Below the pieces are notes generated by a model. That model was not told the origin of the DNA. It was given only the letters and a program-made list of their open reading frames with translations, and did no database searches. From NCBI RefSeq assembly GCF_053078305.1, contig NZ_CP166875.1: DNA of 64,000 nucleotides, one strand, 5' to 3'. This DNA is from a plasmid. The translations under genes and the position numbers were made by a program. This document shows positions 1-64,000 of this stretch, piece after piece. How positions within the stretch are numbered: the stretch's first letter is position 1; each line of letters starts with the position of its first letter.

Positions 1-546
1 ATGCAGGCACATGATGTCTGCGTAACAACGATGACAACGTTACTGGCTCCCTGGAATATCCGTCCTGCCGTTTTCCGTGACCCGGACAAACTCGCAGATT
101 ATCTGACAGGAGAGATTCTGACGGCTCTGGCTGACTGGTTTTATCTCAACCCGGAATGGCTGAACGGCAGGGTACGTTATCCTTTAAGCCGTGCCGGTGA
201 GTGGCCAGCAACACAGGATGCGTTCTGCCAGCTTATTTCAGCCAGCGATAATGTGGATATTATTCTCTGGCACAGTTTTCCTTTTGCCGGTGTTCATTCA
301 CAGGAATATTGCGGTGTACTGTTCCGCAAGAAAAAAGAAATTAATAAAGCCATCATTTATCCTGTACTTTCTTTATCACCTGTAAGAATGAATAAGGAAA
401 AAGAAAACTGGTTTCACACTGCCCGCAATTTATATGCAAAGACATCCGTCCGGACCGTAACGCTTCGTCCGGCACAGGCAGAATATCTGATGACAGGAAA
501 AATATTACCTGCTGAGTTATTCAGTATACCGTTATTACCCTGGTAA
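1..546 (+). CDS. hypothetical protein, possibly 5'-partial at window edge, upstream of the tra lipoprotein genes
   Basis: Open frame from position 1 to stop at 546; same strand and tight spacing with downstream tra genes; no recognisable motif. Confidence 0.3.
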   Translation: MQAHDVCVTTMTTLLAPWNIRPAVFRDPDKLADYLTGEILTALADWFYLNPEWLNGRVRYPLSRAGEWPATQDAFCQLISASDNVDIILWHSFPFAGVHSQEYCGVLFRKKKEINKAIIYPVLSLSPVRMNKEKENWFHTARNLYAKTSVRTVTLRPAQAEYLMTGKILPAELFSIPLLPW

Positions 547-635
547 TAACGCAGAGAAAAAACCAATAAATTTTTAATGGCACAGTCGTGTCATACCGTT
601 GCTGTACCCAAAACACCTCAAACCAGGAAACTGAA

Positions 636-1838
636 ATGATGATGAATATGCACATTACCCGAACTCTCATCGCATCTGCTGTTTTATTTTCCTTTAATTC
701 AACAGCCGCAACTTCATATTTTGAAGCCCGCAATGATGCAATGGGGGGAACCGGGGTAGCCTCCTCTCACTACGGTGTGGCACCTCTGGCAAACCCGGCC
801 CTGCTGACAAAAGCCGGTCCGGAAGATGACTTCAGTCTTCTGCTTCCGTCCGTTGGTGGGCAATTGTCCGATCCGGGTAATATCAGTGACAACGCAGACA
901 AAATCAGTGATGACTGGAAAGCCTTTGATCGTGCCATCGACAGTCAGAGCAACGTGTCGCAGACTGCTGCACGTCTGAAGACGCGACTTCAGGACTTCCG
1001 TCACACACATGCTGACGCACAGGTGGGAACATCTGCTGTGGCGACTCTTCCCGGTGACACCCTCGCTGCCGCTCTGATGCTGAAAAGCTACGGTACGATC
1101 AGTGTCGACGGTAAAGTCAGTGATGCCGACCTGAACTATCTGGAAAGCATTGCAAACAGTAACGGTCAGGATGTGGATAAAGACAGACTGACCTCTCAGG
1201 CTTTTGCCCGTGCCGCACTGGTCACCGATGTGGGTATTGCTCTGGCTACTGAACTGGAAACGGCCGGACAAAAGTGGTCTCTGGGCTTCACACCAAAATT
1301 CCAGCGTGTTGACCTGTTTAACTACAACGTGCTGGTTAAAAATTACGACAGCAGCGCTTTCAAAGGCGACCGTTACCACAACACCAGAAACGGCATTAAC
1401 GCTGATATCGGGGCCAGCATGGACCTGGATGACAACTGGACACTGGGTCTGGTCGCACAGAACCTGCTCCCCCGCAGTATTGAGACAAAGGAAGTGAACG
1501 GTGTCACAGAAACTTTCAGGATCCGCCCGCAGGTGACTGCCGGTGTCTCCTGGCACAACGACATGTTCACTACAGCACTGGATGTTGACCTGACCCCGGC
1601 CAGTGGCTTCACATCAGACAGTAAACGTCAGTTTGCTGCCATTGGTGCTGAATTTAATGCCTGGAAATGGGCACAGTTACGTGCAGGCTACCGCCAGAAT
1701 CTGGCCAGCAATGATGGCAGTGCGTTCACCGCCGGGCTGGGTATCTCACCATTTGATGTCGTCCATATTGATGTGGCGGGTATAGCAGGCACAGACAACA
1801 ACTACGGTGCCGTTGCACAACTGCAGTTCACATTCTGA
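636..1838 (+). CDS. secreted/outer-membrane protein of the transfer operon (TraF-like by position)
   Basis: ATG at 636 after AGGAAA; N-terminal signal-peptide-like segment (MMMNMHITRTLIASAVLFSFNSTAA); C-terminus ends ...AQLQFTF, typical of a beta-barrel terminal signature. Confidence 0.45.
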   Translation: MMMNMHITRTLIASAVLFSFNSTAATSYFEARNDAMGGTGVASSHYGVAPLANPALLTKAGPEDDFSLLLPSVGGQLSDPGNISDNADKISDDWKAFDRAIDSQSNVSQTAARLKTRLQDFRHTHADAQVGTSAVATLPGDTLAAALMLKSYGTISVDGKVSDADLNYLESIANSNGQDVDKDRLTSQAFARAALVTDVGIALATELETAGQKWSLGFTPKFQRVDLFNYNVLVKNYDSSAFKGDRYHNTRNGINADIGASMDLDDNWTLGLVAQNLLPRSIETKEVNGVTETFRIRPQVTAGVSWHNDMFTTALDVDLTPASGFTSDSKRQFAAIGAEFNAWKWAQLRAGYRQNLASNDGSAFTAGLGISPFDVVHIDVAGIAGTDNNYGAVAQLQFTF

Positions 1839-2196
1839 TCATCTCTGCCCCGGTACTGACCGGGGTATCCAGACCTGCATCCTCGCGTTTTCCGACCATC
1901 AAACGACACAGCCAGACCTGTAGTGCTGCCTCTGATCTGGCTGTTATCTGACATATCATTTTCGCATGAGGAAATGCATGTTTAACAAAAATAAAACGCA
2001 TATCGAAAACAAAGCCTTTATGGTGGAACCGTTCCGGGATCCGACAGCTAACGAATGTAATGTCGTGATAGCAAACGATATTTGTATCCGGGTAGCACTG
2101 TCTCCCTCTGAGGTGCTCCAGCCATTCAGCAAAAACACGAACCAGTAAATCCTCCCCACAACGCTTTCTTCTTTCACTGCTCAGGAAAAATACACC

Positions 2197-2649
2197 ATGA
2201 ACCGTATGATACCTGCGGGATGTCTCGCCGTACTCTGCCTGAACGGCTGCCATCTCCCCCCGGATAATACAGCTCCGACCAGAAAGTATGGTGCTGCCTC
2301 TGATGTCGCCGTCGCCCGGCATGCGCAGTATCAGCTATGGGGGCAGGGAATTTACTCTGCAGCCCTTCCGGAGCGTCAGTCCGGCGGCAGTCTGAAGGCT
2401 CACAGCGACCGTGTTTCCTTTGACTGGGAAGGCGATGCCCTGGAATTGCTCAACGAACTGGCCCGTCTGCGCGGCCAGCAGTTCAGCTACAGCGGCGTCC
2501 GTCTCCCCTTACCCGTCTCACTGCACGTCCGCGACATGACCTTTGCTGATGTCCTTCGTATCACTGAAGCCCAGACTGCCTGGCGGGCAACACTCTCGCA
2601 GTCAGCCGGGCGTTTACATCTGTCTTTTATGACGCCGGAGAAAAAATGA
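2197..2649 (+). CDS. T4SS lipoprotein (TraH/DotD-like)
   Basis: Lipobox LNGC after signal peptide; stop overlaps next start (ATGA); size and order match IncI traH. Confidence 0.5.
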   Translation: MNRMIPAGCLAVLCLNGCHLPPDNTAPTRKYGAASDVAVARHAQYQLWGQGIYSAALPERQSGGSLKAHSDRVSFDWEGDALELLNELARLRGQQFSYSGVRLPLPVSLHVRDMTFADVLRITEAQTAWRATLSQSAGRLHLSFMTPEKK

Positions 2650-3482
2650 AAACACACCTGTGTCTCCTGCTGTCTGCTCTCCTGCTTACAGGCTGTGCCG
2701 GACAGCATCACCGTTCTTCTGCCGTCATGACAGAAAACGCACCGCCCCCGGATATCCGTGCATGGCTGACGCCCTCCGGAAACCAGGATGATGGTATTTC
2801 AGATACCCGTCGTCAGATGCTCACGGATGCCGGCAGAACGCTGGGATTCCGTGGTGGAAAAGCACAGCGCTCATGGGAACTGATTCAGGCACTGAATGCC
2901 CGGGAAAGTACCCTGAATGCCCTGTATGATTTCCGGCCTCTCATCAGCAAGGAAGGCTGGCTGCCTCCTGTTATCGATGAAGCGCAGGATGTTGCACACA
3001 TCAGACCGGACCAGATAAGAACAGCCTCCCGTGTCTGGACCATCCTCCGCCCGGAACGCTTTGTCAGTAATCCACCTGGATGGCGTGACTGGCTGCTGAA
3101 AGGACTCTCAACCACCGCCACACCAGGCACTGAAGGCCGGGTTGTGCCGGAAGACCGGGCACAACGCAGACTATGGGAAAACGCCTTACGTCAGGGATGG
3201 CAGGAAGGGCGCCTCAACGCAGATCTCACACTGGAAGCTAATCAGAAGCGCCTGACCCGTGATTACCGGGGCATGATGCTTTACGCCCTTCTGTGGCGTC
3301 AGGGCATGATCACACGTCCAGATGTCACAGAGCAGATGCAGACGGTTACCGGCAACGGGCAAAAACTCATCACTGGCGATCGCGTCCGCCGCCTGAAAAC
3401 ACATGCTGAATTTACGCTGCAGAAATCGCGCTGGCGCCCTCTTGTCAGCACCGAAGGAGAGAAAAATGATATCACCAGATGA
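2646..3482 (+). CDS. T4SS lipoprotein (TraI/DotC-like)
   Basis: Signal peptide with lipobox LTGC; ATGA coupling to the preceding gene; position immediately before the DotB-like ATPase. Confidence 0.5.
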   Translation: MKTHLCLLLSALLLTGCAGQHHRSSAVMTENAPPPDIRAWLTPSGNQDDGISDTRRQMLTDAGRTLGFRGGKAQRSWELIQALNARESTLNALYDFRPLISKEGWLPPVIDEAQDVAHIRPDQIRTASRVWTILRPERFVSNPPGWRDWLLKGLSTTATPGTEGRVVPEDRAQRRLWENALRQGWQEGRLNADLTLEANQKRLTRDYRGMMLYALLWRQGMITRPDVTEQMQTVTGNGQKLITGDRVRRLKTHAEFTLQKSRWRPLVSTEGEKNDITR

Positions 3483-4614
3483 CTTCGGTACCTTCCCCTT
3501 CTCCCGTTTTACGGCAGAAGAGTTTCGCCATTTTTTTGCCTGGTGTGCCCGCCACCGCGTCAGTGATATTGATCTGACCGGCGGTTCACCGGTATCCGTC
3601 AGTCGCTTTGGACGGCGGGTTCGCTCATCCGTAAATCCCCTTCCGTCTTCCATCATGATGGCACTGAGTGATGAGCTGTTTGGGCGGGAGGTTCTTCCCC
3701 GGGTTCTGTCAGGTCATCCCGTGGATCGTACCATTCAGGTCAGCGGAGATGCCTCCGGCCGCTATGGCCTGCAGCGAGGTCAGCGTGTTCGCCTGCGCTG
3801 CCACCTGATACAGGGAACATCGGCAACAGAAGAAAAAGCCATTTCCGTCACCATGCGGGTGATCCCGTCAGATATTCCGGACATCCTCACTATGAATATT
3901 GAACCGGATCTGCTGGATGCCATGCTCAGAAAAACCGGCCTGGGCTTCATCTGCGGAGAAACCGGCTCCGGGAAATCCACACTGGCGGCGGCACTGTATC
4001 GCCACATTCTGAAAAATTTCCCCGATCGCAAAATAGTGACCTATGAAGATCCGGTGGAATACATTCTGGGCGGAGAGAATGACCTTCTGCCTCCCCATCA
4101 GGCCGAAATCGGGCGCGATGTGGAAAGTTTTGCTGCAGGACTTCGCTCTGCCGTTCGCCGTAATCCGGACATCATTGGTATCGGTGAAATCAGGGATTAT
4201 GAAACAGCAGATGCCGCAGTCCAGGCGGGTAATACCGGACACTTTTGTATCGGCACCATGCACACAAAATCACCCGGAGAAACCTTTGCCCGCCTGCTGG
4301 GATTGTTTCCTCCTGAAATCAGGGATTCGATGGCTGCAGCCACGCTTTCCCTCGTACAGTTCATTCTGGTGCAGGTACTGGTCAGAACAAATGACGGCGG
4401 CAGGCAGGCTGTCCGGGAATACATCGTCATAACTGACGAACTGCGCAATACGCTCTCCGGACAATCCCATGCAACATGGGGACATTACATTGACGAAATC
4501 ATTCGTCAGGAAAAACGGCGGATAAGGGATCAGGTTCTGACCATGTATCAGAACGACCGCATTGAGAAATCAGAAGCAGCGCTCTTCATCCCGGCCGGAG
4601 AGTTCCCCCGATGA
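3466..4614 (+). CDS. traJ: type IVB secretion ATPase, DotB/PilT/VirB11 family (TraJ-like)
   Basis: Walker A GETGSGKST; strong SD AAGGAGAG before ATG 3466; 382 aa; ATGA overlap with next gene. Confidence 0.8.
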   Translation: MISPDDFGTFPFSRFTAEEFRHFFAWCARHRVSDIDLTGGSPVSVSRFGRRVRSSVNPLPSSIMMALSDELFGREVLPRVLSGHPVDRTIQVSGDASGRYGLQRGQRVRLRCHLIQGTSATEEKAISVTMRVIPSDIPDILTMNIEPDLLDAMLRKTGLGFICGETGSGKSTLAAALYRHILKNFPDRKIVTYEDPVEYILGGENDLLPPHQAEIGRDVESFAAGLRSAVRRNPDIIGIGEIRDYETADAAVQAGNTGHFCIGTMHTKSPGETFARLLGLFPPEIRDSMAAATLSLVQFILVQVLVRTNDGGRQAVREYIVITDELRNTLSGQSHATWGHYIDEIIRQEKRRIRDQVLTMYQNDRIEKSEAALFIPAGEFPR

Positions 4615-4901
4615 AACGCGAAGGCTTCTGGCGGGATGTAACACCACCGCTCAACATTTATGGTGTCCCCCTGCCGTTTACCATGATTTACCTGCTGTTG
4701 TTTCCGTATCCGTCAAAAACGACATTCTGGGTGTGCAGCGGCATTCTGCTGTTTTTTATGCTCCTGGGATATTCCGGCTGGACAGTCCGCACCCTCTGTA
4801 TACGTCTGTACAGCCTGCTTCAGGGTAAGCAGGCATCGGGACGTCCCTGGTGGTACCGACACCGCACAGAATTACCCCGTGAATGGCACGGACCAGAATA
4901 G
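4611..4901 (+). CDS. small hydrophobic T4SS inner-membrane protein (TraK/IcmT-like)
   Basis: 96 aa, two hydrophobic segments; translationally coupled to traJ. Confidence 0.5.
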   Translation: MKREGFWRDVTPPLNIYGVPLPFTMIYLLLFPYPSKTTFWVCSGILLFFMLLGYSGWTVRTLCIRLYSLLQGKQASGRPWWYRHRTELPREWHGPE

Positions 4902-4964
4902 CCCTCTTTTGTCCATCATCCCGGCGTATCACAACGCCCTCATATTTAATCCCCGGAGAACGAC

Positions 4965-7900
4965 ATGAAGTCCAGATATCGTACCTGGCTTGCTGTCCCG
5001 CCTGAGGAGACAGAAGCCGTAAAAAATGCAGTCCCCCCGTTAAATGGCCGCAAAGCTGTCGCATGGGATCCAGAAAAAAAACTCTGGTATGCCCGGGCGG
5101 GTACCGAACTTTCACTGCTGGAGCGCTGGTTACCCCGGCCGCAGGAACTGTCGATGGATGCCGGCGATCCGGTCACCGAATTTGCTCAGGTCCTGGAAAA
5201 CGCCGGACTGGTTATTCAGGGATTGCCACAGATGGATGGCGCCATACACAGAGTCGCCACCCGGGATGACAAAAAAGGGGCCAAAAGTGGCGCATACAAG
5301 GCCTATCTTGATGGGCGCCCCGCCGGCTGGTACCGCGACTACCGGAGCGCCGATGACAGTCCCACAAACTGGGTATTTTCCGGCGGAGAACAACACGATC
5401 CTCTGGCCAGACTGCATCTGCGGGCATTCGCTCAGCAACAGCGCGATGATAACGCACGTAAACTGCAGCAACAGTACAACAAACAGGCCCGGTATGCCCG
5501 CTCCTATATTAACCAGTTACCACAGGCAACAGAGCATGAATACCTGACCCGAAAAGGGATCCTTGCCGCACCGGGCGTCCGTCTGAATAACAAGAATGAA
5601 CTCGTCATCCCTTTCAGTAACAGCCGGGGAGAAATACGTTCATACCAGCGTATTCCTGTCACCGGCGGGAAGGATGCCCGCATTCTGAAAGACTCAGAGA
5701 AAACCGGTAACTGGTTCACCTTCGGAACCCCGGAAAATGGCCGTCCCCTGTTATTTGCGGAAGGTTACGCAACTGCAGCCTCCCTGCACGAAGCCACCGG
5801 CCTTCCGGTTCTGATGACAGTTGATGCCGGCAATATGATTGACGTGGCAGAAAATGCCCGCCAAATCTGGACTGACAGCCCCTTTGTCTTCTGTGCCGAC
5901 AACGACCATCAACGGAAAATTAACAAAGGTGTTTCAAGTGCCCAAAAAGCTGCCGCAAGCACGCATGGCGAAGTCATTATTCCGGCCTTTACGGAGGCGG
6001 AAAAAGCACAGGGACTGACCGATTTCAATGACCTGGACGCCAGCAGGGGACGAGACGCCTTTCAGCGAGCCATGAACGCACAGTTAGAATATATCGGTAT
6101 CCCCACGCCCAACAATGACACTACTGACCGCCGTGAAGCTATCGTGATCGGCAACCTGATATTCACACCGGTAAAAGATGAGAAGCCACAAGTGTACCCT
6201 GAAAACAGACAGAGCACAGCCCCTGAACCGGCAGTGTCGGAACAGAATCATCCTTATGACATCCCTGCAGAAGAGACAGACAATCAGGCATATGAAGATG
6301 ACTATGCAGCATATGCATCCCTGCAGTCGGTAACTGCAGGGACAGCCTCCCCGAATGAACCGCAGGTGAATGCTGTTTCTGCCATTGACAGCAACGCAAA
6401 GAATACCTCTGCCGCCACCACTGACGACCGAAATGTATTAGCACAAGAACCCAATGCTGACGCCACAGTTACGACCACGGCTCACGACACCGGCACAGCA
6501 GAAACAGATTCACCTTCTGAACCTGCAGAGATTCAGCCAGTGCAGCAGGCCAGTCCTGAACCATCGGCTAAAGATAAACCACAGGAGAACGTAGTGTCTG
6601 CTACTGATAATGACGCAGAGAACACCTCTTCCGCCACCACTGCCCTCCGGAGTTACGACACACCGGAAACATCCGTCTCCGACGCAACCGGGACACAGCA
6701 CACCGCCACAACGCAACCTGAAGAACCACAGCAGGTCTCCATGGGCAGCGCTGACGACTGGAGCGCATTTGCGGAAGACCTCAATGCTGATGCTCCGGGG
6801 AATGCCACTGTTCACAGCACCGACAACGCGGAGACAAAGACACTTTCTGAACCTGCCGGGATGCAGCCTGTTCAACAGGCAACCCCTGAACCAACGGAAG
6901 AAAATAAACCTCAGGAAGAGGGCGTTATGTCTGCCACTGATACAGGTGAAGAGAGTGCCGCTGCCGCTATCGATGACGACCTGGACACAGTTGCGGAAGA
7001 CCTCAATGCTGATGTTACTGTGATGACCACAGCTCACCACACCGATACAGCAGAAACAGCCTCACCTTCTGAACCTGCAGAAATTCAGCCCGTACAGCAG
7101 GCAACCCCTGAACCAACGGCAGAAGATAAACCGAAGGAAGAGCGTCCAGTGTCTGCCACTGAGACCAGCACAGCGAATGAAACAGCCCGCCCTGAAACAG
7201 CATCGCTTTTCAGCCGCCTGCGCCGTTTTCTGACCGGTGGAAAATCACGTACCGCCGAACCTCCCGTTATTCAGGAGAACAAGCTTACGGAGGCCGAAAC
7301 TGCGACAGAGGCCGCAGCACCACCGTCACCACCTGAAACCAGCCCGGAAGACACATCGTCAGCAGAACCGGACACGATTATCTTTGCGCCCCGCCGGCCC
7401 AACAGTCCGCAGCGGCACAACCTGGACGAGATTATTAAAAATCTTACATACGATGAGTTACCCGACAATACTGCGCTCTGCCGCGTCGACGGCGAACCGG
7501 CATTCCTGGATAAACTCAACCGTCTGGAAATGGTGGATGGTGCCAGCACTGATGACAAAAAGGTCCTGGCTGCCCTTGCTGTGGCCACCAACTTCTATGG
7601 CGGCGTTATCGAGCTGACCGGCAGTGATGCCTTTAAACAAAAAGCCATGCAGCTGATTGTCGAATATGACATCAAGGTTCGCATGAAACTCCCGGTCCAG
7701 AGGGCTGCGCTGGAAAAACTCCGCCAGGAGAAAGGGATGGCGCATGATGCCATCGTCACCCACAGACCCACGCCGGAACTCAACCGCCTGTCACCGGAAG
7801 AGACAACAATGGCACAACCGGCCCCCCCTGTGTCACCGAAAGCAGAAACAGAGCAAACTGCAGGCAGTACGGCTGAAACACCGCATCCGGAAGCGCCGGT

Positions 7901-8981
7901 CACGGCAAAAGCTGAAGCCCCCCGGGCCGGCACACCGGAACAACCAGCCGCCCCGTCATCGTCAGCAGGAAACGTCGCTGTCAGTGCACAGCCACAGCAA
8001 CCCGACACACCGGAGGAAGAGCCCCCCGGCAAACTCAGACCCGGTGAAAGTGTGACTGCCGTCCTGACAAACTACGGAGAAAAAGAGTATGCGCCCGGAA
8101 AAGGGCGCTGCTTTTTTGTGGAGCTCACCAACCGCAGTGGCAAACGGGAATACTGGGGAAACGGCCTGGAAGAACTGGTCAAAAACCACCAGAAAGGCAA
8201 CCCCGTCACACTGACGCTGCAGGCGAGAGAAACATTCCGGCTGTCCGGTGAAACACGGGATCGTATCCGTAATATCTGGGCCATGACTCCTGTCAGTAAC
8301 GGCATTACCGTCGATAATGACCATCCTCATGCTGGTCAGCATATCCTGGATTTTCCGATGGCAACATTCAGCCAGGTGATGTTACAGATGCAACAACACT
8401 GGCCACAGATAATGCAGGAAGTTCGCTCCCCCAAAAATCCTCCCAATAATCTGTACATTGGTGAAGACAGGCAACCTGCATCAGCACCTCAGGATCAATC
8501 AATGCGACTCCCCCTCGCTGGTAATGCCCCCAATGAACTGATACCAGCCATCGCCTCTGCCGATAAGGACAATCGTCAGTTGAATCTTCTGCTGGTCCAC
8601 AGCGCAGATGATCATCTGCAGGGCGTGGTCCGCCTGAACGGCACCCTTTACCCGGCACTGGCCACCCCGTCAGCTGACAACCGTCAGCTGGTCATCAATG
8701 CCCTGACGGATAACGGTCTGCAGTTTGCCGGTTACGGTGAAGCTGTTAACCATGATGAGAATAATCATCAGCGTCCGTCCCCACAAATAATGCAGTTTCA
8801 CCTGAAGCAACAGGACTCCCCGTTGTTTGCCGCCATCCACAAACCGGAAGAGCAACCGGACAAGCTTTTCCGCTCTCTGGGTTTTGAGCAGACCTGGAAA
8901 GAGTGGTCTGACAGCCAAAAGGCGGAGGACAGGCAGGAAAAAACTCTGCAACAGGCACAATCCCACAGCCCCGGCCGATGA
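4965..8981 (+). CDS. Sog-like conjugative DNA primase, multidomain (1338 aa)
   Basis: Toprim-like motifs (FAEGYATAAS ... FVFCADNDHQ) in the N-terminal third; SD GGAGA before ATG; central acidic repetitive region; located between traK-like and traL-like genes as sog is in IncI1. Confidence 0.65.
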   Translation: MKSRYRTWLAVPPEETEAVKNAVPPLNGRKAVAWDPEKKLWYARAGTELSLLERWLPRPQELSMDAGDPVTEFAQVLENAGLVIQGLPQMDGAIHRVATRDDKKGAKSGAYKAYLDGRPAGWYRDYRSADDSPTNWVFSGGEQHDPLARLHLRAFAQQQRDDNARKLQQQYNKQARYARSYINQLPQATEHEYLTRKGILAAPGVRLNNKNELVIPFSNSRGEIRSYQRIPVTGGKDARILKDSEKTGNWFTFGTPENGRPLLFAEGYATAASLHEATGLPVLMTVDAGNMIDVAENARQIWTDSPFVFCADNDHQRKINKGVSSAQKAAASTHGEVIIPAFTEAEKAQGLTDFNDLDASRGRDAFQRAMNAQLEYIGIPTPNNDTTDRREAIVIGNLIFTPVKDEKPQVYPENRQSTAPEPAVSEQNHPYDIPAEETDNQAYEDDYAAYASLQSVTAGTASPNEPQVNAVSAIDSNAKNTSAATTDDRNVLAQEPNADATVTTTAHDTGTAETDSPSEPAEIQPVQQASPEPSAKDKPQENVVSATDNDAENTSSATTALRSYDTPETSVSDATGTQHTATTQPEEPQQVSMGSADDWSAFAEDLNADAPGNATVHSTDNAETKTLSEPAGMQPVQQATPEPTEENKPQEEGVMSATDTGEESAAAAIDDDLDTVAEDLNADVTVMTTAHHTDTAETASPSEPAEIQPVQQATPEPTAEDKPKEERPVSATETSTANETARPETASLFSRLRRFLTGGKSRTAEPPVIQENKLTEAETATEAAAPPSPPETSPEDTSSAEPDTIIFAPRRPNSPQRHNLDEIIKNLTYDELPDNTALCRVDGEPAFLDKLNRLEMVDGASTDDKKVLAALAVATNFYGGVIELTGSDAFKQKAMQLIVEYDIKVRMKLPVQRAALEKLRQEKGMAHDAIVTHRPTPELNRLSPEETTMAQPAPPVSPKAETEQTAGSTAETPHPEAPVTAKAEAPRAGTPEQPAAPSSSAGNVAVSAQPQQPDTPEEEPPGKLRPGESVTAVLTNYGEKEYAPGKGRCFFVELTNRSGKREYWGNGLEELVKNHQKGNPVTLTLQARETFRLSGETRDRIRNIWAMTPVSNGITVDNDHPHAGQHILDFPMATFSQVMLQMQQHWPQIMQEVRSPKNPPNNLYIGEDRQPASAPQDQSMRLPLAGNAPNELIPAIASADKDNRQLNLLLVHSADDHLQGVVRLNGTLYPALATPSADNRQLVINALTDNGLQFAGYGEAVNHDENNHQRPSPQIMQFHLKQQDSPLFAAIHKPEEQPDKLFRSLGFEQTWKEWSDSQKAEDRQEKTLQQAQSHSPGR
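6440..7170 (+). repeat. three imperfect tandem coding repeats inside the primase gene
   Basis: Repeated blocks LNAD...AET..PSEPAEIQPVQQA(T/S)PEPT..(D/N)KPQEE..VSATD beginning near 6445, 6781 and 7002; nucleotide copies about 85-95% identical. Confidence 0.7.
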
Positions 8982-8997
8982 GCCGGTAAGGACGACC

Positions 8998-9348
8998 ATG
9001 AACATGAAAAAAACGCTGCTGGTCATACTGACCGGCATCACCCTGGCATCACCGGTGGCAGGTGCCGCCACCTGCCGGGCGGGGGCCGCTGCCGAAGCCG
9101 GCAGCAAAGCAGCCTGGGAGCGGGCGCGCACAGCCAGCCAGGCATGGTCACAGCGAGAAAACGACGTCGCCTCCTCCCTGCAGTCCTGCCTGTCCCGCAT
9201 TAAGGACGTCAGCATCACTCTTCCGCAATTCCCCAGTCTGGACAAAATCCTTCGCGATCTGGAAAACCAGGTCTGTGATGCCGTCGTGGATCGGGTGAAT
9301 GAACATCTGCCGGGGAATATCGACCCCTGGAAAGACTATAACCTCTGA
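8998..9348 (+). CDS. small secreted protein (TraL-like)
   Basis: ATG 8998 after AAGGA; signal peptide MNMKKTLLVILTGITLASPVAGAA; 116 aa. Confidence 0.4.
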   Translation: MNMKKTLLVILTGITLASPVAGAATCRAGAAAEAGSKAAWERARTASQAWSQRENDVASSLQSCLSRIKDVSITLPQFPSLDKILRDLENQVCDAVVDRVNEHLPGNIDPWKDYNL

Positions 9349-9359
9349 ACAGGAGCCCC

Positions 9360-10055
9360 ATGAGCGAAGCACACCCCACATCCCCTGTCTCTCCGGAAAC
9401 AGATAACAGCGGAGATATTTATAAACAAACGCTCAGTACCATTGCACAGTCAGAACAACGGGCCGCACTGGTTCCCGGACTTGTCAGGGCCTTGCTGTGT
9501 AGCAGCGCAGCTCTCGTCATCAGTCTGACCGGCAATATCATACAGTACTGGCATAACAGCAACGTAACGCGTGAATACTTTGCCACCGACAATGGCCGGC
9601 TGGTCCGCCTGGCCCCCACCAGTCAGCCAGCCTGGAGTCAGAGCGACGTCATGACGTTTGGCAGCATGACGCTGAGCGAAGCTTTTAATCTGGATTTTGT
9701 CCACTACAGGAAACAAATCACGACACTGGCCCCCCGCTTTTCCGAAGCCGGTTTTGCCGGCTATGTGAATGCTCTTCAGGCCTCCAACATTCTGGACACC
9801 ATTAAAAAGGAGAAATTTAACCTCACGGCCACCATCGGGGCCGGCACGCTGGTGAATCAGGGCCAGATGGAAAACGGCATCTGGTTCTGGAAATTCCAGT
9901 ATCCGGTCAGGATGCGTCTGGTCGGTCAGAGCAGCACCCGCCCCGAGCAGGCCTTCACCTTTGAAATCACTGTCCGGCGCGTTGACCCACGAATCAAACC
10001 CGGCGGCATGGAAATCAGCCAGATGGTTTCCCGTAACGCCGCATCAGGAACCTGA
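9360..10055 (+). CDS. T4SS inner-membrane protein, IcmL/DotI family (TraM-like)
   Basis: SD AGGAG before ATG; single N-terminal TM segment then periplasmic domain; size and order match. Confidence 0.5.
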   Translation: MSEAHPTSPVSPETDNSGDIYKQTLSTIAQSEQRAALVPGLVRALLCSSAALVISLTGNIIQYWHNSNVTREYFATDNGRLVRLAPTSQPAWSQSDVMTFGSMTLSEAFNLDFVHYRKQITTLAPRFSEAGFAGYVNALQASNILDTIKKEKFNLTATIGAGTLVNQGQMENGIWFWKFQYPVRMRLVGQSSTRPEQAFTFEITVRRVDPRIKPGGMEISQMVSRNAASGT

Positions 10056-10065
10056 GACTCATATC

Positions 10066-11040
10066 ATGCAAATACATCATCTTCTTGGCGCACTGCTTAT
10101 TGTGTGCGGCACTGTCACGGCTGCAGATAACCCGAGCTGGCAGAACGCACGAACCCCACAGGCTGGCGGAAAGACAGGACAGGCTCCCGGGAACGCCCCC
10201 GCAGGCGGCCCCCCGCCTGCCACACAACTCACAGGCCCCCTGCCGCCACCTGCCTCTCCCCTTGTTCAGGAAGCCGCATCACTGGATTCCCCCCTGAATG
10301 CAGGTGAAATTCGGGAACTGCGGGGACGAATGGCCGATAACGAACGGGCCATCAGCGCACCTGTCACCAGTGTGGTGCCCCGTATCAGCTCCCTCACAGT
10401 AAATCTGTCACCCGGGGCCAGTCTGCCGCTTGTCCGAACCGCACTGCATAACGTCAGCGTGGTAACGTTCACGGACATCAACGGCTCCCCGTGGCCTCAG
10501 TCGGATCCGCCTTATAACGCGGCACCCGGTCACTTTGATGTGCAGTTCAACGGCAATATGGTCTCCGTCACTCCCCTGCGCGCCTGGGCTGCAGGGAATG
10601 TAACGGTCTACCTCAAAGGACTGTCTGTACCGGTCATTCTGAATATCACCAGTGGTGAAACCGACACCAATACCCTGAGTCAGGAGATCGACAGCCGTCT
10701 GGATCTGCGCATTCCCCGTCAGGGACCTGTCAGTCCTGTGGTAGCCGTACCATCAGAGAAGATTGCCCTGCATGATGCCACCCTGCAGGCCTTTCTGGAC
10801 GGTGTTCCTCCCGATGATCCCACCGTGCGTCGGCTGAAATTCTCCGGAAATGTTCCGGACACCACCATCTGGCAGCACGGCGATGATCTGCTCGTGCGAT
10901 CGCGGGCCATGCTGCGGGATGAATTTGAACAGACGCTGGCATCTGCTGACGGTACGCGTCTGTGGAAACTGCCGGTGACTCCCTTACTCACCTTCTCCGT
11001 GAATGGTCAGTCCATTCACGTCACCCCTGAACTGGAGTAA
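10066..11040 (+). CDS. T4SS core protein with Pro-rich linker (TraN-like, DotH/IcmK-like)
   Basis: Signal peptide MQIHHLLGALLIVCGTVTA; proline-rich segment; follows the IcmL-like gene. Confidence 0.45.
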   Translation: MQIHHLLGALLIVCGTVTAADNPSWQNARTPQAGGKTGQAPGNAPAGGPPPATQLTGPLPPPASPLVQEAASLDSPLNAGEIRELRGRMADNERAISAPVTSVVPRISSLTVNLSPGASLPLVRTALHNVSVVTFTDINGSPWPQSDPPYNAAPGHFDVQFNGNMVSVTPLRAWAAGNVTVYLKGLSVPVILNITSGETDTNTLSQEIDSRLDLRIPRQGPVSPVVAVPSEKIALHDATLQAFLDGVPPDDPTVRRLKFSGNVPDTTIWQHGDDLLVRSRAMLRDEFEQTLASADGTRLWKLPVTPLLTFSVNGQSIHVTPELE

Positions 11041-11043
11041 ATC

Positions 11044-12375
11044 ATGAGCGCAGAACAGGACACAGCCGCAAAGTCCGGCAAAAAACTGTCAGCCCTGCTG
11101 GTTCTCGGGGGCGTGATTATCATCGGGGGCGGATACCTGCTGCTCACCTGGCTTTCCCCCGAAAACAGCGCATCGCTCTCGTCAGTCAATATCAACAGCA
11201 CGACAACAGGCAGCGGGCGGACCGTGGTGGAGTCACAGCACTACCGGGATTTACTGCGTGCTGACAATGAGCGCGGGGCCGCAGAAGCATTACGTAATAA
11301 CCAGACGTTCATCGCCAGTCTGCCCAGGGGACTGGATACTGATCACGGAAAGAATCAAAGTAGGGATACTCAGCCTGCTGACCAGGCCGAGGGTTCTGGT
11401 CAACCATCAACGCCCCCTCAGGCAGATCAAACAGCCCGGGAAAAACAGCGGGAAGCGTTACAAAAACTGCTTGCCCGCATCAACACACAGCATCCTGACG
11501 CCCGCCCCCCGGTAGTGGCGGCTGCAATGTGGGGTACCACTGGTGCTCCCGGGATAAGCTCACACGCCTCACCACCCGGTACCGGCACATCACCACAACC
11601 ACGTCTGCAGGAGGCCAGTCTGGCAACCCCGGCAGCTCGTACAGGGATACAGCTGATACCGGCACTGACCCGCGTACCTGCCTTCATTGATACGGAAGTG
11701 GACTCTGACAATGCTGTCTCCCGCGTGGTGGCCTCCGTACCTGCCGGCCCATGGGCCGGGGCAGTCCTCTACAGCCAGGACGCCAGACTCGCCGGCAAGG
11801 GAATGGATATCCACTTTGACCGGATGATGTGGCGGGGCATGTTTCTGAAAGTCAATGCATATGCCCTGAATGAACATACCGGCATGTCATCCGTGGCCAG
11901 CGACGTGAACCACCGCTGGTTTAAGCATATCGTTCTGCCGTCTGTGCTCGGTGGGGTGGGCAGTGTCGGAAGTCTTTACAAAGACGCCAACACACAGGTC
12001 ATTCAGGGAAACTACGGCAGCATTACCGGCAGGGTGGGAATGCCTGATGGCGAGGCGCTGGCTGGCGTCATTGCAGGCGGCATGGCCGAACGGGGCAGTC
12101 AGTTGCTGACCCGCCAGGCGGAGAGCGAACCTTACCGGCAGGTGACAGTGTCACGCGGAGAGGTTGTCTCCATTCTGTTTGTTGAGCCGGTCATGAGCAA
12201 CGATATCAGTCCCCCCTCCTCCGGCACTGCCCCTTCTGTGCCACCGCCCTCCGGACGCCCGCTCACCCAGGAAGAAGCAGAGCGTCAGGCGTCTGACAGG
12301 ATCCAGGCAGCTGTCATGCGTAAACAGAACGAAATGCGGCAACGTTACGGAATACAACAGGAAAGTCATCCATGA
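11044..12375 (+). CDS. T4SS core protein, DotG/IcmE/VirB10-like (TraO-like)
   Basis: N-terminal TM helix, Pro/Gln-rich spacer, C-terminal globular domain; 443 aa; stop overlaps next start. Confidence 0.5.
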   Translation: MSAEQDTAAKSGKKLSALLVLGGVIIIGGGYLLLTWLSPENSASLSSVNINSTTTGSGRTVVESQHYRDLLRADNERGAAEALRNNQTFIASLPRGLDTDHGKNQSRDTQPADQAEGSGQPSTPPQADQTAREKQREALQKLLARINTQHPDARPPVVAAAMWGTTGAPGISSHASPPGTGTSPQPRLQEASLATPAARTGIQLIPALTRVPAFIDTEVDSDNAVSRVVASVPAGPWAGAVLYSQDARLAGKGMDIHFDRMMWRGMFLKVNAYALNEHTGMSSVASDVNHRWFKHIVLPSVLGGVGSVGSLYKDANTQVIQGNYGSITGRVGMPDGEALAGVIAGGMAERGSQLLTRQAESEPYRQVTVSRGEVVSILFVEPVMSNDISPPSSGTAPSVPPPSGRPLTQEEAERQASDRIQAAVMRKQNEMRQRYGIQQESHP

Positions 12376-13085
12376 AAAACGAACATGAAGATCCCGGCAG
12401 TTTTGGCGAAACAACGACACCGGCATCCGGCAAATCCTTCCTGAAACGCCAGTATATGGGATACAGCCTGCCAGTCTGGGCCGGCTGTGTCCTCATCATC
12501 CTGGCCGCAGTCTGGTACAAGTTTCTGCGGACACCCTCAGAGCCCCCTGCAGATGCAGGCTTCGCTGTCACACCGCCCGCAGCCGAAAGCTGGGCAGAGC
12601 CCATGCCCATGACGGAGACCGGGAGCGGAAACACCATGTCCGCGCCTCCTGTCTCCCCACAGGCAGACATGCAGCAGCTTGCCCGTGACCTGAAAGCAGA
12701 GCTGGACAGGCGGGATGAGGAAATCCGACGTACCCTGACCATGCTGAAAGAGAGCATCACAACCCTTGGCGACACCATACGGAAAGATGAGGCCTGGGCA
12801 CAGGAAACCCGTCAGTTGCTTGATGAAACCCGTAAGCAGGTGCATGCCCTGCAGATGCAGGGACCACTGCAAATCCCGACCGGGAATAACGGCCAGTCAA
12901 CGAAAACCCCGCCTTCCCGCCTGCAGGGCATGCAAATCATGTCGGTGGAAAAAGGAATGGCCTGGATCCGCTGGCAGGGTAGCGCCTGGGCAGTACGGGA
13001 AGGTGACAGGCTGGGGAATATCACCATCACCCGGATTGAACCGTCCAGCCGCTCAGTCATCACCTCTGCCGGTACATTACGATGA
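12372..13085 (+). CDS. T4SS membrane protein (TraP-like)
   Basis: Single TM segment (LPVWAGCVLIILAAVWY), coiled-coil-like middle; translational coupling on both sides. Confidence 0.4.
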   Translation: MKNEHEDPGSFGETTTPASGKSFLKRQYMGYSLPVWAGCVLIILAAVWYKFLRTPSEPPADAGFAVTPPAAESWAEPMPMTETGSGNTMSAPPVSPQADMQQLARDLKAELDRRDEEIRRTLTMLKESITTLGDTIRKDEAWAQETRQLLDETRKQVHALQMQGPLQIPTGNNGQSTKTPPSRLQGMQIMSVEKGMAWIRWQGSAWAVREGDRLGNITITRIEPSSRSVITSAGTLR

Positions 13086-13612
13086 TGAGCATTGATGCCC
13101 TGACAGCCATAGAGAACTTTGCCAGCGGTATATTCAGTGCAGGCATGGAGTTTCTCTTCACCTGGGGAGAGCTGCTGGGGATTATCGGCCTGATTGGTCA
13201 TCTGATGCGTGCCCGGGCTGAAGGGCGTCACAGTATGGGACCGGGAAAATTTATCGCCGGTATCGTCATCTGCGGCATGCTGGTCGCCCTGCCATCCTTC
13301 ATCAATGCCGGGGGTACCCAGATGGGATTCAGGGCAGATTCCTTCGGCCCTATCGCTTATGTACAACCAACCACCTTTGGTGCCGCTGCCGGTGCCGCCA
13401 ATGCCATGCTCTCACTGGTAAAACTGGCCGGAGTGGGGTTTGCCATGAACGGCATTTCCATCTGGCGTAAATCCCTGCTGGACGGGCATACCGCCCTGAG
13501 CAGCAGTGAGTCCATCAGCAAAGGAAACGTCAAGTTTGTTGCCGGCGTTCTGCTGGTTTTTATCGATCGCGTCATCGATGCCTCTCTGGCGAGTCTTGGT
13601 CTCGCCTTCTGA
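13082..13612 (+). CDS. polytopic T4SS inner-membrane protein (TraQ-like)
   Basis: Multiple hydrophobic helices; coupled to the preceding gene. Confidence 0.4.
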   Translation: MMSIDALTAIENFASGIFSAGMEFLFTWGELLGIIGLIGHLMRARAEGRHSMGPGKFIAGIVICGMLVALPSFINAGGTQMGFRADSFGPIAYVQPTTFGAAAGAANAMLSLVKLAGVGFAMNGISIWRKSLLDGHTALSSSESISKGNVKFVAGVLLVFIDRVIDASLASLGLAF

Positions 13613-13658
13613 TCCACATCCTTTTTCAGTAATTCAGTCTGTTAGTTAAGGAGACTAT

Positions 13659-14057
13659 ATGTCACGATTCCGTGCCATGGCGGCGCGTCTGTGCGCTGCA
13701 TTTATTTATGTTCAGTTATGCCTGGTGGCCTGCCGTGATCGGCTGATACGCCTGTTACTTCTGCTTCCCGTGATACTGCTGCCCCACACAGCGATGGCAA
13801 ACACCCTATTCGATATGATCAAAACCGTTGGCGATGGTGCAAAAGGCTCCAGCAGTTCATTTGTGGCTATCGGTCAGGTTATTGGCCTGGTGCTCTTTAT
13901 CGGCGGCCTGCTTGGCCTCAAACAAATCGGTAAAAAACCCGGTGCCGGGCTGGCCTGCCTGCTGTCAATTCTGGTCGGCCTCTGCCTTGCCGTCGTACCG
14001 GAACTGATGGGTAGCGGACAGAAAACGCTCGGTCTTTCTCCGGTTTCAATCAGTTAA
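13659..14057 (+). CDS. small T4SS membrane protein (TraR-like); start uncertain
   Basis: Two hydrophobic helices (VIGLVLFIGGLLGL, LACLLSILVGLCLAVV); alternative internal start at MANTLFD. Confidence 0.4.
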   Translation: MSRFRAMAARLCAAFIYVQLCLVACRDRLIRLLLLLPVILLPHTAMANTLFDMIKTVGDGAKGSSSSFVAIGQVIGLVLFIGGLLGLKQIGKKPGAGLACLLSILVGLCLAVVPELMGSGQKTLGLSPVSIS

Positions 14058-14113
14058 TCCGCAAAGGCACCGGGAAACCGGTGCCGTCTTCACACAATGA
14101 GGAGGACCAGACC

Positions 14114-14365
14114 ATGTCCTGTGAGCTGCCCCCTTTCACCCTGCTCAGAACAGAGCACGGCAACGTGATTGCCCGCGACAACCGGGATAATCAGGAGTTT
14201 GTGTTTGCAGAATGTTATTCCACCGCCATCGCAGCACTGATTCTGGCTGCCGTCACCCTGTATACAGAGAGAAAAACGTATGAACAAAACACCGCCACTC
14301 ATCGCCCCGGTCCGGGAACGCTGGCTTTTCCCGCTCCCGCAACCGGACACGGTATTCAGCGGTGA
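14114..14365 (+). CDS. small ORF (TraS-position); overlaps next gene in another frame
   Basis: ATG 14114 preceded by GGAGGA; overlaps 14280-15098 by about 85 nt, so one of the two boundaries is probably wrong. Confidence 0.25.
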   Translation: MSCELPPFTLLRTEHGNVIARDNRDNQEFVFAECYSTAIAALILAAVTLYTERKTYEQNTATHRPGPGTLAFPAPATGHGIQR

Positions 14366-15098
14366 ATCCCTGCTGCCACCACCAGTGCTCTCAACACCCG
14401 GACGCTGTCCCTGCTGTCGCAGGACCGTCACTCACCGCTTCATTCTGGAGGATTCATGGCCATTACAGCAGATGGCTGACACCTGCCGGGATACGGTCGT
14501 CCTGCTGGAAAAAAACCTCACCCGGGTGATGCGCCTGAAAAAACATCCGGTACCGGAAAATGCTGACGAAAAAAAGAAACACACCCGAACCCTGCAGGAT
14601 GCGGAGCGGTCCCTGGCACAGGCCCGCCTGTCGGCCAGGCGACTGGCCCTGCGTCATGTGGAAAAGTCACAAATCGTCACAACAGATGCACTCAGCGAAA
14701 ATGAAAGTGAACTGCTGCAGCCGGAAGGCCCGCCCTTTCATCTCTGTGCCTTCTGCCACGCCTGGCACTGCCTGAACGGCTACGCTGCCGCACAGGGGGT
14801 GATGGTCTGGCTCCCTGATTTGCATCCGGCCTCGGTAGTTGCTCTCAATGCACGGGCACTGAAGGAAATTTTCAGCGATGAGCGTAAGCGAGTCAGACAG
14901 GGACGGGCCGTACTGAATGCCCTGGTACAGAACCGCCTGGCCGTTGAGGAGAAATTTCGCACCTGGCGTCCGGCGGATTTTGCTGATGCACTGCGCCGCT
15001 GGCCGCCGGCACAGCGTAAAACGTTGAGGGAGAAAATGGACGGGGTGGCGCTCATTCTGCTGCCGGATTCGTTTCCTGACAAAAAGTACGTCATGTGA
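14280..15098 (+). CDS. hypothetical transfer-operon protein (TraT-position)
   Basis: 272-aa ORF, Cys-containing (CPCCRR, CAFCHAWHC), basic; same strand as the tra operon. Confidence 0.35.
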   Translation: MNKTPPLIAPVRERWLFPLPQPDTVFSGESLLPPPVLSTPGRCPCCRRTVTHRFILEDSWPLQQMADTCRDTVVLLEKNLTRVMRLKKHPVPENADEKKKHTRTLQDAERSLAQARLSARRLALRHVEKSQIVTTDALSENESELLQPEGPPFHLCAFCHAWHCLNGYAAAQGVMVWLPDLHPASVVALNARALKEIFSDERKRVRQGRAVLNALVQNRLAVEEKFRTWRPADFADALRRWPPAQRKTLREKMDGVALILLPDSFPDKKYVM

Positions 15099-15156
15099 CA
15101 CACACCGGTACCGATGACATTCTGCCGGCACACATTCAACTTACAGAGGAACAAAA

Positions 15157-15516
15157 ATGGATACACACTCTGCCGGATATCAGTTCACTGCAGATTCATT
15201 CCGGCGTTTTATTATACGGACGCTGACTGACAATATTCCGCCTGACGGAGATGAAAAAGAAATTGCCCGGTTCATTCTCCGCCACCCGGCATTTAACGGC
15301 GGCTGGCTGCTCTTTCTGGCTGCAGAAATTCATGAAAGATCCCGTACCCATAAAAGCATCACCGTCACAGTGAGCGTCGATAACTATCTCTCATGGATGG
15401 ATATTGCCGTATCCGGTCTCCCGGAATTACCGGATATGCCCTTCTGTGATTTTTTCATTCGCCGCCAGCAGTTTATCTATCCGGGTGTGCCCCCGACAAA
15501 ATCAGGAGAAGAATGA
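15157..15516 (+). CDS. hypothetical protein
   Basis: 119-aa ORF; stop overlaps next ORF start. Confidence 0.3.
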   Translation: MDTHSAGYQFTADSFRRFIIRTLTDNIPPDGDEKEIARFILRHPAFNGGWLLFLAAEIHERSRTHKSITVTVSVDNYLSWMDIAVSGLPELPDMPFCDFFIRRQQFIYPGVPPTKSGEE

Positions 15517-15896
15517 TGAAAATTCACCGCATATCCCCGGAGATGCTTATAACACTCATCCACGCACACCTGGCCGGAAAAACTGACAGTACCGCCAAAG
15601 AAGAGCACCGGCTACTCCGTCGTTTCCTGCGGGATGATGACGGCAGGCTGGCCGGCGTACTGCTGAATATTGCCGGAATACTTCAGTTCAACAGGGAATT
15701 AAGTGCGCGGCATAATTATCCGGCCACACCCCTGACTGAATTTTCATTAAGGAAACGGGGAAAACAACTTCATCTCTGTCTCTGCAGTCTCCGTTTCTTT
15801 TATATTCCTCCGGTATTTATACAAAACAAAAGAAGAAAATCTATTGTTGTACATCTTAATAAGATCACTTATAAACAAACCCATTCAATACGCTGA
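15513..15896 (+). CDS. hypothetical protein
   Basis: 127-aa ORF coupled to the previous one; C-terminal part runs into an AT-rich segment. Confidence 0.3.
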   Translation: MMKIHRISPEMLITLIHAHLAGKTDSTAKEEHRLLRRFLRDDDGRLAGVLLNIAGILQFNRELSARHNYPATPLTEFSLRKRGKQLHLCLCSLRFFYIPPVFIQNKRRKSIVVHLNKITYKQTHSIR

Positions 15897-16414
15897 CGAA
15901 GTGATTCATACTGATTATACTCATCTTTGCCTATATGTTTTTTAAGCGTATTAACAATATCATATTGAGGATGTCCTGAATTGTCAGTATACAGTGTTGT
16001 TGCAGGAAGGACTGCATAATCTGATATTTCACAACCTGTATACAGTTCTTTGTCAGTTCGGCAGGAATGGCAAAGAGAAAGACATGTATACAGGTCTGTG
16101 TTTTCTGCCTCCTCAGGAGATAACCACGACACATATTGCAAATCATCTGTATCAGGATAACAATTTTCTTCCTGAACCTGAACTCTGAAAATATAGAAAA
16201 ATAATTCATCTTTTGAAAGGCATGCTATTTTATTCCCCCAATGCACCGCATTATCAAGTTGATCCGATAAATAAATCCATCCTGGTGTCGTCTCTAACGA
16301 CCAGCATATAACAGAAGGAGCATCAGTTCTTATTTTCCCATCTTTTATTATTTGCAGACCTCTGCTCATTGTTGTCGCATGAAAAAGATTTAATATTTTA
16401 TTTTCAGCCTTCAC
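15869..16414 (-). CDS. hypothetical protein encoded antisense to the tra operon, AT-rich (181 aa)
   Basis: Long minus-strand ORF in a markedly AT-rich block between GC-rich tra genes; N-terminal motif LFHATT...GLQIIKDGKI. Confidence 0.4.
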   Translation of the reverse strand: MKAENKILNLFHATTMSRGLQIIKDGKIRTDAPSVICWSLETTPGWIYLSDQLDNAVHWGNKIACLSKDELFFYIFRVQVQEENCYPDTDDLQYVSWLSPEEAENTDLYTCLSLCHSCRTDKELYTGCEISDYAVLPATTLYTDNSGHPQYDIVNTLKKHIGKDEYNQYESLRQRIEWVCL

Positions 16415-16483
16415 TCTATTTCCTCATTTCCCAAGAAACATATTAAAAACGGAAAACATTACACATAACCTGGAGGACAAATC

Positions 16484-16576
16484 ATGACTTTAAATTTCCC
16501 TGCCGGGGAAACTACACTATTCTCAGCAAAAAACATCCTGACAGCAATACTCACTCTGCACAACTTACACGCATAG
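16484..16576 (+). CDS. small ORF (30 aa) with strong ribosome-binding site
   Basis: GGAGG 7 nt before ATG 16484; encodes MTLNFPAGETTLFSAKNILTAILTLHNLHA; lies just upstream of traU. Confidence 0.25.
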   Translation: MTLNFPAGETTLFSAKNILTAILTLHNLHA

Positions 16577-16638
16577 CGTTCCCATTTGAATACAGTTGCA
16601 GCCCGCGATTTATTTTGTCTTCCGGAGCCACCTCTGCC

Positions 16639-19600
16639 ATGAATATCAACCGCATTATTTTTGCCATTGAAGACTGTATCAGTACCCTGTCACGGTATTC
16701 CGTTTCCGCATTCTTCCCCGATTACTGTGATCTGCACACCGTCATCGGTCTGGACCAGCAGGACCGCGAACGCCGCCCCTGGCTGAAAGCCCCCTACATT
16801 GCCACCACAAAACAGGGGTATTACCTTTCCGTCTTTGAAATCAGCGGTGCCCTGAAAGAAATGGATGAAAACCCGGACCTGACAGCCCCCGGCACACTGG
16901 AATCACTGATTACAGCGCTGGCAGAGCGAATGAACACTGCCTATAAAAACACCGGTCACAAAATCAGTTTTGTTTTCGAACGCGATCCGGAGCGTGGAAG
17001 GGATGAAATCGAAGCCATGCTCTTACCCCAGCGAAAATCCATCGCACGCACGGGGATCCTGCTTCAGGACGTTCTGGATGAAAAAGTCACCACGCTCACC
17101 CCCTGGCTTGTCCGGGAACGCTGCTGGCTGACCGTCTGGAGCTCTGAAGAACTGCTGAGCCGGACCGATCGCAAGGACCACCAGACCCGTATCAGGAAAC
17201 TCGCTGAACACGCTCCGCCAGCCCGATTTGCGCAGGATCCATGGCGCTGGACACTTTCCGCACTCAAAATACGGCATGACGCCTTTCTGGACACGCTGGA
17301 GCAGGCCCTGACACATGATTCTGATGGTCTGCTGGTTCGCCTGATGGATATTCATGAAGTGGGACGGGAAATCCGCCGTCAACTGGAGCGCAACAGCACA
17401 CCTGCAGTATGGCAGCCTCATCTGCCTGAAGATGCCCGTCCTGCCGGCTGGCGACAGGGCGAGGATACCTCTGTATTCCACGCACCGTCGCTGAATCTGC
17501 AGTTATTCACCACACAGCCTGAAACACACGGCAGCCTGATAAAGGCCGGTGACCTCTGGCACGGTATGGTCGCCATTACCCTGCCACCCCAGAATCTGCG
17601 GACATTCAACCAGCTGGTCAGGGATGTGCCCCGCGCAATCCCCTGGCGTATCCGGATGGATCTGATGCCCGGCGGCATGAAGGCGCTTGGGGTCAAGAAA
17701 ACCCTGCTGACCTACAGCAGCTTTATTTCCCCTCTCCGGCCCATGTATGACTCGGTGATGATGCTGAATGACATCAACAAACATGATCCGGTCTGTATCA
17801 TGACCATTGTTGCCACCACATGGGGAAACAGCCGGGAAGTCTGTACCCGCAACCAGGCTCTCCTGAAATCTGCGCTGGAAGGCTGGGGAGTATGCGGCAC
17901 CACCACCACCTTCGGTGATCCGAGACGTGCCTGGGTGAACACGGTTCTGGCGGCCTCCCACGGTTCCGGTCCAGTCCCCCTTTACCCGCCCCTTTCACAC
18001 GCCCTTTCCCTGTTTCCCCTGAACAGGGCCGGCTCTGTCTGGCGGGGACAGGGAAATCTGATGATGCACACCGAAGACGGCTCTGCATGGGAGGTCGCGC
18101 TGGCATCGTCACAACAGAACAAGCACACGGAACTGACGCCCGGCGCACCCGGTCTGGGCAAATCGGTACTCATCAACGCACTGTCGGAGATCCAGATAGC
18201 CTCAGCCCAGAAGAACCTGCCTTTCATTGCCTATATCGACAAGGGATTCAGTGCACAGGGACTGGTACAGCTTATCCGTGACAGCCTGCCGGAGCAGAGA
18301 AAGGACGAAGCCGTGGGGATCATTCTGAGCAATGATCCGGAACACACCCGTAACCTGTTTGATGTGATGTACGGTGCTAAAAAACCCGCCACCCCGGAAA
18401 AGAACTTCATGGTATCTGTACTCTGCGCACTGTGCGTGGATACCGGCACCGGTCAGCCCTGTAATCCCGGTGACACCCGGCAAATCATAAGCAACCTGGT
18501 GGATCTGGCCTTCAGGGAGTATGGCGAAAACAACCCCAGACTGTACCGTGCAGGAACAGAGCCCCTTGTGGATCTCGCCCTGGAAGAGAGTGGCATCGCA
18601 GAACAACATGACGCTGGATGGTGGAATGCTGCCACCTGGTTTGAAATCAGGGACATGCTGCATATGGCTGGCAATATCCCCGCAGCCCAGCGGGCACACT
18701 ACCAGGCCATGCCCCTGCTGGCTGAAATGTCCGCCCTGCTGGGACAGCCATCCATCCGGGATGTGTTCGGCACAGTTCAGCGCGATAACTCAGCAGAATT
18801 GTTACTGGACTACATCCGCCGTGCCCTCGATCAGGGACACAGTGACTACCCGATGATGTCCGGCTGTACCCAGTTTATGCTCAGCCCCGACACCCGCGTC
18901 GTGGCCGTTGATCTGAACAATGTGGCCGGTGACAAGACACCTGCCGGGCGTCTGCGCACCGGCATCATGTACCTGCTGGCAGGACAAATCGCCGGAGGGG
19001 ATTTTGTCCTGCCGCAGTATCAGGAGGAAATACGGAAAAATCTCGACCCACGCTACCATGAGGTGATTTTCCGCCGCATTGAACAGCTTGATCAGGAGGT
19101 CAAGACCAAAGTCTATGACGAACTGCACAATGCAAAAGGGATCAATTTCATCTGGGAAGCCCTGGACACCCAGGAGCTGGAGCAGCGTAAGTTCGGGATA
19201 CGCACAGTGCTGAGCACCCAGCTATTGCAGGACTATCCACCGGCAGTTCTCAAATCCGCCAACACCCTCTGGTTGCTGCGTTACCGCCCTGACGAAATTC
19301 CGTTTCTGCGGGATAATTTTGGTGTCCCTGAAGTCACCCTGCGGCGCTTCCTGAAAATGCCGGAAGGGGCTGCACCGGATGGCAGCGGTGTCCCGGTACT
19401 GGCGGTGTTCCGTGTAAAAAACGGTACGCTGGCCCGGATCCTGAAATTCACTCTCGGTCCACTGGAGCTGTGGGCACTGAATTCCTCACCCAAAGACAGC
19501 GCCCTGAGACGTGCGCTGACGCAGGAGCTCGGGTCACTGCGGGCACGCCAGATCCTGGCAGAAAACTTTCCCCGTGGTTCAGCCACCTCACTGATAGAAC

Positions 19601-19683
19601 ACCGCGCCCGTACACATGACAGTGAAAACGTCATCCATGATCTGGCTGCGGAACTCATCCGTAAGCAGGGATATCACCTCTGA
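16639..19683 (+). CDS. traU: T4SS ATPase, DotO/IcmB (VirB4-like) family (TraU-like)
   Basis: Walker A PGAPGLGKS; 1014 aa from ATG 16639; stop overlaps next start. Confidence 0.75.
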   Translation: MNINRIIFAIEDCISTLSRYSVSAFFPDYCDLHTVIGLDQQDRERRPWLKAPYIATTKQGYYLSVFEISGALKEMDENPDLTAPGTLESLITALAERMNTAYKNTGHKISFVFERDPERGRDEIEAMLLPQRKSIARTGILLQDVLDEKVTTLTPWLVRERCWLTVWSSEELLSRTDRKDHQTRIRKLAEHAPPARFAQDPWRWTLSALKIRHDAFLDTLEQALTHDSDGLLVRLMDIHEVGREIRRQLERNSTPAVWQPHLPEDARPAGWRQGEDTSVFHAPSLNLQLFTTQPETHGSLIKAGDLWHGMVAITLPPQNLRTFNQLVRDVPRAIPWRIRMDLMPGGMKALGVKKTLLTYSSFISPLRPMYDSVMMLNDINKHDPVCIMTIVATTWGNSREVCTRNQALLKSALEGWGVCGTTTTFGDPRRAWVNTVLAASHGSGPVPLYPPLSHALSLFPLNRAGSVWRGQGNLMMHTEDGSAWEVALASSQQNKHTELTPGAPGLGKSVLINALSEIQIASAQKNLPFIAYIDKGFSAQGLVQLIRDSLPEQRKDEAVGIILSNDPEHTRNLFDVMYGAKKPATPEKNFMVSVLCALCVDTGTGQPCNPGDTRQIISNLVDLAFREYGENNPRLYRAGTEPLVDLALEESGIAEQHDAGWWNAATWFEIRDMLHMAGNIPAAQRAHYQAMPLLAEMSALLGQPSIRDVFGTVQRDNSAELLLDYIRRALDQGHSDYPMMSGCTQFMLSPDTRVVAVDLNNVAGDKTPAGRLRTGIMYLLAGQIAGGDFVLPQYQEEIRKNLDPRYHEVIFRRIEQLDQEVKTKVYDELHNAKGINFIWEALDTQELEQRKFGIRTVLSTQLLQDYPPAVLKSANTLWLLRYRPDEIPFLRDNFGVPEVTLRRFLKMPEGAAPDGSGVPVLAVFRVKNGTLARILKFTLGPLELWALNSSPKDSALRRALTQELGSLRARQILAENFPRGSATSLIEHRARTHDSENVIHDLAAELIRKQGYHL

Positions 19684-20300
19684 TGTACAGCATACACATC
19701 ACTCCCCGCTGCCGGCGTCCTGCACGGGGACAGGTCTTCCTGAAAACGCTGCGCGTGGACGGTGACAGTTTCAGCTTCACCCTGCCGTCCGCCTGCTTCA
19801 CGCTGCGTCCCTCCCCCAATCCCCGGGTCATTTTCGCCAGTGACAGACGGGCTGACGGGGAAATGAGTGGCGTTCGCCTGGCTCTGCCCGGAGAGACAGG
19901 CACGCTGATAACAACGGCCACCTGGCAGGTCAACGTGCCGGAGCGGCCTCCTTTTGATATACAGCATGTCATTCACTGGCTCCTGCCCTCGCCTCTCACG
20001 GCGCTGATGTCCGACAACACCTGGCTGTGGCCGGATAGCCCCGGCACACCGGCACTGACGGCGGGAGACTGGCCGGTAATGGAAACCGATACCCCGACGC
20101 TGAAACGCGTGAAGCGTCGTACCTTCACGCTCATCGATAACCGCAACCGTCAGGGATGGATCACCCGTCGCTTCCAGTGCTTCCCGCTGGCTCCGCTGCC
20201 GGAATCACACAGTCACCGCGTACCAGACATCCTGTATCCCCTGAAAACGGAGAAAAAAGAATGCAAAGACAACCAGCAACCACACTGCTTGCACTCCTGA
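19683..20300 (+). CDS. hypothetical transfer protein (TraV-position)
   Basis: ATG overlapping the traU stop (TGATG); 205 aa. Confidence 0.4.
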   Translation: MYSIHITPRCRRPARGQVFLKTLRVDGDSFSFTLPSACFTLRPSPNPRVIFASDRRADGEMSGVRLALPGETGTLITTATWQVNVPERPPFDIQHVIHWLLPSPLTALMSDNTWLWPDSPGTPALTAGDWPVMETDTPTLKRVKRRTFTLIDNRNRQGWITRRFQCFPLAPLPESHSHRVPDILYPLKTEKKECKDNQQPHCLHS

Positions 20301-21466
20301 TAGGCTGTACGGTTATCCCGTCCACCCACGCCTATCCTGTGACCGTAGTGGCCAGCCAGCCTGTCACCACACAAATCATGCCGGAGCTGGCCGCCATTCA
20401 GGGCGTGATGGCAGAGATGGTCCGTATGCAGACAGCCACCGGCACAGCCATCAACCAGAGTTCAGAGAAGCTGGCCTCTGTCATCGCACAGGATGGGCAG
20501 GCCACCCGTCAGCAGATGATATTCAGTAATGAAACCCGCCGGCTTGAGGAAGCCCGGAAGAGCTTCAGCGTGCCGGACTCCATCTGCAGTGAATCCGCCT
20601 CCGGAGTTGCAGCTGAAAGTCGCCGTGCAGCAGCGTCTGCGGCTGCACGTCTGAGTCAGGGAGGAGGCGTCAGCAGTAAACCCATCCGTGAACGTCTCTC
20701 CCGGGCAGCAGACTCACCAACCCGCGAGGCATATGACAGTGCAGGCATTCATGCCGGTTACTGCACGGAAGCTGAATATGCCCGCTTTGGCGGAACCGAT
20801 GTCTGCCCTGCCGTGGGCGAGCTGCCGGGCGGAGACAGCCAGGTGCGATCGCTCTATCAGGGTGCAGGCACAGCAGATAGCCCTGCCGCCCTCACCTGGG
20901 ATCAGAAACAGATTGATGCTGCCACGGCTTACATGAAAAACACCGCCAGACCGTCAGCGGGTCGTGCCCCGGGGAAAGGTGAAGTGGGAACACAGACCGG
21001 GCGCACGTATGTGGGCCTGCAGAATGAATACAACGGCATCATCGATGCCGCTTCTCATCCGCAACTGTCACTGATAGCTGACAGCACCCCTAATGAGGCC
21101 ACCCGTGGAGCGCTGACTGAAGCCCTGCAGTCACCATCCGCTGCGGCATATTTTGACCGGACCGCATCATCAGAGGCCCGCACCCGTGGTCACATGAGCC
21201 AGCGGGAGTTTGAGGCCTTTGAAGCCGGCAGACGCTATGCAAACACCGACTGGCAGCAGGATCTGCAGGGCATGGAAGGCGATAACCTTCTCCGTGAACT
21301 GCTGCGCACTACCGCCCTGCTGAACTGGCAGATGAACGACCTGAAAGAGCAGATACGCCAGGGTAATGTTATCGCCGGGCAGCAGCTGGCACTGGCGGCA
21401 CGACAGTATTACGGACAGCGTCTCGGTGAACTGTCACAGGCCATGAGCCAGGGGAGCGTAAGATGA
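20261..21466 (+). CDS. T4SS lipoprotein (TraW-like)
   Basis: SD GGAG before ATG 20261; lipobox LLIGC after signal peptide; 401 aa. Confidence 0.5.
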   Translation: MQRQPATTLLALLIGCTVIPSTHAYPVTVVASQPVTTQIMPELAAIQGVMAEMVRMQTATGTAINQSSEKLASVIAQDGQATRQQMIFSNETRRLEEARKSFSVPDSICSESASGVAAESRRAAASAAARLSQGGGVSSKPIRERLSRAADSPTREAYDSAGIHAGYCTEAEYARFGGTDVCPAVGELPGGDSQVRSLYQGAGTADSPAALTWDQKQIDAATAYMKNTARPSAGRAPGKGEVGTQTGRTYVGLQNEYNGIIDAASHPQLSLIADSTPNEATRGALTEALQSPSAAAYFDRTASSEARTRGHMSQREFEAFEAGRRYANTDWQQDLQGMEGDNLLRELLRTTALLNWQMNDLKEQIRQGNVIAGQQLALAARQYYGQRLGELSQAMSQGSVR

Positions 21467-22032
21467 AAGACGACAACAGCACCGACAAAAAAAAACCGGC
21501 CCCCCGTCTCCGCCGCATCGGTGACATCGGGATAAACCTGTTCGCACCACTGGCAGAAACCCGGTGGATGCTGCGCAGCTGCCACCATATGCTGGGCCAG
21601 CATAAAACGCGCCTGAAGCGCCTCATGCCCGACCGGCAACCGGAGAGTCCGGTCTGTATGACCTGGGAAGAAGCCGTCAGGGCCAGCGGCCTTACGGTCA
21701 ACGAACTGGATCGGCGTCTGCGACGTCGCAGGATGTTCTGGCGGACAGGATTCTGGCTGATGATGATACCGGTACTTCTGCTGTGCGGCATGGCCCTTGC
21801 TGCCACAGCGCTTCCGGCCATCACCCTGATACGTATACTGGCCTGCCTGTTACTGATGAGTGCCATTGCAGCACTGTGTGCCTCAAAAACCCTGATTGTG
21901 TCATACCGCCTCTGGCAACTGAATGAACGGCGGGTCAGCGAGGACGAACAGGGCACCTTCCCCGATTACCTGCAGGCCCGGCACGGCTGGAAACAGGCCA
22001 CATGGCTGGCCATTACCCACCGGCAGTACTGA
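21463..22032 (+). CDS. membrane protein (TraX-position)
   Basis: Coupled start (ATGA); two long hydrophobic segments. Confidence 0.4.
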   Translation: MKDDNSTDKKKPAPRLRRIGDIGINLFAPLAETRWMLRSCHHMLGQHKTRLKRLMPDRQPESPVCMTWEEAVRASGLTVNELDRRLRRRRMFWRTGFWLMMIPVLLLCGMALAATALPAITLIRILACLLLMSAIAALCASKTLIVSYRLWQLNERRVSEDEQGTFPDYLQARHGWKQATWLAITHRQY

Positions 22033-22104
22033 CCGTCCGGTCTGCAATTCCTTTTCCTCATTCCGGAGGCTGATGCCCTGCATCCCTTCGGTTCCGGAGT
22101 TATC

Positions 22105-24270
22105 GTGAAAATCATACCCAGAGCACTGAGTGCGGGTCTGGCGCTGGCTGCCGTACCTGCACAGGCATTCGTCACCTATCAGGACATTGTGAGCGCCGCC
22201 ACCAATCCGGATGACCTGTCGCGCCAGGCACTGGTCACCATTTTTGGCGACGTGGTCACAAATCCCCTGACAGCCAGCAGCAACACCATTATCGGCAACC
22301 TGTTCATGGTGTTTAACGCAATTATCGCCATTATGGGGATAGTCTGGTTCCTGTTTATTGGAATCCGCCATGTTGTCCGCACCGGCCACCAGGGCAATGT
22401 CTTTAACAACGGGCGGGACGTCGTCGGAATGCTCAGTATTGTGAGCGGTTTTATGATGATTGTGCCCACCGCTTCCGGCTGGAGCCTGGCACAACTGGTC
22501 ATGCTCTGGGGCGCATCCATCATGGGCATTGGTTCCGCCAATATCATGGTTCAGACGGCTGCAGAAAACATCGCTGAAGGCTATTCAATGACCGTACAGC
22601 CAGTTCATGTCTCCACCCGCACGGCAGCACGGGGAATACTGGAGATGGCGCTGTGCAAACACGCCATGAATGCAGGCCTCGATGACTTTAACCGTACTGC
22701 CCGTTCATCAACGCCCCCCATGAGCGAATCCTCACGGACAGAGAACGGCAGGTATACCATCACCGTTTCAAATGGCAGTGCCACCTGCGGTAGTGTGAGT
22801 CTCTCCGTAAAAGGGAATGGCAGCAACAACCAGTCCGCACTGGACTATTTTTTCAATCCCTTCATTGAAACGGAGTATCAGGGTGTCCTGACGGCACAAC
22901 GCTCCGCCATGGATACCATGCTCCGTGACCTGGACAGCGCAGCACAGGAATTTGTGTCAGCGTACCGGACCCGACGCGACACGGGTAACGGCAACCTGCC
23001 GGATATTGAAAGCCGTATTCAGAAGGCTGCCAACAGGTATGAAGAAACGGTGCAGAAGGCGTTGCCAACAGATAACGCAGAAACTGAGCGCAGGGAGCAG
23101 CTGAAATCCTACCTGACCACCTACGGCTGGGTTGCCCTGGGGGCCTGGTACCAGACCTTTGCCACTGCCAACCAGCGACTGGCAGAACTGGCCGACCGTG
23201 CCCCCACTGTGAGTGGAGTTTCATCGCAGGGCGAAGCAGGGGATACTGAATTCCTGAAGGAAGTAAAAGGAGCTTACCAGGCACAGTTGCAAAACTCACC
23301 ATATACACCTGCACTGGGAACAGCCACCTCCGCCAGTGAATACCAGGCATCTAATACACAGAATCCTCAATCAGCCCTGTTAGAGTTCATAGGGCCAGGG
23401 TTAACTCGATTTTCAAATAAAGTAGCAACCATACATTCAGGAACAGGAACAACGAGTCAGCAGGCAAATCCTCTGCTGAAAATGAAGGACATTGGTGATT
23501 ACACCATGGTCACAACCGAAACCATCTGGGCGGGTTATACCACTGTCAGGGTGCTTTCAACTGCCGGCAGCAACTCCGTTTTTGGCCGACTGGTCAATGC
23601 CGTCAGCGGCTTATCTGATGCCGCAAAGGCTTTTCTGGAAGCCTCCGCACCACCACTCTACTTCCTGCTGTTTTTGCTGTTCTGTGCCGGTTTTTCGTTG
23701 TCCATTTACCTGCCGTTTATCCCGTTTATCTTCTGGATGACCGGCATCGGCAACTGGATAGTCAGCGTACTGATTGGATGCGCCGCCGGCCCCCTGTGGG
23801 CCGCAACCCACCTGGGAACAAGTCAGGACAGAGGAAGTCGGGCCGCTTACGGTTACATCTACCTGATAGACAGCATGATCAGGCCTCTGTTGATGGTGTT
23901 CGGGTTCTTTTTTGCATCGGTCGCCATCGTGGCTGGCGGCACCATACTGAATGCTCTGTACGCTGCAGCACTAATGAATGTCCAGATAAATTCTGTGACG
24001 GGCGTGTTCAGCATGGCGGGATTTTTGATGATTTATGCCCGCGCCTGTACCACACTGGTTGCGGGCGTTTTTGCACTTCAGGCTTATCTGCCAGACCATG
24101 TGATTAATTTTCTGGGCGGACGTGATGGCGTTAATATGCTGGGGAATATGGTTTCTTCCGTCAAAGATATTATTGCCGGCGGAAACACCAATATACGCAG
24201 AACACCTGGCGTTCGTGAAGATAAACTGAAAAATATTAATAGAGATGATAAGGACGGAATAAAACAATAG
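22105..24270 (+). CDS. traY: large polytopic membrane protein, DotA-like (TraY-like)
   Basis: GTG start after GGAG; signal peptide; multiple TM clusters at both ends; 721 aa at the distal end of the tra operon. Confidence 0.6.
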   Translation: MKIIPRALSAGLALAAVPAQAFVTYQDIVSAATNPDDLSRQALVTIFGDVVTNPLTASSNTIIGNLFMVFNAIIAIMGIVWFLFIGIRHVVRTGHQGNVFNNGRDVVGMLSIVSGFMMIVPTASGWSLAQLVMLWGASIMGIGSANIMVQTAAENIAEGYSMTVQPVHVSTRTAARGILEMALCKHAMNAGLDDFNRTARSSTPPMSESSRTENGRYTITVSNGSATCGSVSLSVKGNGSNNQSALDYFFNPFIETEYQGVLTAQRSAMDTMLRDLDSAAQEFVSAYRTRRDTGNGNLPDIESRIQKAANRYEETVQKALPTDNAETERREQLKSYLTTYGWVALGAWYQTFATANQRLAELADRAPTVSGVSSQGEAGDTEFLKEVKGAYQAQLQNSPYTPALGTATSASEYQASNTQNPQSALLEFIGPGLTRFSNKVATIHSGTGTTSQQANPLLKMKDIGDYTMVTTETIWAGYTTVRVLSTAGSNSVFGRLVNAVSGLSDAAKAFLEASAPPLYFLLFLLFCAGFSLSIYLPFIPFIFWMTGIGNWIVSVLIGCAAGPLWAATHLGTSQDRGSRAAYGYIYLIDSMIRPLLMVFGFFFASVAIVAGGTILNALYAAALMNVQINSVTGVFSMAGFLMIYARACTTLVAGVFALQAYLPDHVINFLGGRDGVNMLGNMVSSVKDIIAGGNTNIRRTPGVREDKLKNINRDDKDGIKQ

Positions 24271-24340
24271 AGTACAAAACAGTATTGCCATATTCACCTG
24301 AAGAGTTTAAAATATATTCAGGTGAATATGGAGGTTTATT

Positions 24341-24991
24341 ATGAACAAAACGAAAAGCAGATATCCTTCCTGGTGGGCATATTACCACTTGGCCCGCAAC
24401 GCTTATTTCTTATTAGGAATACCGTGTTTACTTTTATACTCAGCCGCTTATACATCAGATTTATTAGATGATAATCTAAGACATTCAACAAGCCTTTTTA
24501 TTTTGGCATATGGATGTTATTTTCTTCTTTTTATTCCCCCACTCTGGCTATATCTGAGAACTAAGGCAAAGAAAAAGAAAATCCTACAGGTTGTTAAGAA
24601 GATAAAAGAAAGCAGTCCCTTTGCGCCGACCAGCGATTACGAGCAACTGTCATTCTCGAAGAGTTGCTATTTCGGGATCGACATTAAAAACGGCACCATG
24701 CTGTATGTGCGCATTTACCCAAACAATGTCATGGATGTGATTGGTCTGGATATTCACAACTTCACCCGAACAGTTGCTGAAGACGGCAAGCTGGAAATCC
24801 ACACCACCTATGTGAGTCTGCCGATGATCCCTCTTGAAATCTCCGGCATCTCAGCAAGGACGCTGGCCAACACCATGCACACCATGGCTGCACGTGGATA
24901 TGAGTACAAGGAACGTTTCCCACAGATGATCCGGTATCGGGTTAAAGAGTGGGAAAAAGTTGCCGGTGTTCCTGTTGCAGAAGTATTTTGA
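24341..24991 (+). CDS. inner-membrane protein, candidate entry-exclusion protein (ExcA-like by position)
   Basis: GGAGG before ATG; AT-rich; two N-terminal TM helices; immediately follows the traY-like gene. Confidence 0.4.
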   Translation: MNKTKSRYPSWWAYYHLARNAYFLLGIPCLLLYSAAYTSDLLDDNLRHSTSLFILAYGCYFLLFIPPLWLYLRTKAKKKKILQVVKKIKESSPFAPTSDYEQLSFSKSCYFGIDIKNGTMLYVRIYPNNVMDVIGLDIHNFTRTVAEDGKLEIHTTYVSLPMIPLEISGISARTLANTMHTMAARGYEYKERFPQMIRYRVKEWEKVAGVPVAEVF

Positions 24992-25023
24992 GGTAGCTAT
25001 CAACTGTTAGACGATAATCCGTC

Positions 25024-25055
25024 AGCCGGTTTTCTCTGAACCGGCTTTTTCTTTT
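25024..25055 (+). terminator. intrinsic terminator after the tra/exc operon
   Basis: Inverted repeat AGCCGGTT / AACCGGCT followed by a T-run. Confidence 0.5.
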
Positions 25056-25264
25056 CAGGCAGAATGCCTGTCTGCCGTCTATCTCAGGACGCCGCATGGA
25101 GTCTCTATGTTTTCCCCACAAATTCTTAGCACTGTCTTGCCCACTGTAGACAAAATCAATACAATTCTGCATATCAGTTATCTATAAAAGATAACAATAT
25201 CATTATAAATAATTATCATATCCACACACTCAAGGCAGTACCTAGAAAACATAAAGATAAAATC

Positions 25265-26848
25265 ATGTCTACCCGCAGCAATTTTCCAGCACGACATGGT
25301 ACTCCATGGAATACTGAAGAGTTACAGCGTCTTCTCGTATCCATAGCGGAGGGCGTCTCGCTAAAAAAACTTACTCAAACACATCAACGATCGTCCGGGG
25401 GAATACGTGGAGCAATCAAACGCCTGCTTCCTTCTGAGTTTCTTGAGTTCAACGATATAAACACGGTGAATGATCTCAGCAATTACTTCAACAAGATTCC
25501 TCGCCAAGAACACAATAGTATCATCAATAATTTAATATCATTGAGCACTGCAAAAACAATTGCTCATGATAAAGTTGAAATACAAAAGAATAGTTTTAAA
25601 CAAAATACCCCACTCCCCCTCTGCCAACCCAATACAGATTTTAAAGATTATATAGCCGATGAACATGATGTCATTATGCTAATTCATTCTGCTATCGAAA
25701 GTTTATCTAATAAACGACATCAATATATTCTTCTAATGCGACTCGGCACAGATGATTCACCTCATTCTCTGGCAGATATTGCCGTCAAATTAGGAATTTC
25801 CCGTGAAAGGGTAAGACAACTTCAGGAACGAGCCCTTGGCTTACTAGCTGCTAAATCTCGCTATGAAGGGACACCTGGAGCTTGCCTTAAAGCCCTTATT
25901 AACTCAATAGGTAATTCACCATATGATATAGCAGTATGGATTTATCGTATTGTTCATCGGGATTTCGTTACATCCTCTGACTTAGCCGCCAAATTCATTA
26001 TTTTTACCGCAGGCATTCCTAAAGCAAGACGAGATGAAATAAAAAGTTCGCTCTCATTAATATCACAATTACAAAAGCAGAGGTTACGTGAACGAAGAGC
26101 AGAATTAGCACACGCTCGCGCTCAGGAAAGAGCCCGAATCAAGAAAGAAAGAGTTGAGTTCATATTCAGTAAATGGCTAGACAATACACATTGGCCAAAA
26201 TATATCGCACCTCCTCCCCCCGTAGAACAGCTATGTTCACAGAGAGCGGTTAATGATACTGACATATCTGGATTCTTTTACTCTCAAAAATTAGGTCGTA
26301 CAGTCCAGTACGAATCAGGGCTTGAGTTTAAAATAATGAATCTATTAGAATGTTGCGATCAGGTTCTTTTCTATCAAGAACAACCATTTTCTATTCCATA
26401 TTGTTTTAAAAACAAATCAAAAAAATACTATCCAGATTTACTCATTGCGACAGTTGATGGTCGGTGCCTACTTATGGAAGTGAAGCCAACAGACCGAATG
26501 ACCTTGAGTCTCACGAGAATAAAAAGTAATGCAGGTCGCAAATGGGCACATACTCGAGGATGGGGATGGTTGGTCATTAGTGATAGGTTCTCGTTACGTC
26601 AGCTGGAAGAACATGCCATCTCAACAAACACATGGAAACTTATAGAGGCTGAACTGAAAACATCAAGGATTTTAGCATGGCGTGAAATGATGGAGTTACG
26701 TACACGATACGAGATTCATCGTTTAGATCTTATTGCATATATCATTCAGTCTGGTGCTGAAGTGGATAACTTTTATCGAATTACCCCGAAAATATCTAAT
26801 AATACATCTAACCAGAGACAACTAAATGAGAGCGACTGTCATAATTGA
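25265..26848 (+). CDS. fusion protein: sigma-70 region-4-like HTH and C-terminal TnsA-like PD-(D/E)xK endonuclease domain
   Basis: Strongly AT-rich 527-aa ORF; HTH segment SLADIAVKLGISRERVRQLQERALGLL; C-terminal YESGLEF...YYPDLLIATVDGRCLLMEVK resembles the TnsA/restriction-endonuclease fold. Confidence 0.5.
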   Translation: MSTRSNFPARHGTPWNTEELQRLLVSIAEGVSLKKLTQTHQRSSGGIRGAIKRLLPSEFLEFNDINTVNDLSNYFNKIPRQEHNSIINNLISLSTAKTIAHDKVEIQKNSFKQNTPLPLCQPNTDFKDYIADEHDVIMLIHSAIESLSNKRHQYILLMRLGTDDSPHSLADIAVKLGISRERVRQLQERALGLLAAKSRYEGTPGACLKALINSIGNSPYDIAVWIYRIVHRDFVTSSDLAAKFIIFTAGIPKARRDEIKSSLSLISQLQKQRLRERRAELAHARAQERARIKKERVEFIFSKWLDNTHWPKYIAPPPPVEQLCSQRAVNDTDISGFFYSQKLGRTVQYESGLEFKIMNLLECCDQVLFYQEQPFSIPYCFKNKSKKYYPDLLIATVDGRCLLMEVKPTDRMTLSLTRIKSNAGRKWAHTRGWGWLVISDRFSLRQLEEHAISTNTWKLIEAELKTSRILAWREMMELRTRYEIHRLDLIAYIIQSGAEVDNFYRITPKISNNTSNQRQLNESDCHN

Positions 26849-27467
26849 TGACGCACAGGACGGAAAAAATAATAGCTGCCGGACAGCAGCAACCAGCAGT
26901 CGTCCGGTAAAAAAGACAAACAAGGCGCATTGAGGTCAGCCTTCGCAACAATCCGGCGGCAGATTCTCTACCGCCGTGTTGCCCGTTAACGTTTAACTTC
27001 GTAGGCTAACGTTGCCACAAGCACCGTATTTCCCTGCTCGATACGAAATCCGCAAAGCGAATCCCTCACCATCCAGACAAAACACAGTATCGTCACACAG
27101 ACGACGATTAACATCATTAAAAACGTTCGTTGTGGCATCGCAGCCCCTCCATTGCCTTTCGGCCGTCATCGGGCTACTATAATGTTGTTGAGGCATTACA
27201 GTGGGCCCTGGGTTGATTGATAAAAAAATCGCCTGGGGCTTTCTGCTACATGCCGTCCACAAAACGCTTTCGGCATACAGCCTCAAGCGCCCGCCGCTAT
27301 TCTAATCGTTTTCCAGTCCGCCACAATCCTTTTCATGCCACCACGTATTTTGTGTCAGGGACAGAAATAAAGCCGGAAAGTGACTACGTGTGCACACATC
27401 TGTTTTCCGGGCTGCAGGCATCGTGTTATTTTCTGAAATGCAAAATAATAAAAAACAAGGACACATC

Positions 27468-27710
27468 ATGAAGGATGAAATACACAGTACCAGCATTAAC
27501 CCGGATGTTGTTGAGCAGTTTCTGGCCCTTATGAACACACATTGTAAATCCTCAGAAGAGGCACTCGCCATGCTGAGTACGCTTTGTTACAACCTGATGA
27601 TGACATGCGGTATCCATTCCATGGACAGCCAGATGCTCAATGGGCATGGGATATCCATGCAACTTCAGGGGATTGATATTGCCGAAAGGCCAGGCAAGAA
27701 TATTCACTAA
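27468..27710 (+). CDS. hypothetical small protein
   Basis: ATG 27468 preceded by AAGGA; 80 aa. Confidence 0.3.
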   Translation: MKDEIHSTSINPDVVEQFLALMNTHCKSSEEALAMLSTLCYNLMMTCGIHSMDSQMLNGHGISMQLQGIDIAERPGKNIH

Positions 27711-27994
27711 CCTGAACAGGGTCTGAAAACGCTGATTTTTCAGCGTCTCTGCAGGCTAAAACTGATGATGTAATGACAACAAAATTTCTGCGTTTGTACC
27801 CCACCGATGAAAAAGACAAAAACTCACACCGGGCTTCTCATCATTAAAGATAAAACCCGACGTGTCAGCCTCTACGAAACGCCAACGGCATGGTGTATCA
27901 GGGGGCAGGAGTGCTACAGCAAAAGTACAGGACGCCGCTGTGGCAGCCACGACAGTCTGAGCAGACTGCGCCTGGACAGCATTAAGCCTGTTGA

Positions 27995-28378
27995 ATGAGT
28001 GGTGGCACCATGAAAGATAACAACACAACCTCCACCCCAGAAGCCTGGAAAATGCGTTTTCTGGCCAACGGGACATCCGGCACATGGTTTTACACTGACG
28101 ACATTGCAGTCACTGACGCGTGGCTTCGCGCGCACCCGGATGATGTGGAGGTTATCCCTCTCTGCCGGATACAGCCCCGCCAGCATTCCCATGAACAACA
28201 TATTGAAGAACTCCGCGCAGCCCTGGCCCGGATGCTCCATATGCATCATATGATGCTGGAAACCACACATTACCGGGAAAATATCACCGATGCCCGTTGT
28301 ATCCGTGAAATGCATGAAGCGCCATTACAGGCGCTCAATATTCTGTCCAGATACCCGCATAAAAAGGACGAGGTGTGA
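27995..28378 (+). CDS. hypothetical protein (His-rich)
   Basis: 127-aa ORF, first of three tightly linked small ORFs. Confidence 0.3.
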   Translation: MSGGTMKDNNTTSTPEAWKMRFLANGTSGTWFYTDDIAVTDAWLRAHPDDVEVIPLCRIQPRQHSHEQHIEELRAALARMLHMHHMMLETTHYRENITDARCIREMHEAPLQALNILSRYPHKKDEV

Positions 28379-28381
28379 CGC

Positions 28382-28597
28382 ATGTGGCTACTGATTTTCT
28401 GGCTTTCATCGCCCTTTAATGTCTCTTCCGGTGATGCCCGTCAGCCCACACTGGCGGTGCACAGCCAGGCCTTTCATACCGAACGGGCCTGCCGCGATGC
28501 ATTGCGCGCCATTAAAAAGGAGAATGTTGGCGAATTTTCTCTGCGGGGCGTTTGTGTTTCTGACGGAAATACGAAGGAGGAGGCTGAGAGCTCATGA
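28382..28597 (+). CDS. hypothetical small protein
   Basis: 71-aa ORF starting 4 nt after the previous stop; N-terminal hydrophobic segment. Confidence 0.25.
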   Translation: MWLLIFWLSSPFNVSSGDARQPTLAVHSQAFHTERACRDALRAIKKENVGEFSLRGVCVSDGNTKEEAESS

Positions 28598-28845
28598 CGG
28601 ATATTACTGACAGACATACACTTCGCCGTATGTCCTGGTCGGAACTCATCACGGCAGGACAGGAAGCAGAATTTCAGCATGATTACGAGCGTGCCAGAAT
28701 AGTGTGGTCATTCGCCTTACATGTTGCAACAACCACGATTAACAAAAATCTGGCCATAGCTCATATTCGACGCTGCGATACTTTGTTGCATAAATCAAAG
28801 GCTGTACCCGGAAACAACCCGTGTGGTTCCGGTCAGCGAGTCTGA
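28594..28845 (+). CDS. hypothetical small helical protein
   Basis: 83-aa ORF overlapping the previous stop; predicted helical. Confidence 0.3.
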   Translation: MTDITDRHTLRRMSWSELITAGQEAEFQHDYERARIVWSFALHVATTTINKNLAIAHIRRCDTLLHKSKAVPGNNPCGSGQRV

Positions 28846-29475
28846 GACCTCAACATCCCGGGTGATGATTGTCATTCCGGACTGACGCAGCCGCTGCACA
28901 TCTGCGGCAATACGTTGAATACCAAGCCAGAACAGACCATCCAGCGCGGTGACAATTAACCCGCTTTCCAGCGCCAGTTTCAGCCGTGCTGTCGGGGCTT
29001 TAACCTGCCCGGCTATATCAGTGAAACAACGCGTCGTCATGCCATAGCTGTCCGCCCGCCGTATTCGCGTCGCAAGACTGTAACTGAAGCTATCCGGCAC
29101 GCCGGATAAGTCATTCTGCAGACTGTATACACATCCCCGCTGCCGCTCATTGAATACAACTTTTTTCTGGCTGAGCTGCCATTCCCGCCGCACGCTGTCA
29201 ATCATCTGCGGTGTCCGGGTTAACAGCAGACGAAACGGCAGTTCAAAACTGGTCACATAATCAACATTAAGTAAGGCAATCCGCAGCCGCTCCCTGGCTC
29301 CTGCTCCGGTATCACGGCATTCACGCATGACATCTTCCCACTGGCGCATCAGTCGCGGTGACTCATTCCTGGCCCTGAACTGATATTTCTCAATCTGATA
29401 ATCAATATGTTCCTGCATACCGTCACCGGATATCTGTTGCCGTATCATCACGGATATCAGCGTACTGGAATTCAT
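28795..29475 (-). CDS. hypothetical protein with putative C-terminal DNA-binding region
   Basis: 226-aa minus-strand ORF convergent with the small-ORF cluster; C-terminus LDGLFWLGIQRIAADVQRLRQSGMTIITRD looks HTH-like. Confidence 0.35.
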   Translation of the reverse strand: MNSSTLISVMIRQQISGDGMQEHIDYQIEKYQFRARNESPRLMRQWEDVMRECRDTGAGARERLRIALLNVDYVTSFELPFRLLLTRTPQMIDSVRREWQLSQKKVVFNERQRGCVYSLQNDLSGVPDSFSYSLATRIRRADSYGMTTRCFTDIAGQVKAPTARLKLALESGLIVTALDGLFWLGIQRIAADVQRLRQSGMTIITRDVEVSDSLTGTTRVVSGYSL

Positions 29476-29577
29476 GCCCTGCGTGAAGTATCACACTGCC
29501 AAAAAAAACACACCTGAACGTTATTATTTCGCAATATTAATTGCACCTGTTTTCATAAATAAAAAGGAGACGATGAA

Positions 29578-30045
29578 ATGATAAAATATATCTTTTCACT
29601 CACCATTATTTTTTCCGCTTCTCTCTGTGCTGCACAGATTCAGGGGCACGTCATCCGCGTTCTTGATGGTGATACGCTGGAAATATTACAGGACAAAAAG
29701 CCTGTCAGGGTCCGTCTGGCTAATATTGATGCACCGGAAAAGAAACAGCCCTTTGGACGCTGGTCAGCCACTCAGCTGAAGGACCTGGTGGCCGGAAAGC
29801 CCGTAACCGTGCAATACGCGCAGACAGACAGGTATGGCCGTATTCTCGGCCGGGTCTATACCGCTGACGGCACAGAAGCAAATCGCTGGCAGGTCCGTAA
29901 CGGCGCTGCCTGGGTGTACCCGGACTACAATAATGACTATACTCTCCCGCCGCTCCAGCGTGATGCCCGCGCCCTGAAGCGGGGATTATGGGCAGATAAA
30001 AATCCGGTACCACCATGGACCTGGAGAAAACAGAATAAGAAATAA
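29578..30045 (+). CDS. nuc: secreted thermonuclease (staphylococcal nuclease/SNase family)
   Basis: SD AAGGAGA; signal peptide; SNase motifs VIRVLDGDT, RVRLANIDAPE, DRYGRILGRVY. Confidence 0.75.
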   Translation: MIKYIFSLTIIFSASLCAAQIQGHVIRVLDGDTLEILQDKKPVRVRLANIDAPEKKQPFGRWSATQLKDLVAGKPVTVQYAQTDRYGRILGRVYTADGTEANRWQVRNGAAWVYPDYNNDYTLPPLQRDARALKRGLWADKNPVPPWTWRKQNKK

Positions 30046-30385
30046 TTATTTGCTGATATGAAGAAAAAAACCATTTCAAAGAAAATAAATGGCAAAAATA
30101 CAGCATGGAAAAAAATTGCCATTTTTACCGCCGCGTTATTTTTAATATTTGCTGTCTGCTGGTCGTAATAAGCAGAATAACAGAAAGGTGTAAAAATGAA
30201 CCTGGTTGATGCATTTGTCACTAAAGTGATATCCGGACCGTATGAAGAATACGGAAAATGGTGGGTGGATGTAGAATATATTTCCTGGGGAGTTCCGGGT
30301 AAAAGCCGGCTCATGTTTGACTCACGGGAACAGGCACAGGAAGTGCAGGAAGGTTTTCGATTTTTAACCTGAGCATATTTTGTTA

Positions 30386-30415
30386 AAGGGCAGAAGGCGG
30401 TGACCCTCTGCCCTT
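30386..30415. terminator. hairpin after toxin copy 1 (bidirectional)
   Basis: Perfect 9-bp inverted repeat AAGGGCAGA ... TCTGCCCTT. Confidence 0.4.
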
Positions 30416-30434
30416 AAGTACGTTTCCGGGATTA

Positions 30435-30530
30435 TCAGTCAACCAGTTCCCGGATCAGTTCCAGGAGAGCTATCACTGCGTTAGCCACAGCAACAACCGC
30501 CCTGAGAACGATGATTAACAGGTTAATCAT
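30435..30530 (-). CDS. DinQ/TisB-like small hydrophobic toxin peptide, copy 1 (31 aa)
   Basis: Encodes MINLLIIVLRAVVAVANAVIALLELIRELVD; GGAG 8 nt before ATG; the IALLELIR core matches DinQ as I recall it. Confidence 0.4.
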   Translation of the reverse strand: MINLLIIVLRAVVAVANAVIALLELIRELVD

Positions 30531-30845
30531 CCGCTTCTCCATCAATGGAGAAAGAACACCGTGGTTTGCCCTTACATTGCCTGTCGCCACGTTTTCTATA
30601 GTGTCAGTTATAGACAGTTCTTCTCCGGCCAGAGCACCAAAACCAGCACCACCTGATGTTTTGGCCAGGACTTGCAACCTGTTCATCCCGGTGAACGATA
30701 TGCCGGAAAGAACGTGCCTCAAAGCTGACACACCGAGTATATACTTATACTGTGCTTGCAGAAATATTATTTCAGCCGTATTATTTCATAGTCAGTTATA
30801 GGCAGTTATCTTCCGGTCAGGGCTACCAACTTCGATCCGGAATCG

Positions 30846-30876
30846 CAAAAAAACCGGCCTCACCAGTCGGTTTTTT
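30846..30876 (+). terminator. A-tract / hairpin / T-tract terminator, possible 3' end of an antisense sRNA
   Basis: AAAAAAACCG-loop-CGGTTTTTTT; sits at the far end of the toxin leader. Confidence 0.4.
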
Positions 30877-31077
30877 TGCGTCTGTACCTCCTCCCCGGAC
30901 AGCAGTTCTCTCACTCCCGTTGAATATTTCCTGTTGAATTTTACGAAAATACGGCAAATGGGAGATATCGAATATATTTCCTTGGGTGTAGTCGGTAAAA
31001 ACCAGCTCATGTTTGACTCACAGAAACAGGCTCTGGAAGTACAGAAAGTAATCTGTCCGTAGATTATTAAAGGGCAG

Positions 31078-31107
31078 AGGGCGGTGACCCTCTGCCCTTA
31101 AGTACGT
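31078..31107. terminator. hairpin after toxin copy 2
   Basis: Same 9-bp inverted repeat as at 30386. Confidence 0.4.
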
Positions 31108-31118
31108 TTCCGGGATTA

Positions 31119-31214
31119 TCAGTCAACCAGTTCCCGGATCAGTTCCAGGAGAGCTATCACTGCGTTAGCCACAGCAACAACCGCCCTGAGAACGATGATT
31201 AACAGGTTAATCAT
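31119..31214 (-). CDS. DinQ/TisB-like small hydrophobic toxin peptide, copy 2
   Basis: Identical 31-aa peptide and GGAG site to copy 1. Confidence 0.4.
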   Translation of the reverse strand: MINLLIIVLRAVVAVANAVIALLELIRELVD

Positions 31215-31575
31215 CCGTTTCTCCATCAATGGAGGAAATCACTGTTGTTTACTCTTACATTGCCTGTCACAACAGCTCTTTCATTGTTAGCTGAAAAGAG
31301 ACTTCCTCCGGCCAGAGCACCAGACGCAGCACCACCTGTTTGTCCGGCCAGGTCTTTGAATAGCACAGATCCATAGTCCCGATGGATTGATGCGAAGGTA
31401 AGTCTCCAGACAAGGCTAACTTGCTGATTATACTTGTTTCAGGCGATATCGCTACTCCCGGAACAATAGACTGTAACGAACAGATTGCGATCAGGTGAAT
31501 ATAACGATATTCTGGTAACGTTAGTTGAAAAGAGACTTCCCCCGGGCCAGAGCCACCCACTCTCCCTGGGATCGC

Positions 31576-31606
31576 AAAAAAGCCGGCCTCACCAGTCGGC
31601 TTTTTT
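31576..31606 (+). terminator. A-tract / hairpin / T-tract terminator (second copy)
   Basis: AAAAAAGCCG-loop-CGGCTTTTTT; same loop sequence as at 30846. Confidence 0.4.
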
Positions 31607-31750
31607 GTGCCTGTCTCTCACCACCTTCTGCTGTTCCTGTGAAAATGCCCTGCTGAATTCAGCCCTGCCCGGTCATTACCGGCGATTGTTCGCATTAATT
31701 CCACTCAGCCTCATCCCGAAATTTATCTATTTATCGATGGAGGAATCCTC

Positions 31751-33067
31751 GTGTCTTACCAACACTCCCCCACAACAGAAGACCCGATGAACATATGGTA
31801 TATCGTTGGCACCATATGTCTGCTCTTTGCGCTTCTCATCTGGCTCTTTTTACCCGACATCGTCTTTGCCACCTGCCTGATCCTGCACACAATGTGGGGG
31901 ATGACTGACTGGGGGCCTTTTCACCATTTTGCCGCCCCCCGTTACAACCTGCTGGCCATCACTGCTAACAACGCGGCAACCATCACTTTCGGCCAGTGGC
32001 TGGATGTTATGTCCCGGACAGTGGGGATCCTCTGGTTGATTCTGCTTCCCATGACATTCGGCTTTCTGTGGATGTGGTTTCACCATCCGGCCCAGCCCCG
32101 TTTTACCCGCAGGCCACTGAATATCCACACACTGCCCCATATTTTTTCAGCTCTGTCACCGGCGATCGCCCCCGTTCTGGCTGATGGAGACAACAACAGA
32201 CTCTTCCACGGACAAAAACGTCCCGAGCGCCGTGTCGCACTAACCCCCGAAGTCTTTGTGGAGCAGAACAACCTTATCCGCAACATGCAGCTCGATGTTG
32301 CGTCCACACGCCAGTGCTTCATGGCGCAACTGGGGCAACCACTGACCAGCTGGAAAGACATGGCCCCACATGAAAAAGCGCTCTTTGCCATCTTTGGCCT
32401 GCAGTTCTTCCTCGGTGACCGGAAAGCAGCGGTAGCCCTGATGAACAACCTCAATCTCTCCTGCAGGCTCAAAAGTAAACGGGACCAGGGGCGTTTCAGC
32501 ACGCCGGTGTATTCACTGGCCAGAAACGCCTTTATCCGGGTCATCAAAACAGAAGGCGCACAACAGTGGCTCAGGCAGCACCGTTACGTTCGCAGCGGTC
32601 TGGTCTGGCTTTACGCACATGATTTGCGCCTGACGCCTCCGAACTGGCTGTGGCTCAAGGGCGTTGACCGGACGCTCTTCTATGCCCTTCACCGGGCAAA
32701 CACCACAAAAGGCTTCATCGAAGGGGCCGGCGTGGTGGCCGTTGCCCGGGCAGAAAATGAAGCCAGCCGTCTCGGCCTCCCCTGCCCGGAACCCTGTGTG
32801 GAAGAGGCCATTGAAGGGCTTCGACGGGACATGCTGGGGCTGGGCCTGATATGGGACGAACCTCAGCCAGATCGCGATCGTAAACGTCAGATCAGGACCC
32901 GCTGGTCACTCACGGATGACGTGATACCCCGCCGCCATGATAACGACGAAGACACTGACACTGGTGAAACCACCGAAACCACCGAAACCACCGAAACCAC
33001 CGAAACCACCGAAACCACCGAAACCACCGAAAAACAGCATCCCGCCGACAAGGAAAAAGAACAATGA
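31751..33067 (+). CDS. T4SS inner-membrane protein, DotM/IcmP-like (TrbA-like)
   Basis: GTG start after GGAGG; N-terminal TM helices; C-terminal ETT tandem repeat; precedes the trbB/trbC-like genes. Confidence 0.5.
   Translation: MSYQHSPTTEDPMNIWYIVGTICLLFALLIWLFLPDIVFATCLILHTMWGMTDWGPFHHFAAPRYNLLAITANNAATITFGQWLDVMSRTVGILWLILLPMTFGFLWMWFHHPAQPRFTRRPLNIHTLPHIFSALSPAIAPVLADGDNNRLFHGQKRPERRVALTPEVFVEQNNLIRNMQLDVASTRQCFMAQLGQPLTSWKDMAPHEKALFAIFGLQFFLGDRKAAVALMNNLNLSCRLKSKRDQGRFSTPVYSLARNAFIRVIKTEGAQQWLRQHRYVRSGLVWLYAHDLRLTPPNWLWLKGVDRTLFYALHRANTTKGFIEGAGVVAVARAENEASRLGLPCPEPCVEEAIEGLRRDMLGLGLIWDEPQPDRDRKRQIRTRWSLTDDVIPRRHDNDEDTDTGETTETTETTETTETTETTETTEKQHPADKEKEQ
32966..33028 (+). repeat. in-frame tandem 9-bp repeat (gaaaccacc, 6-7 copies)
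   Basis: Perfect tandem units encoding (ETT)n at the TrbA-like C-terminus. Confidence 0.85.
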
Positions 33068-34188
33068 CCATCCACTACACTGCAACACTGAATAATAAAC
33101 ACCTGTCCCTGACCGCCCTGTACCCTGACGGTAATCGGGAGGTGATTGCCATCCTGCCGGTAACAGAACTGGGCGCACTGATTAACCGTAATAACAGGCT
33201 GATGCACCTGTCCTTCAGTTCCCCTTTTCGCGAAATAACCGAAACGGTGCTTGTTGATACCGTTGATGCAGAACGTCCCGGACATCACATCGGCAGAATG
33301 CTCTCAGCGATTGATGCCTGCCTGGATGCCGAATATGCCGGAAAAGGAAAACATCCCTCCCGGAAATATGGCTTCTGGCGGACACTGATGTGTGGCTTTA
33401 TCGCCGGAATTGCTCTGCCGGCGACAGTTGCAGGTTACCACTGGATGAAGGCAGAGCCCCCTTCCACGCTGGCTTACCCTAAATCTCAGGAATGGAGAGC
33501 TGAACCAGTAACCGACACAGAGACACCACGCCCACATACGGAACATCATGTTAACAGCATCCCGGCCCGCCCGGCTCCCACACAGCAGGAACCTTCTTCT
33601 GCCCCCGCCCCGACGGCAGTGACGGAAGAACAACACGTTCAGGCCGCTGAGGCCCGCCGTAATCTGGCCACAGTACTTAAACGCAACGCAGACCGGGGGA
33701 TGTTCACCATTAACCTGTCCACTGGTCATGAACGCACGCTGTACGCCTTCCTTGACCCCGCATGCATCAACTGCCGTCTGCTGGAACCCGCGCTTAAGCA
33801 ACTGGCCCGGGAATTCAGCGTGGTGATTTATCCGGTCTCCGTGATTGGCGGGGAGTCCAGTACAAAGCGGACTGCTCCGCTGCTGTGTGAACCGGACTCA
33901 CAAAAACGGGCGACCGGATGGCATCAGCTGTATTCCGCTGACAGTGGTATGGCCCCCACCGGCGATGCACCGGCCGCACAGGATGGACAGTGTCTGACCG
34001 CCGCACGTGCTGCCATCGATGTCAATAACCAGGCTTTCCGCCAGTTCGGTTTTGGCGGAACCCCCTGGGTGTTATCAGATACCGGCTGGCACCTGCCGTC
34101 CGGCATCCTGAAAGACGCCACTTCCGTTCGCCTCTTCCTGAAAGCAACAGATAGCGAGGAGTATCACAATGAGCCAGCACCACGTTAA
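33064..34188 (+). CDS. thioredoxin-fold protein with CxxC motif (TrbB-like)
   Basis: ATGA coupling; CINC motif in LDPACINCRLL; hydrophobic N-terminal segment. Confidence 0.45.
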   Translation: MTIHYTATLNNKHLSLTALYPDGNREVIAILPVTELGALINRNNRLMHLSFSSPFREITETVLVDTVDAERPGHHIGRMLSAIDACLDAEYAGKGKHPSRKYGFWRTLMCGFIAGIALPATVAGYHWMKAEPPSTLAYPKSQEWRAEPVTDTETPRPHTEHHVNSIPARPAPTQQEPSSAPAPTAVTEEQHVQAAEARRNLATVLKRNADRGMFTINLSTGHERTLYAFLDPACINCRLLEPALKQLAREFSVVIYPVSVIGGESSTKRTAPLLCEPDSQKRATGWHQLYSADSGMAPTGDAPAAQDGQCLTAARAAIDVNNQAFRQFGFGGTPWVLSDTGWHLPSGILKDATSVRLFLKATDSEEYHNEPAPR

Positions 34189-36469
34189 TCCTGACCTCAT
34201 ACACCGCACGGCCTGGGGAAACCCGCTGTGGAATGCACTGCATAACCTGAACATCATTGGTCTGTGTCTGGCCGGCAGTATCATTACGGCCCTGATATGG
34301 CCACTGGCCCTTCCTGTCTGTCTGCTGTTCACCCTGGTCACCTCCGTGATATTCACGCTGCAACGCTGGCGATGCCCCCTGCGTATGCCCATGACGCTCA
34401 GCCTTGATGACCCCTCCCAGGACAGAAAGGTCAGGCGAAGCCTCTTCAGCTTCTGGCCCACCCTGTTTCAGTATGAAGCAGATGAAACATCCCCCGCACG
34501 GGGGATTTTTTATGTCGGTTACCGCCGTATCAATGATATCGGTCGTGAGCTCTGGCTGAGCATGGATGACCTCACCCGGCATGTCATGTTTTTTGCCACC
34601 ACCGGTGGCGGTAAAACAGAAACCACCTTTGCCTGGCTGCTCAACCCGCTCTGCTGGGGAAGAGGCTTTACCTTTGTTGACGGAAAGGCACAGAACGATA
34701 CCACGAGGACAATCTGGTATCTCTCCCGACGTTTTGGCAGGGAGGATGATATCGAGGTCATCAACTTCATGAACGGCGGAAAATCCCGCAGCGAAATCAT
34801 TCAGAGTGGCGATAAATCCCGCCCACAGTCAAACACCTGGAACCCGTTCGCATTCAGCACCGAAGCCTTCACCGCCGAAACCATGCAGTCCATGCTGCCC
34901 CAGAACGTTCAGGGCGGTGAATGGCAGTCACGGGCGATAGCCATGAACAAGGCACTGGTCTTTGGCACAAAATTCTGGTGCGTCCGGGAAGGTAAAACCA
35001 TGTCCCTGCAGATGTTACGGGAACATATGACGCTGGAAGGGATGGCAAAACTCTATTGCCGTGGCCTTGATGACCAGTGGCCGGAAGAAGCCATCGCACC
35101 ACTGCGAAACTACCTGCAGGATGTCCCGGGATTCGATATGTCACTGGTGAGAACGCCGTCAGCCTGGACTGAGGAGCCCCGTAAACAGCATGCTTATCTC
35201 TCCGGTCAGTTCTCGGAAACGTTCACAACCTTTGCCGAAACCTTCGGGGACGTCTTTGCGGCAGATGCCGGCGACATCGATATTCGCGACAGTATTCACA
35301 GCGACCGCATTCTGATTGTGATGATCCCTGCACTGGACACATCGGCCCATACCACGTCGGCACTCGGTCGTATGTTCGTCACCCAGCAGAGCATGATCCT
35401 CGCCCGTGACCTGGGCTACCGCCTGGAAGGCACAGATGCACAGACCCTGGAAGTCAAAAAATACAAAGGCAGCTTCCCCTATATCTGTATCCTTGACGAA
35501 GTCGGTGCCTACTACACAGACCGCATTGCTGTGGAGGCCACCCAGGTACGTTCACTGGAGTTTTCCCTGATAATGATGGCGCAGGATCAGGAGCGAATTG
35601 AAGGGCAGACCTCCGCCACCAACACCGCCACACTGATGCAGAACGCCGGCACCAAATTCGCCGGACGCATTGTCAGTGACGACAAAACGGCAAGAACGGT
35701 GAAAAATGCCGCCGGTGAAGAGGCACGGGCCAGAATGGGCAGCCTGCAGCGCCACGATGGTGTGATGGGTGAGTCCTGGGTGGACGGTAACCAGATCACC
35801 ATCCAGATGGAAAGCAAAATCGACGTGCAGGATTTGATCAGACTGAATGCCGGTGAGTTCTTTACCGTTTTCCAGGGGGATGTGGTGCCGTCAGCCTCTG
35901 TGTATATTCCGGACAGCGAGAAAAGTTGCGACAGTGATCCGGTGGTCATCAACCGCTATATTTCCGTTGAAGCCCCCCGGCTGGAGCGTCTCCGCCGTCT
36001 CGTCCCCAGGACAGTGCAGCGCAGGCTCCCCACACCGGAGCATGTCAGCAGCATCATCGGTGTACTGACAGCAAAACCATCCCGTAAACGTCGTAAAAAC
36101 CGTACAGAGCCTTACCGTATCATTGATACATTCCAGCGCCGGTTGGCAACAGCGCAGACATCACTGGATCTGCTTCCGCAATATGATACAGATATCGAAT
36201 CCCGGGCAAACGAACTGTGGAAAAAGGCTGTGCACACTATCAATAACACAACCTGGGAAGAACGCCGGGTATGTTATATCACACTGAATCGTCCGGAAGA
36301 GGAACACTCCGGTCCTGAAGATATACCTTCAGTAAAGGCGATTCTGAATACCCTGCTCCCCCTGGAGATACTGTTACCGGTCGCTGAAAATAATAAATCG
36401 CAGACAATAAATAATGATCATCCCCAGAAATCATGTGGAGCACAACCAACAACTGACGAAAAATACTGA
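34169..36469 (+). CDS. trbC: type IV coupling protein, DotL/IcmO (VirD4-like) family (TrbC-like)
   Basis: N-terminal TM helices; Walker A FFATTGGGKTET; 766 aa; SD GAGGAG. Confidence 0.7.
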   Translation: MSQHHVNPDLIHRTAWGNPLWNALHNLNIIGLCLAGSIITALIWPLALPVCLLFTLVTSVIFTLQRWRCPLRMPMTLSLDDPSQDRKVRRSLFSFWPTLFQYEADETSPARGIFYVGYRRINDIGRELWLSMDDLTRHVMFFATTGGGKTETTFAWLLNPLCWGRGFTFVDGKAQNDTTRTIWYLSRRFGREDDIEVINFMNGGKSRSEIIQSGDKSRPQSNTWNPFAFSTEAFTAETMQSMLPQNVQGGEWQSRAIAMNKALVFGTKFWCVREGKTMSLQMLREHMTLEGMAKLYCRGLDDQWPEEAIAPLRNYLQDVPGFDMSLVRTPSAWTEEPRKQHAYLSGQFSETFTTFAETFGDVFAADAGDIDIRDSIHSDRILIVMIPALDTSAHTTSALGRMFVTQQSMILARDLGYRLEGTDAQTLEVKKYKGSFPYICILDEVGAYYTDRIAVEATQVRSLEFSLIMMAQDQERIEGQTSATNTATLMQNAGTKFAGRIVSDDKTARTVKNAAGEEARARMGSLQRHDGVMGESWVDGNQITIQMESKIDVQDLIRLNAGEFFTVFQGDVVPSASVYIPDSEKSCDSDPVVINRYISVEAPRLERLRRLVPRTVQRRLPTPEHVSSIIGVLTAKPSRKRRKNRTEPYRIIDTFQRRLATAQTSLDLLPQYDTDIESRANELWKKAVHTINNTTWEERRVCYITLNRPEEEHSGPEDIPSVKAILNTLLPLEILLPVAENNKSQTINNDHPQKSCGAQPTTDEKY

Positions 36470-36558
36470 AGGAATACAAATATTTTCTGGTGACCATATC
36501 TGTCAATCCGACTGTAAAACCCTGTTCACTAAGTCCGGGGTTTTACGGCACACTGGAT

Positions 36559-36580
36559 AAGGGCCGCAGACACGGCCCTT
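36559..36580. terminator. bidirectional hairpin between convergent trbC and nikB
   Basis: AAGGGCCG-cagaca-CGGCCCTT. Confidence 0.45.
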
Positions 36581-36689
36581 AATTCAGAGTTAACCGGGTA
36601 TAAACTCAATTCAGTGACTACTCCCGCCCTTATTGACGAAGGTTCCTGCCGTTTTGGGGCTGAATCTTTGCACCATCACTTATCCGGGC

Positions 36690-39410
36690 TTACATTCCAG
36701 GTGATGGTGGCTCCCATGTTTTCTCCTGCCGTAACGTATAATTATCATCATGGCTCTCCGATAAACGGGTCTGCTGTCTGATATATTCCCGGTAATACTG
36801 CTCACTGCGTTGACGGTGCAAATCCACGTCCGGACGAGTAATGGTGAAGTGTCCGTTTCCGGTTATTCCCGCTGCATTGTGCCAGGCCACCATTTCTGCA
36901 AACACATCATTAAACTGCTGGTATGAACCTTCCGGCTCAAAACCAAGCTTTCCGTTGCGGCTGAACAGAACTGGCGCAATTAAATCAAGCTTCTCTGCCA
37001 GTTCATTTCGGTCCGTGTGATGGTAGAACACAACCCGATCTCCGTAATCCGTACAGACATTTTTTCCTGTCCGCGTATCCCTGAAATGAACACTTCCATT
37101 TTTCTGAAGACGAGCTTCAAGTTTTGCAACATTATTAAAAAGTGGCGTTCCTCCGGGTTCGCAGAGTACGACACAACGATCAGCATTAGTTGTGCGTCTT
37201 TTATCCTTATTACGCGAGCGACGATCACGATAATCCCAGCCACGTAACTGCGATACTGCAGCCCTGTCTCCCTGAGCCGCCTGTTGTTCCACCCACTGCC
37301 GGTAGGACAAAGGATACCACTTACCCTCCGCAATCAGTGACAACCGCTCTTCCTTCACACTCTCCTTCAGCCTGATCAGCGCCTGCATACGCTGCACTTC
37401 CGCAATATGGTAATGCAGCTTACGCAATTGTGGATCCCGGAACTGCACACGGATATACGCCTTGCGCCGACGGCAGGCAGCATGAATTTCCCGTAACCGT
37501 TCTCCGTAACGTAAGTCGGGTTTACGCCAGTGCTCCTTCCATGCAAGATAACGCGCACGCAAATCTTCCCGCGCAGCTGCACGGGCTTCACGGCGCTCAC
37601 GACGAATCTCAGGATCGCGCCGGAAGCCTGGTTCCACTTCATCACTGGCAGCAAGTTCCGGATTGTAACGACATTCAGGCTTCACCCGTTCGAAAATATC
37701 TGCAGCCGCAATTTCAAATGGCCCGGCCTGAGGCTCGGCACGGGATAACGTCAAATCCGGGTGGATACTGCTGGCCTTCACCGGTGTCAGCTCATGATTA
37801 AACGCATCCACAATCACAAGACCATGATGCTGTTTCTGCAGCATAAGCCCTTTACGCGCAAACATCTCATGACATGCCTGCCAGCTGAAATCCCCGCCAG
37901 CTATCATCTCTTCAATCTGGCTCCTGCACTGAATAAGAGCGTATCCCCACAGACTTTCCTTATCGGAAAACAGTTCACGCTTTATAGCCCCCTGCGGACC
38001 TGTGCCCATCCTCATGCGATACCATTCGTAATCACTGACAGGCTGAGAGCCAATACTGTGTCCCCGGAATCGTTCTCCGGGAACGACCTGAGTAAAAATA
38101 TCCTTCGGTACAGGCTGCCATCCACCATCCAGATCCTGCATATAATCCAGCGTCATTAACGGCCACACACTGTCTGCACGTACTGGTGTCTGTTGTTTAT
38201 CAAATCCATCATGCAGTACCAGATGCCCGTGCTGAATCCCCATCCATAATCCCGCCTCTGCCAGAGTACGGTGTACAGCCAGGCAGCTTTTCAGTTCACC
38301 ATTGCGCGCCATTGCCGGTAAGCGTTCGGCAAAATGACGGCAGGCGTACTGTTTCAGACTCTCCGTTTCTGCCACTTTTTCCGGCCGGATATCAACGTTT
38401 ATGGCTTCCGGATCATAACGACCGGGTGTCCCCACCTGACTGAAAATATCTGTCGGTACAGGCTGATATTCCCCCAGTTTCCGCCCCAGTTTTTCAGCCG
38501 TCCATGACGGTCCGAACGAACTGAGTGCAACACCTTCCCGCGCTCTGTCCCAGCCATCCTTCACCACCAGTTCCCCTTCCTGCATCGTGATATACAGACC
38601 ATCGCTGGCCAGCCGTTTATGCAAAGATAACCAGTCCTGTGCAGGCTCTTCACGCAGCCCGGCAATCGACATCTGAGCAATATATTCCCTGAACGTCTGC
38701 TTTTTCCCGCGTCGCCAGGCATTACGGCGCTCACGTACCAGCGCTGTTTTGCGCACAATACGGTTGCCGGGTGCATGCACAAAGCAGCCATTATCCGGCG
38801 CGAATCCGTGCTTAAGTTCAAGTTCACGACATGCACGGCTGAGTTTTTCCTGGCTCCACGGAAGGCAATTGATATAGCCGGTTTCAGGGTGGACACGATT
38901 CACTGCAACATGTACATGCAGGTTATCCGTGTCTGTATGAACGGCTGCCACATACTGATGTTTTGACAGCTCAAGGGATTTCAGGGTGTGACGCACACAG
39001 TCAAAAAGCTGCTCAGAACGCGGACTTTCGTGCGCAGGCCAGGAGAGAATATAGTGAAAAACAGGATCTGTATCATCTTTGGAAAAATGAGCAAGGTCTG
39101 CTGCTTTCTGCATTTCTTCAGCCGCAGATTCAAGAGACAAACAGTTATGAAAGCAGGTCACACCATAGAAATTCACCCACTGACTGCCGTCTTTCATCAC
39201 ATCAATCAGGGAAACAAATTTTTCATTACGCAGACGTGTTGCATAATCAACAAGACGTCTGAAGCGATTCCGGTGCGGAACCTCACCTTTCACTTCCGTG
39301 TCTGGTCTGAGTTCATCTTCCGGCACATCATCCCGCACTGAGGTGTACGCAATCAGGTCTTCAAAAGAAGACTTTCCGTCGCGTCTTTTTTTCGGAATGA
39401 TGGCATTCAT
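36690..39410 (-). CDS. nikB: conjugative relaxase (NikB-like)
   Basis: 906 aa; N-terminal relaxase domain with histidine motif HVHVAVNRVH; adjacent to nikA-like gene and oriT-like site. Confidence 0.8.
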   Translation of the reverse strand: MNAIIPKKRRDGKSSFEDLIAYTSVRDDVPEDELRPDTEVKGEVPHRNRFRRLVDYATRLRNEKFVSLIDVMKDGSQWVNFYGVTCFHNCLSLESAAEEMQKAADLAHFSKDDTDPVFHYILSWPAHESPRSEQLFDCVRHTLKSLELSKHQYVAAVHTDTDNLHVHVAVNRVHPETGYINCLPWSQEKLSRACRELELKHGFAPDNGCFVHAPGNRIVRKTALVRERRNAWRRGKKQTFREYIAQMSIAGLREEPAQDWLSLHKRLASDGLYITMQEGELVVKDGWDRAREGVALSSFGPSWTAEKLGRKLGEYQPVPTDIFSQVGTPGRYDPEAINVDIRPEKVAETESLKQYACRHFAERLPAMARNGELKSCLAVHRTLAEAGLWMGIQHGHLVLHDGFDKQQTPVRADSVWPLMTLDYMQDLDGGWQPVPKDIFTQVVPGERFRGHSIGSQPVSDYEWYRMRMGTGPQGAIKRELFSDKESLWGYALIQCRSQIEEMIAGGDFSWQACHEMFARKGLMLQKQHHGLVIVDAFNHELTPVKASSIHPDLTLSRAEPQAGPFEIAAADIFERVKPECRYNPELAASDEVEPGFRRDPEIRRERREARAAAREDLRARYLAWKEHWRKPDLRYGERLREIHAACRRRKAYIRVQFRDPQLRKLHYHIAEVQRMQALIRLKESVKEERLSLIAEGKWYPLSYRQWVEQQAAQGDRAAVSQLRGWDYRDRRSRNKDKRRTTNADRCVVLCEPGGTPLFNNVAKLEARLQKNGSVHFRDTRTGKNVCTDYGDRVVFYHHTDRNELAEKLDLIAPVLFSRNGKLGFEPEGSYQQFNDVFAEMVAWHNAAGITGNGHFTITRPDVDLHRQRSEQYYREYIRQQTRLSESHDDNYTLRQEKTWEPPSPGM

Positions 39411-39421
39411 CAGCGATTATC

Positions 39422-39754
39422 TCAGCGTCCCATTAAATCTCTTCGCAGAGTATTAGCGAGTTCTGTAATAGCAACGAGAACCTCTGCATACTCTTTATCT
39501 CCCGTGCGTTTTCCTTCCACAAACAGATGCTTCTGCAGGCGACCAAGACGCATCAGCTCTTTCAAAAACTCTTCGTCAATGCGGGCATTTATCTGTTTTC
39601 CCAGCACAGTTTTTCTTATCAGAGTTGAAACTGTCAGTCCGTTTTTTTCTGCCTTTTCTCTAACAATCTCAGCCTCTTCTGGTGAAAAACGAACAGCAAT
39701 GAGGACATTCTTTTGCCGTTTCTCACTGCCACTTCGGGTTTTCTTCTCACTCAT
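39422..39754 (-). CDS. nikA: relaxosome accessory DNA-binding protein (NikA-like)
   Basis: 110 aa, basic; sits directly between relaxase gene and oriT-like inverted repeat. Confidence 0.65.
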   Translation of the reverse strand: MSEKKTRSGSEKRQKNVLIAVRFSPEEAEIVREKAEKNGLTVSTLIRKTVLGKQINARIDEEFLKELMRLGRLQKHLFVEGKRTGDKEYAEVLVAITELANTLRRDLMGR

Positions 39755-39794
39755 GGTCTGCTCCTTACCGGGGTGTCGGGGCTAAGCCCTGACC

Positions 39795-39855
39795 AGGTGG
39801 TAATCGTATAGCCGTGCGTGCGCGGTTATACGATTACACATCCTGTCCCGTTTTT
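39795..39855 (+). other. predicted origin of transfer (oriT): inverted repeat plus nick-region-like motif
   Basis: Inverted repeat GGTAATCGTATA (39799-39810) / TATACGATTAC (39827-39837) followed by ACATCCTGTCCCG, which resembles IncP/IncI-type nick regions. Confidence 0.5.
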
Positions 39856-39986
39856 CGGTCCATTATAGCCTGTTATTTTTGTGCATCATAGTCTTATGCA
39901 GACGGCAGAGGCAGGGCGCAGCCCTGCCAGGAGTCAGTTTTTGATGATAAAATCAGACTTCAACATGAAACGGAGAGAAAGTGCCA

Positions 39987-40322
39987 ATGGCTTCTAAAAA
40001 ATTTTACTCAGATGATGACATCCAGCTGGCAAAAGCTGCTTTATCAGAATTGCCGGACCTCACCGCTCAACGGAAAACATTGCGTGATTTTCTTGATGCC
40101 ATTCGTGATGACATTATTGTCCTGGTAAGGACAAAGGGTTATGCACTGGCAGATGTTCGTGACACGCTCAAAAATGCAGGGTATGAAGTAGGAGAGAAGG
40201 CACTTCGTGACATTATTCGGGAAGCAGAATCGAAAAAACCATCCCGCCGTTCTTCCTCTAAAACAGCACCTAAAAAGACAGATTCAGGCAGGAAAGATGG
40301 CATCGATATGAACAACAATTGA
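39987..40322 (+). CDS. hypothetical basic protein adjacent to oriT
   Basis: SD GGAGAG before ATG 39987; 111 aa; Lys/Arg/Ser-rich C-terminus. Confidence 0.4.
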   Translation: MASKKFYSDDDIQLAKAALSELPDLTAQRKTLRDFLDAIRDDIIVLVRTKGYALADVRDTLKNAGYEVGEKALRDIIREAESKKPSRRSSSKTAPKKTDSGRKDGIDMNNN

Positions 40323-40407
40323 TGTGACAATGTCACATCGTGTTCTGAGATTATGATGATTACAGAAAAAAAAGCCCCGGCATAAATACCAGGGCTTTTC
40401 TGTTTAA

Positions 40408-41259
40408 TCAGACTCGTGGCGGCAATGCACCAGGATAATGCCGTGCAATAATATCATTCAGTTTTTCAACAAGGTCAGAACGCTTAAAGACAATGTGTAC
40501 GGTCCCTTTCTGGTAGCCACGCACCGTAAAATATTCCCCTTCTAACAGCTTACCGACATTGTCGCCGTTCCCGAGAAATTCACCGTACTGCGCCCCGATG
40601 CTGCTCCGGAAGTCAGGAACGTTGCGCCCCTCCAGCAGATAAAACGGACGTACCAGGTCATCCAGTGCCTCCCGTCCGCTGCAGTCCAGCGTCACACGCC
40701 CGTTACTCCAGCGGTACAGCAGGTTTTCAATAATGATTTTCTTACCCAGACGGCAGGGATTATTGGTTCTGTAATCCCATGACAATTTCCGGTAGACATC
40801 AATCAGTCCCTGTTCAAATGTTTGCATCTTACTGGCATTCAGATAGCGAAAAGTTGCCAGTACATTGTCCAGGGTGATTTCAGGACAGGTGTCGCTCATC
40901 AGCTGGCTGTTCCACTCATCACGCTGGCATGAACTCATGAAGGTGTACATGCCAGTATCCGTCATCAGGCGATCCCAGATTTTCCGGTCGGCAAGACGGG
41001 TGATATTCTTTTTTGCTTCTTCCGGTTTATCCATGCATCGAACGGAGTCAGTCACGCAGTCTTCAAACCCGTAGAGAAAAATGTCACCGGAAGCATCGAG
41101 CAGAATCCTGCGCGCTGTCGCCAGGCATTCCATCGCCTGCATGAACAGTGCAATACCTTCGTTACGCTGCGCGATAATGCGGTCGATGGCCACAGACGGA
41201 ATAATATCTGTCGTGCCGGCAGTATTCAGGTCAGCAGTGGGTAAAGTCTGATTCATCAC
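40408..41259 (-). CDS. hypothetical leading-region protein (283 aa)
   Basis: First minus-strand ORF downstream of hairpin element A1. Confidence 0.5.
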   Translation of the reverse strand: MMNQTLPTADLNTAGTTDIIPSVAIDRIIAQRNEGIALFMQAMECLATARRILLDASGDIFLYGFEDCVTDSVRCMDKPEEAKKNITRLADRKIWDRLMTDTGMYTFMSSCQRDEWNSQLMSDTCPEITLDNVLATFRYLNASKMQTFEQGLIDVYRKLSWDYRTNNPCRLGKKIIIENLLYRWSNGRVTLDCSGREALDDLVRPFYLLEGRNVPDFRSSIGAQYGEFLGNGDNVGKLLEGEYFTVRGYQKGTVHIVFKRSDLVEKLNDIIARHYPGALPPRV

Positions 41260-41269
41260 ATTGTCTCCT

Positions 41270-41660
41270 CATCGTCACGACTGCCGGGTCAGCCAGGTCA
41301 TTTCCCGGAGGAGCGAAGCTCCTTCTGCCGTCCGGGTCTTCGGGGATTTCCCCGCAGTGGACCTTTCCGATGGGGGCCCGTTTACCGCCTCACGGGACAG
41401 CTGTCCGGGGGCGGACGCAAAATTTTTAGCCGGGTTCATGGCTAAAAATTTTGTGGCCGGTGCATCTCACCCTGGACAGATGGAACGGGAGGGGGTTACG
41501 TCTGCCCCCTGGAAAGTCCACAGCGGGAAACAGGCCGCAGGGGTGGCGGCAGGAGGGAAGACTGCTGCGCCATCAGGCGCAGTTTCCTCACACACCGTCA
41601 GGTGTGCAGGGAGCGCAGGTCACGGCGCGACTGAAGAAAAACGACGGCACAACAATGGCA
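41270..41660 (-). promoter_or_regulatory. repeated hairpin element, family A copy 1 (Frpo/ssi-like ssDNA promoter candidate)
   Basis: Shares blocks with 44690-45070 and 60050-60420; contains perfect hairpin AAAATTTTTAGCC / GGCTAAAAATTTT. Confidence 0.4.
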
Positions 41661-41734
41661 TGTGGTGGTCACTGGCACACCACTCCCGCACAGGTGAAAA
41701 CAGAGAAAACCGCACGACATTTACAACCAAAAAA

Positions 41735-41820
41735 AAGTGAAATTTCTTCACTTTTTCACGCTTATTTTTCGCGTTGATTTGGTGATTATGATGATAAAAT
41801 AAAGTGAAATTTTTTCACTT
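41735..41820 (+). promoter_or_regulatory. two identical palindromes (AAGTGAA-N5-TTCACTT) flanking a putative promoter
   Basis: Palindromes at 41735-41753 and 41802-41820, AT-rich spacer with TTGATT; just upstream of the HTH gene. Confidence 0.4.
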
Positions 41821-41835
41821 TTTCAAAGGTGTTTT

Positions 41836-42087
41836 ATGACCGGCTGGGAACTGCGAATCTGGCGAAAAAGCATGCTCTGGTCACGCGAAAAAGCGGCCAG
41901 AGAATTTGGCGTGACGCAGAGAACATGGCACGCCTGGGAAAATGCGGAACAGGTGGATGTCACCGTCTGGAGGACCACCCAGGCACTTTCAGTCCGTGAC
42001 CTGCTGCCTCACATGCAGGGGATGCGTAAGGCAGATATCATCAGGCGTCTGGAAAATGAACTGGGGGAAACGGCAGGGAATGTGTGA
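41836..42087 (+). CDS. small HTH DNA-binding regulator (Cro/XRE-like)
   Basis: 83 aa; segment AAREFGVTQRTWHAWEN typical of an HTH; preceded by twin palindromes. Confidence 0.5.
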   Translation: MTGWELRIWRKSMLWSREKAAREFGVTQRTWHAWENAEQVDVTVWRTTQALSVRDLLPHMQGMRKADIIRRLENELGETAGNV

Positions 42088-42117
42088 GCGTGATTCACAG
42101 CCTGGCTGAATGCCAGG

Positions 42118-42324
42118 CTACTGCTCATCAGGAAACAGCTTTTTCAGTTCTTCACCGGAAAGTCCCGTGACCTCCTGAATCCGTTCCGGCGGCCAGCCTA
42201 TATCCCGCAGCCGGCAGGCTATTTCCCGCGCCACTTCAAGAACCCCTTGTTTAAAACCTTCTTTAAAACCTTCTTTAAAACCCTCGTCGAAACCTTTCTG
42301 TATAAGACGTTCTGCAATCGTCAT
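42118..42324 (-). CDS. stand-alone small protein resembling an Rpn C-terminal domain (RpnS-like)
   Basis: SD AGGAG before ATG; resembles the C-terminus of the adjacent Rpn (TIAERL..KG...TGLS.EEL.K); contains KEGF x3 tandem repeat. Confidence 0.45.
   Translation of the reverse strand: MTIAERLIQKGFDEGFKEGFKEGFKQGVLEVAREIACRLRDIGWPPERIQEVTGLSGEELKKLFPDEQ
42249..42287 (-). repeat. 12-bp tandem repeat x3 encoding (GFKE)n
   Basis: ttctttaaaacc repeated three times on the + strand. Confidence 0.8.
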
Positions 42325-42386
42325 GCTGTTTGCTCTGCTCCTGCTGGCAAAAAAGCCCGGGATTTTGCCGGGCTTTGTGGTTCTCA

Positions 42387-43301
42387 TCAGTGAGTGATTT
42401 TCTTCAGTTCGTCATCGGAAAGTCCGGTAGCCTGCTTAATCTGCTCCGGCGTCATCCCCATTTTCTGAAGCTGGCACGCAATAGCCAGGGCTTTTTCAAG
42501 CGCTCCTTCCATGCGTCCTTCCATCCTGCCTTCCTGGCGACCTTTTTGCTCAAGACGTTCTGCGATAGTCATCAGTTTATCCTCATGCTGCGGCAGACGC
42601 TCAGCCAGCGCCCGCATAAATTCCGGTGATACAGAGTCCCCTGCGTTAACGATGTAATGAATCAGAACACGCACCTGTTCATCTGAAATTTCCACCATGA
42701 CCTGCGGGAGTTTGTCCAGCAGCTCCATCATGTCACGATGGCGGATATGCTTCATCAGCAGCGTCAGTGCGGCCATCCGGCGATGGTTCATGATTTCATT
42801 GTCATCAACGACAGTGATATCAACCAGCGGAAACGGCTTTGTGTATATTTTAGCCGCAAGAGCCGGATTCTCAAAACAGCCCAGCCAGTTCATGCTGTAC
42901 GGGTACGGGCTGCGCTCACCGTGATAGAACAGCACCGGAATCACCAGTGGCAACGTTTTGTGCTGCTCCAGATGTCTCTGCATCGCCGCCACACTGTAAC
43001 GTAACATGCGAAAAGGCATGTACAGATTTTCGGTGCTCTGGTGCTCGATGAGCGTATAAACATAGCCGTCTTCACCCCCGGTGGTTTTCACGCTCCAGAG
43101 GATATCGCTGGCGTACTGATGCAGGTCCGGCTCTACAAAGGTGGCGGGTTCCAGCTTCAGCGTGGACAGGTCGCACAACTGCCGGTACTCCGCAGGAAGA
43201 TGCAGTTCCAGAAAATCTCTGGCGACGTCGGGATTCGCCAGGAACGACCGGAACGCGGCATCATGCGGCGTGGGCGTTGTGGTGTTTTTCTTCTTACTCA
43301 C
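42387..43301 (-). CDS. Rpn-family recombination-promoting nuclease (YhgA-like PD-(D/E)xK)
   Basis: 304 aa; N-terminal region typical of YhgA/Rpn proteins; C-terminal repeat domain QEGRMEGRMEG ... TGLSDDELKK. Confidence 0.65.
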   Translation of the reverse strand: MSKKKNTTTPTPHDAAFRSFLANPDVARDFLELHLPAEYRQLCDLSTLKLEPATFVEPDLHQYASDILWSVKTTGGEDGYVYTLIEHQSTENLYMPFRMLRYSVAAMQRHLEQHKTLPLVIPVLFYHGERSPYPYSMNWLGCFENPALAAKIYTKPFPLVDITVVDDNEIMNHRRMAALTLLMKHIRHRDMMELLDKLPQVMVEISDEQVRVLIHYIVNAGDSVSPEFMRALAERLPQHEDKLMTIAERLEQKGRQEGRMEGRMEGALEKALAIACQLQKMGMTPEQIKQATGLSDDELKKITH

Positions 43302-43687
43302 GGTTCCTCCATCAAATCAGCAGCATCGCAGCAATCATCGCCCAAATCCCCACAACCGAGAGGACAGCAATTGCGTTCAAAGCCATGACAACAATAGCCG
43401 CGTTCTGAGTCACGGCGTATTTCTTCAGCAATCTCTTCTGCGGAAAGGTAATCAAACTCCTCACGGGCCAGTTCCAGGACCAGTAGATGTTGTTCTGTCG
43501 GCAATGTGGCCACAAAATTATCAATAGCAGCACTCAAACGTCGCTGATATAGCTCATAAACAAGACCACAACGGGGCATTAGTTCTTCGGATAATAGTTC
43601 CAGTTTTGAGCGAATTCTGTCAGCGTTGAAAGTGACTTCATCAAAAGACATATGAAAAGCTTTGTCAGTATCAAAACAAGACTTCAT
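43298..43687 (-). CDS. hypothetical acidic protein with Cys-rich C-terminus
   Basis: SD GGAGG before ATG 43687; C-terminus CCHGFERNCCPLGCGDLGDDCCD. Confidence 0.4.
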   Translation of the reverse strand: MKSCFDTDKAFHMSFDEVTFNADRIRSKLELLSEELMPRCGLVYELYQRRLSAAIDNFVATLPTEQHLLVLELAREEFDYLSAEEIAEEIRRDSERGYCCHGFERNCCPLGCGDLGDDCCDAADLMEEP

Positions 43688-43863
43688 TGTTATCTCCAGC
43701 CCTCCCGGGCCCTGAATGAAAGAGAATCTGTTTCCCTTTTCTGTTTTTTGTGGAGACACCATGCAACACAGACGTCGTGATGTTTTTCATCTTGCTCACG
43801 GTTCCTCCTGGTAAAGTACCTGAACACATCCTGCCACCTGCACAGGCAGACGGCAGGGGTTAA

Positions 43864-44130
43864 TCAGTGACAGACCCGTTCAATTTCAAGCGCGCGGAGC
43901 AGGTGGCCCCATTCGCTGACTTTCATGGCGGGGATACGTACCCGCTTCTGCTCACTGCAGCGTCTGGCGATATGACCGCCCATCGCCAGGACGTCCGGGT
44001 TAATCTCATCCGGTGCCAGTTCCTGGCGTCTGAAGCGGGTATGGCGGTGCAGGGGTTTATTCTCCCGCAGGCACTCTTCACGCAGACGCTTTACATACTC
44101 GGCGGTTGCGAAGATAATTGATGGTCTCAT
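43864..44130 (-). CDS. hypothetical basic protein (88 aa)
   Basis: SD GGAG before ATG 44130. Confidence 0.4.
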   Translation of the reverse strand: MRPSIIFATAEYVKRLREECLRENKPLHRHTRFRRQELAPDEINPDVLAMGGHIARRCSEQKRVRIPAMKVSEWGHLLRALEIERVCH

Positions 44131-44222
44131 GGCATAATCTCCATAGTTAGTGAATGAGATGCCGGACTTCCGTACGGGGAAGCGCCGGCGGAGAGAGGCA
44201 GGGTTTATCGCCCTGCTTTTTT

Positions 44223-44657
44223 TCATTCCGGACAGCGACGCAGTGCCAGCGCGAGCGCTTTCATCTTCCAGCCTTCCGGCGTGCGGTACATCACCTTCCA
44301 GTAGCCGTCGATGAACACATAATGGAAGCGCACCTCTTCAGTGCTTTCCGTGGCGATGGCCTCCCTGAAAGAACGGTACTCACGCGCCTCACTGTCCATC
44401 CGGAAACCACTGTCACGTCCGTAATAAGCCGTCACACCGTCCACCGGGTTCTGAAGCGTATGCCCGGCGGGTTTGTCGCAACGGGGACCGAGGCAACGGA
44501 TATCACCGTGTTCAACCAGGGCTTCGGCCTGCTGACCGGTGGCATAGTGGGTATGCAGGATGCGACCGTTCCAGGTCGGCTCACCGTGCAGGTGGCAGTA
44601 AACGGTACGGAACACCCCGTCGCGGCAAAAAACGGAAATCGTGCTGCTGACTGTCAT
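44223..44657 (-). CDS. hypothetical leading-region protein (144 aa)
   Basis: SD AAGGAGA before ATG 44657; directly downstream of hairpin element A2. Confidence 0.45.
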   Translation of the reverse strand: MTVSSTISVFCRDGVFRTVYCHLHGEPTWNGRILHTHYATGQQAEALVEHGDIRCLGPRCDKPAGHTLQNPVDGVTAYYGRDSGFRMDSEAREYRSFREAIATESTEEVRFHYVFIDGYWKVMYRTPEGWKMKALALALRRCPE

Positions 44658-44689
44658 GAAAACGTCTCCTTCTGCTGAATCAGGTCGCC

Positions 44690-45070
44690 GGGCCGACCGA
44701 TTGCTCCCCCGGAGGGGCGAAAGCCCCTTCTGCCGTCCACTTCTTCGGGGTTTCTCCCCGCAGTGGACCTTTCCGATGGGGCAGCGACAGCCACGGCACG
44801 GGGCAGTTGTCCGGGGGCAGACGCAAAAGTTTTTGACGCTTGCGGCAAAAAGTTTTGTGGCTGGTACATCTCCCCCCTGGACGGCTGACACGTGTTGTGG
44901 CCGCTTCAGCCCCCGGAAAGTCCACAGCGGGAAACAGGCCGCAGGGGTGGCGGCGGAAGGGCAGACAACTGCGCCATCAGGCGCAGTTTCCTTACACACC
45001 GTCAGGTGTGCAGGGAGCGCAGGTCACGGCGCGACAGAGGCGGCGCGACCGGAACGGTCGCTGCAAGCCT
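44690..45070 (-). promoter_or_regulatory. repeated hairpin element, family A copy 2
   Basis: Same ordered blocks as copy 1; hairpin CAAAAGTTTTTG / CAAAAAGTTTTG with TTGACG in the stem. Confidence 0.4.
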
Positions 45071-45388
45071 GGTTTTTCAGACATCGGACCGTAGCGGCAG
45101 CCCGAAACCGCGCCAGCGGGTTCGGCGGAGACTGGCGGGTGCGCCAGCAGCTGCCTGTCGGAGTCGGGCCTGACGACCGGATGCCGCCAGGCAGCCGGGA
45201 GCCGAAGGTGTCCCCGCCTCCGGAAATCAGAACAACAGAAACGACATAACAGAAAAATGCCTCACACCATGACGGGCAGGAAGGGCAGCGCCGCAGGCGC
45301 GGCCCTCCTGCATTTCAGGCAGGCGTAAGCCTGCCAGGGTTTTCCGGCGGCCTGGCAGGCCATACCCCCGCCGGAGCGGGGGAGTAAA

Positions 45389-45889
45389 TCACCGACGGAA
45401 CACATGACCGTCAATAAAGGTGAAGGAGTCCAGGAATAAATCCCGCGCATACGCCTCATAGTCAAAATAGAGCGCCACCGTCTCCGGCACGTCAGCCAGC
45501 AGGCCGGTATCACTGGCGAACTCAACCGCAAAAGCCTCCTCACTGTCAGCCTCGCCCCACCAGGCATCGCGGAAGCTGTCAAAATCCGTCTCACCGGTAT
45601 CATCCACCCAGAGACGATAAGCCTCTTCGCAGCCTTCATCCCGTGCCCGGCGGAAGCCTTCAACCCAGGCCCAGTTGATATGACATTCAGAGGCCATATT
45701 CCCCGGGAATCCCTCATAATCCTGAAACATCAGTTCAGGATCGGCTTCATCCTGGTGAAGAGCACGGCAGGCGGCGAAAAAGTCGCGCTCATCATCAAAC
45801 GTGGTCAGGTCAAACCAGCGTCCGGCGATGCTTCCACAGTTGTATTTGTGCCAGGTTCCAACGTATACAGCAGGTGCAACAACAGACAT
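45389..45889 (-). CDS. ardA: antirestriction protein ArdA (DNA mimic)
   Basis: 166-aa highly acidic protein starting MSVVAPAVYVGTWHKYNCGSIAGRWFDLTTFDDE, recognised as ArdA; SD GGAGGA. Confidence 0.85.
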   Translation of the reverse strand: MSVVAPAVYVGTWHKYNCGSIAGRWFDLTTFDDERDFFAACRALHQDEADPELMFQDYEGFPGNMASECHINWAWVEGFRRARDEGCEEAYRLWVDDTGETDFDSFRDAWWGEADSEEAFAVEFASDTGLLADVPETVALYFDYEAYARDLFLDSFTFIDGHVFRR

Positions 45890-46302
45890 TCCCGAATCCT
45901 CCATAGTCACATGTTCTGCGACACCGGGCGGTGCCGTGCCTCCATCTTTGCCGGGCCTGCAGGGATGCAAGGGCGCAAGGAAAGCCGCAGCCCGACGCGC
46001 ACGGCTGACGGGAGTTGGAGGGTGAGACCGCGAAATCTGAGCGGGTGAACGACCGGAAAATCACGGCAGACGGGAAGGAGGGACCGGGTGACCGCAGCGG
46101 TTCATCTTACCTTGCAACCCGCCCGCAGAAGCCCGGCTACGATGGAGGCACGGCACAGCCCGCACACGACGCTGAGGCCACATAACTGAAAACCCACAAG
46201 GCCATGCCCCGCATGGCCGGGTAAAGCGGAGCCTGCGGCGACATCCTTTTGCTCTTTCCGGGGACCGGCTGGAAAAGGCGGAGATTTTCCCCGCCAGCGT
46301 CA

Positions 46303-47073
46303 TCATTTCCGGATTTTCGCCAGTGCATCCGCCATGCTGCGGATTTCAGTCCGGGCTTCCAGGACCACCTCCCGCAGAATATCCCGGTCAAACCAGCGAC
46401 GGGACGGTTCATCAGGTATACGCAGCACATCGCAGGCCAGCCCACTGGACAGGATATGCTCCACACACTCACTGACCAGATACATTTCCACCGACGAAAA
46501 ACGAGCGCCCCGGTTCAGGATGGCATCGAGCACCACGGGCAGGTTTTCGTCGTCTTCATCGAGCCAGCAGGGGTGATCGCTTTCCTTCACAACCAGACGA
46601 AAGCGGCGCGTCTGGCGGGTCAGCAACGTCTGACCGGTGGTAGTCAACGCCGCACGGATACGCCGCGCATCTTCTGCCACCCGGCAACTGACACTGCATA
46701 CTGCATCGCGCACCGCATCAAGAACTGCCCTGATTTCGTCTTCGGTCAGCCATTCTCCGGCATACGGGAAAGACACCTGCGTTCCGTCTGCCGGAAGTAC
46801 CGGCAGCGACTGCCACTGACTGCCGGACAGAACAAGTTCCGCCCCGGTTCCGGTCAGTTTCTGAATGGCAGAGGCCAGGAGCGGCGGCAGTACGCCGCCG
46901 TGACGGTTGATAAGTAACGTCGCCAGCCGGGGCGCATCCAGCCGCACGTAAATGCTGATCCAGCCCGGATACTTCGGGTTCCGCTGGTCAACATCCGTTT
47001 CTTCCGGCCAGCCCTGCGCCAGCAACAGGTTGCTGGCGTGGCGATAAATCAGTGCATTCAGCGTTTCATTCAT
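46303..47073 (-). CDS. hypothetical leading-region protein (256 aa)
   Basis: SD GGGAG before ATG; same strand as ardA. Confidence 0.5.
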
Positions 47074-47117
47074 AATTCATGAACTCCCTGTATCGCCGCC
47101 CGAAGGCGGCGATAACA

Positions 47118-47552
47118 TCAGTCGTTTTCGTGTGTGTTGTTTTTCAGCAGGGTGCGGGCCTGATTAACCACCTCCTGACGGCGGGTGACGCATTCCGGGA
47201 CGGCGAGGCCATGATCCCGGGCGGCCCATTCACGTTTCCACAATGCCTGCTCAGCGGTCTGAATCAGGGACGCCAGCAGTTCAGCAGGGACGGTCACCTG
47301 GCGGTTTTCGCTCACGTTATTGATGATCTCCATCACCGCAGCGGAAGAAATACCGGACTCAATCCGCTGTTCTTCCGGGATGTCCTCCAGGCGTGCCAGG
47401 ACGGTCCTGATTTCATGACCGGTCAGAGAAATTTCCATACCGTCAGCCAGTGCCTGAATCTCTTCCGGGGACCAGACAACCAGCATCAGCGGCGTGTTCT
47501 CCGTATACTGCGCTGCCAGCTCACGGCAGAGCGTTTCGCATGTTCCGTACAT
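47118..47552 (-). CDS. hypothetical leading-region protein (144 aa)
   Basis: SD AAGGAGA before ATG 47552. Confidence 0.45.
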   Translation of the reverse strand: MYGTCETLCRELAAQYTENTPLMLVVWSPEEIQALADGMEISLTGHEIRTVLARLEDIPEEQRIESGISSAAVMEIINNVSENRQVTVPAELLASLIQTAEQALWKREWAARDHGLAVPECVTRRQEVVNQARTLLKNNTHEND

Positions 47553-47565
47553 TCTCGTCTCCTTC

Positions 47566-47787
47566 TCAATCTTTAAAGCACGCATCCAGTTCCAGAATTT
47601 CGGTATATGCCTCCATCAGGAGGCGGTTTGCGCGAAACAACGTCTGACGCACCAGACGTTCCGGCAGGGTGTCAGCATTAAAGCTGTACCGCCGCTCCAT
47701 CTCATTCATGGTTGTACGCAGGTCGCACATGGCATTGGCCACATCCGCCACTTCGGCGCGAAGTTTTTCGTGTCCGGCATAGTTCAT
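47566..47787 (-). CDS. hypothetical small protein (73 aa)
   Basis: SD GGAGG before ATG; start overlaps the methyltransferase stop. Confidence 0.4.
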   Translation of the reverse strand: MNYAGHEKLRAEVADVANAMCDLRTTMNEMERRYSFNADTLPERLVRQTLFRANRLLMEAYTEILELDACFKD

Positions 47788-48471
47788 TTACGCAGCCTCC
47801 GGCATAAACCAGTCATCATTCGCGGCCCCCTGCTGCATGGCCCGTTGTACGGCGGCAAGGCGTTGCTGCCCGGCACGGTGATACTGCTCAAGCAGCTCGA
47901 TACCGATATACCGGCGTCCGGACTGGAAGGCGGCCACGCAGGTTGAGCCGCTGCCTGCAAACGGGTCCAGCACAATTGCGTTCGGGTGTGTGAAGCTCTC
48001 AATCAGCGGTTGCAGGCTGGTAACGGGCTTTTCCGTCGGGTGATGACGATTGCCTGAATATTTCCAGCCCAGCACGTCCGGCAGCGGGTTTTGTGGCAGA
48101 CGTGGACGGCCTTTTGCCAGGATGTAGGCACATTCGTGGCGATAGCCCACATATGCGGCCTTCGATGTGTAGTTTTTGGTGAAGACCAGGTGACCAACAA
48201 CGCTGAATCCCGCATTTTTCCAGGCAGACATAAAACGATCGACGCGATTCCAGCCATAGAAGCTCACCATTAACGCGTCTTTTTTGAGTACGCGGTACAT
48301 CTCATTACAGGCCGGTTGCAGCCATTCATCGGTTTTATCGCCGGCAATGGTACGCCCCTGACGGTCACGAAAACCGACGAGGTACGGCGGGTCGGTGAGG
48401 ATGAAATCAATGGCGTTATCAGGGATACGGGCCATAACATCGATGCAGTTACCGAGGACAAAACGGGACAT
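47788..48471 (-). CDS. orphan DNA methyltransferase (N6-adenine/N4-cytosine class, DPPY motif)
   Basis: Motif IV FILTDPPYL; C-terminal AdoMet-binding segment VLDPFAGSGSTCVAA; SD GAAGGAG; no adjacent restriction enzyme gene. Confidence 0.7.
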   Translation of the reverse strand: MSRFVLGNCIDVMARIPDNAIDFILTDPPYLVGFRDRQGRTIAGDKTDEWLQPACNEMYRVLKKDALMVSFYGWNRVDRFMSAWKNAGFSVVGHLVFTKNYTSKAAYVGYRHECAYILAKGRPRLPQNPLPDVLGWKYSGNRHHPTEKPVTSLQPLIESFTHPNAIVLDPFAGSGSTCVAAFQSGRRYIGIELLEQYHRAGQQRLAAVQRAMQQGAANDDWFMPEAA

Positions 48472-48485
48472 ACCAAACTCCTTCT

Positions 48486-48830
48486 CTTACAGAGGGCACC
48501 GGGAGGGCCCCCCTGTGGTGCCCGTTCCCCGCTGCCTGTGGGCTGTTCACCGCGTCCGGTAACGGGTCAGGCCGACCGTGGAATACCGCAGCCGTCGTCT
48601 TTTTGACGGCAAGGTTATGCCGCGAAAGCGGCTTGAAGGGCGTTCATCAGAAAAGGGCGACGGGCTGGCGTACACTGTCACCGGTGCCAGCCGGGAGCGG
48701 TAAAAGCGCCCGTCCCGTGCCCGGCCGGACGCGGGACACTGACCACAGGCAGCGTTTATGCCGCGCCGCGTCAGCCGGCGCAGTAAAAAGAGGAGCACGG
48801 CGACATCCTTTGTCGGAAAAGAAACGGGCG
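48486..48830 (-). promoter_or_regulatory. long imperfect-hairpin element, family B copy 1 (Frpo/ssi-like ssDNA promoter candidate)
   Basis: Near-identical to 49800-50115; distal arms complementary (CGCTGCCTGTGG ... CCACAGGCAGCG); contains TTGACGG. Confidence 0.45.
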
Positions 48831-48855
48831 GTTGCCCGCCCGTCTCCGTCATACT

Positions 48856-49782
48856 TCATCCGCCATAATGCGCCACCTTGTCGACTATCCACGCAGGTCC
48901 GGTGACTTCCGGCAGCTCATCGTCATCTGTCGGGGAAGACCATTCCAGTTCCCCCCACAGCACATCAACGAGCTCTCCGCGCTCATACAACTGCCAGCCA
49001 CAGAAATTGCAGCCCTGTTCGGCGTACCAGTGCTCCAGCGTGCAGCCGAAACGGCGGCTTAATTCTGCAACAACGTCGCTTTCCGGCTGACACCACGGCG
49101 TGTCGAAATCTACCTGAATGAAGTTTTCCCCCTGACTGCTGATATTCAGGTCATACCCACAAGGCCACTTCACGCCATACCGTTCTGTATACCAGTGATA
49201 TGCAGAAGGAACACCGTTCAGAACACCGCCGTTAAAGCCATTCACTTCAATATCCAGGCGGGTCGGCAAAACCGTCAGCAGGTCAAACGGCATGGTTTTT
49301 TCCGGCAGTACGTTGTCACACAGACGGTTCCACCACACCGATACATCCTCGTTACCCCAGATGTCACACCAGTCACCTCTTTTTGCGGTGAAATGCACAG
49401 TGATAGTTTCCCTGACATCATCCGGTAACTCTTCCCAGCGACGCTGTCCAGTACCGCTCTGCAGCCAGAGTTCATGCAGCATCAGGCAGTTTTGCTCATC
49501 CAGCAGTACACCGTTCTGCAGGTGTGTCAGCCAGCGGGTGAACGCGATATTTTCCGGTGATACAGCACCACGTCCGGCAGCCGTCACTCCGGGGCACTGC
49601 TCAGAGCGGATATTTTCAGTGATCTGCAGAAGTCCGGCACTTCCGGCCAGAAACAGCTGAATACCTTCATTTGTGGCGCGGCGATAAAACGGTGTGACTG
49701 CACCGCTGGCCAGTCGTTTAATCTCAGCAATCTGTGCCGGTTCACCAGAAAAATACATACGATTCGAGCACCAGTTTGGCAT
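48856..49782 (-). CDS. hypothetical leading-region protein (308 aa), Trp/Cys-rich
   Basis: SD GAGGAG before ATG 49782; directly downstream of element B2. Confidence 0.5.
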   Translation of the reverse strand: MPNWCSNRMYFSGEPAQIAEIKRLASGAVTPFYRRATNEGIQLFLAGSAGLLQITENIRSEQCPGVTAAGRGAVSPENIAFTRWLTHLQNGVLLDEQNCLMLHELWLQSGTGQRRWEELPDDVRETITVHFTAKRGDWCDIWGNEDVSVWWNRLCDNVLPEKTMPFDLLTVLPTRLDIEVNGFNGGVLNGVPSAYHWYTERYGVKWPCGYDLNISSQGENFIQVDFDTPWCQPESDVVAELSRRFGCTLEHWYAEQGCNFCGWQLYERGELVDVLWGELEWSSPTDDDELPEVTGPAWIVDKVAHYGG

Positions 49783-49799
49783 GGGAATTCTCCTCACAG

Positions 49800-50115
49800 G
49801 AGCACCGGGAGGGAGCCCCTGTGGCGCCCGTTCCCCGCTGCCTGTGGGCTGTTCACCGCGTCCGGTAACGGGTCAGGCCGACCGTGGAATACCGCAGCCG
49901 TCGTCTGTTTGACGGCAAGGTTATGCCGCGAAAGCGGCTTGAAGGGCGTTCATCAGAAAAGGGCGACGGGCTGGCGTACACTATCACCGACGCCAGCCGG
50001 GAGCGGTAAAAGCGCCCGTCCCGTGCCCGCCGGACGCGGGACACTGACCACAGGCAGCGTTTATGCCGCGCCGCGTCAGCCGGCGCAGTAAAAAGAGGAG
50101 CACGGCGACATCCTT
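49800..50115 (-). promoter_or_regulatory. long imperfect-hairpin element, family B copy 2
   Basis: About 97% identical by eye to copy 1 over roughly 310 bp. Confidence 0.45.
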
Positions 50116-50159
50116 TTCCCCTGAACATCCGTCAGCCTTTCTCTGCGGCAAGATCAATC

Positions 50160-50385
50160 CTTAACAGAAAAAAAACCAACAAGCACCCACATAAAAAACA
50201 AAAAACCCAAGCAACACCCACACAAACAAAAAAAACACCCAGAAAACACCCAAAGACAAACAACAATAAAGTAATGAAACCCATAAAACACCCAAAAAAA
50301 GACAAAAAAGATTAAATAGCACTTGAACGCCACCAAAAAAATACTATTATGGGTATAGACACCCAAACGACACCCAAAAGAGGAT
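50160..50385 (+). repeat. parC-like centromere: A/C-rich iterons (ACACCCA and variants)
   Basis: At least 8 direct copies of (A)ACACCCA in a C/A-rich tract directly upstream of the ParM-like gene. Confidence 0.45.
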
Positions 50386-50388
50386 TTT

Positions 50389-51360
50389 ATGATTAAGATA
50401 TTCTGTGATGATGGTTCTACAGCGGTTAAGCTGGCATGGTTTGAAAACGGGGAACTAAAAACCCTCATTAGTCACAATTCTTTCAAGGAAGGCTGGAACA
50501 CATCAGGATTTGGCAGTGAGAAAACTTATAATTACTTAGTCGATGGAGAGAAATATGCGTTTGATACACATAACCCATCAGCAATAGTCACAACCAATAT
50601 TGAGTTTCAATATAGTGTAGAAAATCGTCTCGCTGTACATCACGCACTACTACAAACAGGAATGGAGCCTGGGGATGTAGAGCTTTGGGTTACATTACCT
50701 GTATCTGAATATTTCACTACAGATATGCAAGAGAATTCGGATAACATAAGAAAAAAAATAGAAAACCTGAAAAAAGAAATTACACTGAATAAAGGCAGCG
50801 TATTTTCAATCAAGAAAGTTCATGTATTACCCGAGTCTCTACCTGCAGCGTTGACCTCTCTCGAAGAGGATAAAGTCAGTGATCTTGAAACGTCCCTTGT
50901 CGTCGATCTTGGTGGAACAACTCTTGATTGTGGCGCTATAGCTGGCAGATATAAAAATGTAACACAAGTATCCGGAGAACCTGGTCTTGGCGTAACTCTG
51001 GTAACAACGGCGACAATGAATGCCCTGAAACAGGCAGGAACGCATACCAGCTACTATATTGCAGATCAACTGGTTAGAAACAGAAATGCTGATGATTTAT
51101 TCGAAATTGTTGTTAATGACAGCAGTAAAATAGATGATGTGAAATCAGTAATTGAAAACAGTATTACAAGACTTTCAGACAGAGTTATAAATCATTTACA
51201 CTCGTACAAAGGGATAAATCGTATATACATGACTGGTGGTGGTGCGGAACTAATCTACCCTGCAATAAAAAAAGCATTCCCCTTATTAAAGGATAAAGTA
51301 AAAATTTTACCAGATGCGCAATTAGCCCTTGTTATTTCTATTGCTGAAATAAATCGATAA
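50389..51360 (+). CDS. parM: actin-like plasmid segregation ATPase (ParM/StbA family)
   Basis: N-terminal IFCDDGSTAVKLAW and phosphate-2 motif VVDLGGTTLD; overall resemblance to R1 ParM; 323 aa. Confidence 0.75.
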   Translation: MIKIFCDDGSTAVKLAWFENGELKTLISHNSFKEGWNTSGFGSEKTYNYLVDGEKYAFDTHNPSAIVTTNIEFQYSVENRLAVHHALLQTGMEPGDVELWVTLPVSEYFTTDMQENSDNIRKKIENLKKEITLNKGSVFSIKKVHVLPESLPAALTSLEEDKVSDLETSLVVDLGGTTLDCGAIAGRYKNVTQVSGEPGLGVTLVTTATMNALKQAGTHTSYYIADQLVRNRNADDLFEIVVNDSSKIDDVKSVIENSITRLSDRVINHLHSYKGINRIYMTGGGAELIYPAIKKAFPLLKDKVKILPDAQLALVISIAEINR

Positions 51361-51371
51361 TGAGGTACAGG

Positions 51372-51923
51372 ATGAGTGATGAACGTCGTAAATTATGGCT
51401 ATACTTATATCCTGATGAGCCACAGCAAAAATCCGCAATAGAAACCATTGAAGAAATACCTCAAAGACAACGTTCTGATTTCTTCAGAGATAGTATTGTT
51501 GCAGGTATTGCATTATCAAAACTCGATAAACGATTACCTGCACTTGTATCTATGTTACTACAGCAAGATAGTAATATAGATACTCTTGTACGTATTTTAA
51601 AAATACTATTCCCCAAGCTTGATATTGACTCAACGGAAGATAAATCTACACTCTGTGCCGTTGCTTGGCAAAAAAGATGTCGGGATGAATTACAACAAGG
51701 CACACCATGGTCTGCCTGGTTTGCGATTAGTGAGGATGAATATAATCATCATCTTAATCATCCAGAATCAAACAGTCAGGTACGTGCATTATGGGCTTAT
51801 GATGAAAACGAGCAGAAAAAGGATATACAGGATAAAGAGAGAACGCCCTTTCCGGAGGCCAACACCAATACAAGTTCAGAAACATTGAGTAATGCTAAAA
51901 AATTATTTGGTAATTCAAATTAA
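51372..51923 (+). CDS. putative partition adaptor (ParR/StbB-position)
   Basis: Immediately follows the ParM-like gene; no motif recognised, assignment by position only. Confidence 0.35.
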   Translation: MSDERRKLWLYLYPDEPQQKSAIETIEEIPQRQRSDFFRDSIVAGIALSKLDKRLPALVSMLLQQDSNIDTLVRILKILFPKLDIDSTEDKSTLCAVAWQKRCRDELQQGTPWSAWFAISEDEYNHHLNHPESNSQVRALWAYDENEQKKDIQDKERTPFPEANTNTSSETLSNAKKLFGNSN

Positions 51924-51936
51924 TTATTCAAAGAAA

Positions 51937-51958
51937 ATCCCGGTCGAAGGGCCGGGAT
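51937..51958. terminator. bidirectional hairpin between convergent parR-like gene and helicase
   Basis: ATCCCGG-tcgaaggg-CCGGGAT. Confidence 0.45.
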
Positions 51959-52033
51959 GTTTACACGTTAACCACCCTGCAATTCTGCCACTCCTGATGC
52001 GGAATAACAGGACAGGACCGGGAACAGTCAGGC

Positions 52034-53560
52034 TCACTTTTTTCTCCGTCGTCTGCCACGCGCTCTGCTGCCTGTATTTTTTTCCCGGGATGCCGGCTCA
52101 CTCTGCAATGCCGGGGGAGGTACCTGTTTCAGGAGCTGGCGCAGCACACTGTTGAGGATCAGCGTCCGCCGAGCCCGTGTGGCAGCCACATAGAGCAGGT
52201 TGAGTTCATCCCGCAGTTTCTCTTCAAATTCCTGCACATTGTCCGTTCCCGGCTGCTCAAGCTCCTGAAAATCCTCATGCAGCCTCACTGTGTCCCATTC
52301 CAGGCCTTTGGCCCTGTGCACCGTGGTGACAGTCACGGCAGCAGCCTTTTCGTCACGGACCTCATATTTTCGCAGCGTGGCCACATGTTCCGGCAGCGGC
52401 GAAAACTTCTGAATGATAGCCACTGACTGCAGCATTTCCGCGTCCCGGCTTGCCTTTGCCGTCGCCTCATAGTCAGAGAACGACTCCCACGCAGCAAAGC
52501 GAGCCGGCTCCCGGATTTTTTCCGTCATTCCCACAGAAAACCACCACAGATCCAGCAGGCGGGCAACCGGCCAGGCATTCATACCGTTGATCCAGTATGT
52601 TTTCTGCTTCCTCCGGGCCGCGTGAAGCGCAGCACCAATCACGCCCATCACTGTCCGGCACAGCACCGCACAGTGAGGCATATTCCTCTCGGGTTTCAGC
52701 AACAGACGGTCATCACCGCCAAGCCCACAGACTTTTTTCGTCTCCCCGTCCAGAGCCAGCACAGCATTTGCCACATCTGCCACACAGGGACCGAAACGGA
52801 AACTGCCGGTAAGCCACAGCCTGTCTGCCGTGGCCAGAGAGGGGGTATTCAGCGCATCCACGGCACCCCGGAAGCGATAAATCTGCTGATGTGGATCACC
52901 CACCATCACCAGCGTTCCACGGTGGCGCAGGACCAGGTCGGAGATCACCGGACTGGCGTCCTGGGCTTCATCAAACAGGATTTCATCGTACTTTGCGGAC
53001 AGATCCGGCTGCGAAAGCTGGTACAGCTTCAGATACAGATCATGAACGACCGGAAAGTCATCACTGCGGTCGCACATTCTTTGCCAGAGACGCACGGCCA
53101 GCGGCAGCACCTCTGCTGCGCGCAGTGGCGGCCTGGCACGGACATGCACCTCAGACAACGTCGTGTCCGCACTGTTCATGAAAGCCTGTAGGGTTTCCCT
53201 GACGGCCGCAGCCAACGGCCACTGGCGCAGTGAAAGCGCCCCGGCGATATCAGTAATGCCCAGGGAAGGCACGAGACGGTGGGAGTAATGTCGTCCAAAT
53301 TCCGGCCACGCCAGCTGATGTGCAGTCCGGCAACAGACATTCACCGGGAAGCGTGCCTGAGCCTCCTCCCGGACAGACCGGTTGAATGCGATATAGAGCA
53401 TACGGCGTTCAGGCCGGGCCTGCGCATAAGCCACCAGTGTGGCTGTTTTGCCGGTGCCGGCAAAAGCCCTGACAACCAGTCGCTGTCCCTGCCAGTTAAT
53501 GACAGCCTGTTGTTCAGCGGTCGGAGCGTGACGGATTTTCCTGACCGGGTGCTGAGTCAT
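52034..53560 (-). CDS. UvrD/Rep-like superfamily-1 DNA helicase (about 508 aa)
   Basis: Walker A AGTGKTAT, motif II FDEAQD, C-terminal VTTVHRAKGLEWDTV; ATG overlaps the upstream stop (ATGA). Confidence 0.7.
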   Translation of the reverse strand: MTQHPVRKIRHAPTAEQQAVINWQGQRLVVRAFAGTGKTATLVAYAQARPERRMLYIAFNRSVREEAQARFPVNVCCRTAHQLAWPEFGRHYSHRLVPSLGITDIAGALSLRQWPLAAAVRETLQAFMNSADTTLSEVHVRARPPLRAAEVLPLAVRLWQRMCDRSDDFPVVHDLYLKLYQLSQPDLSAKYDEILFDEAQDASPVISDLVLRHRGTLVMVGDPHQQIYRFRGAVDALNTPSLATADRLWLTGSFRFGPCVADVANAVLALDGETKKVCGLGGDDRLLLKPERNMPHCAVLCRTVMGVIGAALHAARRKQKTYWINGMNAWPVARLLDLWWFSVGMTEKIREPARFAAWESFSDYEATAKASRDAEMLQSVAIIQKFSPLPEHVATLRKYEVRDEKAAAVTVTTVHRAKGLEWDTVRLHEDFQELEQPGTDNVQEFEEKLRDELNLLYVAATRARRTLILNSVLRQLLKQVPPPALQSEPASREKNTGSRARGRRRRKK

Positions 53561-54183
53561 TTTGCCGTTGCGTCCTCCCCGTCCGTCATCCCGGCCAGAG
53601 CGACCTGTTTTTTCTCCCACCGTCGGTCCCGGATGGCCAGCCAGCGTTGAGCATTTTTTGCCTCATCCTCAGAAACCAGCCCGGCAGGCTTACCGTCGAG
53701 GTCATAGCGGGTGGCACCGGTGACAGCGGTACGCAACAGATAGACACGGCGGGAGGTGATACAGGATACGGCACAGTCCCATTCATCCCGGGTGAGTCCG
53801 GCTTCAGGGTGCTCAGCCAGCCAGGCAGGAATATCGCGGGAGATACCGACCCTGAGAGGCAGAAAACCGCCGCCTTCAGCGCGAAGATGCGGGAAAATCG
53901 CCTTGACCTTTTCCATGCACTGGTCGGTGAACTCCCGTGTCCAGTGCTCTCTGAGGGGTCTGCGTGGTGGTCTTCCTTTCCTTTTTTTTCCGACGGCAGC
54001 AGGCGCAGGAGACGCATCCTGGATGGGGGCTGGCAGCTGCTCATCAGCAGCAGCCGGTGGTGCCCCCACTTCCGGTACAGGCGAAATGACAGTCTCTGTT
54101 TTATCGACGACAGGTGGTGGTGAAATAACGCGACGTTTTTTCACCACAATGACGGGCGTTTTCTTTTCCTGATTCCTGGCCAT
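53557..54183 (-). CDS. ProQ/FinO-domain RNA-binding protein (FinO-like)
   Basis: Basic/Pro-rich N-terminus; C-terminal domain aligns by eye with FinO (PLRVGISRDI ... GATRYDLDGKP ... EDEAKNAQRWL). Confidence 0.55.
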   Translation of the reverse strand: MARNQEKKTPVIVVKKRRVISPPPVVDKTETVISPVPEVGAPPAAADEQLPAPIQDASPAPAAVGKKRKGRPPRRPLREHWTREFTDQCMEKVKAIFPHLRAEGGGFLPLRVGISRDIPAWLAEHPEAGLTRDEWDCAVSCITSRRVYLLRTAVTGATRYDLDGKPAGLVSEDEAKNAQRWLAIRDRRWEKKQVALAGMTDGEDATAK

Positions 54184-54635
54184 TAATACCCCGACAAGAT
54201 TAAATTCTGGTTAACGATATCATTATACAGCGAATAATATAATTATGGTTCACGTATTATTATCCGTGACTCTTTCCTGGTAACTCCCGCATAATAACTT
54301 CACTTTTCCAGTATTCCAGAAGATGATGTTTTTTCCTCGATAATAAAAATGTGCCAATATGGAAATAAGAAATCGGATTTTTTATCAGCATACGCAAATT
54401 TTCAGATAACAATGAATACAGATGTATTTTATATACACAGATAAAACCGCGCAACAGACATAAATATGACAGTAGCATGAAAAAGCAGAGAGAGACAGGG
54501 TGATACAGAAAAGTAACTATTTTTTTAGCTATAGTATTATTGGTTTTACCTATTTTCGTGATTGTGTTTCTGTATATTGGGGGTTCGCGCCCATTTCCTC
54601 TAAAAGTCTCACCTTGCTTAGGTAATTAATTGAAT

Positions 54636-55217
54636 TTATTTATAAAACGTTGCAATTTTAGCATCATTTTTTATTGTTCTTTTTAACCTGAAGTACGTCG
54701 ATCGAGAGATACCTGTTTTTTCTGTCACACTGCCCAGAGATTCTCCCTGTGATATAAGCTCCAACGCTGTAGGCGTTCGTGGATGCTTCTTCCTGCCAAA
54801 TTTTACGCCTGCGGCAAGTGCCGCTATTCTTCCGTCGTTTGTCCGCTCCAGAATACGCTCACGTTCCGCTTCAGCTACAGCAGCAAGGATTTGGATAACC
54901 ATTTTGCCCATTGTCCCTTCTGTACTGAGACCGTTCTCCAGGAACCGGATGGCGATCCCCTTTTTGTAACAGCTATCAACCACACGAATCATGTCAGCAG
55001 TGTTACGCCCCAGTCGGTCCATTTTTGTACAGATGATTACGTCGTCTTTCTCTGCACGGGCCAACAACCGCTGTAGTCCTTCCCGTTCATCAGTTGCGCC
55101 AGTCATCATATCCGTAAAAATACGATCTTCCCGTACCCCGGCATTTTTTAGCTCCGAGATTTGATGTGTTAGCTTCTGATGACTGGTTGATACCCGTGCA
55201 TACCCCAATAACGCCAT
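54636..55217 (-). CDS. tnpR: serine recombinase (resolvase TnpR)
   Basis: N-terminal LLGYARVSTSHQ catalytic motif; C-terminal HTH. Confidence 0.8.
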   Translation of the reverse strand: MALLGYARVSTSHQKLTHQISELKNAGVREDRIFTDMMTGATDEREGLQRLLARAEKDDVIICTKMDRLGRNTADMIRVVDSCYKKGIAIRFLENGLSTEGTMGKMVIQILAAVAEAERERILERTNDGRIAALAAGVKFGRKKHPRTPTALELISQGESLGSVTEKTGISRSTYFRLKRTIKNDAKIATFYK

Positions 55218-55373
55218 TTTTAGTCTCACTTATCGTTTTTGACACTGCATGGTATCATAATGTACAAAATACGATTTTTGAAACCTGCTTTTATGCTGTT
55301 TTAGACAGGTATCAGATATCTTAATATTTGATACTAGCCATATTTAACAAATATTTAGCATTTTGGTAAATGT
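55218..55373. promoter_or_regulatory. res site region between divergent tnpR and tnpA
   Basis: AT-rich 156-bp divergent intergenic region; subsites not resolved. Confidence 0.4.
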
Positions 55374-58300
55374 ATGCAGAAGTACAAGAAAAGAATTAGT
55401 ATATTAACAAAAAGTGAAATAAATGAATTATATCAAGTCCCCTCTTTTAATCCTGTTGAAAGGGATGAGTTTTTTTCGCTGGATATCAGCCTTAAAAGAG
55501 AAATTGATAAAATAATAAATATAGAAAGCAGGGTGTATCTGATATTAATAACAGGGTATTTCAGATATAAACCTGTGATTCCTGAATTTACATTAAAAGA
55601 CGTAAAAAGGGATGTGAAATATATTATCCAGACATATTATAAAAACGAAAGTACTAATCTCAATTTAAACATACCTAAAAGTACAAAGTACCGCCTTGTT
55701 AAACGAATGCTTTCTACTCTAGGATTTGAACAACTCACCCCATCTATAAAAAATGAGTTAAGTGAACGTCTGAATGATGTTGCTACTATATGTATGGAAC
55801 CAAAATATATTTTTGATGAATTACTTGCTTTTTTAGGACAGCGGCGTATAGCTCTTCCTGGATACAGTACTGTCCAGAACCTCGTTTCAGATGCTTTAAA
55901 CTTTGAAAGGAAAAGGACAATTAATATTTTGTCAAAGAGAATTTATCCTGCCACTGCACAAAAGATTACATCCATCATCCATGATGATGGAATATTAAAT
56001 TCCATCAGGGGATATAATTATAGCACGAGAGACTTCTCAGCATCAGAAATAGAAAATGAATTAAGAACTCACAATGTGATAAGTAGTATTTACTATGAAA
56101 TAAAAGATATAATTAATTCATTAGGTATATCCCAGGGAAACATGGAGTACTATGCAACTATCGTAAAACACAGTACAACATTCAGACTTAAGCGACACCC
56201 TAAATGGCAAGGAATACTTTATTTGTGCTGCTACTTGTACTTCAGATACAGAGAGATAAATGATAAAATAATCACAGCCTTCAGATATTTAGTAAAAAAA
56301 CATAAAGACGCTTCAGTTTTGTTTGCAAAAGCTCGGGCAACAGAGGAAATAGATCTAATAAATAAAAAGCTTAAGTTTGCGAGTAAAATATTTAACTTCT
56401 TCGTTGATAGTAACATTGAAGACAGCATCCCTTTTGGATATGTTCGTGAAAAGGTTTTTTCACTTATATCGAAAGATGATATGCATCTTGTGAGTGAATT
56501 TTTTGACAAAAATAAAATCGATGTAATTGAATATCAATGGCAGTATATTGACAGCCATCACCTTAAGATCGCCAATTCAATCCGAAAGCTTTTTCTGGCT
56601 ATAGATATAGTATATGACAACGAGAAGTCTGTTATTGGCCAGCAAATTACTGCTGCCAAGGATGATCTCAGAGGAAAAGGAAAGCTGGATGCTAAGGATC
56701 TGAGGGTAATTCATCCATCCGAGAAAAATTACATTGTAAAAGAAGGAGAAATTAACACTCAACGATTCGAATTTCATATGTACAGCAGGGTATCTAACCA
56801 TCTGGAAAACGGTGTCTTTTATGCTGCGGAGAGTGAACAAAACAAGAGACTGGAAGATGATCTCATAGAACGAAGTTACTGGCATAAGAATAAATCGATT
56901 TTGATAGAGAAAACAGGCCTTGAACGACTTATCACACCAATAACGCAGACTCTTAATGAGCTGGAGAATACCTTTAGCGATAAACTGGCTCGTATAACCA
57001 TTGGAATAAACTCAGATGCTAATGAGTTTGTGAAAAAACAACCACACTCCAACAGATTACAGTGGAGTCTGGCCAGTAAAAAATGGAAGACCAGCATCGA
57101 TAATCCGATTTACAATCAGATAAAAAATATCGGAATAGTTGACGTAATGAAGTATGTAAACAATGAGACGAATTTTTTGTCTGTGTTTAATGCCATATCA
57201 TCCAGGAAAAATAATCTTGAAGCTGACTATAATGACCTTCTTGCCTGTATATTTGGTAATGGCGCAAATTATGGTGTTCACAGAATGGCATCTGCATCAG
57301 ACCGTAGTATTGGAATACTACGTGATGTGAATGACAAATTCATTCGTCCAGAAACAACAGGAATGGCCAACACAGTAATATCTGATGCAATTGCAAATCT
57401 TTCTGTATATAAATACTGGACGATAAATGAAGATTCTCCATTTGGAAGTGTTGATGGGCAGAAGCACACTTGCAGAATAAATACATTTAAAGCCCGTTAT
57501 TCTGCCAAGTATTTCAGAAAGGGGAAAGGGGTTTCTGCGATGACACTGGTATCTAATCATGTGCCATTATCAACTGTGGTAATTTCTCCAAATGAATATG
57601 AAGGTCATTTTGCATTTGACTTGTTATATAACAACACCAGTGAAATACAACCAAAGTCATTAGCGACTGACAATCATGGTATAAACAACGTTAATTTTGC
57701 GATTCTTGACATTTTTGGCTATCAGTTTTCACCACGTTATGCAAAATTCAAGAAAATATTTAATGAATTATTTGATGTTATACTGGAGAGTGATAAACTC
57801 ATTATAAAACTTAAAAAACAATTTAACTTTAAGCTCATTGAACATGAATGGGAAAACATCCAACATATTATTTGTTCTTTAAGCAGAAAAACAACCATTC
57901 AAAGTACGGTTGTTAAGAAGTTATCTAATACAAAGCGTAGCAACAAGACATTAGCAGCACTTCGGGAGTATGACCGAGTTATAAAATGCATATATGTCCT
58001 GGATTATGCTGACAATAAAACCTTAAGGCAATTTGTGCAACAAGCACTGAACAGAGGTGAAGCTTATCATCAACTAAGAAGAGCAATAGCATCAGTAAAT
58101 GGAAATCAATTTCGCGGTGGTAATGACTACCAAATAGATCAATGGAACGACTGTGCGAGGTTAATAGCTAATTGTGTAATCTATTATAATTCAGCAATAT
58201 TATCCAGGCTGGTCGAGAAATTTGAAAAAGAAAATAATAAAAAAGCGATAGATGTTCTGGCTAACTTATCCCCAGTAGCATGGAGACACATTCTCCTTGG

Positions 58301-58412
58301 AGGGAATTATTCTTTTGAAGATCAAGTTGCGATCACAAATTTGGACAGTCTTTTGGAGGGAGTAGACCCACTAAGTGATATCGGAGATATTGAGTCCGAA
58401 TATGACGGTTAA
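55374..58412 (+). CDS. tnpA: Tn3-family transposase TnpA (1012 aa)
   Basis: Size, N-terminal region and position inside the IR-bounded element. Confidence 0.8.
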   Translation: MQKYKKRISILTKSEINELYQVPSFNPVERDEFFSLDISLKREIDKIINIESRVYLILITGYFRYKPVIPEFTLKDVKRDVKYIIQTYYKNESTNLNLNIPKSTKYRLVKRMLSTLGFEQLTPSIKNELSERLNDVATICMEPKYIFDELLAFLGQRRIALPGYSTVQNLVSDALNFERKRTINILSKRIYPATAQKITSIIHDDGILNSIRGYNYSTRDFSASEIENELRTHNVISSIYYEIKDIINSLGISQGNMEYYATIVKHSTTFRLKRHPKWQGILYLCCYLYFRYREINDKIITAFRYLVKKHKDASVLFAKARATEEIDLINKKLKFASKIFNFFVDSNIEDSIPFGYVREKVFSLISKDDMHLVSEFFDKNKIDVIEYQWQYIDSHHLKIANSIRKLFLAIDIVYDNEKSVIGQQITAAKDDLRGKGKLDAKDLRVIHPSEKNYIVKEGEINTQRFEFHMYSRVSNHLENGVFYAAESEQNKRLEDDLIERSYWHKNKSILIEKTGLERLITPITQTLNELENTFSDKLARITIGINSDANEFVKKQPHSNRLQWSLASKKWKTSIDNPIYNQIKNIGIVDVMKYVNNETNFLSVFNAISSRKNNLEADYNDLLACIFGNGANYGVHRMASASDRSIGILRDVNDKFIRPETTGMANTVISDAIANLSVYKYWTINEDSPFGSVDGQKHTCRINTFKARYSAKYFRKGKGVSAMTLVSNHVPLSTVVISPNEYEGHFAFDLLYNNTSEIQPKSLATDNHGINNVNFAILDIFGYQFSPRYAKFKKIFNELFDVILESDKLIIKLKKQFNFKLIEHEWENIQHIICSLSRKTTIQSTVVKKLSNTKRSNKTLAALREYDRVIKCIYVLDYADNKTLRQFVQQALNRGEAYHQLRRAIASVNGNQFRGGNDYQIDQWNDCARLIANCVIYYNSAILSRLVEKFEKENNKKAIDVLANLSPVAWRHILLGGNYSFEDQVAITNLDSLLEGVDPLSDIGDIESEYDG

Positions 58413-58478
58413 CAACATGATAAATAATGGTTTTTATGCTAAGAGTGAGACTTTTGGAGGAAATGGGCGCAGAACCCC

Positions 58479-58702
58479 TGTATCTGCCGTTCGGTTTTTG
58501 CACGAAGTTTTTCTGAGCTTTTACCGAACTGCATACGTTGCAGTTTCGCAACCAGCGCCTTCAGCCGGTTGATTTCGGAAGCATAAGCCGCCACCCGCTG
58601 TGAGAGCAGGCGGTTGTATTCAGCCATCTGGCGGATGGTGTCCTGTTGCGTCTGCAACAGTGCCCGCAGGCGGGCGTTCTCATGAGCAAGTGAGGTGTCC
58701 AT
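58479..58702 (-). pseudogene. IS66 tnpC 5' fragment
   Basis: Leucine-zipper-like N-terminus (ENARLRALLQ...) ending inside the Tn3-family IR. Confidence 0.5.
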
Positions 58703-58721
58703 ATCCTCACTTTACAACGGG

Positions 58722-59069
58722 TTATATGCGGATTCCAGCGCGTTCCGTTCGTTTCGGGTGCTTCCAGTTGATACCTTCAAGAAGCATGGATAACTGAGCC
58801 GGAGTAAGGTGCACCTTGCCGTCACGGGTGACTGGCCAGACGAAGCGGCCCCGCTCCAGGCGTTTGGTGAAGAGGCACAGTCCGTCACTGTCAGCCCACA
58901 ACACTTTTATCTGGTCACCCCGGCGTCCGCGGAAGATGAACAGGTGTCCGGAGAACGGGTCATCCTTCAGGACGTTCTGAACTTTTGATGCCAGGCCGTT
59001 AAAGCCATTTCGCATATCGGTGATACCTGCAACCAGCCAGATACGCGAACCTGCAGGGAGAGATATCAT
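58722..59069 (-). CDS. IS66-family accessory protein TnpB (orf2)
   Basis: 115 aa with RIWLVAGITDMRNGFNGL motif. Confidence 0.65.
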   Translation of the reverse strand: MISLPAGSRIWLVAGITDMRNGFNGLASKVQNVLKDDPFSGHLFIFRGRRGDQIKVLWADSDGLCLFTKRLERGRFVWPVTRDGKVHLTPAQLSMLLEGINWKHPKRTERAGIRI

Positions 59070-59746
59070 CAGTGGCTGCTCCCTTTTATTTCGCGGATAA
59101 GTGTCTGTAATAACGCCGGCGTCAGTTTACCTTTAAGCCTGAGAGTTCCGGCCGGCAGAACCAGCTCACAACACAGACTGTCGGACGGTGTATTTATCTG
59201 CTCTGGTTCCTGTGCGGGGGCCGGGATTTTATTATCCGGCTCCGGCGTTAACGTCACGGGAAGCAGTGCCGGCATATTTTTTCCGGAAGGCAGCAGGCCA
59301 CCTTTCCGGTATTGATGGCGCCAGTTGAAGAGCAGGTTATCGTTGATTCCGTTTTCCCGGGCGATCTGCGCCACACAGGCTCCGGGCTGCAGTGACTGCT
59401 CCACTAAGGCGATTTTAAACTCATAAGGGAAGTTGGGCCGCCGGGGACGTTTTTTTACCACGGGGGCTTCGGATATAACGGTGCTTTCAGGACGTACGAC
59501 TGGTACCGTGGAAAATTGTCCGTAAAGGCAGGCATCAAGTTCCTGCTCCGACATGCCTGCGGGCAAAGGCCACGAAAGGCCAGCTCTCCGAAAGCGCACG
59601 AACATACTACAAACTGTTGATTTTGGTACACCCAGGCGACGCCCGGCCACAACCCGGGGTAAATGTTCTTCAAAGTGAAGACGTAAAGCTTCAGTGATCC
59701 AGGTCCGGTGTTTCATACGATAGTGTCCATTAAAAATGATGGACAT
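59069..59746 (-). CDS. IS66-family orf1 (HTH transposase accessory protein); true start may be 59716
   Basis: C-terminal half FPYEFKIALVEQSLQPGACVAQIARENGINDNLLFNWRHQYR typical of IS66 orf1; stop overlaps tnpB start. Confidence 0.6.
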   Translation of the reverse strand: MSIIFNGHYRMKHRTWITEALRLHFEEHLPRVVAGRRLGVPKSTVCSMFVRFRRAGLSWPLPAGMSEQELDACLYGQFSTVPVVRPESTVISEAPVVKKRPRRPNFPYEFKIALVEQSLQPGACVAQIARENGINDNLLFNWRHQYRKGGLLPSGKNMPALLPVTLTPEPDNKIPAPAQEPEQINTPSDSLCCELVLPAGTLRLKGKLTPALLQTLIREIKGSSH

Positions 59747-59798
59747 TATTTTTGTAGAGCCGGAGGAAACAGACCAGACGGTTTAAATGAGCCGGTTA

Positions 59799-59964
59799 CA
59801 AACAAATTCGCTTCATAAATTTCATAGTGCAGACCACATCCCCAATGAGCCTGCTTTTCCAGCCTGCTGATCACCACATCAGCCCGGATAACATCAAAGG
59901 GATTGCGGGAATGAATATTACGAATAAAGCCATCGGTACGTGCTGCTGACATATTTCTGCCCAT
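59799..59964 (-). pseudogene. 3'-truncated ORF interrupted by the IS66-family element
   Basis: SD AGAGGTG before ATG 59964; reading frame runs into the IS terminus; directly downstream of hairpin element A3. Confidence 0.3.
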
Positions 59965-60049
59965 CTTTAATACACCTCTGTTTTTTGCCCCCATCATCTG
60001 TTGAGTTTCGGGAGCCGCGGTTTTGACGTTTTGCGGGGACCTGCCTTTT

Positions 60050-60420
60050 GTTCCCTCCGGTATTCACCATCACCTGTTTGAGAACCTTCGCCGCAAGGGG
60101 CATCACTGCCACGGCCGGAAACGACTGTCCGGGGGCAGACCGCAAAAGTTTTTGCCTGCTTTTGGGCAAAAAGTTTTGCGGGATGTGCATTTCACCCCTG
60201 GACTGGCGGAGACGGTTGTGGCTGTCTTTGCCCCCGGCGACAGGGGCTTAAACAGGTGTATGGCACCGGACACAACAACGGGCAGGGACCCGCCGCAACG
60301 ACGAAGAGCGCGTGCGCGAAACGGCGTTGCCCCTTACATCCCGGCGGCCTTTTGCCGGGATGCCAGGAGCGCAGGCCACGGCGCGACAGAGGCGGCGCGA
60401 CCGGAACGGTCGCTGCAAGC
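60050..60420 (-). promoter_or_regulatory. repeated hairpin element, family A copy 3
   Basis: Shares the CAAAAGTTTTTG hairpin and the 60-bp block CGCAGG(T/C)CACGGCGCGACAGAGGCGGCGCGACCGGAACGGTCGCTGCAAGCC with copy 2. Confidence 0.4.
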
Positions 60421-60856
60421 CCGGGGTTTCGCGTCAGGGATGGAAGCCCGCCAGGGCGGAGACAGCTTCGCTGGCTCCGTTCACGACAGCCCGCCCCGCC
60501 TGGGGGACGCCCGGAAAAGGCATAAGCAGGAGAACAACAAAACAGACAATAATCAGGGCAGCAGTAATCAGAGTCAGAACAGGAGGAAAAAGAGAATAAT
60601 CAAAGGGAAGGTGATGTGATTTCCGACAGGTCATAAACAGAGAAGGCGGGGGAAAAGAACGGGCGCCGCAGGCGCGCGTTCATCCCCGTTCCCGGAGGGA
60701 ATCGGCCTTCCTGGCAGTCTGGTTGTTCATGCTGCTGCAATGTCAGCAAGGAGAAAGGGGCCACCGGCGAACCAGCAGCCCCTTTATAAAGGCGCTTCAG
60801 TGCAGTCAGACCAGCATCAGCCCTGAAAAGGCGGGCCTGCGCCCGCCTCCAGGTTG

Positions 60857-61015
60857 CTACTTACCGGATTCGTAAGCCATGAAAGCCGCCACCTCCCTGT
60901 ATCCGTCTCTGTAACGAATCTCGCACAGCGATTTTCGTGTCAGATAAGTAAATATCAACAGTGTGAGACACACAATCAACACACACCAGACAAGAGAGCT
61001 GCGTGGTAGTTTCAT
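60857..61015 (-). CDS. hok: Hok/Gef-family type I toxin
   Basis: Encodes [52 protein letters not shown]. Confidence 0.8.
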
Positions 61016-61072
61016 GGCCTTCTTCTCCTTGCGCAAAGCGCGGTAAGAGGCTATCCTGATGTTGTCAGACAT
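60857..61072 (-). CDS. mok-like overlapping leader frame
   Basis: In-frame upstream extension ([19 protein letters not shown]-) of hok, as in hok/mok/sok loci. Confidence 0.4.
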
Positions 61073-61289
61073 ATGGGATGCCTCGTGGGTTAATGAAAAA
61101 TTAACTACGGGGCTATCTTCTTTCTGCCACACAACACGGTAACAAACCACCTTCACGTCATGAGGCAGAAAGCCTCAAGCGCCGGGCACATCATAGCCCA
61201 TATACCTGCACGCTGACCACACTCACTTTTCCTGAAAATAACCCGCTCATTCAGGCTGTTTACGGGTAATCTGTGTGATTGTTGCCGCA

Positions 61290-62009
61290 TCACGCCGCCT
61301 CCCGGAGTTTGTTCGGCACCATCCACCGCTCCATCTCACGGACAGCGTGACCCGCCTCCCTTGCTGCCATACCTGCCTCTGCGATGACCTGCCAGAATGG
61401 CATATCCTGCCACTGCCAGCGTTCCATCCCGGCCAGTGACGGAAAACGCTCACCCCACTGCCAGAACAGGGTTTCCAGGTCATGCTCTGCCACCCGGTCA
61501 CTCCAGCGTGCATACCAGCTTCCGACTGTTTCCGGTGAATGGAACGCCAGTTCGATTTCAGCCTGAGCGACCAGCGTCTGGTACGCACGGGCTTTCTGCT
61601 CTGCCTCCCGTGCCTGCTGGCGGCTGTACTTCTGCATGACCAGCACGGATTTATGGCGACTGCGTTCCCTGACACGGAACCGCACCGACGGGAACAACCG
61701 CTCTGCTGCATCACCGGGAAGGGGAAGGAGGCAGACCTCGCCCTGTGTTTCAATCAGCACATCGACGGCATACAGCCACTGAGAACGGTTGCCGCGCAGT
61801 TCTTCTGCGGTCAGGGACGGCATGAAAAATCGCAGGTCAGACAGCGAAATCCTGCGGCTTCCGTTCAGACAGCGGAAAAACGCCCCCGCATACGGATATT
61901 CCGCCAGCGTGTTACCCTGGTGGCGGCGTTTTTCTGTCTCCGCCACCGCCCGCCATGCGGCCTGTTGCTCTGTGCTGAGAGGAACCAGTGCCTGTGAACG
62001 TGCGCTCAT
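61290..62009 (-). CDS. psiA: plasmid SOS-inhibition protein PsiA
   Basis: 239 aa starting [22 protein letters not shown]; coupled downstream of psiB. Confidence 0.8.
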
Positions 62010-62440
62010 GCCTGACCTCCTTCCGCCATCAGGATATGGATGATGTCACTGACGCTGTATCCCTGTTCATCCAGTGATGCCGCCAGTGCCAGTGAATGGC
62101 TGACAGCTTCCGGTGCAAACCGCCGCTGCACCTGAACCACCGCAAACGGCTCACCACCGGCATTCACCAGAACCAGCACCCAGACCTGAGAGACATCGCC
62201 CGGTGAACATAACGCCAGGTGAAAACGTTCGTGGGCAGGCGTGAAACGGACCTGGACGGGGAAAAAGCCGCCGAACTCGCTGCCGTACTCGCCATTCATC
62301 GTCCAGTTGTCCGGCGCATCCAGTTCCCGCATCACGGCGTGTGTCAGCTCACGGCGTTCATCACTTCCGGCAGCCCGGATATCTTCATATTCCTGTGCGC
62401 TCATGGTCTGTAATACATTCAGGGTCAGTTCAGTTTTCAT
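62006..62440 (-). CDS. psiB: plasmid SOS-inhibition protein PsiB
   Basis: [41 protein letters not shown]... recognised as PsiB. Confidence 0.9.
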
Positions 62441-62494
62441 CACGGTATCTCCCTTGCTGCCGCCCCGTCTCCGGCGGGGCGGTGTGGTTGTTCA

Positions 62495-64000
62495 TCAGGC
62501 GGCATCAGCCAGGTTATCGGCGCGTTCAGTGGCATCCGTCTGTGGACGTGGTGAACCCATCCAGCCAGGCACCCAGCGGTTGTCTTTCATGTGGAACTCT
62601 GCATGTTCAGCGGCATCGCCTTTCTTCATCTTCTCCGCGTCCCGTGCGGCACCGGACAGTCCGGCATCATTCAGGGCATCGATAATCTGCGGCTTTTTCA
62701 GGTGACCGAAGAAGTTTGCTTTTGTCGGCTGCCACCAGTCACGCATGTGAAAGCCGATGGCGCTCTCCAGCGAGTCCAGCGGACTGCGTGACGTGTGACC
62801 ATACTCGCGGGTCTGAACGCCGTGGATGCTGCACGCGGTGCAGAAACTGAGCAGTGATAACAGCACGTCCTGGCTGAGTGACAGGAACGTCGTCATGTCC
62901 CGTGCCCATCCCTCCGGTAACAGGGCAGCAAGACGGGCTTTTTCTGCCATCATCGCCATGAATGCGGCACCGTCCTTCCCCGATGGCGCATCGCTGGTCA
63001 GCGAATAATGTTTACATTCCAGGCTGATTTGTGCTGGTTTACTGTACGCTCCGCTGCCAAACACATTCAGGCAGAGCGTCCATGCCAGCAGTGCCAGAGA
63101 TTTGTCCGGTTGCTGCATGAGTGCCGCCTGGACTGCCAGCGTGCGTTCGGAAGACATTTTCGTCAGCAGTGGCAGACTGATTTCCTCCACTGACGCTTTC
63201 TCCTGCACCTGTTCCGTGCGGTCAGCGTCGTCAGTCACGTCATCTTCACTGCGCAACTGCACACCACGCTGGACACACACATTACCGTAACGCCAGGACA
63301 CCACCACGCCACTTCCGGCACGCATCTCCGGCGTCCACGCCCTGACCTTCGCCATGCAGTCAATCAGCTTCATTTCTGCTGCCAGCAGGTCAGATTCCTC
63401 ACACTGGTTTTCCAGCGCGTCGTAACGCATCATCAGTTCGTTCAGGCGTTCTTCTTCTGCCTCCGTCAGCACCGCTTCCGGCTCCGGCAGGTTGCGGTAT
63501 GCCCGGGAATCTTCACGGCACTCACCGACAGGCTCCATGCGTCCGGCGCACCATTCCCAGCCTTCGGCTTCCCGAAGGTGTTCAGCGACAGCCTGGAGTT
63601 TTTCCAGCAGGGCGGCATCGAGCGCCACGCAGTCCACATAGCCACCCTCGTCATCGCTGAACAAATCAGTACGCAGTTCGTCAGGTGAGAAAGCATCAGC
63701 CCCCACGAAGCGGAATTTAGTGTTGTCCTTCACCGCCACTTCACTTTCCGTAATCAGATTGCGGATAACCCGCACATCCGGTTTACCGCCCCATCCTGAC
63801 TGGCAGGCCGCTTCAAACACCTGCACCTGACGCGCGGTGTCGTTCTCCAGCGCCAGCGCCTGACAGTGCTCGGTGGTGATGCGGTCTTCTGCCAGCGCAT
63901 CGAGGATGACAGGCGCAAGGTCTGCCAGTTTCAGCATTCGCTGAACGTGGCGGGGCGAATAACCCAGCAAATCACCGATTTGTGCAGGTGTTTTGCCTTC
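62495..64000 (-). CDS. ParB-like nuclease-domain protein of the leading region, 5'-truncated by window end
   Basis: Frame stays open to the window edge; N-terminal visible part has ParB-type HTH (IGDLLGYSPRHVQRMLKL). Confidence 0.55.
   Translation of the reverse strand, partial: EGKTPAQIGDLLGYSPRHVQRMLKLADLAPVILDALAEDRITTEHCQALALENDTARQVQVFEAACQSGWGGKPDVRVIRNLITESEVAVKDNTKFRFVGADAFSPDELRTDLFSDDEGGYVDCVALDAALLEKLQAVAEHLREAEGWEWCAGRMEPVGECREDSRAYRNLPEPEAVLTEAEEERLNELMMRYDALENQCEESDLLAAEMKLIDCMAKVRAWTPEMRAGSGVVVSWRYGNVCVQRGVQLRSEDDVTDDADRTEQVQEKASVEEISLPLLTKMSSERTLAVQAALMQQPDKSLALLAWTLCLNVFGSGAYSKPAQISLECKHYSLTSDAPSGKDGAAFMAMMAEKARLAALLPEGWARDMTTFLSLSQDVLLSLLSFCTACSIHGVQTREYGHTSRSPLDSLESAIGFHMRDWWQPTKANFFGHLKKPQIIDALNDAGLSGAARDAEKMKKGDAAEHAEFHMKDNRWVPGWMGSPRPQTDATERADNLADAA

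Follow-up and report, generated by a model that had tools for sequence, protein, structure and literature searches.

Two near-identical repeats in the 64,000-nucleotide stretch of plasmid DNA analyzed here (assembly GCF_053078305.1, contig NZ_CP166875.1; hereafter, the window) are, we conclude with high confidence, copies of the class 3 single-stranded DNA (ssDNA) promoter, driving a DNA methylase operon and a DUF1281 gene, respectively, from the single-stranded transferred strand (T-strand). The element itself is already known, and the sequence-only reading of this region was correct in what it took the element to be. Specifically, both copies were 93-97% identical to the corresponding segments of pESBL (L004:4390-4790) and of the F plasmid (L002:8770-9175), the latter being what we take to be ssp3 (bioRxiv 10.64898/2026.01.09.698686). 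In an alignment of both window copies with those of pESBL and F (alignment A2), mean column identity was 93%, rising to 96-98% by BLAST in the core, and the core of copy 1 was 97.6% identical to pESBL L004:4442-4732 (BLAST), placing it in class 3 by homology.

The class 3 ssDNA promoter is the hairpin 5′ of M.EcoGIX in pESBL, for which zygotic induction was recorded by RNA-seq and a start site by 5′-RACE (Wen et al., NAR 2025, PMC12672017). Zygotic induction by RNA-seq has been reported for the F homologue too, and a Frpo-type promoter 5′ of ecoGIXM, with expression dependent on oriT orientation, had been proposed earlier (Fomenkov 2020). Moreover, replacing ssp2 of F with a copy of ssp3 fully rescued transfer into EcoGIII recipients and partly rescued it into two of four wild strains (bioRxiv 10.64898/2026.01.09.698686), and the class 3 unit thus works at a new site. 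Because zygotic induction, the mapped start, and the replacement of another ssDNA promoter all come from literature on the pESBL and F homologues, these properties are carried over to the window copies by homology.

Table 1. Coordinates of the two repeats, their internal helices, and neighboring features in the window.
Feature	Position	Copy 2 equivalent	Strand	Remarks
Probable class 3 ssDNA promoter, copy 1	48482..48811		+	Repeated unit written on the transferred strand; transcription leftwards into methylase operon
Probable class 3 ssDNA promoter, copy 2	49788..50116		+	5′ of DUF1281; last leading-region hairpin before parMR
P0 small hairpin	48494..48523	49800-49829	−	Between main stem and Shine-Dalgarno
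Main stem, 5′ side	48530..48566	49836-49872	+	P1 48530-48541, bubble CTGTTCA 48543-48549, P2 48550-48559, P3 48562-48566 (comparative structure, alignment A3)
Arm A	48567..48636	49873-49942	+	P4 + P5
P4	48567-48587 with 48613-48636			Holds invariant GACCGTGGAATA and TATGCCGCGAAAGCGGCTTGA
P5 hairpin	48588-48612			Caps P4; contains TTGACGG
TTGACGG	48604-48610	49910-49916		
Arm B	48638..48711	49944-50017	+	P6 48638-48642/48707-48711, P7 48663-48671/48684-48692
Main stem, 3′ side	48714..48754	50020-50059	+	P3 48714-48718, P2 48725-48734, −10-like GACACT in mismatch bubble 48735-48740, P1 48743-48754
256-aa ORF	46303-47073		−	After DUF1380 gene; synteny
DUF1380 gene	47118-47585		−	Methylase operon side; synteny
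YubE-like ORF	47566-47787		−	Next after methylase; synteny
DNA methylase, 227 aa	47788..48471		−	M.EcoGIX orthologue; first gene after copy 1; NCBIfam PRK13699, 500 bits
Terminator-like hairpin + U-tract	48814..48843		−	Between DUF1281 stop codon and copy 1
DUF1281 gene, 308 aa	48856..49782		−	Downstream of copy 2; annotation
nikA	39754-39431		−	
nikB	39410-36696		−	
Class 1 Frpo/ssi copies	41306-41633, 44710-45037, 59988-60336			BLAST, Frpo/ssi queries

The claim of two near-identical ~330-bp elements was borne out at 96-97% identity by three approaches. Copies 1 and 2 shared 96.4% identity over 331 nt with one 1-nt indel (BLAST, with which a pairwise alignment concurred), while a repeat finder gave 97% between 48496-48723 and 49802-50029 and 99% between 48721-48811 and 50026-50116. 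The distant complementary arms noticed in each copy were also recovered, comprising 30 nt at 83% complementarity in copy 1 (48530-48559 with 48725-48754) as well as in copy 2 (49836-49865 with 50030-50059), and the repeat finder's arm sequences included CGCTGCCTGTGG...CCACAGGCAGCG and CGCGTCCGG...CCGGACGCG. As had been read from the letters, each copy lies on the template strand directly 5′ of a gene with a strong ribosome-binding site, copy 1 ending 11 nt from the methylase ATG (Shine-Dalgarno AAGGAG) and copy 2 ending 6 nt from the DUF1281 ATG (GAGGAG). The repeat is far beyond chance, since more than 5000 PLSDB plasmids hold a copy with at least 95% identity. The contiguous DUF1281/class 3 junction was found in at least 364 PLSDB records and is a minority arrangement; plasmid pDW54_2 likewise carries both copies. 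No plasmid in PLSDB was collinear with 39000-63000 of the window above 60% coverage.

Recombination between repeated ssDNA promoters does occur, and we considered whether the copies merely mark past recombination or a mobile cassette, as repeats through which leading-region modules are shuffled, and whether copy 2 has no promoter function. The psiAB-ssb-klcA block, located between the two class 2 copies of pDW54_2 and pESBL, is missing from the window; internal direct repeats have removed the 3′ arm in three homologues (L009, L010, and L013); the class 3 unit precedes different genes in different plasmids; and pESBL carries another hairpin before DUF1281. Nevertheless, we regard this explanation as very unlikely, given that copy 2 retains all helices and conserved motifs, with every difference from copy 1 either located in a loop or bulge or improving a pair, that it stands at copy 1's distance from the Shine-Dalgarno and ATG, that the arrangement is fixed in those 364 or more plasmids, and that the ssp3 swap in F restored transfer at a new site. 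Roles as recombination substrate and as promoter are in any case compatible. In natural variants lacking the 3′ arm, the methylase gene is nevertheless intact, which counts against the promoter explanation. A further sequence, a read-archive assembly (L008), was a chimera of a class 2 left half and a class 3 right half and was judged uninformative.

Both nikA and nikB are on the minus strand, and the plus strand of the window is therefore the one transferred (T-strand) and serves as template for the methylase and DUF1281 genes; their position puts oriT at about 39.8 kb. Thus, as expected of class 3, both copies occupied the transferred strand within the leading region, 5′ of genes templated by that strand. 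The methylase was 94% identical to M.EcoGIX of pESBL, and the DUF1281 protein was likewise 94% identical to its pESBL counterpart, with Pfam domains PF06924/PF18406 found on homologues. Between the two units, the terminator-like hairpin (RNA fold −26.2 kcal/mol, z −5.6, followed by UUUCUUUU), which was read directly from the sequence and is absent from the consensus-scan list, indicates that DUF1281 and the methylase belong to separate transcription units. A consensus scan of the minus strand from 48300 to 50450 returned no sigma-70-like double-strand promoter.

Folding as ssDNA, which had been proposed for both strands, gave stable structures in each case. On the plus strand, copy 1 reached −94.1 kcal/mol (z −4.2, 345 nt) and copy 2 reached −92.3 kcal/mol (z −4.5, 344 nt), both past the class 3 stem-loop threshold of below −75 kcal/mol per 300-nt window with DNA parameters (Wen et al. 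2025). The minus strand folded about equally well (−89.9 kcal/mol, z −4.0), and so energy alone cannot tell which strand matters. Comparative analysis revealed a Y-shaped three-way junction kept across 19-40 Enterobacterales homologues, such that the long imperfect stem-loop envisaged earlier stood as a stable fold and gave way as a single stem-loop. Pairing was present in 97.0% of 1271 cells, versus 91.9 ± 0.4 in shuffles (0 of 500 reached the observed value) and 35-44% with slid partners, and compensatory change was seen at 15 pairs, with both sides altered in 86 cells (alignment A3). The comparative fold was 1-6 kcal/mol from the DNA-parameter minimum free energy (MFE) in eight homologues. 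As a guide to the interior, the single-sequence MFE was rejected, because it favors an interior other than that of the comparative structure.

The type of wobble informs on the strand under selection. Outside P0 we counted 66 G·T wobbles versus 8 A·C, indicating that selection for the fold acts on the DNA of the T-strand rather than on mRNA, in which the plus-strand wobbles would become C·A mismatches. This makes it highly improbable that the fold acts in the mRNA as a 5′-leader structure, riboswitch, or attenuator, despite the comparable folding of the minus strand; nor did any Rfam family except sok pass gathering thresholds in 38000-64000. What does look RNA-selected is the P0 hairpin by the ribosome-binding site, where, opposite to the remaining element, the non-Watson-Crick cells were A·C (7) and never G·T, alongside three covarying pairs; P0 itself probably acts in the mRNA leader.

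The same covariation bears on the 'hypothetical proteins' annotated over the repeats (48547-48852, 101 aa; 49853-50128, 91 aa), termed YfbA/YcdA in some sources. In many plasmids the element is overlain by a RefSeq-annotated ORF, with 183 'homologues' in databases, but substitutions track base-pair covariation, only the C-terminal 57 aa match between the copies, and the 1-nt indel puts the N-terminal 35-45 residues in different frames. Moreover, the 'homologues' ranged from 55 to 156 aa, many being partial or fused to neighbors, and belonged to no Pfam or NCBIfam family. Hence, for want of a single conserved frame, with a frame shift between the window copies and fused homologues of variable length, we rejected YfbA/YcdA as a coding gene and give almost no credence to the repeats as coding sequences for small proteins.

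Within the main stem, P1 and P2 both showed compensatory changes (alignment A3), P1 occurring in at least six sequence versions that all remained complementary. P4 was nearly invariant, so that its support comes from two covarying pairs only, and a local GCCGC-GAAA-GCGGC mini-hairpin is an alternative to it. P5, in contrast to its sequence, was constant, forming in 19 of 19 homologues. The TTGACGG highlighted by the sequence-only reading was indeed present in both copies, yet proved to be the 3′ half of this small covarying hairpin (GCCGTC...GACGGC, or CCGAC...GTCGG in Salmonella copies) and is unconserved, and was thus rejected as a −35 box. Arm B ended in a 12-nt loop that opens with a −10-like TACACT (48671-48676), a hexamer that was TAnAnT-like among 38 homologues, and its P7 helix covaried. 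In the hexamer at the GACACT site, A2 and T6 were invariant in 38 of 38 homologues and, in the 19-sequence alignment, always stood opposite an invariant C and T.

Under the class 3 promoter reading that we favor, the plus strand of the window would enter the recipient 5′-first from oriT, with each 330-nt unit some 9-10 kb along the entering strand. While on the single T-strand, a unit would fold on itself into the Y, comprising the main stem (P1, bubble, P2, P3) and two arms, and host sigma-70 RNA polymerase would read this pseudo-duplex as a promoter, transcribing the T-strand leftwards and exiting at the hairpin base, from copy 1 into the methylase-YubE-DUF1380 operon and from copy 2 into DUF1281. 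Synthesis of the complementary strand would then abolish the hairpin and leave no ordinary promoter, which would make expression early and transient.

The promoter geometry, which we infer by analogy with class 2, would have the 3′ arm as non-template strand. On the 3′ arm of the class 2 promoters of pESBL, TTGCAT and TAAGAT are spaced by 15 nt, the −10 lying in a bubble beyond which comes a 12-bp basal stem; the class 3 layout is a split TTGA and CC, 18-19 nt (15 on the template side), GAyACT, and then the 12-bp P1. The −10 would thereby be GACACT (50040-50045 in copy 2), with A-11 and T-7 always in mismatches, and the −35 would consist of TTGA (48633-48636) and CC (48714-48715), brought together by stacking at the junction. 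Transcription is predicted to start near 48537 in copy 1 and 49843 in copy 2, yielding a ~66-nt leader beginning with the P0 hairpin. This pseudo-promoter scored 5.6-8.1 bits in 19 of 19 homologues. In the proposed model, arm B would branch off halfway through the −35 hexamer, which might hinder sigma region 4.

The top linear sigma-70 match on the T-strand lay instead in arm B (CAGAAA/TTAAAA, 15-17 nt, TAnAAT; 4.9-8.8 bits), such that the element has two conserved −10-like hexamers and a −35 that is either split (TTGA and CC) or weak (CAGAAA). The arm B loop is improbable as a working ssDNA −10 on geometric grounds, since a 12-nt loop cannot be both non-template −10 and template. That argument, by which arm B as an ssDNA promoter would lack template past its apex, is one reason to consider it an ordinary double-strand promoter on the plus strand, firing rightwards, away from the leading genes, after the plasmid has become double-stranded; others are that it is the best-scoring and best-conserved linear match of the family and that its hexamer is TAAAAT, TACACT, TACAAT, or CATAAT in most of the 38 homologues. 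We nonetheless consider this unlikely, as the window −35 is poor (4.9 bits, uncalled by the consensus scan), only the 3′ end of DUF1281 lies to the right of copy 1, in antisense, and the first base of the hexamer is paired and covaries with P7, the motif being located in a structured hairpin loop.

A different role, additional to the promoter or even principal, would be that of an ssi priming signal, in which the hairpin recruits primase or RNA polymerase to synthesize a primer on the T-strand while it is coated with SSB, as has been described for the other F ssi, including Frpo. Arm A has a 29-nt motif, GGTTATGCC(C)GC(G/A)AAAGCGGC(A)T(T/G)GAAGG, in common with F ssiE in the same T-strand orientation, and its alignment score of 34 exceeded the shuffle maximum of 27 (0 of 300). 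P4 and the GCGAAAGC core were invariant on both strands in all homologues, suggesting protein recognition and not mere pairing. Mini-hairpins of the GCGAAAGC type occur in the phage G4 complementary-strand origin. In the literature, transcripts from Frpo serve as primers for DNA synthesis in vitro, and early conversion of ssp1 loci is seen in vivo. On the other hand, the ssiE similarity is limited to 29 nt, and ssp3 has been described solely as a promoter without roadblock activity (bioRxiv 10.64898/2026.01.09.698686), leaving a priming role possible, although not probable. More tentatively still, and with rather low expectations for the proposal as a whole, the three-way junction may assemble a split sigma-70 promoter (TTGA and CC joined where arm A stacks coaxially on the main stem, with a pre-melted −10), while the invariant GCGAAAGC arm common with F ssiE and the fork-junction-like TAnAAT loop of arm B might serve as protein-recognition modules, perhaps recruiting primase or a second polymerase, in a combined early promoter and priming device.

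Because ssDNA promoters set which plasmid genes are expressed within minutes of entry by conjugation, at a time when restriction systems cannot yet act, they are part of the establishment of resistance plasmids in new hosts. The window presents the class 3 type in a two-copy arrangement, and since copy 2 probably gives DUF1281 early expression, this widespread gene is a candidate establishment or anti-defense factor. Cheap and concrete experiments on class 3 follow from the predicted starts, the comparative fold, and the test for the strand under selection. The repeats additionally serve as substrates for recombination that remodels leading regions, as exemplified by a class 2-mediated deletion in the window.

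Compared with class 3 of pESBL and ssp3 of F, copy 1 was alike in standing 5′ of an orthologous methylase, on the equal strand relative to oriT, and with YubE and DUF1380 downstream. The window differed in its second copy before DUF1281, where pESBL has a class 2-like hairpin and F only a DUF1281 remnant. In pESBL, six operons were induced, none of them that of the DUF1281 gene (Wen et al. 2025, PMC12672017), which has that other hairpin upstream, and so probable early expression of DUF1281 from copy 2 is an expectation drawn from sequence identity.

With respect to class 1 (Frpo1/ssiD and Frpo2 of F; ssi1-3 of ColIb-P9), blastn searches (word size 7, E ≤ 0.01) with the five sequences labeled 'known' by Samuel et al. 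2024 gave no match to Frpo (ssiD) or ColIb-P9 ssi1-3 at 48470-48860 or 49776-50160, although the same queries matched three other loci in the window; class 1 membership was therefore rejected. Hence, of the Frpo/ssi-like ssDNA promoter suggested originally, the function stood, in agreement with the experiments on the pESBL element and its F counterpart, whereas the sequence kinship did not, and the element belongs to a separate class 3. The architecture is shared, in that both classes are ~330-nt T-strand hairpins that directly precede early genes in the leading region, work in single-stranded form, and occur more than once in a plasmid (Masai & Arai 1997; Bates 1999; Couturier 2023), which points to a family-like way of working, not membership. 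In addition to the three-way junction of class 3 and the absence of detectable sequence similarity, the classes differ in that the best promoter-like match of F ssiD is on the 5′ arm (TTGAGA, 17 nt, CATACT), while that of class 3 is placed by inference on the 3′ arm.

Class 2 (5′ of ardA and klcA in pESBL; ssp2 of F) would share the layout of class 3, with a duplex −35 on the 3′ arm, a −10 in a mismatch bubble, and a 12-bp exit stem, and the distal boundary motif GCGACATCCTT is common to both. However, there is no overall sequence similarity, the −35 is contiguous in class 2, and class 2 is a replication roadblock in F, an activity that ssp3 reportedly lacks. The split −35/−10 across stacked helices proposed for class 3 also recalls the f1/M13 minus-strand origin, where, in work attributed to Higashitani et al. 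in 1997, sigma-70 RNA polymerase is said to recognize a promoter mimic of adjacent hairpins in SSB-coated ssDNA, albeit that the phage element reportedly makes a short primer, not an mRNA, and has no sequence relation to class 3. Finally, F ssiE (D90180.1; F 65372-65561, adjoining oriT) is unrelated and AT-rich over the rest of its 190 nt, but resembles arm A in the 29-nt motif around the GC(G/A)AAAGC mini-hairpin, in equal orientation.

The two repeats, which the sequence-only reading had described as near-identical elements of ~330 bp, were recovered by BLAST as copy 1 (48482-48811) and copy 2 (49788-50116), 96.4% identical in a 331-nt alignment that contains one 1-nt indel, and by the repeat finder as segments of 97% (48496-48723 / 49802-50029) and 99% identity (48721-48811 / 50026-50116). 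The distant complementary arms proposed in that reading were present in each copy, being 30 nt long, 83% complementary and spaced ~165 nt apart (48530-59 / 48725-54 and 49836-65 / 50030-59; repeat finder), and, as had also been claimed, a ribosome-binding site (SD) and ATG adjoin both units. Folded as single-stranded DNA, the + strand was stable in both cases, at -94.1 kcal/mol (z = -4.2) for copy 1 and -92.3 kcal/mol (z = -4.5) for copy 2; because the minus strand folds almost equally well, folding energy is no guide to the relevant strand. Class numbers used herein follow Wen et al. 2025, with class 1 being the Frpo/ssi type.

The window comes from a conjugative plasmid of IncI/K type with a mosaic composition. 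Since nikA and nikB are on the minus strand, oriT lies near 39.8 kb with the leading region to its right, and the transferred strand (T-strand), running 5' to 3' from oriT into that region, is therefore the window + strand, which is the template for ardA, the methylase and DUF1281. Copy 1 is ~8.7 kb and copy 2 ~10 kb from oriT, the latter being the final hairpin ahead of parMR. A terminator-like hairpin separates DUF1281 from copy 1, and the two genes therefore belong to separate transcription units. A consensus scan over 48300-50450 detected no sigma-70-type double-strand promoter on the minus strand, its single call being the parM promoter (50323-50350). The latter is overlapped by ~31-nt iterons rich in ACACCCA (50166-50384), upstream of parM, that look like a parC-type centromere.

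Coordinates of features in the window; helices are those of copy 1.
Feature	Position	Strand	Evidence or remark
nikB	39410-36696	minus	
nikA	39754-39431	minus	
Class-1 element	41306-41633	+	BLAST; ColIb ssi3-like, 96%
Class-1 element	44710-45037	+	BLAST; 87% to ColIb Frpo2
ardA	45889-45392		T-strand as template
Class-2 ssDNA promoter	45897-46248		single, 5' of ardA; match to each of the two class-2 copies in pDW54_2 and pESBL (L001 2464-2815 / 9411-9762)
DNA methylase, 227 aa	47788-48471	minus	NCBIfam PRK13699, 500 bits; SD + ATG just beyond copy 1 end
P1	48530-41 with 48743-54	+	comparative fold
Conserved bubble		+	comparative fold; CTGTTCA opposite GACACTG, between P1 and P2
P2	48550-59 with 48725-34	+	comparative fold
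P3	48562-66 with 48714-18	+	comparative fold; then three-way junction
Arm A: P4	48567-87 with 48613-36	+	capped by hairpin P5, 48588-48612
Arm B: P6; P7	48638-42 with 48707-11; 48663-71 with 48684-92	+	12-nt loop
Hypothetical-protein ORF, 101 aa	48547-48852	minus	annotated in RefSeq plasmids; YfbA/YcdA in some sources
Terminator-like hairpin + U-tract			between DUF1281 stop codon and copy 1; -26.2 kcal/mol
DUF1281 gene, 308 aa	48856-49782	minus	SD + ATG just beyond copy 2 end
Hypothetical-protein ORF, 91 aa	49853-50128	minus	annotated in RefSeq plasmids; YfbA/YcdA in some sources
parM	50389-51360		parMR partition module
Class-1 element	59988-60336	+	BLAST; F ssiD/Frpo1-like, 95%
sok antitoxin RNA	61013-61184		Rfam, 87 bits
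psiB	62440-62009		in F-like segment

An F-like leading-region segment (59976-64000), 96% identical to F and with a Frpo1-like element, lies past the uvrD-like and partition genes, which marks the plasmid as a mosaic; a search for collinear PLSDB records over 39-63 kb gave none above 60% coverage. The ~6.6-kb psiA-psiB-parB-ssb-klcA block that separates the two class-2 copies in pDW54_2 and pESBL is missing from the window, apparently deleted through recombination between repeated ssDNA promoters. Long direct repeats were present at 6355-7138 (209-nt units, 64-76% identity) and, beside trbA, at 30268-31356 (85-189-nt units, 72-95%).

A protein-coding reading of the ORFs annotated over the elements is excluded, in that the 1-nt indel puts the copies in different frames and the database "homologues" range from 55 to 156 aa, often fused with adjacent genes; the ORFs are almost certainly annotation artefacts. 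These "proteins", translated from the spurious ORF, provided one route to diverged copies, alongside blastn searches started from a diverged copy and an exact-motif scan of species-representative genomes. Homologues came from Escherichia, Salmonella (including S. bongori and pSLT-type plasmids), Klebsiella, Raoultella, Citrobacter, Enterobacter, Cedecea, Buttiauxella, Entomohabitans, Hafnia, Edwardsiella, and Erwinia. The class-3 family is restricted to Enterobacterales, and three matches in "Clostridiales/Oscillospiraceae" MAGs resemble plasmid contigs placed in the wrong bin.

RNAalifold and pair counting on a 19-sequence T-strand alignment gave a Y-shaped fold, such that the long imperfect stem-loop of the sequence-only reading held as a single-stranded fold with paired distant arms but took the form of a three-way junction. 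Standard pairs occupied 97.0% of 1271 cells, versus 91.9 ± 0.4% in shuffles (0/500 reached the observed value) and 35-44% with slid partners, and both-side changes were seen at 15 pairs (86 cells). Specifically, P1 occurred as CTGCCTGTGG/CCACAGGCAG, CCGCACGCTGCC/GGCAGCGGGTGG, CCCGTAGCC/GGCTACGGG, and CCCGGAGCC/GGCTCCGGG, with more versions in Hafnia and Erwinia. Copies 1 and 2 differ only in loops and bulges or by better pairs (in P7, T·G to T-A and G·T to G-C). The comparative fold comes within 1-6 kcal/mol of the DNA-parameter MFE, which favours another interior, and the interior is the less certain part. P1, P2, P3, and P7 are well supported, while P4, almost invariant on both strands and with just two covarying pairs, is a probable helix of the model.

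Outside P0, non-Watson-Crick cells comprised 66 G·T versus 8 A·C. Because a G·T on the + strand is a C·A on the complement and in mRNA, the fold has been under selection on the transferred DNA strand, and the asymmetry contradicts the alternative that the conserved fold is an RNA-level structure. The P0 hairpin (48494-48523), beside the ribosome-binding site, had the opposite pattern, albeit in a small sample (7 A·C, 0 G·T), and probably acts in the mRNA leader. TTGACGG, noted earlier inside the element, is indeed present, as the 3' half of P5 (GCCGTC...GACGGC). As a -35 box it was rejected: the sequence varies with P5 pairing kept (CCGAC...GTCGG in Salmonella copies, GCCGCC...GGCGGC in Raoultella), its pESBL counterpart is CTGACGG, and it is a structural element.

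By the general mechanism published for the homologue, the hairpin would form on the incoming T-strand, where host RNA polymerase would start and transcribe toward oriT into the downstream genes until complementary-strand synthesis switched the promoter off. A single sigma-70 weight matrix was applied to all three promoter classes. In pESBL class 2, the best match (TTGCAT, 15 nt, TAAGAT) was on the 3' arm, with the -35 in perfect duplex, -10 positions 2-4 unpaired, and then a fully paired 12-bp basal stem; thus, the 3' arm is the non-template strand and polymerase exits via the hairpin base. Class 3 has the same 3'-arm layout, with a -10-like hexamer (GACACT at 48735-40; also GATACT, CACACT, and CAGACT) followed by the 12-bp P1. 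Two bases of the hexamer, A2 and T6, were invariant in 38/38 homologues; in the 19-sequence alignment, they always faced a C and a T that are themselves invariant, with positions 4 and 5 always paired. These two correspond to A-11 and T-7, precisely the pair of bases that sigma-70 flips out.

No -35 was found 17 nt upstream of GACACT on the same strand. P4 joins P3 without a linker on the template side, and an invariant TTGA (48633-36) closes P4; stacking of P4 on P3 would give a non-template strand that reads TTGA|CC as a -35. The resulting pseudo-promoter, with spacers of 18-19 nt (non-template side) and 15 nt (template side), scored 5.6-8.1 bits in 19/19 homologues. Initiation would be near 48537 in copy 1 and 49843 in copy 2, with a leader of ~66 nt and P0 at its start. 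We infer this geometry, start sites included, by analogy with class 2; its weak point is the exit of arm B within the -35 hexamer. Alternatively, the promoter could be the linear match in arm B (CAGAAA/TTAAAA, 15-17 nt, TAnAAT), which is the best linear sigma-70 match (4.9-8.8 bits) and resembles a fork junction, its -10 being at the 5' edge of the 12-nt hairpin loop with the first base paired. However, the template strand is absent beyond the arm B apex, and for this reason we think the match serves another purpose; as double-stranded DNA, it would be a fair sigma-70 promoter directed away from the leading genes. The TAnAAT hexamer that opens this loop (48671-48676, 49977-49982), with an A-rich -35-like stretch upstream, is strongly conserved.

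Besides being a promoter, the element may also have a priming (ssi) role. Within 48613-48642, arm A has a 29-nt motif around GCGAAAGC in common with F ssiE (65372-65561; 20373-20562 in F locus L002), in the same T-strand orientation and centred on a GC(G/A)AAAGC mini-hairpin; the alignment scored 34, whereas shuffles scored at most 27 (0/300 reached the score); the invariance of P4 on both strands also favours such a role.

The class-3 unit usually precedes the methylase; in pSLT-type and S. bongori plasmids, an additional unit precedes a pair of small ORFs, and the exact-motif scan placed two copies 0.5-1.7 kb apart in several genomes. A contiguous DUF1281/class-3 junction was present in at least 364 of the best 5000 PLSDB records, most having the other arrangement, and copy 2 would put DUF1281 under class-3 control in this minority of plasmids. 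In front of the pESBL DUF1281 was a class-2-like hairpin (TTGCAT, 15 nt, TAACGT, then basal stem; pESBL locus L004 3250-3470) that the published set of six promoters for that plasmid does not include; DUF1281 is likewise absent from the six induced operons (PMC12672017). Beside this hairpin, and accompanied by a LexA-box-like sequence, is the strong imp/umu promoter (TTGACT, 18 nt, TAGAAT). Class-2 and class-3 units share the distal end (G)GCGACATCCTT (46236-46249, 48798-48811, 50103-50116), which may be a common module boundary. Class-1 units end with a similar GGCGCGACAG (45030-45040, 60380-60390). Internal direct repeats were GCCAGCCGGGAGCGGTAAAAG (48686-48706) and GTCAGCCGGCGCAGTAAAAAG (48771-48791), and at three natural plasmid loci (L009, L010, L013) recombination between these two removed the whole 3' arm, the methylase gene being intact in two of the three.

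BLAST of the five Frpo/ssi sequences of Samuel et al. 2024 (word size 7, E ≤ 0.01) matched three window loci, all class-1 elements and probably the 'family A' of the sequence-only reading, with zero matches to 48482-48811 or 49788-50116; on this basis the element falls outside the classical Frpo family. In pESBL, donor elimination, RNA-seq, and 5'-RACE identified six zygotically induced operons, each with a large ssDNA hairpin 5' of it, of which three are ssi1-3 (class 1), two, 5' of ardA and klcA, are class 2, and the one 5' of M.EcoGIX is class 3; F keeps classes 2 and 3 (Wen et al., NAR 2025, PMC12672017). Mean column identity was 93% when the two window copies were aligned with the pESBL-EA11 sequence between DUF1281 and the methylase (L004:4390-4790) and with that upstream of the F methylase (L002:8770-9175); the core was 96-98% identical, and copies at least 95% identical to the element were in >5000 PLSDB plasmids. 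Judged by this identity, the window element is the already described class-3 promoter, and the earlier interpretation as a Frpo/ssi-like ssDNA promoter was essentially right in kind, apart from sequence membership in that family. To what is published, our analysis adds the family assignment, the correction regarding TTGACGG, the covariation-supported three-way-junction model, evidence of T-strand selection, a testable promoter geometry, and the predicted placement of DUF1281 under copy 2. Based on the class numbering and conserved position in F, the class-3 element is probably also the published ssp3 of F; an ssp2::ssp3 plasmid had wild-type-like transfer into EcoGIII recipients (bioRxiv 10.64898/2026.01.09.698686). 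Finally, a Frpo-type promoter upstream of ecoGIXM had already been drawn, and oriT inversion abolishes protection (Fomenkov et al. 2020).

Follow-up and report, generated by a model that had tools for sequence, protein, structure and literature searches.

A DUF1281 (Api92-like) gene adjoining an ssp3-type hairpin in the leading region of a plasmid

The DUF1281 Gene and Its Position in the Leading Region

The window analyzed here, a stretch of 64,000 nucleotides from a plasmid (NCBI RefSeq assembly GCF_053078305.1, contig NZ_CP166875.1), contains a minus-strand open reading frame of 308 codons plus a TGA stop at positions 48856-49782. It lies between two copies of a long hairpin element and upstream of a terminator and a DNA methyltransferase gene:

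47788..48471 (-), orphan adenine DNA methyltransferase of the M.EcoGIX type (PRK13699; NCBIfam NF010253, 5e-151)
48496..48811 (+), ssp3 copy 1, identified by sequence identity as the promoter of the downstream methylase operon
48817..48847 (-), intrinsic terminator directly after the DUF1281 stop: GC-rich stem, GCAA loop, then TTTCTTTT
48856..49782 (-), coding sequence of the DUF1281/Api92-like protein, 308 aa (database names YubB, YccB, YafB, YfaB)
49790..49795 (-), Shine-Dalgarno sequence GAGGAG, read from the sequence
49802..50116 (+), ssp3 copy 2, predicted class 3 single-stranded DNA (ssDNA) promoter (97% identity to the pESBL element, fold, compensatory pairs)

The ATG start codon (49782-49780) follows the Shine-Dalgarno sequence GAGGAG (49795-49790, minus strand) at a spacing of 7 nt; this site is kept in plasmids with a different upstream element, where homology ends just upstream of GAGGAG. 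Ratios of nonsynonymous to synonymous substitution (dN/dS) of 0.10-0.39 against five orthologues place the gene under purifying selection, and the open reading frame is a real, conserved gene with a strong ribosome-binding site, as the initial annotation had proposed. The 308-residue start is correct, since none of 23 homologues (44-92% identity) departs from the N-terminus MPNWC.NR and the homologue Api92 aligns from residue 3 onward; 308 residues are also annotated in the pESBL record, and a start at Met9 (300 aa) appears in some RefSeq records. Many of the “partial” entries in the protein clusters of this family are probably contig ends.

The terminator at 48817-48847 folds as RNA at -28 kcal/mol and is conserved in sequence in F and pESBL; a consensus terminator scan did not list it. 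With an intrinsic terminator directly after its open reading frame, the DUF1281 unit is monocistronic and self-contained. Its downstream neighbor is the methylase in all plasmid lineages examined (F, pESBL, IncI-gamma, Salmonella, Klebsiella), and DUF1281 genes adjoin orphan methylases from two different Pfam families.

The positions of nikB (36690-39410, minus strand) and nikA (39422-39754, minus strand) place oriT at approximately 39.8-40.0 kb. Since all leading-region genes are minus-strand genes that read toward oriT, the plus strand is the template of these genes; judged by IncI-type transfer polarity, it is presumably also the transferred strand (T-strand). Outward from oriT follow a DUF4942 gene, a class 1 hairpin, an Rpn nuclease gene, small open reading frames and a further class 1 hairpin; then ardA (45389-45889), followed by its class 2 hairpin; then a 256-aa open reading frame, a DUF1380 gene, a 73-aa open reading frame, the methylase and ssp3 copy 1; and finally DUF1281, ssp3 copy 2 and the divergent parMR genes. 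DUF1281 is the farthest gene from oriT in this leading region of ~10 kb and the last to enter the recipient. The proposed resemblance of its placement to that of ardA-type early genes is borne out by the shared orientation and the shared use of the transferred strand as template.

Protein Family and Fold

The gene product can no longer be called an unknown protein, the term used for it initially; it matches Pfam PF06924 (DUF1281; E = 1.6e-46, residues 30-206) and PF18406 (DUF1281_C, “ferredoxin-like domain in Api92-like protein”; E = 1.3e-14, residues 209-282), it has a homologue with a solved structure, and it belongs to a listed leading-region family. The structure is the crystal structure of Api92 from Yersinia pseudotuberculosis (PDB 2IJR; phmmer 1e-46, profile 4e-70), a structural-genomics entry with no assigned function, and the fold of the DUF1281 protein is the same as that of this solved member. 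The protein is therefore not an orphan, and falls into a known family without a known function. In contrast to the protein encoded here, Api92 lacks the C258/C261 cysteine pair and the Pro-Asn of the MPNWC motif.

In the available parts of a survey of plasmid leading regions (Samuel et al., Nature 2024; PMC11541004), DUF1281 is listed as family 27 among the 100 largest leading-region-enriched families, with the description “Uncharacterized; DUF1281,” 1949 members, T-strand orientation and a median position 22 ORFs from oriT; the database names of family 27 include YubB, YccB, YfdA, YfaB, YafB, and W0052. This is the same family as the DUF1281 protein discussed here. The same parts of the survey give zero matches of family 27 to its anti-CRISPR and anti-restriction sets, and do not link the family to a hairpin promoter. 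A search with the DUF1281 profile against 1.84 billion representative proteins returned 3457 clusters at E ≤ 1e-3. The stretch with the DUF1281 gene matches at least 5000 plasmid records, at least 4330 of which cover at least 80% of the stretch; among the matches listed, nearly all are enterobacterial, and those with a type include IncF and I-complex plasmids.

Functional assignments were sought in several ways. Scans of the DUF1281 protein against NCBIfam and PADLOC gave zero matches, in agreement, as far as these scans reach, with the earlier statement that the protein has no recognizable catalytic motif; in PHROGs, it matched families of “unknown function” only. No sequence or fold homology was found to characterized anti-restriction or anti-defense families (ArdA, KlcA/ArdB, Ocr, Acr, and others). 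Homology to a replication or maintenance protein, which the initial annotation had named as counter-evidence to its reading, was looked for and none was found. Literature searches found neither a functional study of DUF1281/Api92-like (YubB, YccB) proteins nor an experimental report of defense protection by DUF1281. A PDB profile search at E ≤ 10 recovered Api92 only, apart from non-significant thioredoxin-like matches (E 0.05-1.5) to the segment VDFDTPWC.P; the thioredoxin-like reading was rejected because no more than 5 of the 23 homologues have Cys231 and a second cysteine is absent.

Secondary structure consists of a first strand (residues 4-12), a first helix (15-26) and an all-helical insert (~32-202), followed in the C-terminal part by strands at 212-217 and 221-229, a helix at 235-244, a strand at 248-255, and a hairpin at 260-278. 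These elements build a split ferredoxin-like (ACT-like) domain that is interrupted by the helical insert of ~175 residues and succeeded by an acidic tail ending in HYGG. All family motifs (MPNWC.N, GFNG, KWP, DFDTPW, HWYAE.G..FCG, and the C-terminal H(Y/F)GG) are present and invariant or nearly so in the 23 homologues; residues invariant throughout this set are M1-P2-N3-W4-C5, N7, R8, GFNG (182-185), K205, P207, DFDTPW (225-230), H251, W252, E255, G257, C261, G262, and the terminal GG. The best-conserved stretches are MPNWC.NR, K205, DFDTPW, and HWYAE.GC.FCG. Distant members of the family retain MPNWC.N, G(T/V)KW, F(D/E)(T/S)(A/P)W, Y.E.G..F.G and mostly a terminal (Y/F)GG; His251 and the C258/C261 pair are not universal among them. 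By fold topology the N-terminal strand would adjoin strands 221-229 and 248-255, and since these strands are neighbors, the conserved polar residues probably lie on one face of the sheet.

The protein is rich in tryptophan and cysteine, as noted at the outset: its 16 Trp (5.2%) and 10 Cys (3.2%) exceed typical E. coli frequencies with binomial P values of 3e-5 and 4e-3, respectively. Eleven of the 16 tryptophans are kept in at least 22 of the 23 homologues, and the conserved cysteines of this set are Cys5, Cys155, Cys258, and Cys261. Of the paired cysteines to which attention had been drawn, the pair in CNFCGW (Cys258/Cys261) is thus conserved, whereas the cysteine of CGYD (C208) occurs in only 4 of the 23 homologues.

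The DUF1281 protein is soluble and very acidic, with a net charge of -22 and a pI of about 4.4-4.5, and an acidic linker, DDDELPE, precedes its C-terminus. High acidity runs through the family: the median net charge is -25 for plasmid forms and -24, in ~195 residues, for 41 short forms from phages. ArdA and Ocr are early anti-restriction proteins that are likewise acidic; DUF1281 resembles them in its strong negative charge and, by analogy, in presumed early expression from an ssDNA promoter of the leading region, whereas sequence or structural similarity between them is absent.

The phage short forms were retrieved with the patterns MPNWC[ASC]N and DFDTPW. Approximately 40 phage proteins of ~150-270 aa (loci L016-L068) begin with MPNWC(S/A)N and are extremely acidic, with a median pI of 4.25; they have WG(T/S)KW, F(D/E)(T/S)AW.PP, and Y.E.G..(F/A)G in common with DUF1281. 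When the neighbors of 53 phage loci were clustered, the recurrent families were themselves of unknown function in PHROGs.

The ssp3 Copies Flanking DUF1281

The gene had been placed directly behind a “family-B hairpin,” and this element (49802-50116) can now be assigned to a described promoter class: it is 97% identical over 314 nt to the element upstream of M.EcoGIX in pESBL (L007:9443-9756). For that element, the class 3 promoter of M.EcoGIX, the available parts of the pESBL study report a transcription start site determined by 5' RACE and, from RNA-seq, strong induction of the operon in fresh transconjugants (PMC12672017). The class 3 element has been named ssp3, and it restores expression when it replaces ssp2 in F (bioRxiv 10.64898/2026.01.09.698686). 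Copy 2 in the window is 315 nt long and begins 20 nt upstream of the DUF1281 ATG. Copies 1 and 2 share 97.5% identity and form 315-nt direct repeats flanking the DUF1281 gene; both are ~97% identical to the pESBL-EA11 element and 96% identical to the F element.

As ssDNA, the plus strand of copy 2 folds into a long, imperfect hairpin at -93 kcal/mol (z = -4.5 against shuffled sequences), with a main stem formed by 49836-49877 paired with 50024-50059. The main stem differs from Klebsiella copies by five compensatory pairs, which come from two diverged lineages and represent few independent events. The copy is located in the leading region, and the DUF1281 gene behind it is templated by the T-strand and reads toward oriT; ssp3 copy 2 is thereby positioned to drive minus-strand transcription into DUF1281, and its promoter activity is predicted from the homologous pESBL element (PMC12672017). 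No -35/-10 hexamer pair scoring at least 8/12 was found on the ssp3 hairpin arms, and the coding strand from parM to the DUF1281 open reading frame yielded no sigma-70 consensus promoter; one weak coding-strand -35/-10 candidate has a 19-nt spacer and lies partly inside a loop. Since the hexamers were not located, the activity attributed to copy 2 rests on homology.

The element had also been termed “Frpo-like,” which is accurate in principle and inaccurate in sequence. Frpo/ssi1-3 (class 1) and ssp3 are alike in that only the folded transferred strand provides the promoter, which synthesis of the second strand then silences, yet no similarity between them is detectable in sequence, and the class 1 copies make up a repeat family of their own. 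Blastn found no similarity between ssp3 and the class 1 copies of the window (41304-41634, 44708-45038), and in a blastn search of ssp3 against the window and the F and pESBL loci, only ssp3 copies matched. In pESBL and F, ssp3 has the same strand relative to oriT and forms the same long hairpin as here; there its only target is the methylase operon, whereas the window has an additional copy fused to DUF1281 at 20 nt before the ATG.

Two open reading frames annotated as “hypothetical protein” in related RefSeq records (48547-48852 and 49853-50128, both minus strand) fall wholly within the ssp3 copies and are probably artefacts of GC-rich palindromic sequence. The Klebsiella ssp3 copy upstream of the methylase has no such gene call.

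Distribution of the ssp3-DUF1281 Junction and an Alternative Hairpin

Among the 5000 best-scoring plasmid records, a junction query of 300 nt across the start of the DUF1281 open reading frame and the hairpin recovered the ssp3-DUF1281 junction in 366. The majority of the remaining records lose homology 13-16 nt before the ATG, directly beyond the Shine-Dalgarno sequence; some records match just the hairpin half of the query. The junction was found in IncK2/Z, IncFIA/FII, and IncFIA/FIC/X1 plasmids, each time adjoining parM. In Klebsiella plasmids with a protein of 48% identity, DUF1281 and the methylase each have an ssp3-like copy upstream; the presence of these copies in such diverged plasmids indicates that the pairing of ssp3 with DUF1281 is recurrent and no one-off accident. 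The Klebsiella copies (L014/L015:5735-5953 and 7594-7872) have five main-stem substitutions in common relative to the E. coli copies, a pattern suggestive of a duplication, or of gene conversion, inside each lineage.

A different element of ~180 nt, here termed hairpin X (L004:3664-3870; L003:8636-8842 in F; L007:8262-8471 in pESBL; L012:5771-5985), takes the place of ssp3 before DUF1281 in F, pESBL, IncI-gamma and a Salmonella lineage; it is absent from the window and unrelated to ssp1, ssp2, and ssp3. The stem arms of hairpin X do not vary even between lineages in which the DUF1281 proteins share only 60% identity, and two to three compensatory changes are found near the apex; hairpin X might act as an additional ssDNA promoter or serve in priming. 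In the available parts of the pESBL study, six induced operons are named and DUF1281 is not among them (PMC12672017). Since the pESBL DUF1281 gene stands behind another hairpin and outside the six named operons, early expression may not be family-wide and may depend on whether ssp3 or hairpin X precedes the gene. In the F plasmid, the DUF1281 gene (L003:8811-9781) is frameshifted into two open reading frames of 183 and 145 aa, which explains its absence from the F gene table; the frameshift implies that DUF1281 is dispensable, at least in laboratory settings.

The DUF1281 family and the ssp3 promoter class are already described; the coupling of ssp3 to DUF1281, and the alternative conserved hairpin in most other plasmids, appear to be undescribed.

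Possible Function of the DUF1281 Unit

In the explanation that we favor, the plasmid would enter the recipient as ssDNA, in which the ssp3 sequence would fold; host RNA polymerase would start on the folded copy 2 and, helped by the strong ribosome-binding site, produce a burst of DUF1281 protein, until synthesis of the complementary strand removes the hairpin and turns the gene off. The protein would then aid establishment by neutralizing a barrier in the recipient, with the conserved surface of the ACT-like domain binding a host protein, a nucleic acid or a small molecule. The whole of this explanation, early unit and establishment role together, is given a probability of roughly one half. 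Its parts differ in strength. A role of ssp3 copy 2 as an early-transcription switch upon entry is likely, by analogy to the near-identical validated element; and because ssp3 works only on incoming ssDNA, DUF1281 is probably made briefly after entry. For a role of the protein in establishment or anti-defense through a binding function of the conserved ACT-like face, the genomic context leaves the odds evenly balanced. Such a role is favored by the enrichment of the family in leading regions, its T-strand orientation, the early promoter and the conserved extreme acidity, and also by the conserved placement beside protective methylases, the presence of the family in phages, plasmids and integrative elements, and the persistence of the gene between deletable repeats; DUF1281 is retained here despite flanking 315-nt direct repeats that are able to delete it. 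From position, timing and acidity, we infer that the barrier in question may be restriction or another defense system.

The pattern of conservation also allows an enzymatic reading, in which Cys5 would act with Glu255 (plus His251 or Lys205), or the N-terminal proline would act after removal of the methionine, on a host or plasmid molecule that is modified during establishment. The MPNWC.N motif is invariant in the plasmid forms and served as the search pattern for the ~40 phage short forms; K205, D/E227, and E255 are conserved in distant members; and fold topology puts the conserved residues on adjacent strands. Yet neither a tautomerase-like N-terminal proline nor a Cys-Glu-Lys triad finds support in the fold, and an enzymatic function appears rather unlikely. 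The invariant extreme N-terminus and the conserved Cys, Lys and Glu nevertheless look more like an active or ligand site than like the surface of a DNA mimic. This bears on a further alternative, that DUF1281 is a DNA mimic of the ArdA/Ocr type which occupies the DNA-binding groove of restriction enzymes or other DNA-targeting defense enzymes. The strong conserved acidity (pI about 4.4), the acidic linker DDDELPE, and the location in an early-expression unit next to a protective methylase and upstream of ardA would be in keeping with mimicry; but fold similarity to ArdA, Ocr or other mimics is absent, the conserved residues form aromatic and polar core motifs instead of acidic surface arrays, and the plasmid already has ardA and the methylase, so that DNA mimicry is improbable.

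It could also be argued that ssp3 copy 2 serves chiefly to prime complementary-strand synthesis, or arose through recombination at the leading-region edge as a by-product, and that DUF1281 is carried along as a passenger, with a function that has nothing to do with entry. Frpo-type transcripts are able to prime DNA synthesis, the copy lies at the distal edge of the leading region beside parMR, another hairpin occupies the site in most of the 5000 best-scoring plasmid records, and repeat-mediated rearrangements are seen in the same plasmid. However, the junction retains the Shine-Dalgarno sequence, with the hairpin 20 nt from the ATG and correctly oriented; the diverged Klebsiella plasmids have acquired or kept the same pairing; and the DUF1281 family is statistically enriched in leading regions in T-strand orientation. 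We give the passenger scenario little credence. A role of DUF1281 as accessory factor or regulator of the ssDNA methyltransferase next to it (for instance in its targeting, its timing or the handling of its cofactor) is very unlikely; although all plasmid lineages examined have DUF1281 directly upstream of the methylase, a different methylase family lies near DUF1281 in an integrative element, and both units share their promoter type here, M.EcoGIX has been cloned and characterized from its own open reading frame in expression vectors (PMC7736820), F combines an intact methylase with a frameshifted DUF1281, the hairpin half of the junction query occurs by itself in some records, and the two genes form separate transcription units with a terminator in between.

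If the favored reading is correct, and DUF1281 neutralizes a host barrier, it would represent a new fold among anti-defense proteins. DUF1281 is one of the larger uncharacterized families enriched in plasmid leading regions; as ssp3 is validated and portable, its fusion to DUF1281 in some lineages predicts that the protein appears within minutes of entry, and the ssp3-driven and hairpin-X-driven alleles offer a natural comparison for the role of DUF1281 in the establishment of resistance plasmids. As things stand, the locus represents a well-catalogued uncharacterized family in a slightly unusual regulatory setting, and contains no surprise. A broader and speculative proposal, to which we attach a low likelihood, is that an MPNWC superfamily, comprising the DUF1281 proteins of plasmids and integrative elements and the short “YubB ferredoxin-like” proteins of phages and giant viruses, might constitute a large and as yet unrecognized class of counter-defense effectors of mobile elements, with a common ligand-binding or catalytic site formed by the extreme N-terminus and the C-terminal sheet, delivered at entry in plasmids from ssDNA promoters (ssp3 in the window, and hairpin X as an undescribed fourth class in F and IncI1).

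Additional Features of the Window

Collinearity between the window and its best match, pDW54_2, is broken; a segment with klcA, ssb, parB, psiB, and psiA is absent. The matching blocks 43349-46248 and 45897-54580 overlap by ~350 nt exactly at a class 2 ssDNA promoter repeat (45897-46248) with matches in pESBL to the element upstream of klcA as well as to that upstream of ardA; loss of the klcA-psiA segment is what recombination between two class 2 copies would produce. Farther along, the window contains a Tn3-family transposase (55374-58412), an IS66 TnpA (59069-59746), and then a second leading-region-like block (61013-64000) with sok RNA, psiA, psiB, and a parB-like gene, which is ~87% identical to pDW54_2. 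Since this second block carries psiA and psiB, the missing SOS-inhibition genes, or diverged copies of them, are found elsewhere on the replicon.

Just beyond parMR, a gene for a UvrD-like helicase of 528 aa (52034-53620, minus strand) was identified, and a UvrD-family helicase is also encoded near a distant DUF1281 homologue (L008); host UvrD has been reported to aid the melting of ssDNA promoter hairpins in plasmid conversion. Rfam searches detected a sok antitoxin RNA (27136-27292) and an AgrB-like antisense RNA (30792-30879); the latter lies within tandem direct repeats of ~690 nt (30268-31356), in a part of the window that aligns with the duplicated DinQ-like dqlB toxin loci of pDW54_2.

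Follow-up and report, generated by a model that had tools for sequence, protein, structure and literature searches.

A putative ParMRC-type partition cassette with an additional domain in ParR on an I-complex plasmid of Escherichia coli

Introduction

The plasmid DNA analysed here (the window, 64,000 nucleotides) carries at positions 50160-51923 an array of short A/C-rich repeats followed by two genes. This arrangement raises the question of whether the three elements together form a partition system in which the repeats act as the centromere, and of why the second gene is longer than expected for such a system. ParMRC systems are among the best understood plasmid segregation machines. We put the probability at roughly 0.9 that the segment is an active partition cassette of type II (ParMRC), homologous to the parMRC/stb loci of R1 and R100, and that it serves a conjugative I-complex (IncK2/Z) plasmid of E. 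coli. An identical locus is already annotated in RefSeq for IncK2/Z plasmids, pL2-87 among them, and the public annotation gives parM and a 'plasmid partitioning/stability family protein'. With ParMRC well understood and a copy already annotated, the segment matters little as a partition locus. The cassette is an ordinary ParM/ParR/parC system, and its sole unusual feature is a small extra domain within ParR. The features of the locus are collected in Table 1.

Table 1. Features of the par locus and its downstream flank, with positions in the window
Feature	Position	Strand	Remarks
parC upstream iteron block	50183..50300	+	Seven ACCCA cores, including three pairs 11 bp apart
Candidate par promoter	50323..50350	+	TTGAAC-16 nt-TATTAT; 9/12 consensus matches, sigma-70-like
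Inverted ACCCA core	50350..50354	-	TATGGGTATA on + strand (TGGGT); abuts -10 hexamer
parC promoter-proximal iteron pair	50359..50380	+	ACACCCAAACG and ACACCCAAAAG, 11 bp apart; between -10 box and Shine-Dalgarno
parM	50389..51360	+	Actin-like segregation ATPase, 323 aa; GAGGA Shine-Dalgarno 6 nt upstream
parR	51372..51923	+	Putative centromere-binding adaptor, 183 aa from the likely start; Plasmid_stab_B; RefSeq WP_001760564.1
ParR N-terminal domain	51384..51611	+	Residues ~5-80; ribbon-helix-helix/helical, putative DNA-binding and dimerization domain
ParR middle domain	51651..51800	+	Residues ~94-143, ~50 aa; between ribbon-helix-helix domain and C-terminal motif
ParR C-terminal motif	51876..51911	+	SETLSNAKKLFG; presumed ParM-binding amphipathic helix
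Hairpin	51937..51958	.	G+C-rich, ATCCCGG-N8-CCGGGAT; between convergent parR and UvrD-like helicase genes

Results

Identity and Context of the Locus

The gene order is parC-parM-parR, which is the type II arrangement and that of the prototype type II system, the R1/R100 parMRC locus (stbAB/parA locus, IncFII). An earlier note on this DNA had read the segment as ParMRC, and this reading is borne out by an actin-fold ParM, a ParR of the Plasmid_stab_B family, and repeats that straddle a sigma-70-like promoter. Its description of the module as AT-rich also holds, with parM-parR having a G+C content of 37.5% as against 52% for the window. In sequence, the gene order, both proteins, and the repeat array all conform to a type II ParMRC system. 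By analogy with R1, ParR would then be expected to bind DNA, repress its own operon, and capture filaments, and the cassette to stabilize the plasmid.

The host plasmid is of the I-complex type (MOBP/MPF_I), whereas R1 and R100 belong to IncF. The locus is situated where the leading region ends. The neighboring genes encode ParM, a DUF1281 protein, and a UvrD-like helicase. The neighborhood in R100 is alike (DNA methylase, short ORF, parC, parM, parR), and a GC-rich element together with a DNA methylase gene upstream of par is common to R100 and the present locus. No Walker-type ParA gene adjoins the locus, and the annotation of the near-identical plasmid pJNE170426-2 (86 kb) lists no ParA; a type Ib ParG-like system was rejected on this ground. 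In contrast, pB171 par1 has a divergent type Ib ParA locus as its partner. The cassette is probably the sole active partition function of the small IncK2/Z and IncI-gamma/K1 plasmid lineage. The searchable literature yielded nothing specific on partition in IncK2/Z plasmids or on IncK/IncK2 parM.

ParM

The parM product matched the Pfam families StbA_N (PF06406, 1.6e-63) and ParM C-terminal domain (PF21523, 1.5e-42), each exceeding its gathering cut-off by a wide margin, and the structure of R1 ParM (PDB 1mwk, E 4.4e-76). It is 42% identical to R1/R100 ParM over 313 aa. The DDGST (phosphate 1), DLGGTTLD (phosphate 2), and GGGAEL (adenosine) motifs are intact and align with those of R100 ParM, with which the protein likewise has the PES(L/I)PA motif in common. 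The proposal that this gene encodes a ParM-like actin ATPase is supported by its domain and structure matches and by its nucleotide-binding motifs.

The parC Repeat Array

Nine direct ACCCA cores (at 50185, 50205, 50216, 50237, 50248, 50279, 50290, 50361, and 50372) and one inverted core are found upstream of parM, the whole array spanning 50183-50376. Exact ACACCCA occurs six times on the + strand between 50214 and 50376 and six times on both strands of the remaining ~63.8 kb; further heptamers are GCACCCA at 50183 and AAACCCA at 50203 and 50277. Successive cores are spaced by 20, 11, 21, 11, 31, 11, 71, and 11 bp, and therefore the seven upstream cores lie on one face of the helix. The gaps in the upstream block are occupied by degenerate A/C-rich units on a ~10.5-bp grid.

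The array consists of 56% A, 25% C, 9% G, and 10% T, with strong strand asymmetry. A null model was obtained by shuffling the 229-bp region 5000 times with dinucleotides preserved, which controls for A/C richness because the region itself is shuffled. The shuffles contained a mean of 2.4 and a maximum of 7 ACCCA cores against the 9 observed, 0.33 copies of ACACCCA against 6, and 0.02 pairs exactly 11 bp apart against 4. None of the 5000 reached the observed repeat counts. The ACACCCA-type direct repeats that the earlier note had pointed out upstream of parM are real.

The note had also called these repeats unusually C/A-rich, which was mistaken: the iterons of R1/R100 parC read AAACCCA, CAACCCA, or ATACCCA with an 11-bp periodicity, and parC-like iterons have been termed an 'A/C rich sequence' (PMC4949242). 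The A/C-rich repeats of R100 parC have an (A/C)ACCCA core and an 11-bp period and flank the promoter on both sides, as they do here. The arrangement nevertheless differs from that in R1, where parC comprises two sets of five contiguous 11-bp iterons with 39 bp between the sets (PMC2241845). In place of these symmetric sets the present array has seven strong upstream cores arranged as 11-bp pairs that are interrupted by gaps of 20, 21, and 31 bp, two downstream cores, and one inverted core. In pB171, the sites for ParR consist of a 10-bp direct repeat in two copies (PMC9426499), and the repeats of a pB171-type locus were read as ATTGAGTATT, which, unlike those of the present locus, are not A/C-rich.

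The layout of the array is retained in relatives. In two 88%-identical loci on IncI-gamma/K1 plasmids (L002 and L003) the 11-bp pairs are kept, the inverted core has the same position at -38 from the ATG, and the promoter-proximal pair is found at the identical offsets of -28 and -17. Repeats of the ACCCATAA type are also present upstream of the Arsenophonus homologue (L004), which has its inverted core at -40.

Arrays of direct repeats on plasmids are frequently sites for Rep proteins, and the repeats might accordingly be replication iterons, or sites for another protein, rather than ParR sites. We regard this as extremely improbable. The replicon, of the IncFII-family RepA/I-complex type, lies ~6 kb from the array, and replicons of this kind are controlled by antisense RNA and are not known to use iterons. 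Moreover, the array has the R1 iteron core, is placed directly ahead of parM exactly as is R1 parC, and in Arsenophonus accompanies parMR on plasmids of unrelated backbone. With no iteron-type Rep gene adjacent, replication iterons were rejected.

Candidate Promoter and Probable Autoregulation

The candidate promoter sits between the repeat blocks, and its hexamers are kept in both IncI-gamma/K1 relatives as TTGAAC/TTGATC and TA(C/T)TAT. The R1 promoter is likewise located between two iteron sets and is repressed by ParR (PMC2241845), which requires a minimum of two iterons for binding (PMC9426499). By comparison with R1, the promoter-proximal iteron pair is a probable autorepression operator.

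ParR Start, N-terminal Domain, and C-terminal Tail

The longest parR ORF (51360-51923) encodes the 187-aa adaptor described in the earlier note. However, the start MS(D/E)ERRK found in RefSeq and in 13 of 13 aligned homologues corresponds to the ATG at 51372, which is preceded by GAGG and lies 12 nt past the parM stop codon. The likely start is therefore 51372, giving a protein of 183 rather than 187 aa.

ParR matched Pfam Plasmid_stab_B (PF10784, 2.8e-19) and a PHROG annotated as 'partition protein' (1.2e-17). The best solved-structure match for its N-terminal domain is pB171 par1 ParR (StbB; PDB 2jd3), with a sequence E-value of 1e-12 and a Foldseek probability of 1.00 (TM 0.64 on the target). 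Residues 3-82 are 40% identical to R100 ParR, and the N-terminal domain has a dN/dS of 0.07. The recognition strand (RRKLWLYL) differs from that of R1 ParR (RRTIAFKL), so that ParR is only presumed to bind ACCCA.

The SETLSNAKKLFG tail resembles the C terminus of R100 ParR (EETKKNAMKLIN; NAMKLIN as compared with NAKKLFG here) and that of pB171 ParR (VRLKMKKLF, in which LKMKKLF is similarly basic-hydrophobic). Its residues Glu-170, Thr-171, Asn-174, Ala-175, Lys-176, and Lys-177 are nearly invariant among long-form ParRs. A helix is predicted for residues 170-178 with low confidence, and the AF2 model of full-length ParR has a low overall confidence (pLDDT 61.7). In the structure of R1 ParM with a ParR peptide the ParR tail reportedly binds ParM, and the SETLSNAKKLFG tail is presumed to do the same.

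The Middle Domain of ParR

The second gene had been noted as larger than typical ParR genes, and this is indeed so: ParR has 183 aa as compared with 117 in R1/R100 and 130 in pB171. The additional length arises because a conserved folded domain of ~50 aa is inserted in the linker. Its consensus is AVAWQKRxRDxL..G.PWxAWFAIxExEY..(6)..P..(4)..QVRAL, with 14 invariant positions across 12 sequences, and its predicted fold is beta-beta-alpha-beta (pLDDT 88.7). Its dN/dS of 0.27 indicates purifying selection. The motif is missing from the ParRs of R1/R100 and of pB171. These canonical short ParRs comprise a ribbon-helix-helix domain and an unstructured tail with no folded domain in the linker, and the middle domain is a subfamily-specific addition. 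Foldseek gave no PDB fold match for the middle domain, the full-length model matching the N-domain of pB171 ParR alone. The searchable literature held nothing specific on ParRs with extra domains.

Outside ParR, the domain recurs in uncharacterized phage-like proteins, where it is joined to Lar-like or ASCH/DUF3850 domains. Pfam and PHROG scans of these non-ParR proteins assigned no family to the domain itself. Two of the phage-like homologues are on contigs of 1.3-1.5 kb, where a phage-like neighbor (PF25682) was the one informative gene.

The middle domain is acidic overall, and its sequence therefore makes a DNA-binding role unlikely. Our best guess is that it serves as a module for protein-protein interaction or higher-order assembly, on the side where the ParR/parC complex would capture filaments. 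A less likely reading is that the cassette does segregate the plasmid but that long-form ParR has gained a second job, its middle domain recruiting a plasmid or host factor to the parC complex, for example the relaxosome, the conjugation machinery, or a phage- or defense-related partner. The conservation, confident fold, and purifying selection of the domain, its mobility among phage-like proteins, and the position of the locus at the leading-region edge would all suit such a role, as would the report that R1 ParM and ParR promote the conjugative transfer of DNA and stimulate the relaxase TraI (PMC4949242). On the other hand, the domain has no annotated function in the Pfam/PHROG scans, its acidity speaks against a role in DNA binding, and a simple structural role as a spacer or oligomerization element in the ParR ring accounts for the data just as well. 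More speculative still is the proposal that this phage-shared domain makes the segrosome a platform on which a second partner docks, so that segregation is coupled to another process, for example conjugative transfer or phage/defense interplay. If that were true, the domain would represent a new family of functional interest in phages too.

Relatives and Distribution of Long-form ParR

Long-form ParR is rare. It was found on 34 PLSDB plasmids (from E. coli, E. marmotae, and Arsenophonus) and in 11 of 5426 complete E. coli genomes; in E. coli and E. marmotae the subfamily resides on plasmids of the I-complex. The ParRs of Arsenophonus/Xenorhabdus plasmids are 53-57% identical to the present protein over the full length and have the same three parts, namely the ribbon-helix-helix domain, the middle domain, and a C-terminal SETLxNAKKxFG. 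As at the present locus, their genes adjoin parM and have ACCCATAA-type repeats upstream, but they occur on different plasmid backbones (MOBF/MPF_F in A. nasoniae), and the upstream regions are more AT-rich with the repeats wider apart. These proteins are annotated only as 'plasmid partitioning/stability family protein', and no experimental characterization of them was found.

The rarity of the locus in E. coli and the degeneracy of some repeat positions would fit a decaying or inactive remnant, whose A/C-rich tract would be only low-complexity DNA or an operator without centromere function. Such a remnant is very improbable given that neither ORF is disrupted and both products match RefSeq proteins exactly, that the ATPase motifs are conserved, and that the repeats exceed the expectation from local composition and keep their positions in diverged relatives; nor is any other partition system annotated on the relative plasmid pJNE170426-2. 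The strong purifying selection on parM (dN/dS 0.04 relative to L002), together with that on parR (0.19), led us to reject a pseudogenized remnant.

Proposed Mechanism and Its Implications

An active ParMRC cassette would be expected, by homology with R1, to operate as follows. ParR dimers would bind the helically phased ACCCA iterons of parC cooperatively through the N-terminal ribbon-helix-helix domain, at the seven upstream sites, the inverted copy next to the -10 box, and the pair that follows it. This binding would build a bent nucleoprotein complex and at the same time repress the embedded promoter, making the operon autoregulated. The SETLSNAKKLFG helix would capture the ends of dynamically unstable ParM-ATP filaments, and filament growth between two ParR/parC complexes would push sister plasmids into opposite halves of the cell. 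The inserted domain of ParR, which has no counterpart in characterized ParRs, could alter this mechanism.

The iteron core that the centromere has in common with R1 makes it possible to test for partition-mediated incompatibility, or for cross-talk, with plasmids of the IncFII group. ParR also offers a tractable setting in which to study the role of a middle domain that is present in uncharacterized phage proteins as well.

Downstream Hairpin and RNA Elements

An Rfam scan of 48000-52500 detected no RNA element in the par locus, the only match being one to Erse, far below threshold, in the upstream repeat element. The hairpin downstream of parR resembles a terminator, and of its two strands the - strand has the better T-run.

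Identification of ParM and ParR

The locus is an uncharacterised but previously annotated member of the well-known ParMRC system; its genes are labelled 'parM' and 'plasmid partitioning/stability family protein' in the plasmids pL2-87 and pJNE170426-2. The parM product matched R1 ParM crystal structures (E 4e-76) and was 42% identical to R100 ParM across 313 residues, with DDGST, DLGGTTLD, PESxPA and GGGAEL kept. The ParM of R100 and the R1 protein deposited in the PDB are identical. Residues 10-79 of the parR product fitted Pfam Plasmid_stab_B (2.8e-19); the protein hit a PHROG 'partition protein' family and was 40% identical to R100 ParR over residues 3-82. It also matched the pB171 ParR/StbB structure 2jd3, both in sequence (E 1e-12) and in predicted fold (Foldseek probability 1.00). 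At the sequence level these homologies, the repeat array and its conservation support the ParMRC reading proposed in the earlier note.

Feature coordinates in the window
Feature	Position	Strand	Remarks
~316-bp element, copy 1	48496-48811		GC-rich, non-coding
DUF1281 gene	48856-49797	-	
~316-bp element, copy 2	49802-50116		GC-rich, non-coding
parC	50183-50380	+	
Direct ACCCA cores (nine)	50185, 50205, 50216, 50237, 50248, 50279, 50290, 50361, 50372	+	One-mismatch GCACCCA and AAACCCA included
Candidate promoter	50323-50350	+	TTGAAC-16-TATTAT, consensus-like
Inverted ACCCA core (one)	50350-50354	-	TGGGT, adjoins -10 box
Promoter-proximal pair (single)	-28/-17 from parM ATG	+	ACCCA cores
parM	50389-51360	+	323 aa; Pfam StbA_N 1.6e-63, ParM C-terminal domain 1.5e-42
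parR	51372-51923	+	
ParR middle domain	51651-51800	+	
UvrD-like helicase gene	52034-53620	-	528 aa, convergent with parR
ProQ/FinO family gene (annotation in relatives)	53557-54183	-	Upstream of helicase gene
Resolvase/invertase-like ORF	54636-55229		

The second gene had been described as a 187-aa putative adaptor, larger than typical ParR proteins. That length holds for the longest possible ORF, but the start used in RefSeq and in all homologues lies four codons further in, at ATG 51372 (MS(D/E)ERRK; GAGG 6 nt upstream), so ParR has 183 aa. It is indeed larger than the ParR proteins of R100 (117 aa) and pB171 (130 aa), owing to an inserted domain.

Relative to a homologue of 88% identity, dN/dS was 0.04 for parM and 0.19 for the whole of parR. 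Within parR the RHH domain had the lowest value (0.07), against 0.27 in the middle domain and 0.26-0.38 in the linker and tail. Selection maintains parM and parR together with the middle-domain insert, which speaks against the locus being a decaying remnant.

The parC repeat array

Immediately 5' of the two genes, which share one orientation, lies a tract (50160-50388) of strong strand asymmetry, with 56% A, 25% C, 9% G and 10% T. Six + strand copies of ACACCCA fall within 50214-50376, and the rest of the 64-kb window has only six more on both strands. Because the tract is itself A/C-rich, dinucleotide-preserving shuffles (n = 5000) were confined to its 229 bp. ACCCA occurred 9 times (2.4 expected), ACACCCA 6 times (0.33 expected) and ACCCA pairs at exactly 11 bp 4 times (0.02 expected); none of the 5000 shuffles equalled any of these counts. 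The earlier note, which counted eight or more direct repeats of the ACACCCA type, is thus borne out. The upstream seven cores are spaced by 20, 11, 21, 11, 31 and 11 bp, which places them on the same helix face; the skipped positions, read by eye, are filled by degenerate A/C-rich units.

The 88% relatives keep this array layout at identical offsets, inverted copy and proximal pair included. The Arsenophonus homologue is likewise preceded by ACCCATAA-type repeats, with TATGGGT at the -10 position.

The description of the array as unusually C/A-rich is refuted by comparison with R1/R100. In R100 parC, units of AAACCCA, CAACCCA and ATACCCA recur every 11 bp on both sides of the promoter, and a parC-like sequence has been termed 'A/C rich' (PMC4949242); A/C-rich ACCCA repeats are therefore a hallmark of the classical centromere. 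R1 parC comprises two sets of five 11-bp iterons with a 39-bp promoter region between them, and binds about one ParR dimer per iteron, repressing the promoter (PMC2241845); binding requires at least two iterons (PMC9426499; PMC4949242). The present array differs from R1 parC in having seven strong upstream cores, three of the spacings forming 11-bp pairs (a pair being the R1 minimal binding unit), an inverted core at the -10 box and one downstream pair. The pB171-type locus, unlike the present one, has ATTGAGTATT repeats that are not A/C-rich. The ParR N-domain is about equally close to the R1/R100 and pB171 prototypes, but the centromere is R1-like.

Long-form ParR and its middle domain

A tblastn search of PLSDB with the window ParR matched 297 plasmids, only 34 of them at ≥80% coverage (10 Escherichia, the remainder mostly Arsenophonus); the other matches were confined to residues ~5-80. 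In a large protein database 19 clusters matched, 13 full-length at 53-99% identity. An alignment of 14 long-form proteins has three conserved parts: the RHH/Plasmid_stab_B domain; residues ~94-143, AVAWQKRxRDxL..G.PWxAWFAIxExEY...P....QVRAL; and, beyond a variable low-complexity linker, a C-terminal SETLxNAKKxFG. This last motif is similar to the tails of R100 ParR (EETKKNAMKLIN) and pB171 ParR (VRLKMKKLF), and presumably forms the ParM-binding helix, as in the R1 ParM-ParR peptide structure.

An AF2 model of the middle domain (30-sequence alignment) had a pLDDT of 88.7, with a core above 95 and beta-beta-alpha-beta topology; in the model the block behaves as a folded domain. Its profile found only 28 matches among 1.84 billion representative proteins, ~10 of them ParR-like and the others unrelated proteins with the domain N-terminal, C-terminal or duplicated; in some non-ParR carriers its fusion partner is a Lar-like zinc module or an ASCH/DUF3850 domain. 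BFVD matches were uncharacterised Xanthomonas and Ralstonia phage proteins (E 2e-4 to 4e-3). No Pfam family, PHROG family or PDB fold matched the domain. It represents an unannotated small family (proteins P0027-P0045; VAWQ.R.R ... PW..W..I...Y ... VR.LYA), occurring in phage-like proteins singly, duplicated or in the Lar-like and ASCH/DUF3850 fusions, and is a modest lead.

Proposed mechanism

Alongside the parts, homologies, conservation and repeat statistics observed here, R1 offers the analogy from which we infer ParR binding, repression, filament capture and plasmid stabilisation. ParR dimers would bind the phased ACCCA iterons cooperatively, compact parC into a bent complex and switch off the embedded promoter. 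The ParR C-terminal helices would catch the ends of ParM-ATP filaments, whose insertional growth between two ParR/parC complexes would drive sister plasmids apart. In published models of the ParR/parC complex, the tail region is where ParM filament ends are captured. As the middle domain lies in this region, a protein-protein or assembly role is favoured; a recruitment role is less likely. ParM and ParR of R1 have been reported to boost conjugative transfer (PMC4949242).

Plasmid distribution and neighbourhood

E. coli pL2-87 carries the 1.86-kb par segment at 100% identity, and four further E. coli plasmids in PLSDB carry it at 99.4-99.9%. Each of the ten matching PLSDB records, 88% relatives included, is predicted conjugative. 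Both pL2-87 and pJNE170426-2 are typed IncK2/Z, MOBP and MPF_I; the plasmids carrying the 88% relatives, from E. coli and E. marmotae, are of type IncI-gamma/K1. Among 5426 complete E. coli genomes the locus occurs in 11, always plasmid-borne. R100 has the same gene neighbourhood as the window (DNA methylase, short ORF in a GC-rich element, parC, parM, parR).

The annotations of the near-identical 86-kb pJNE170426-2 include no ParA, and parMRC is probably its sole active partition system. The only other 'partition' annotation on that plasmid (locus record L006, 17419-19377) is a 652-aa ParB/RepB/Spo0J-family protein in the leading region, between ssb and psiB; lacking a ParA partner, it is probably no partition protein in the strict sense.

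The DUF1281 gene is bracketed by the two direct copies of the ~316-bp element (97-99% identical), the second stopping some 45-70 bp short of where the parC repeats begin. The 3' end of the element (GAGGAGC.CGGCGACATC.TTT) also stands immediately 5' of parC in R100 and the IncI-gamma/K1 relatives. The sole Rfam hit was Erse, sub-threshold and meaningless (25.5 bits; gathering score 138). The element resembles those of ssi/Frpo type in the leading regions of conjugative plasmids. In the closest relatives, pL2-87 (record L001, 3330-5054) and pJNE170426-2 (L006, 9016-10740), a group II intron with an ltrA reverse transcriptase/maturase gene separates the DUF1281 gene from parC; it is absent from ~49800-50100 of the window, which therefore derives from an intron-free plasmid variant. 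Beyond the ProQ/FinO gene, the relatives carry a 3'-5' exonuclease gene, the yacAB toxin-antitoxin pair and repA.
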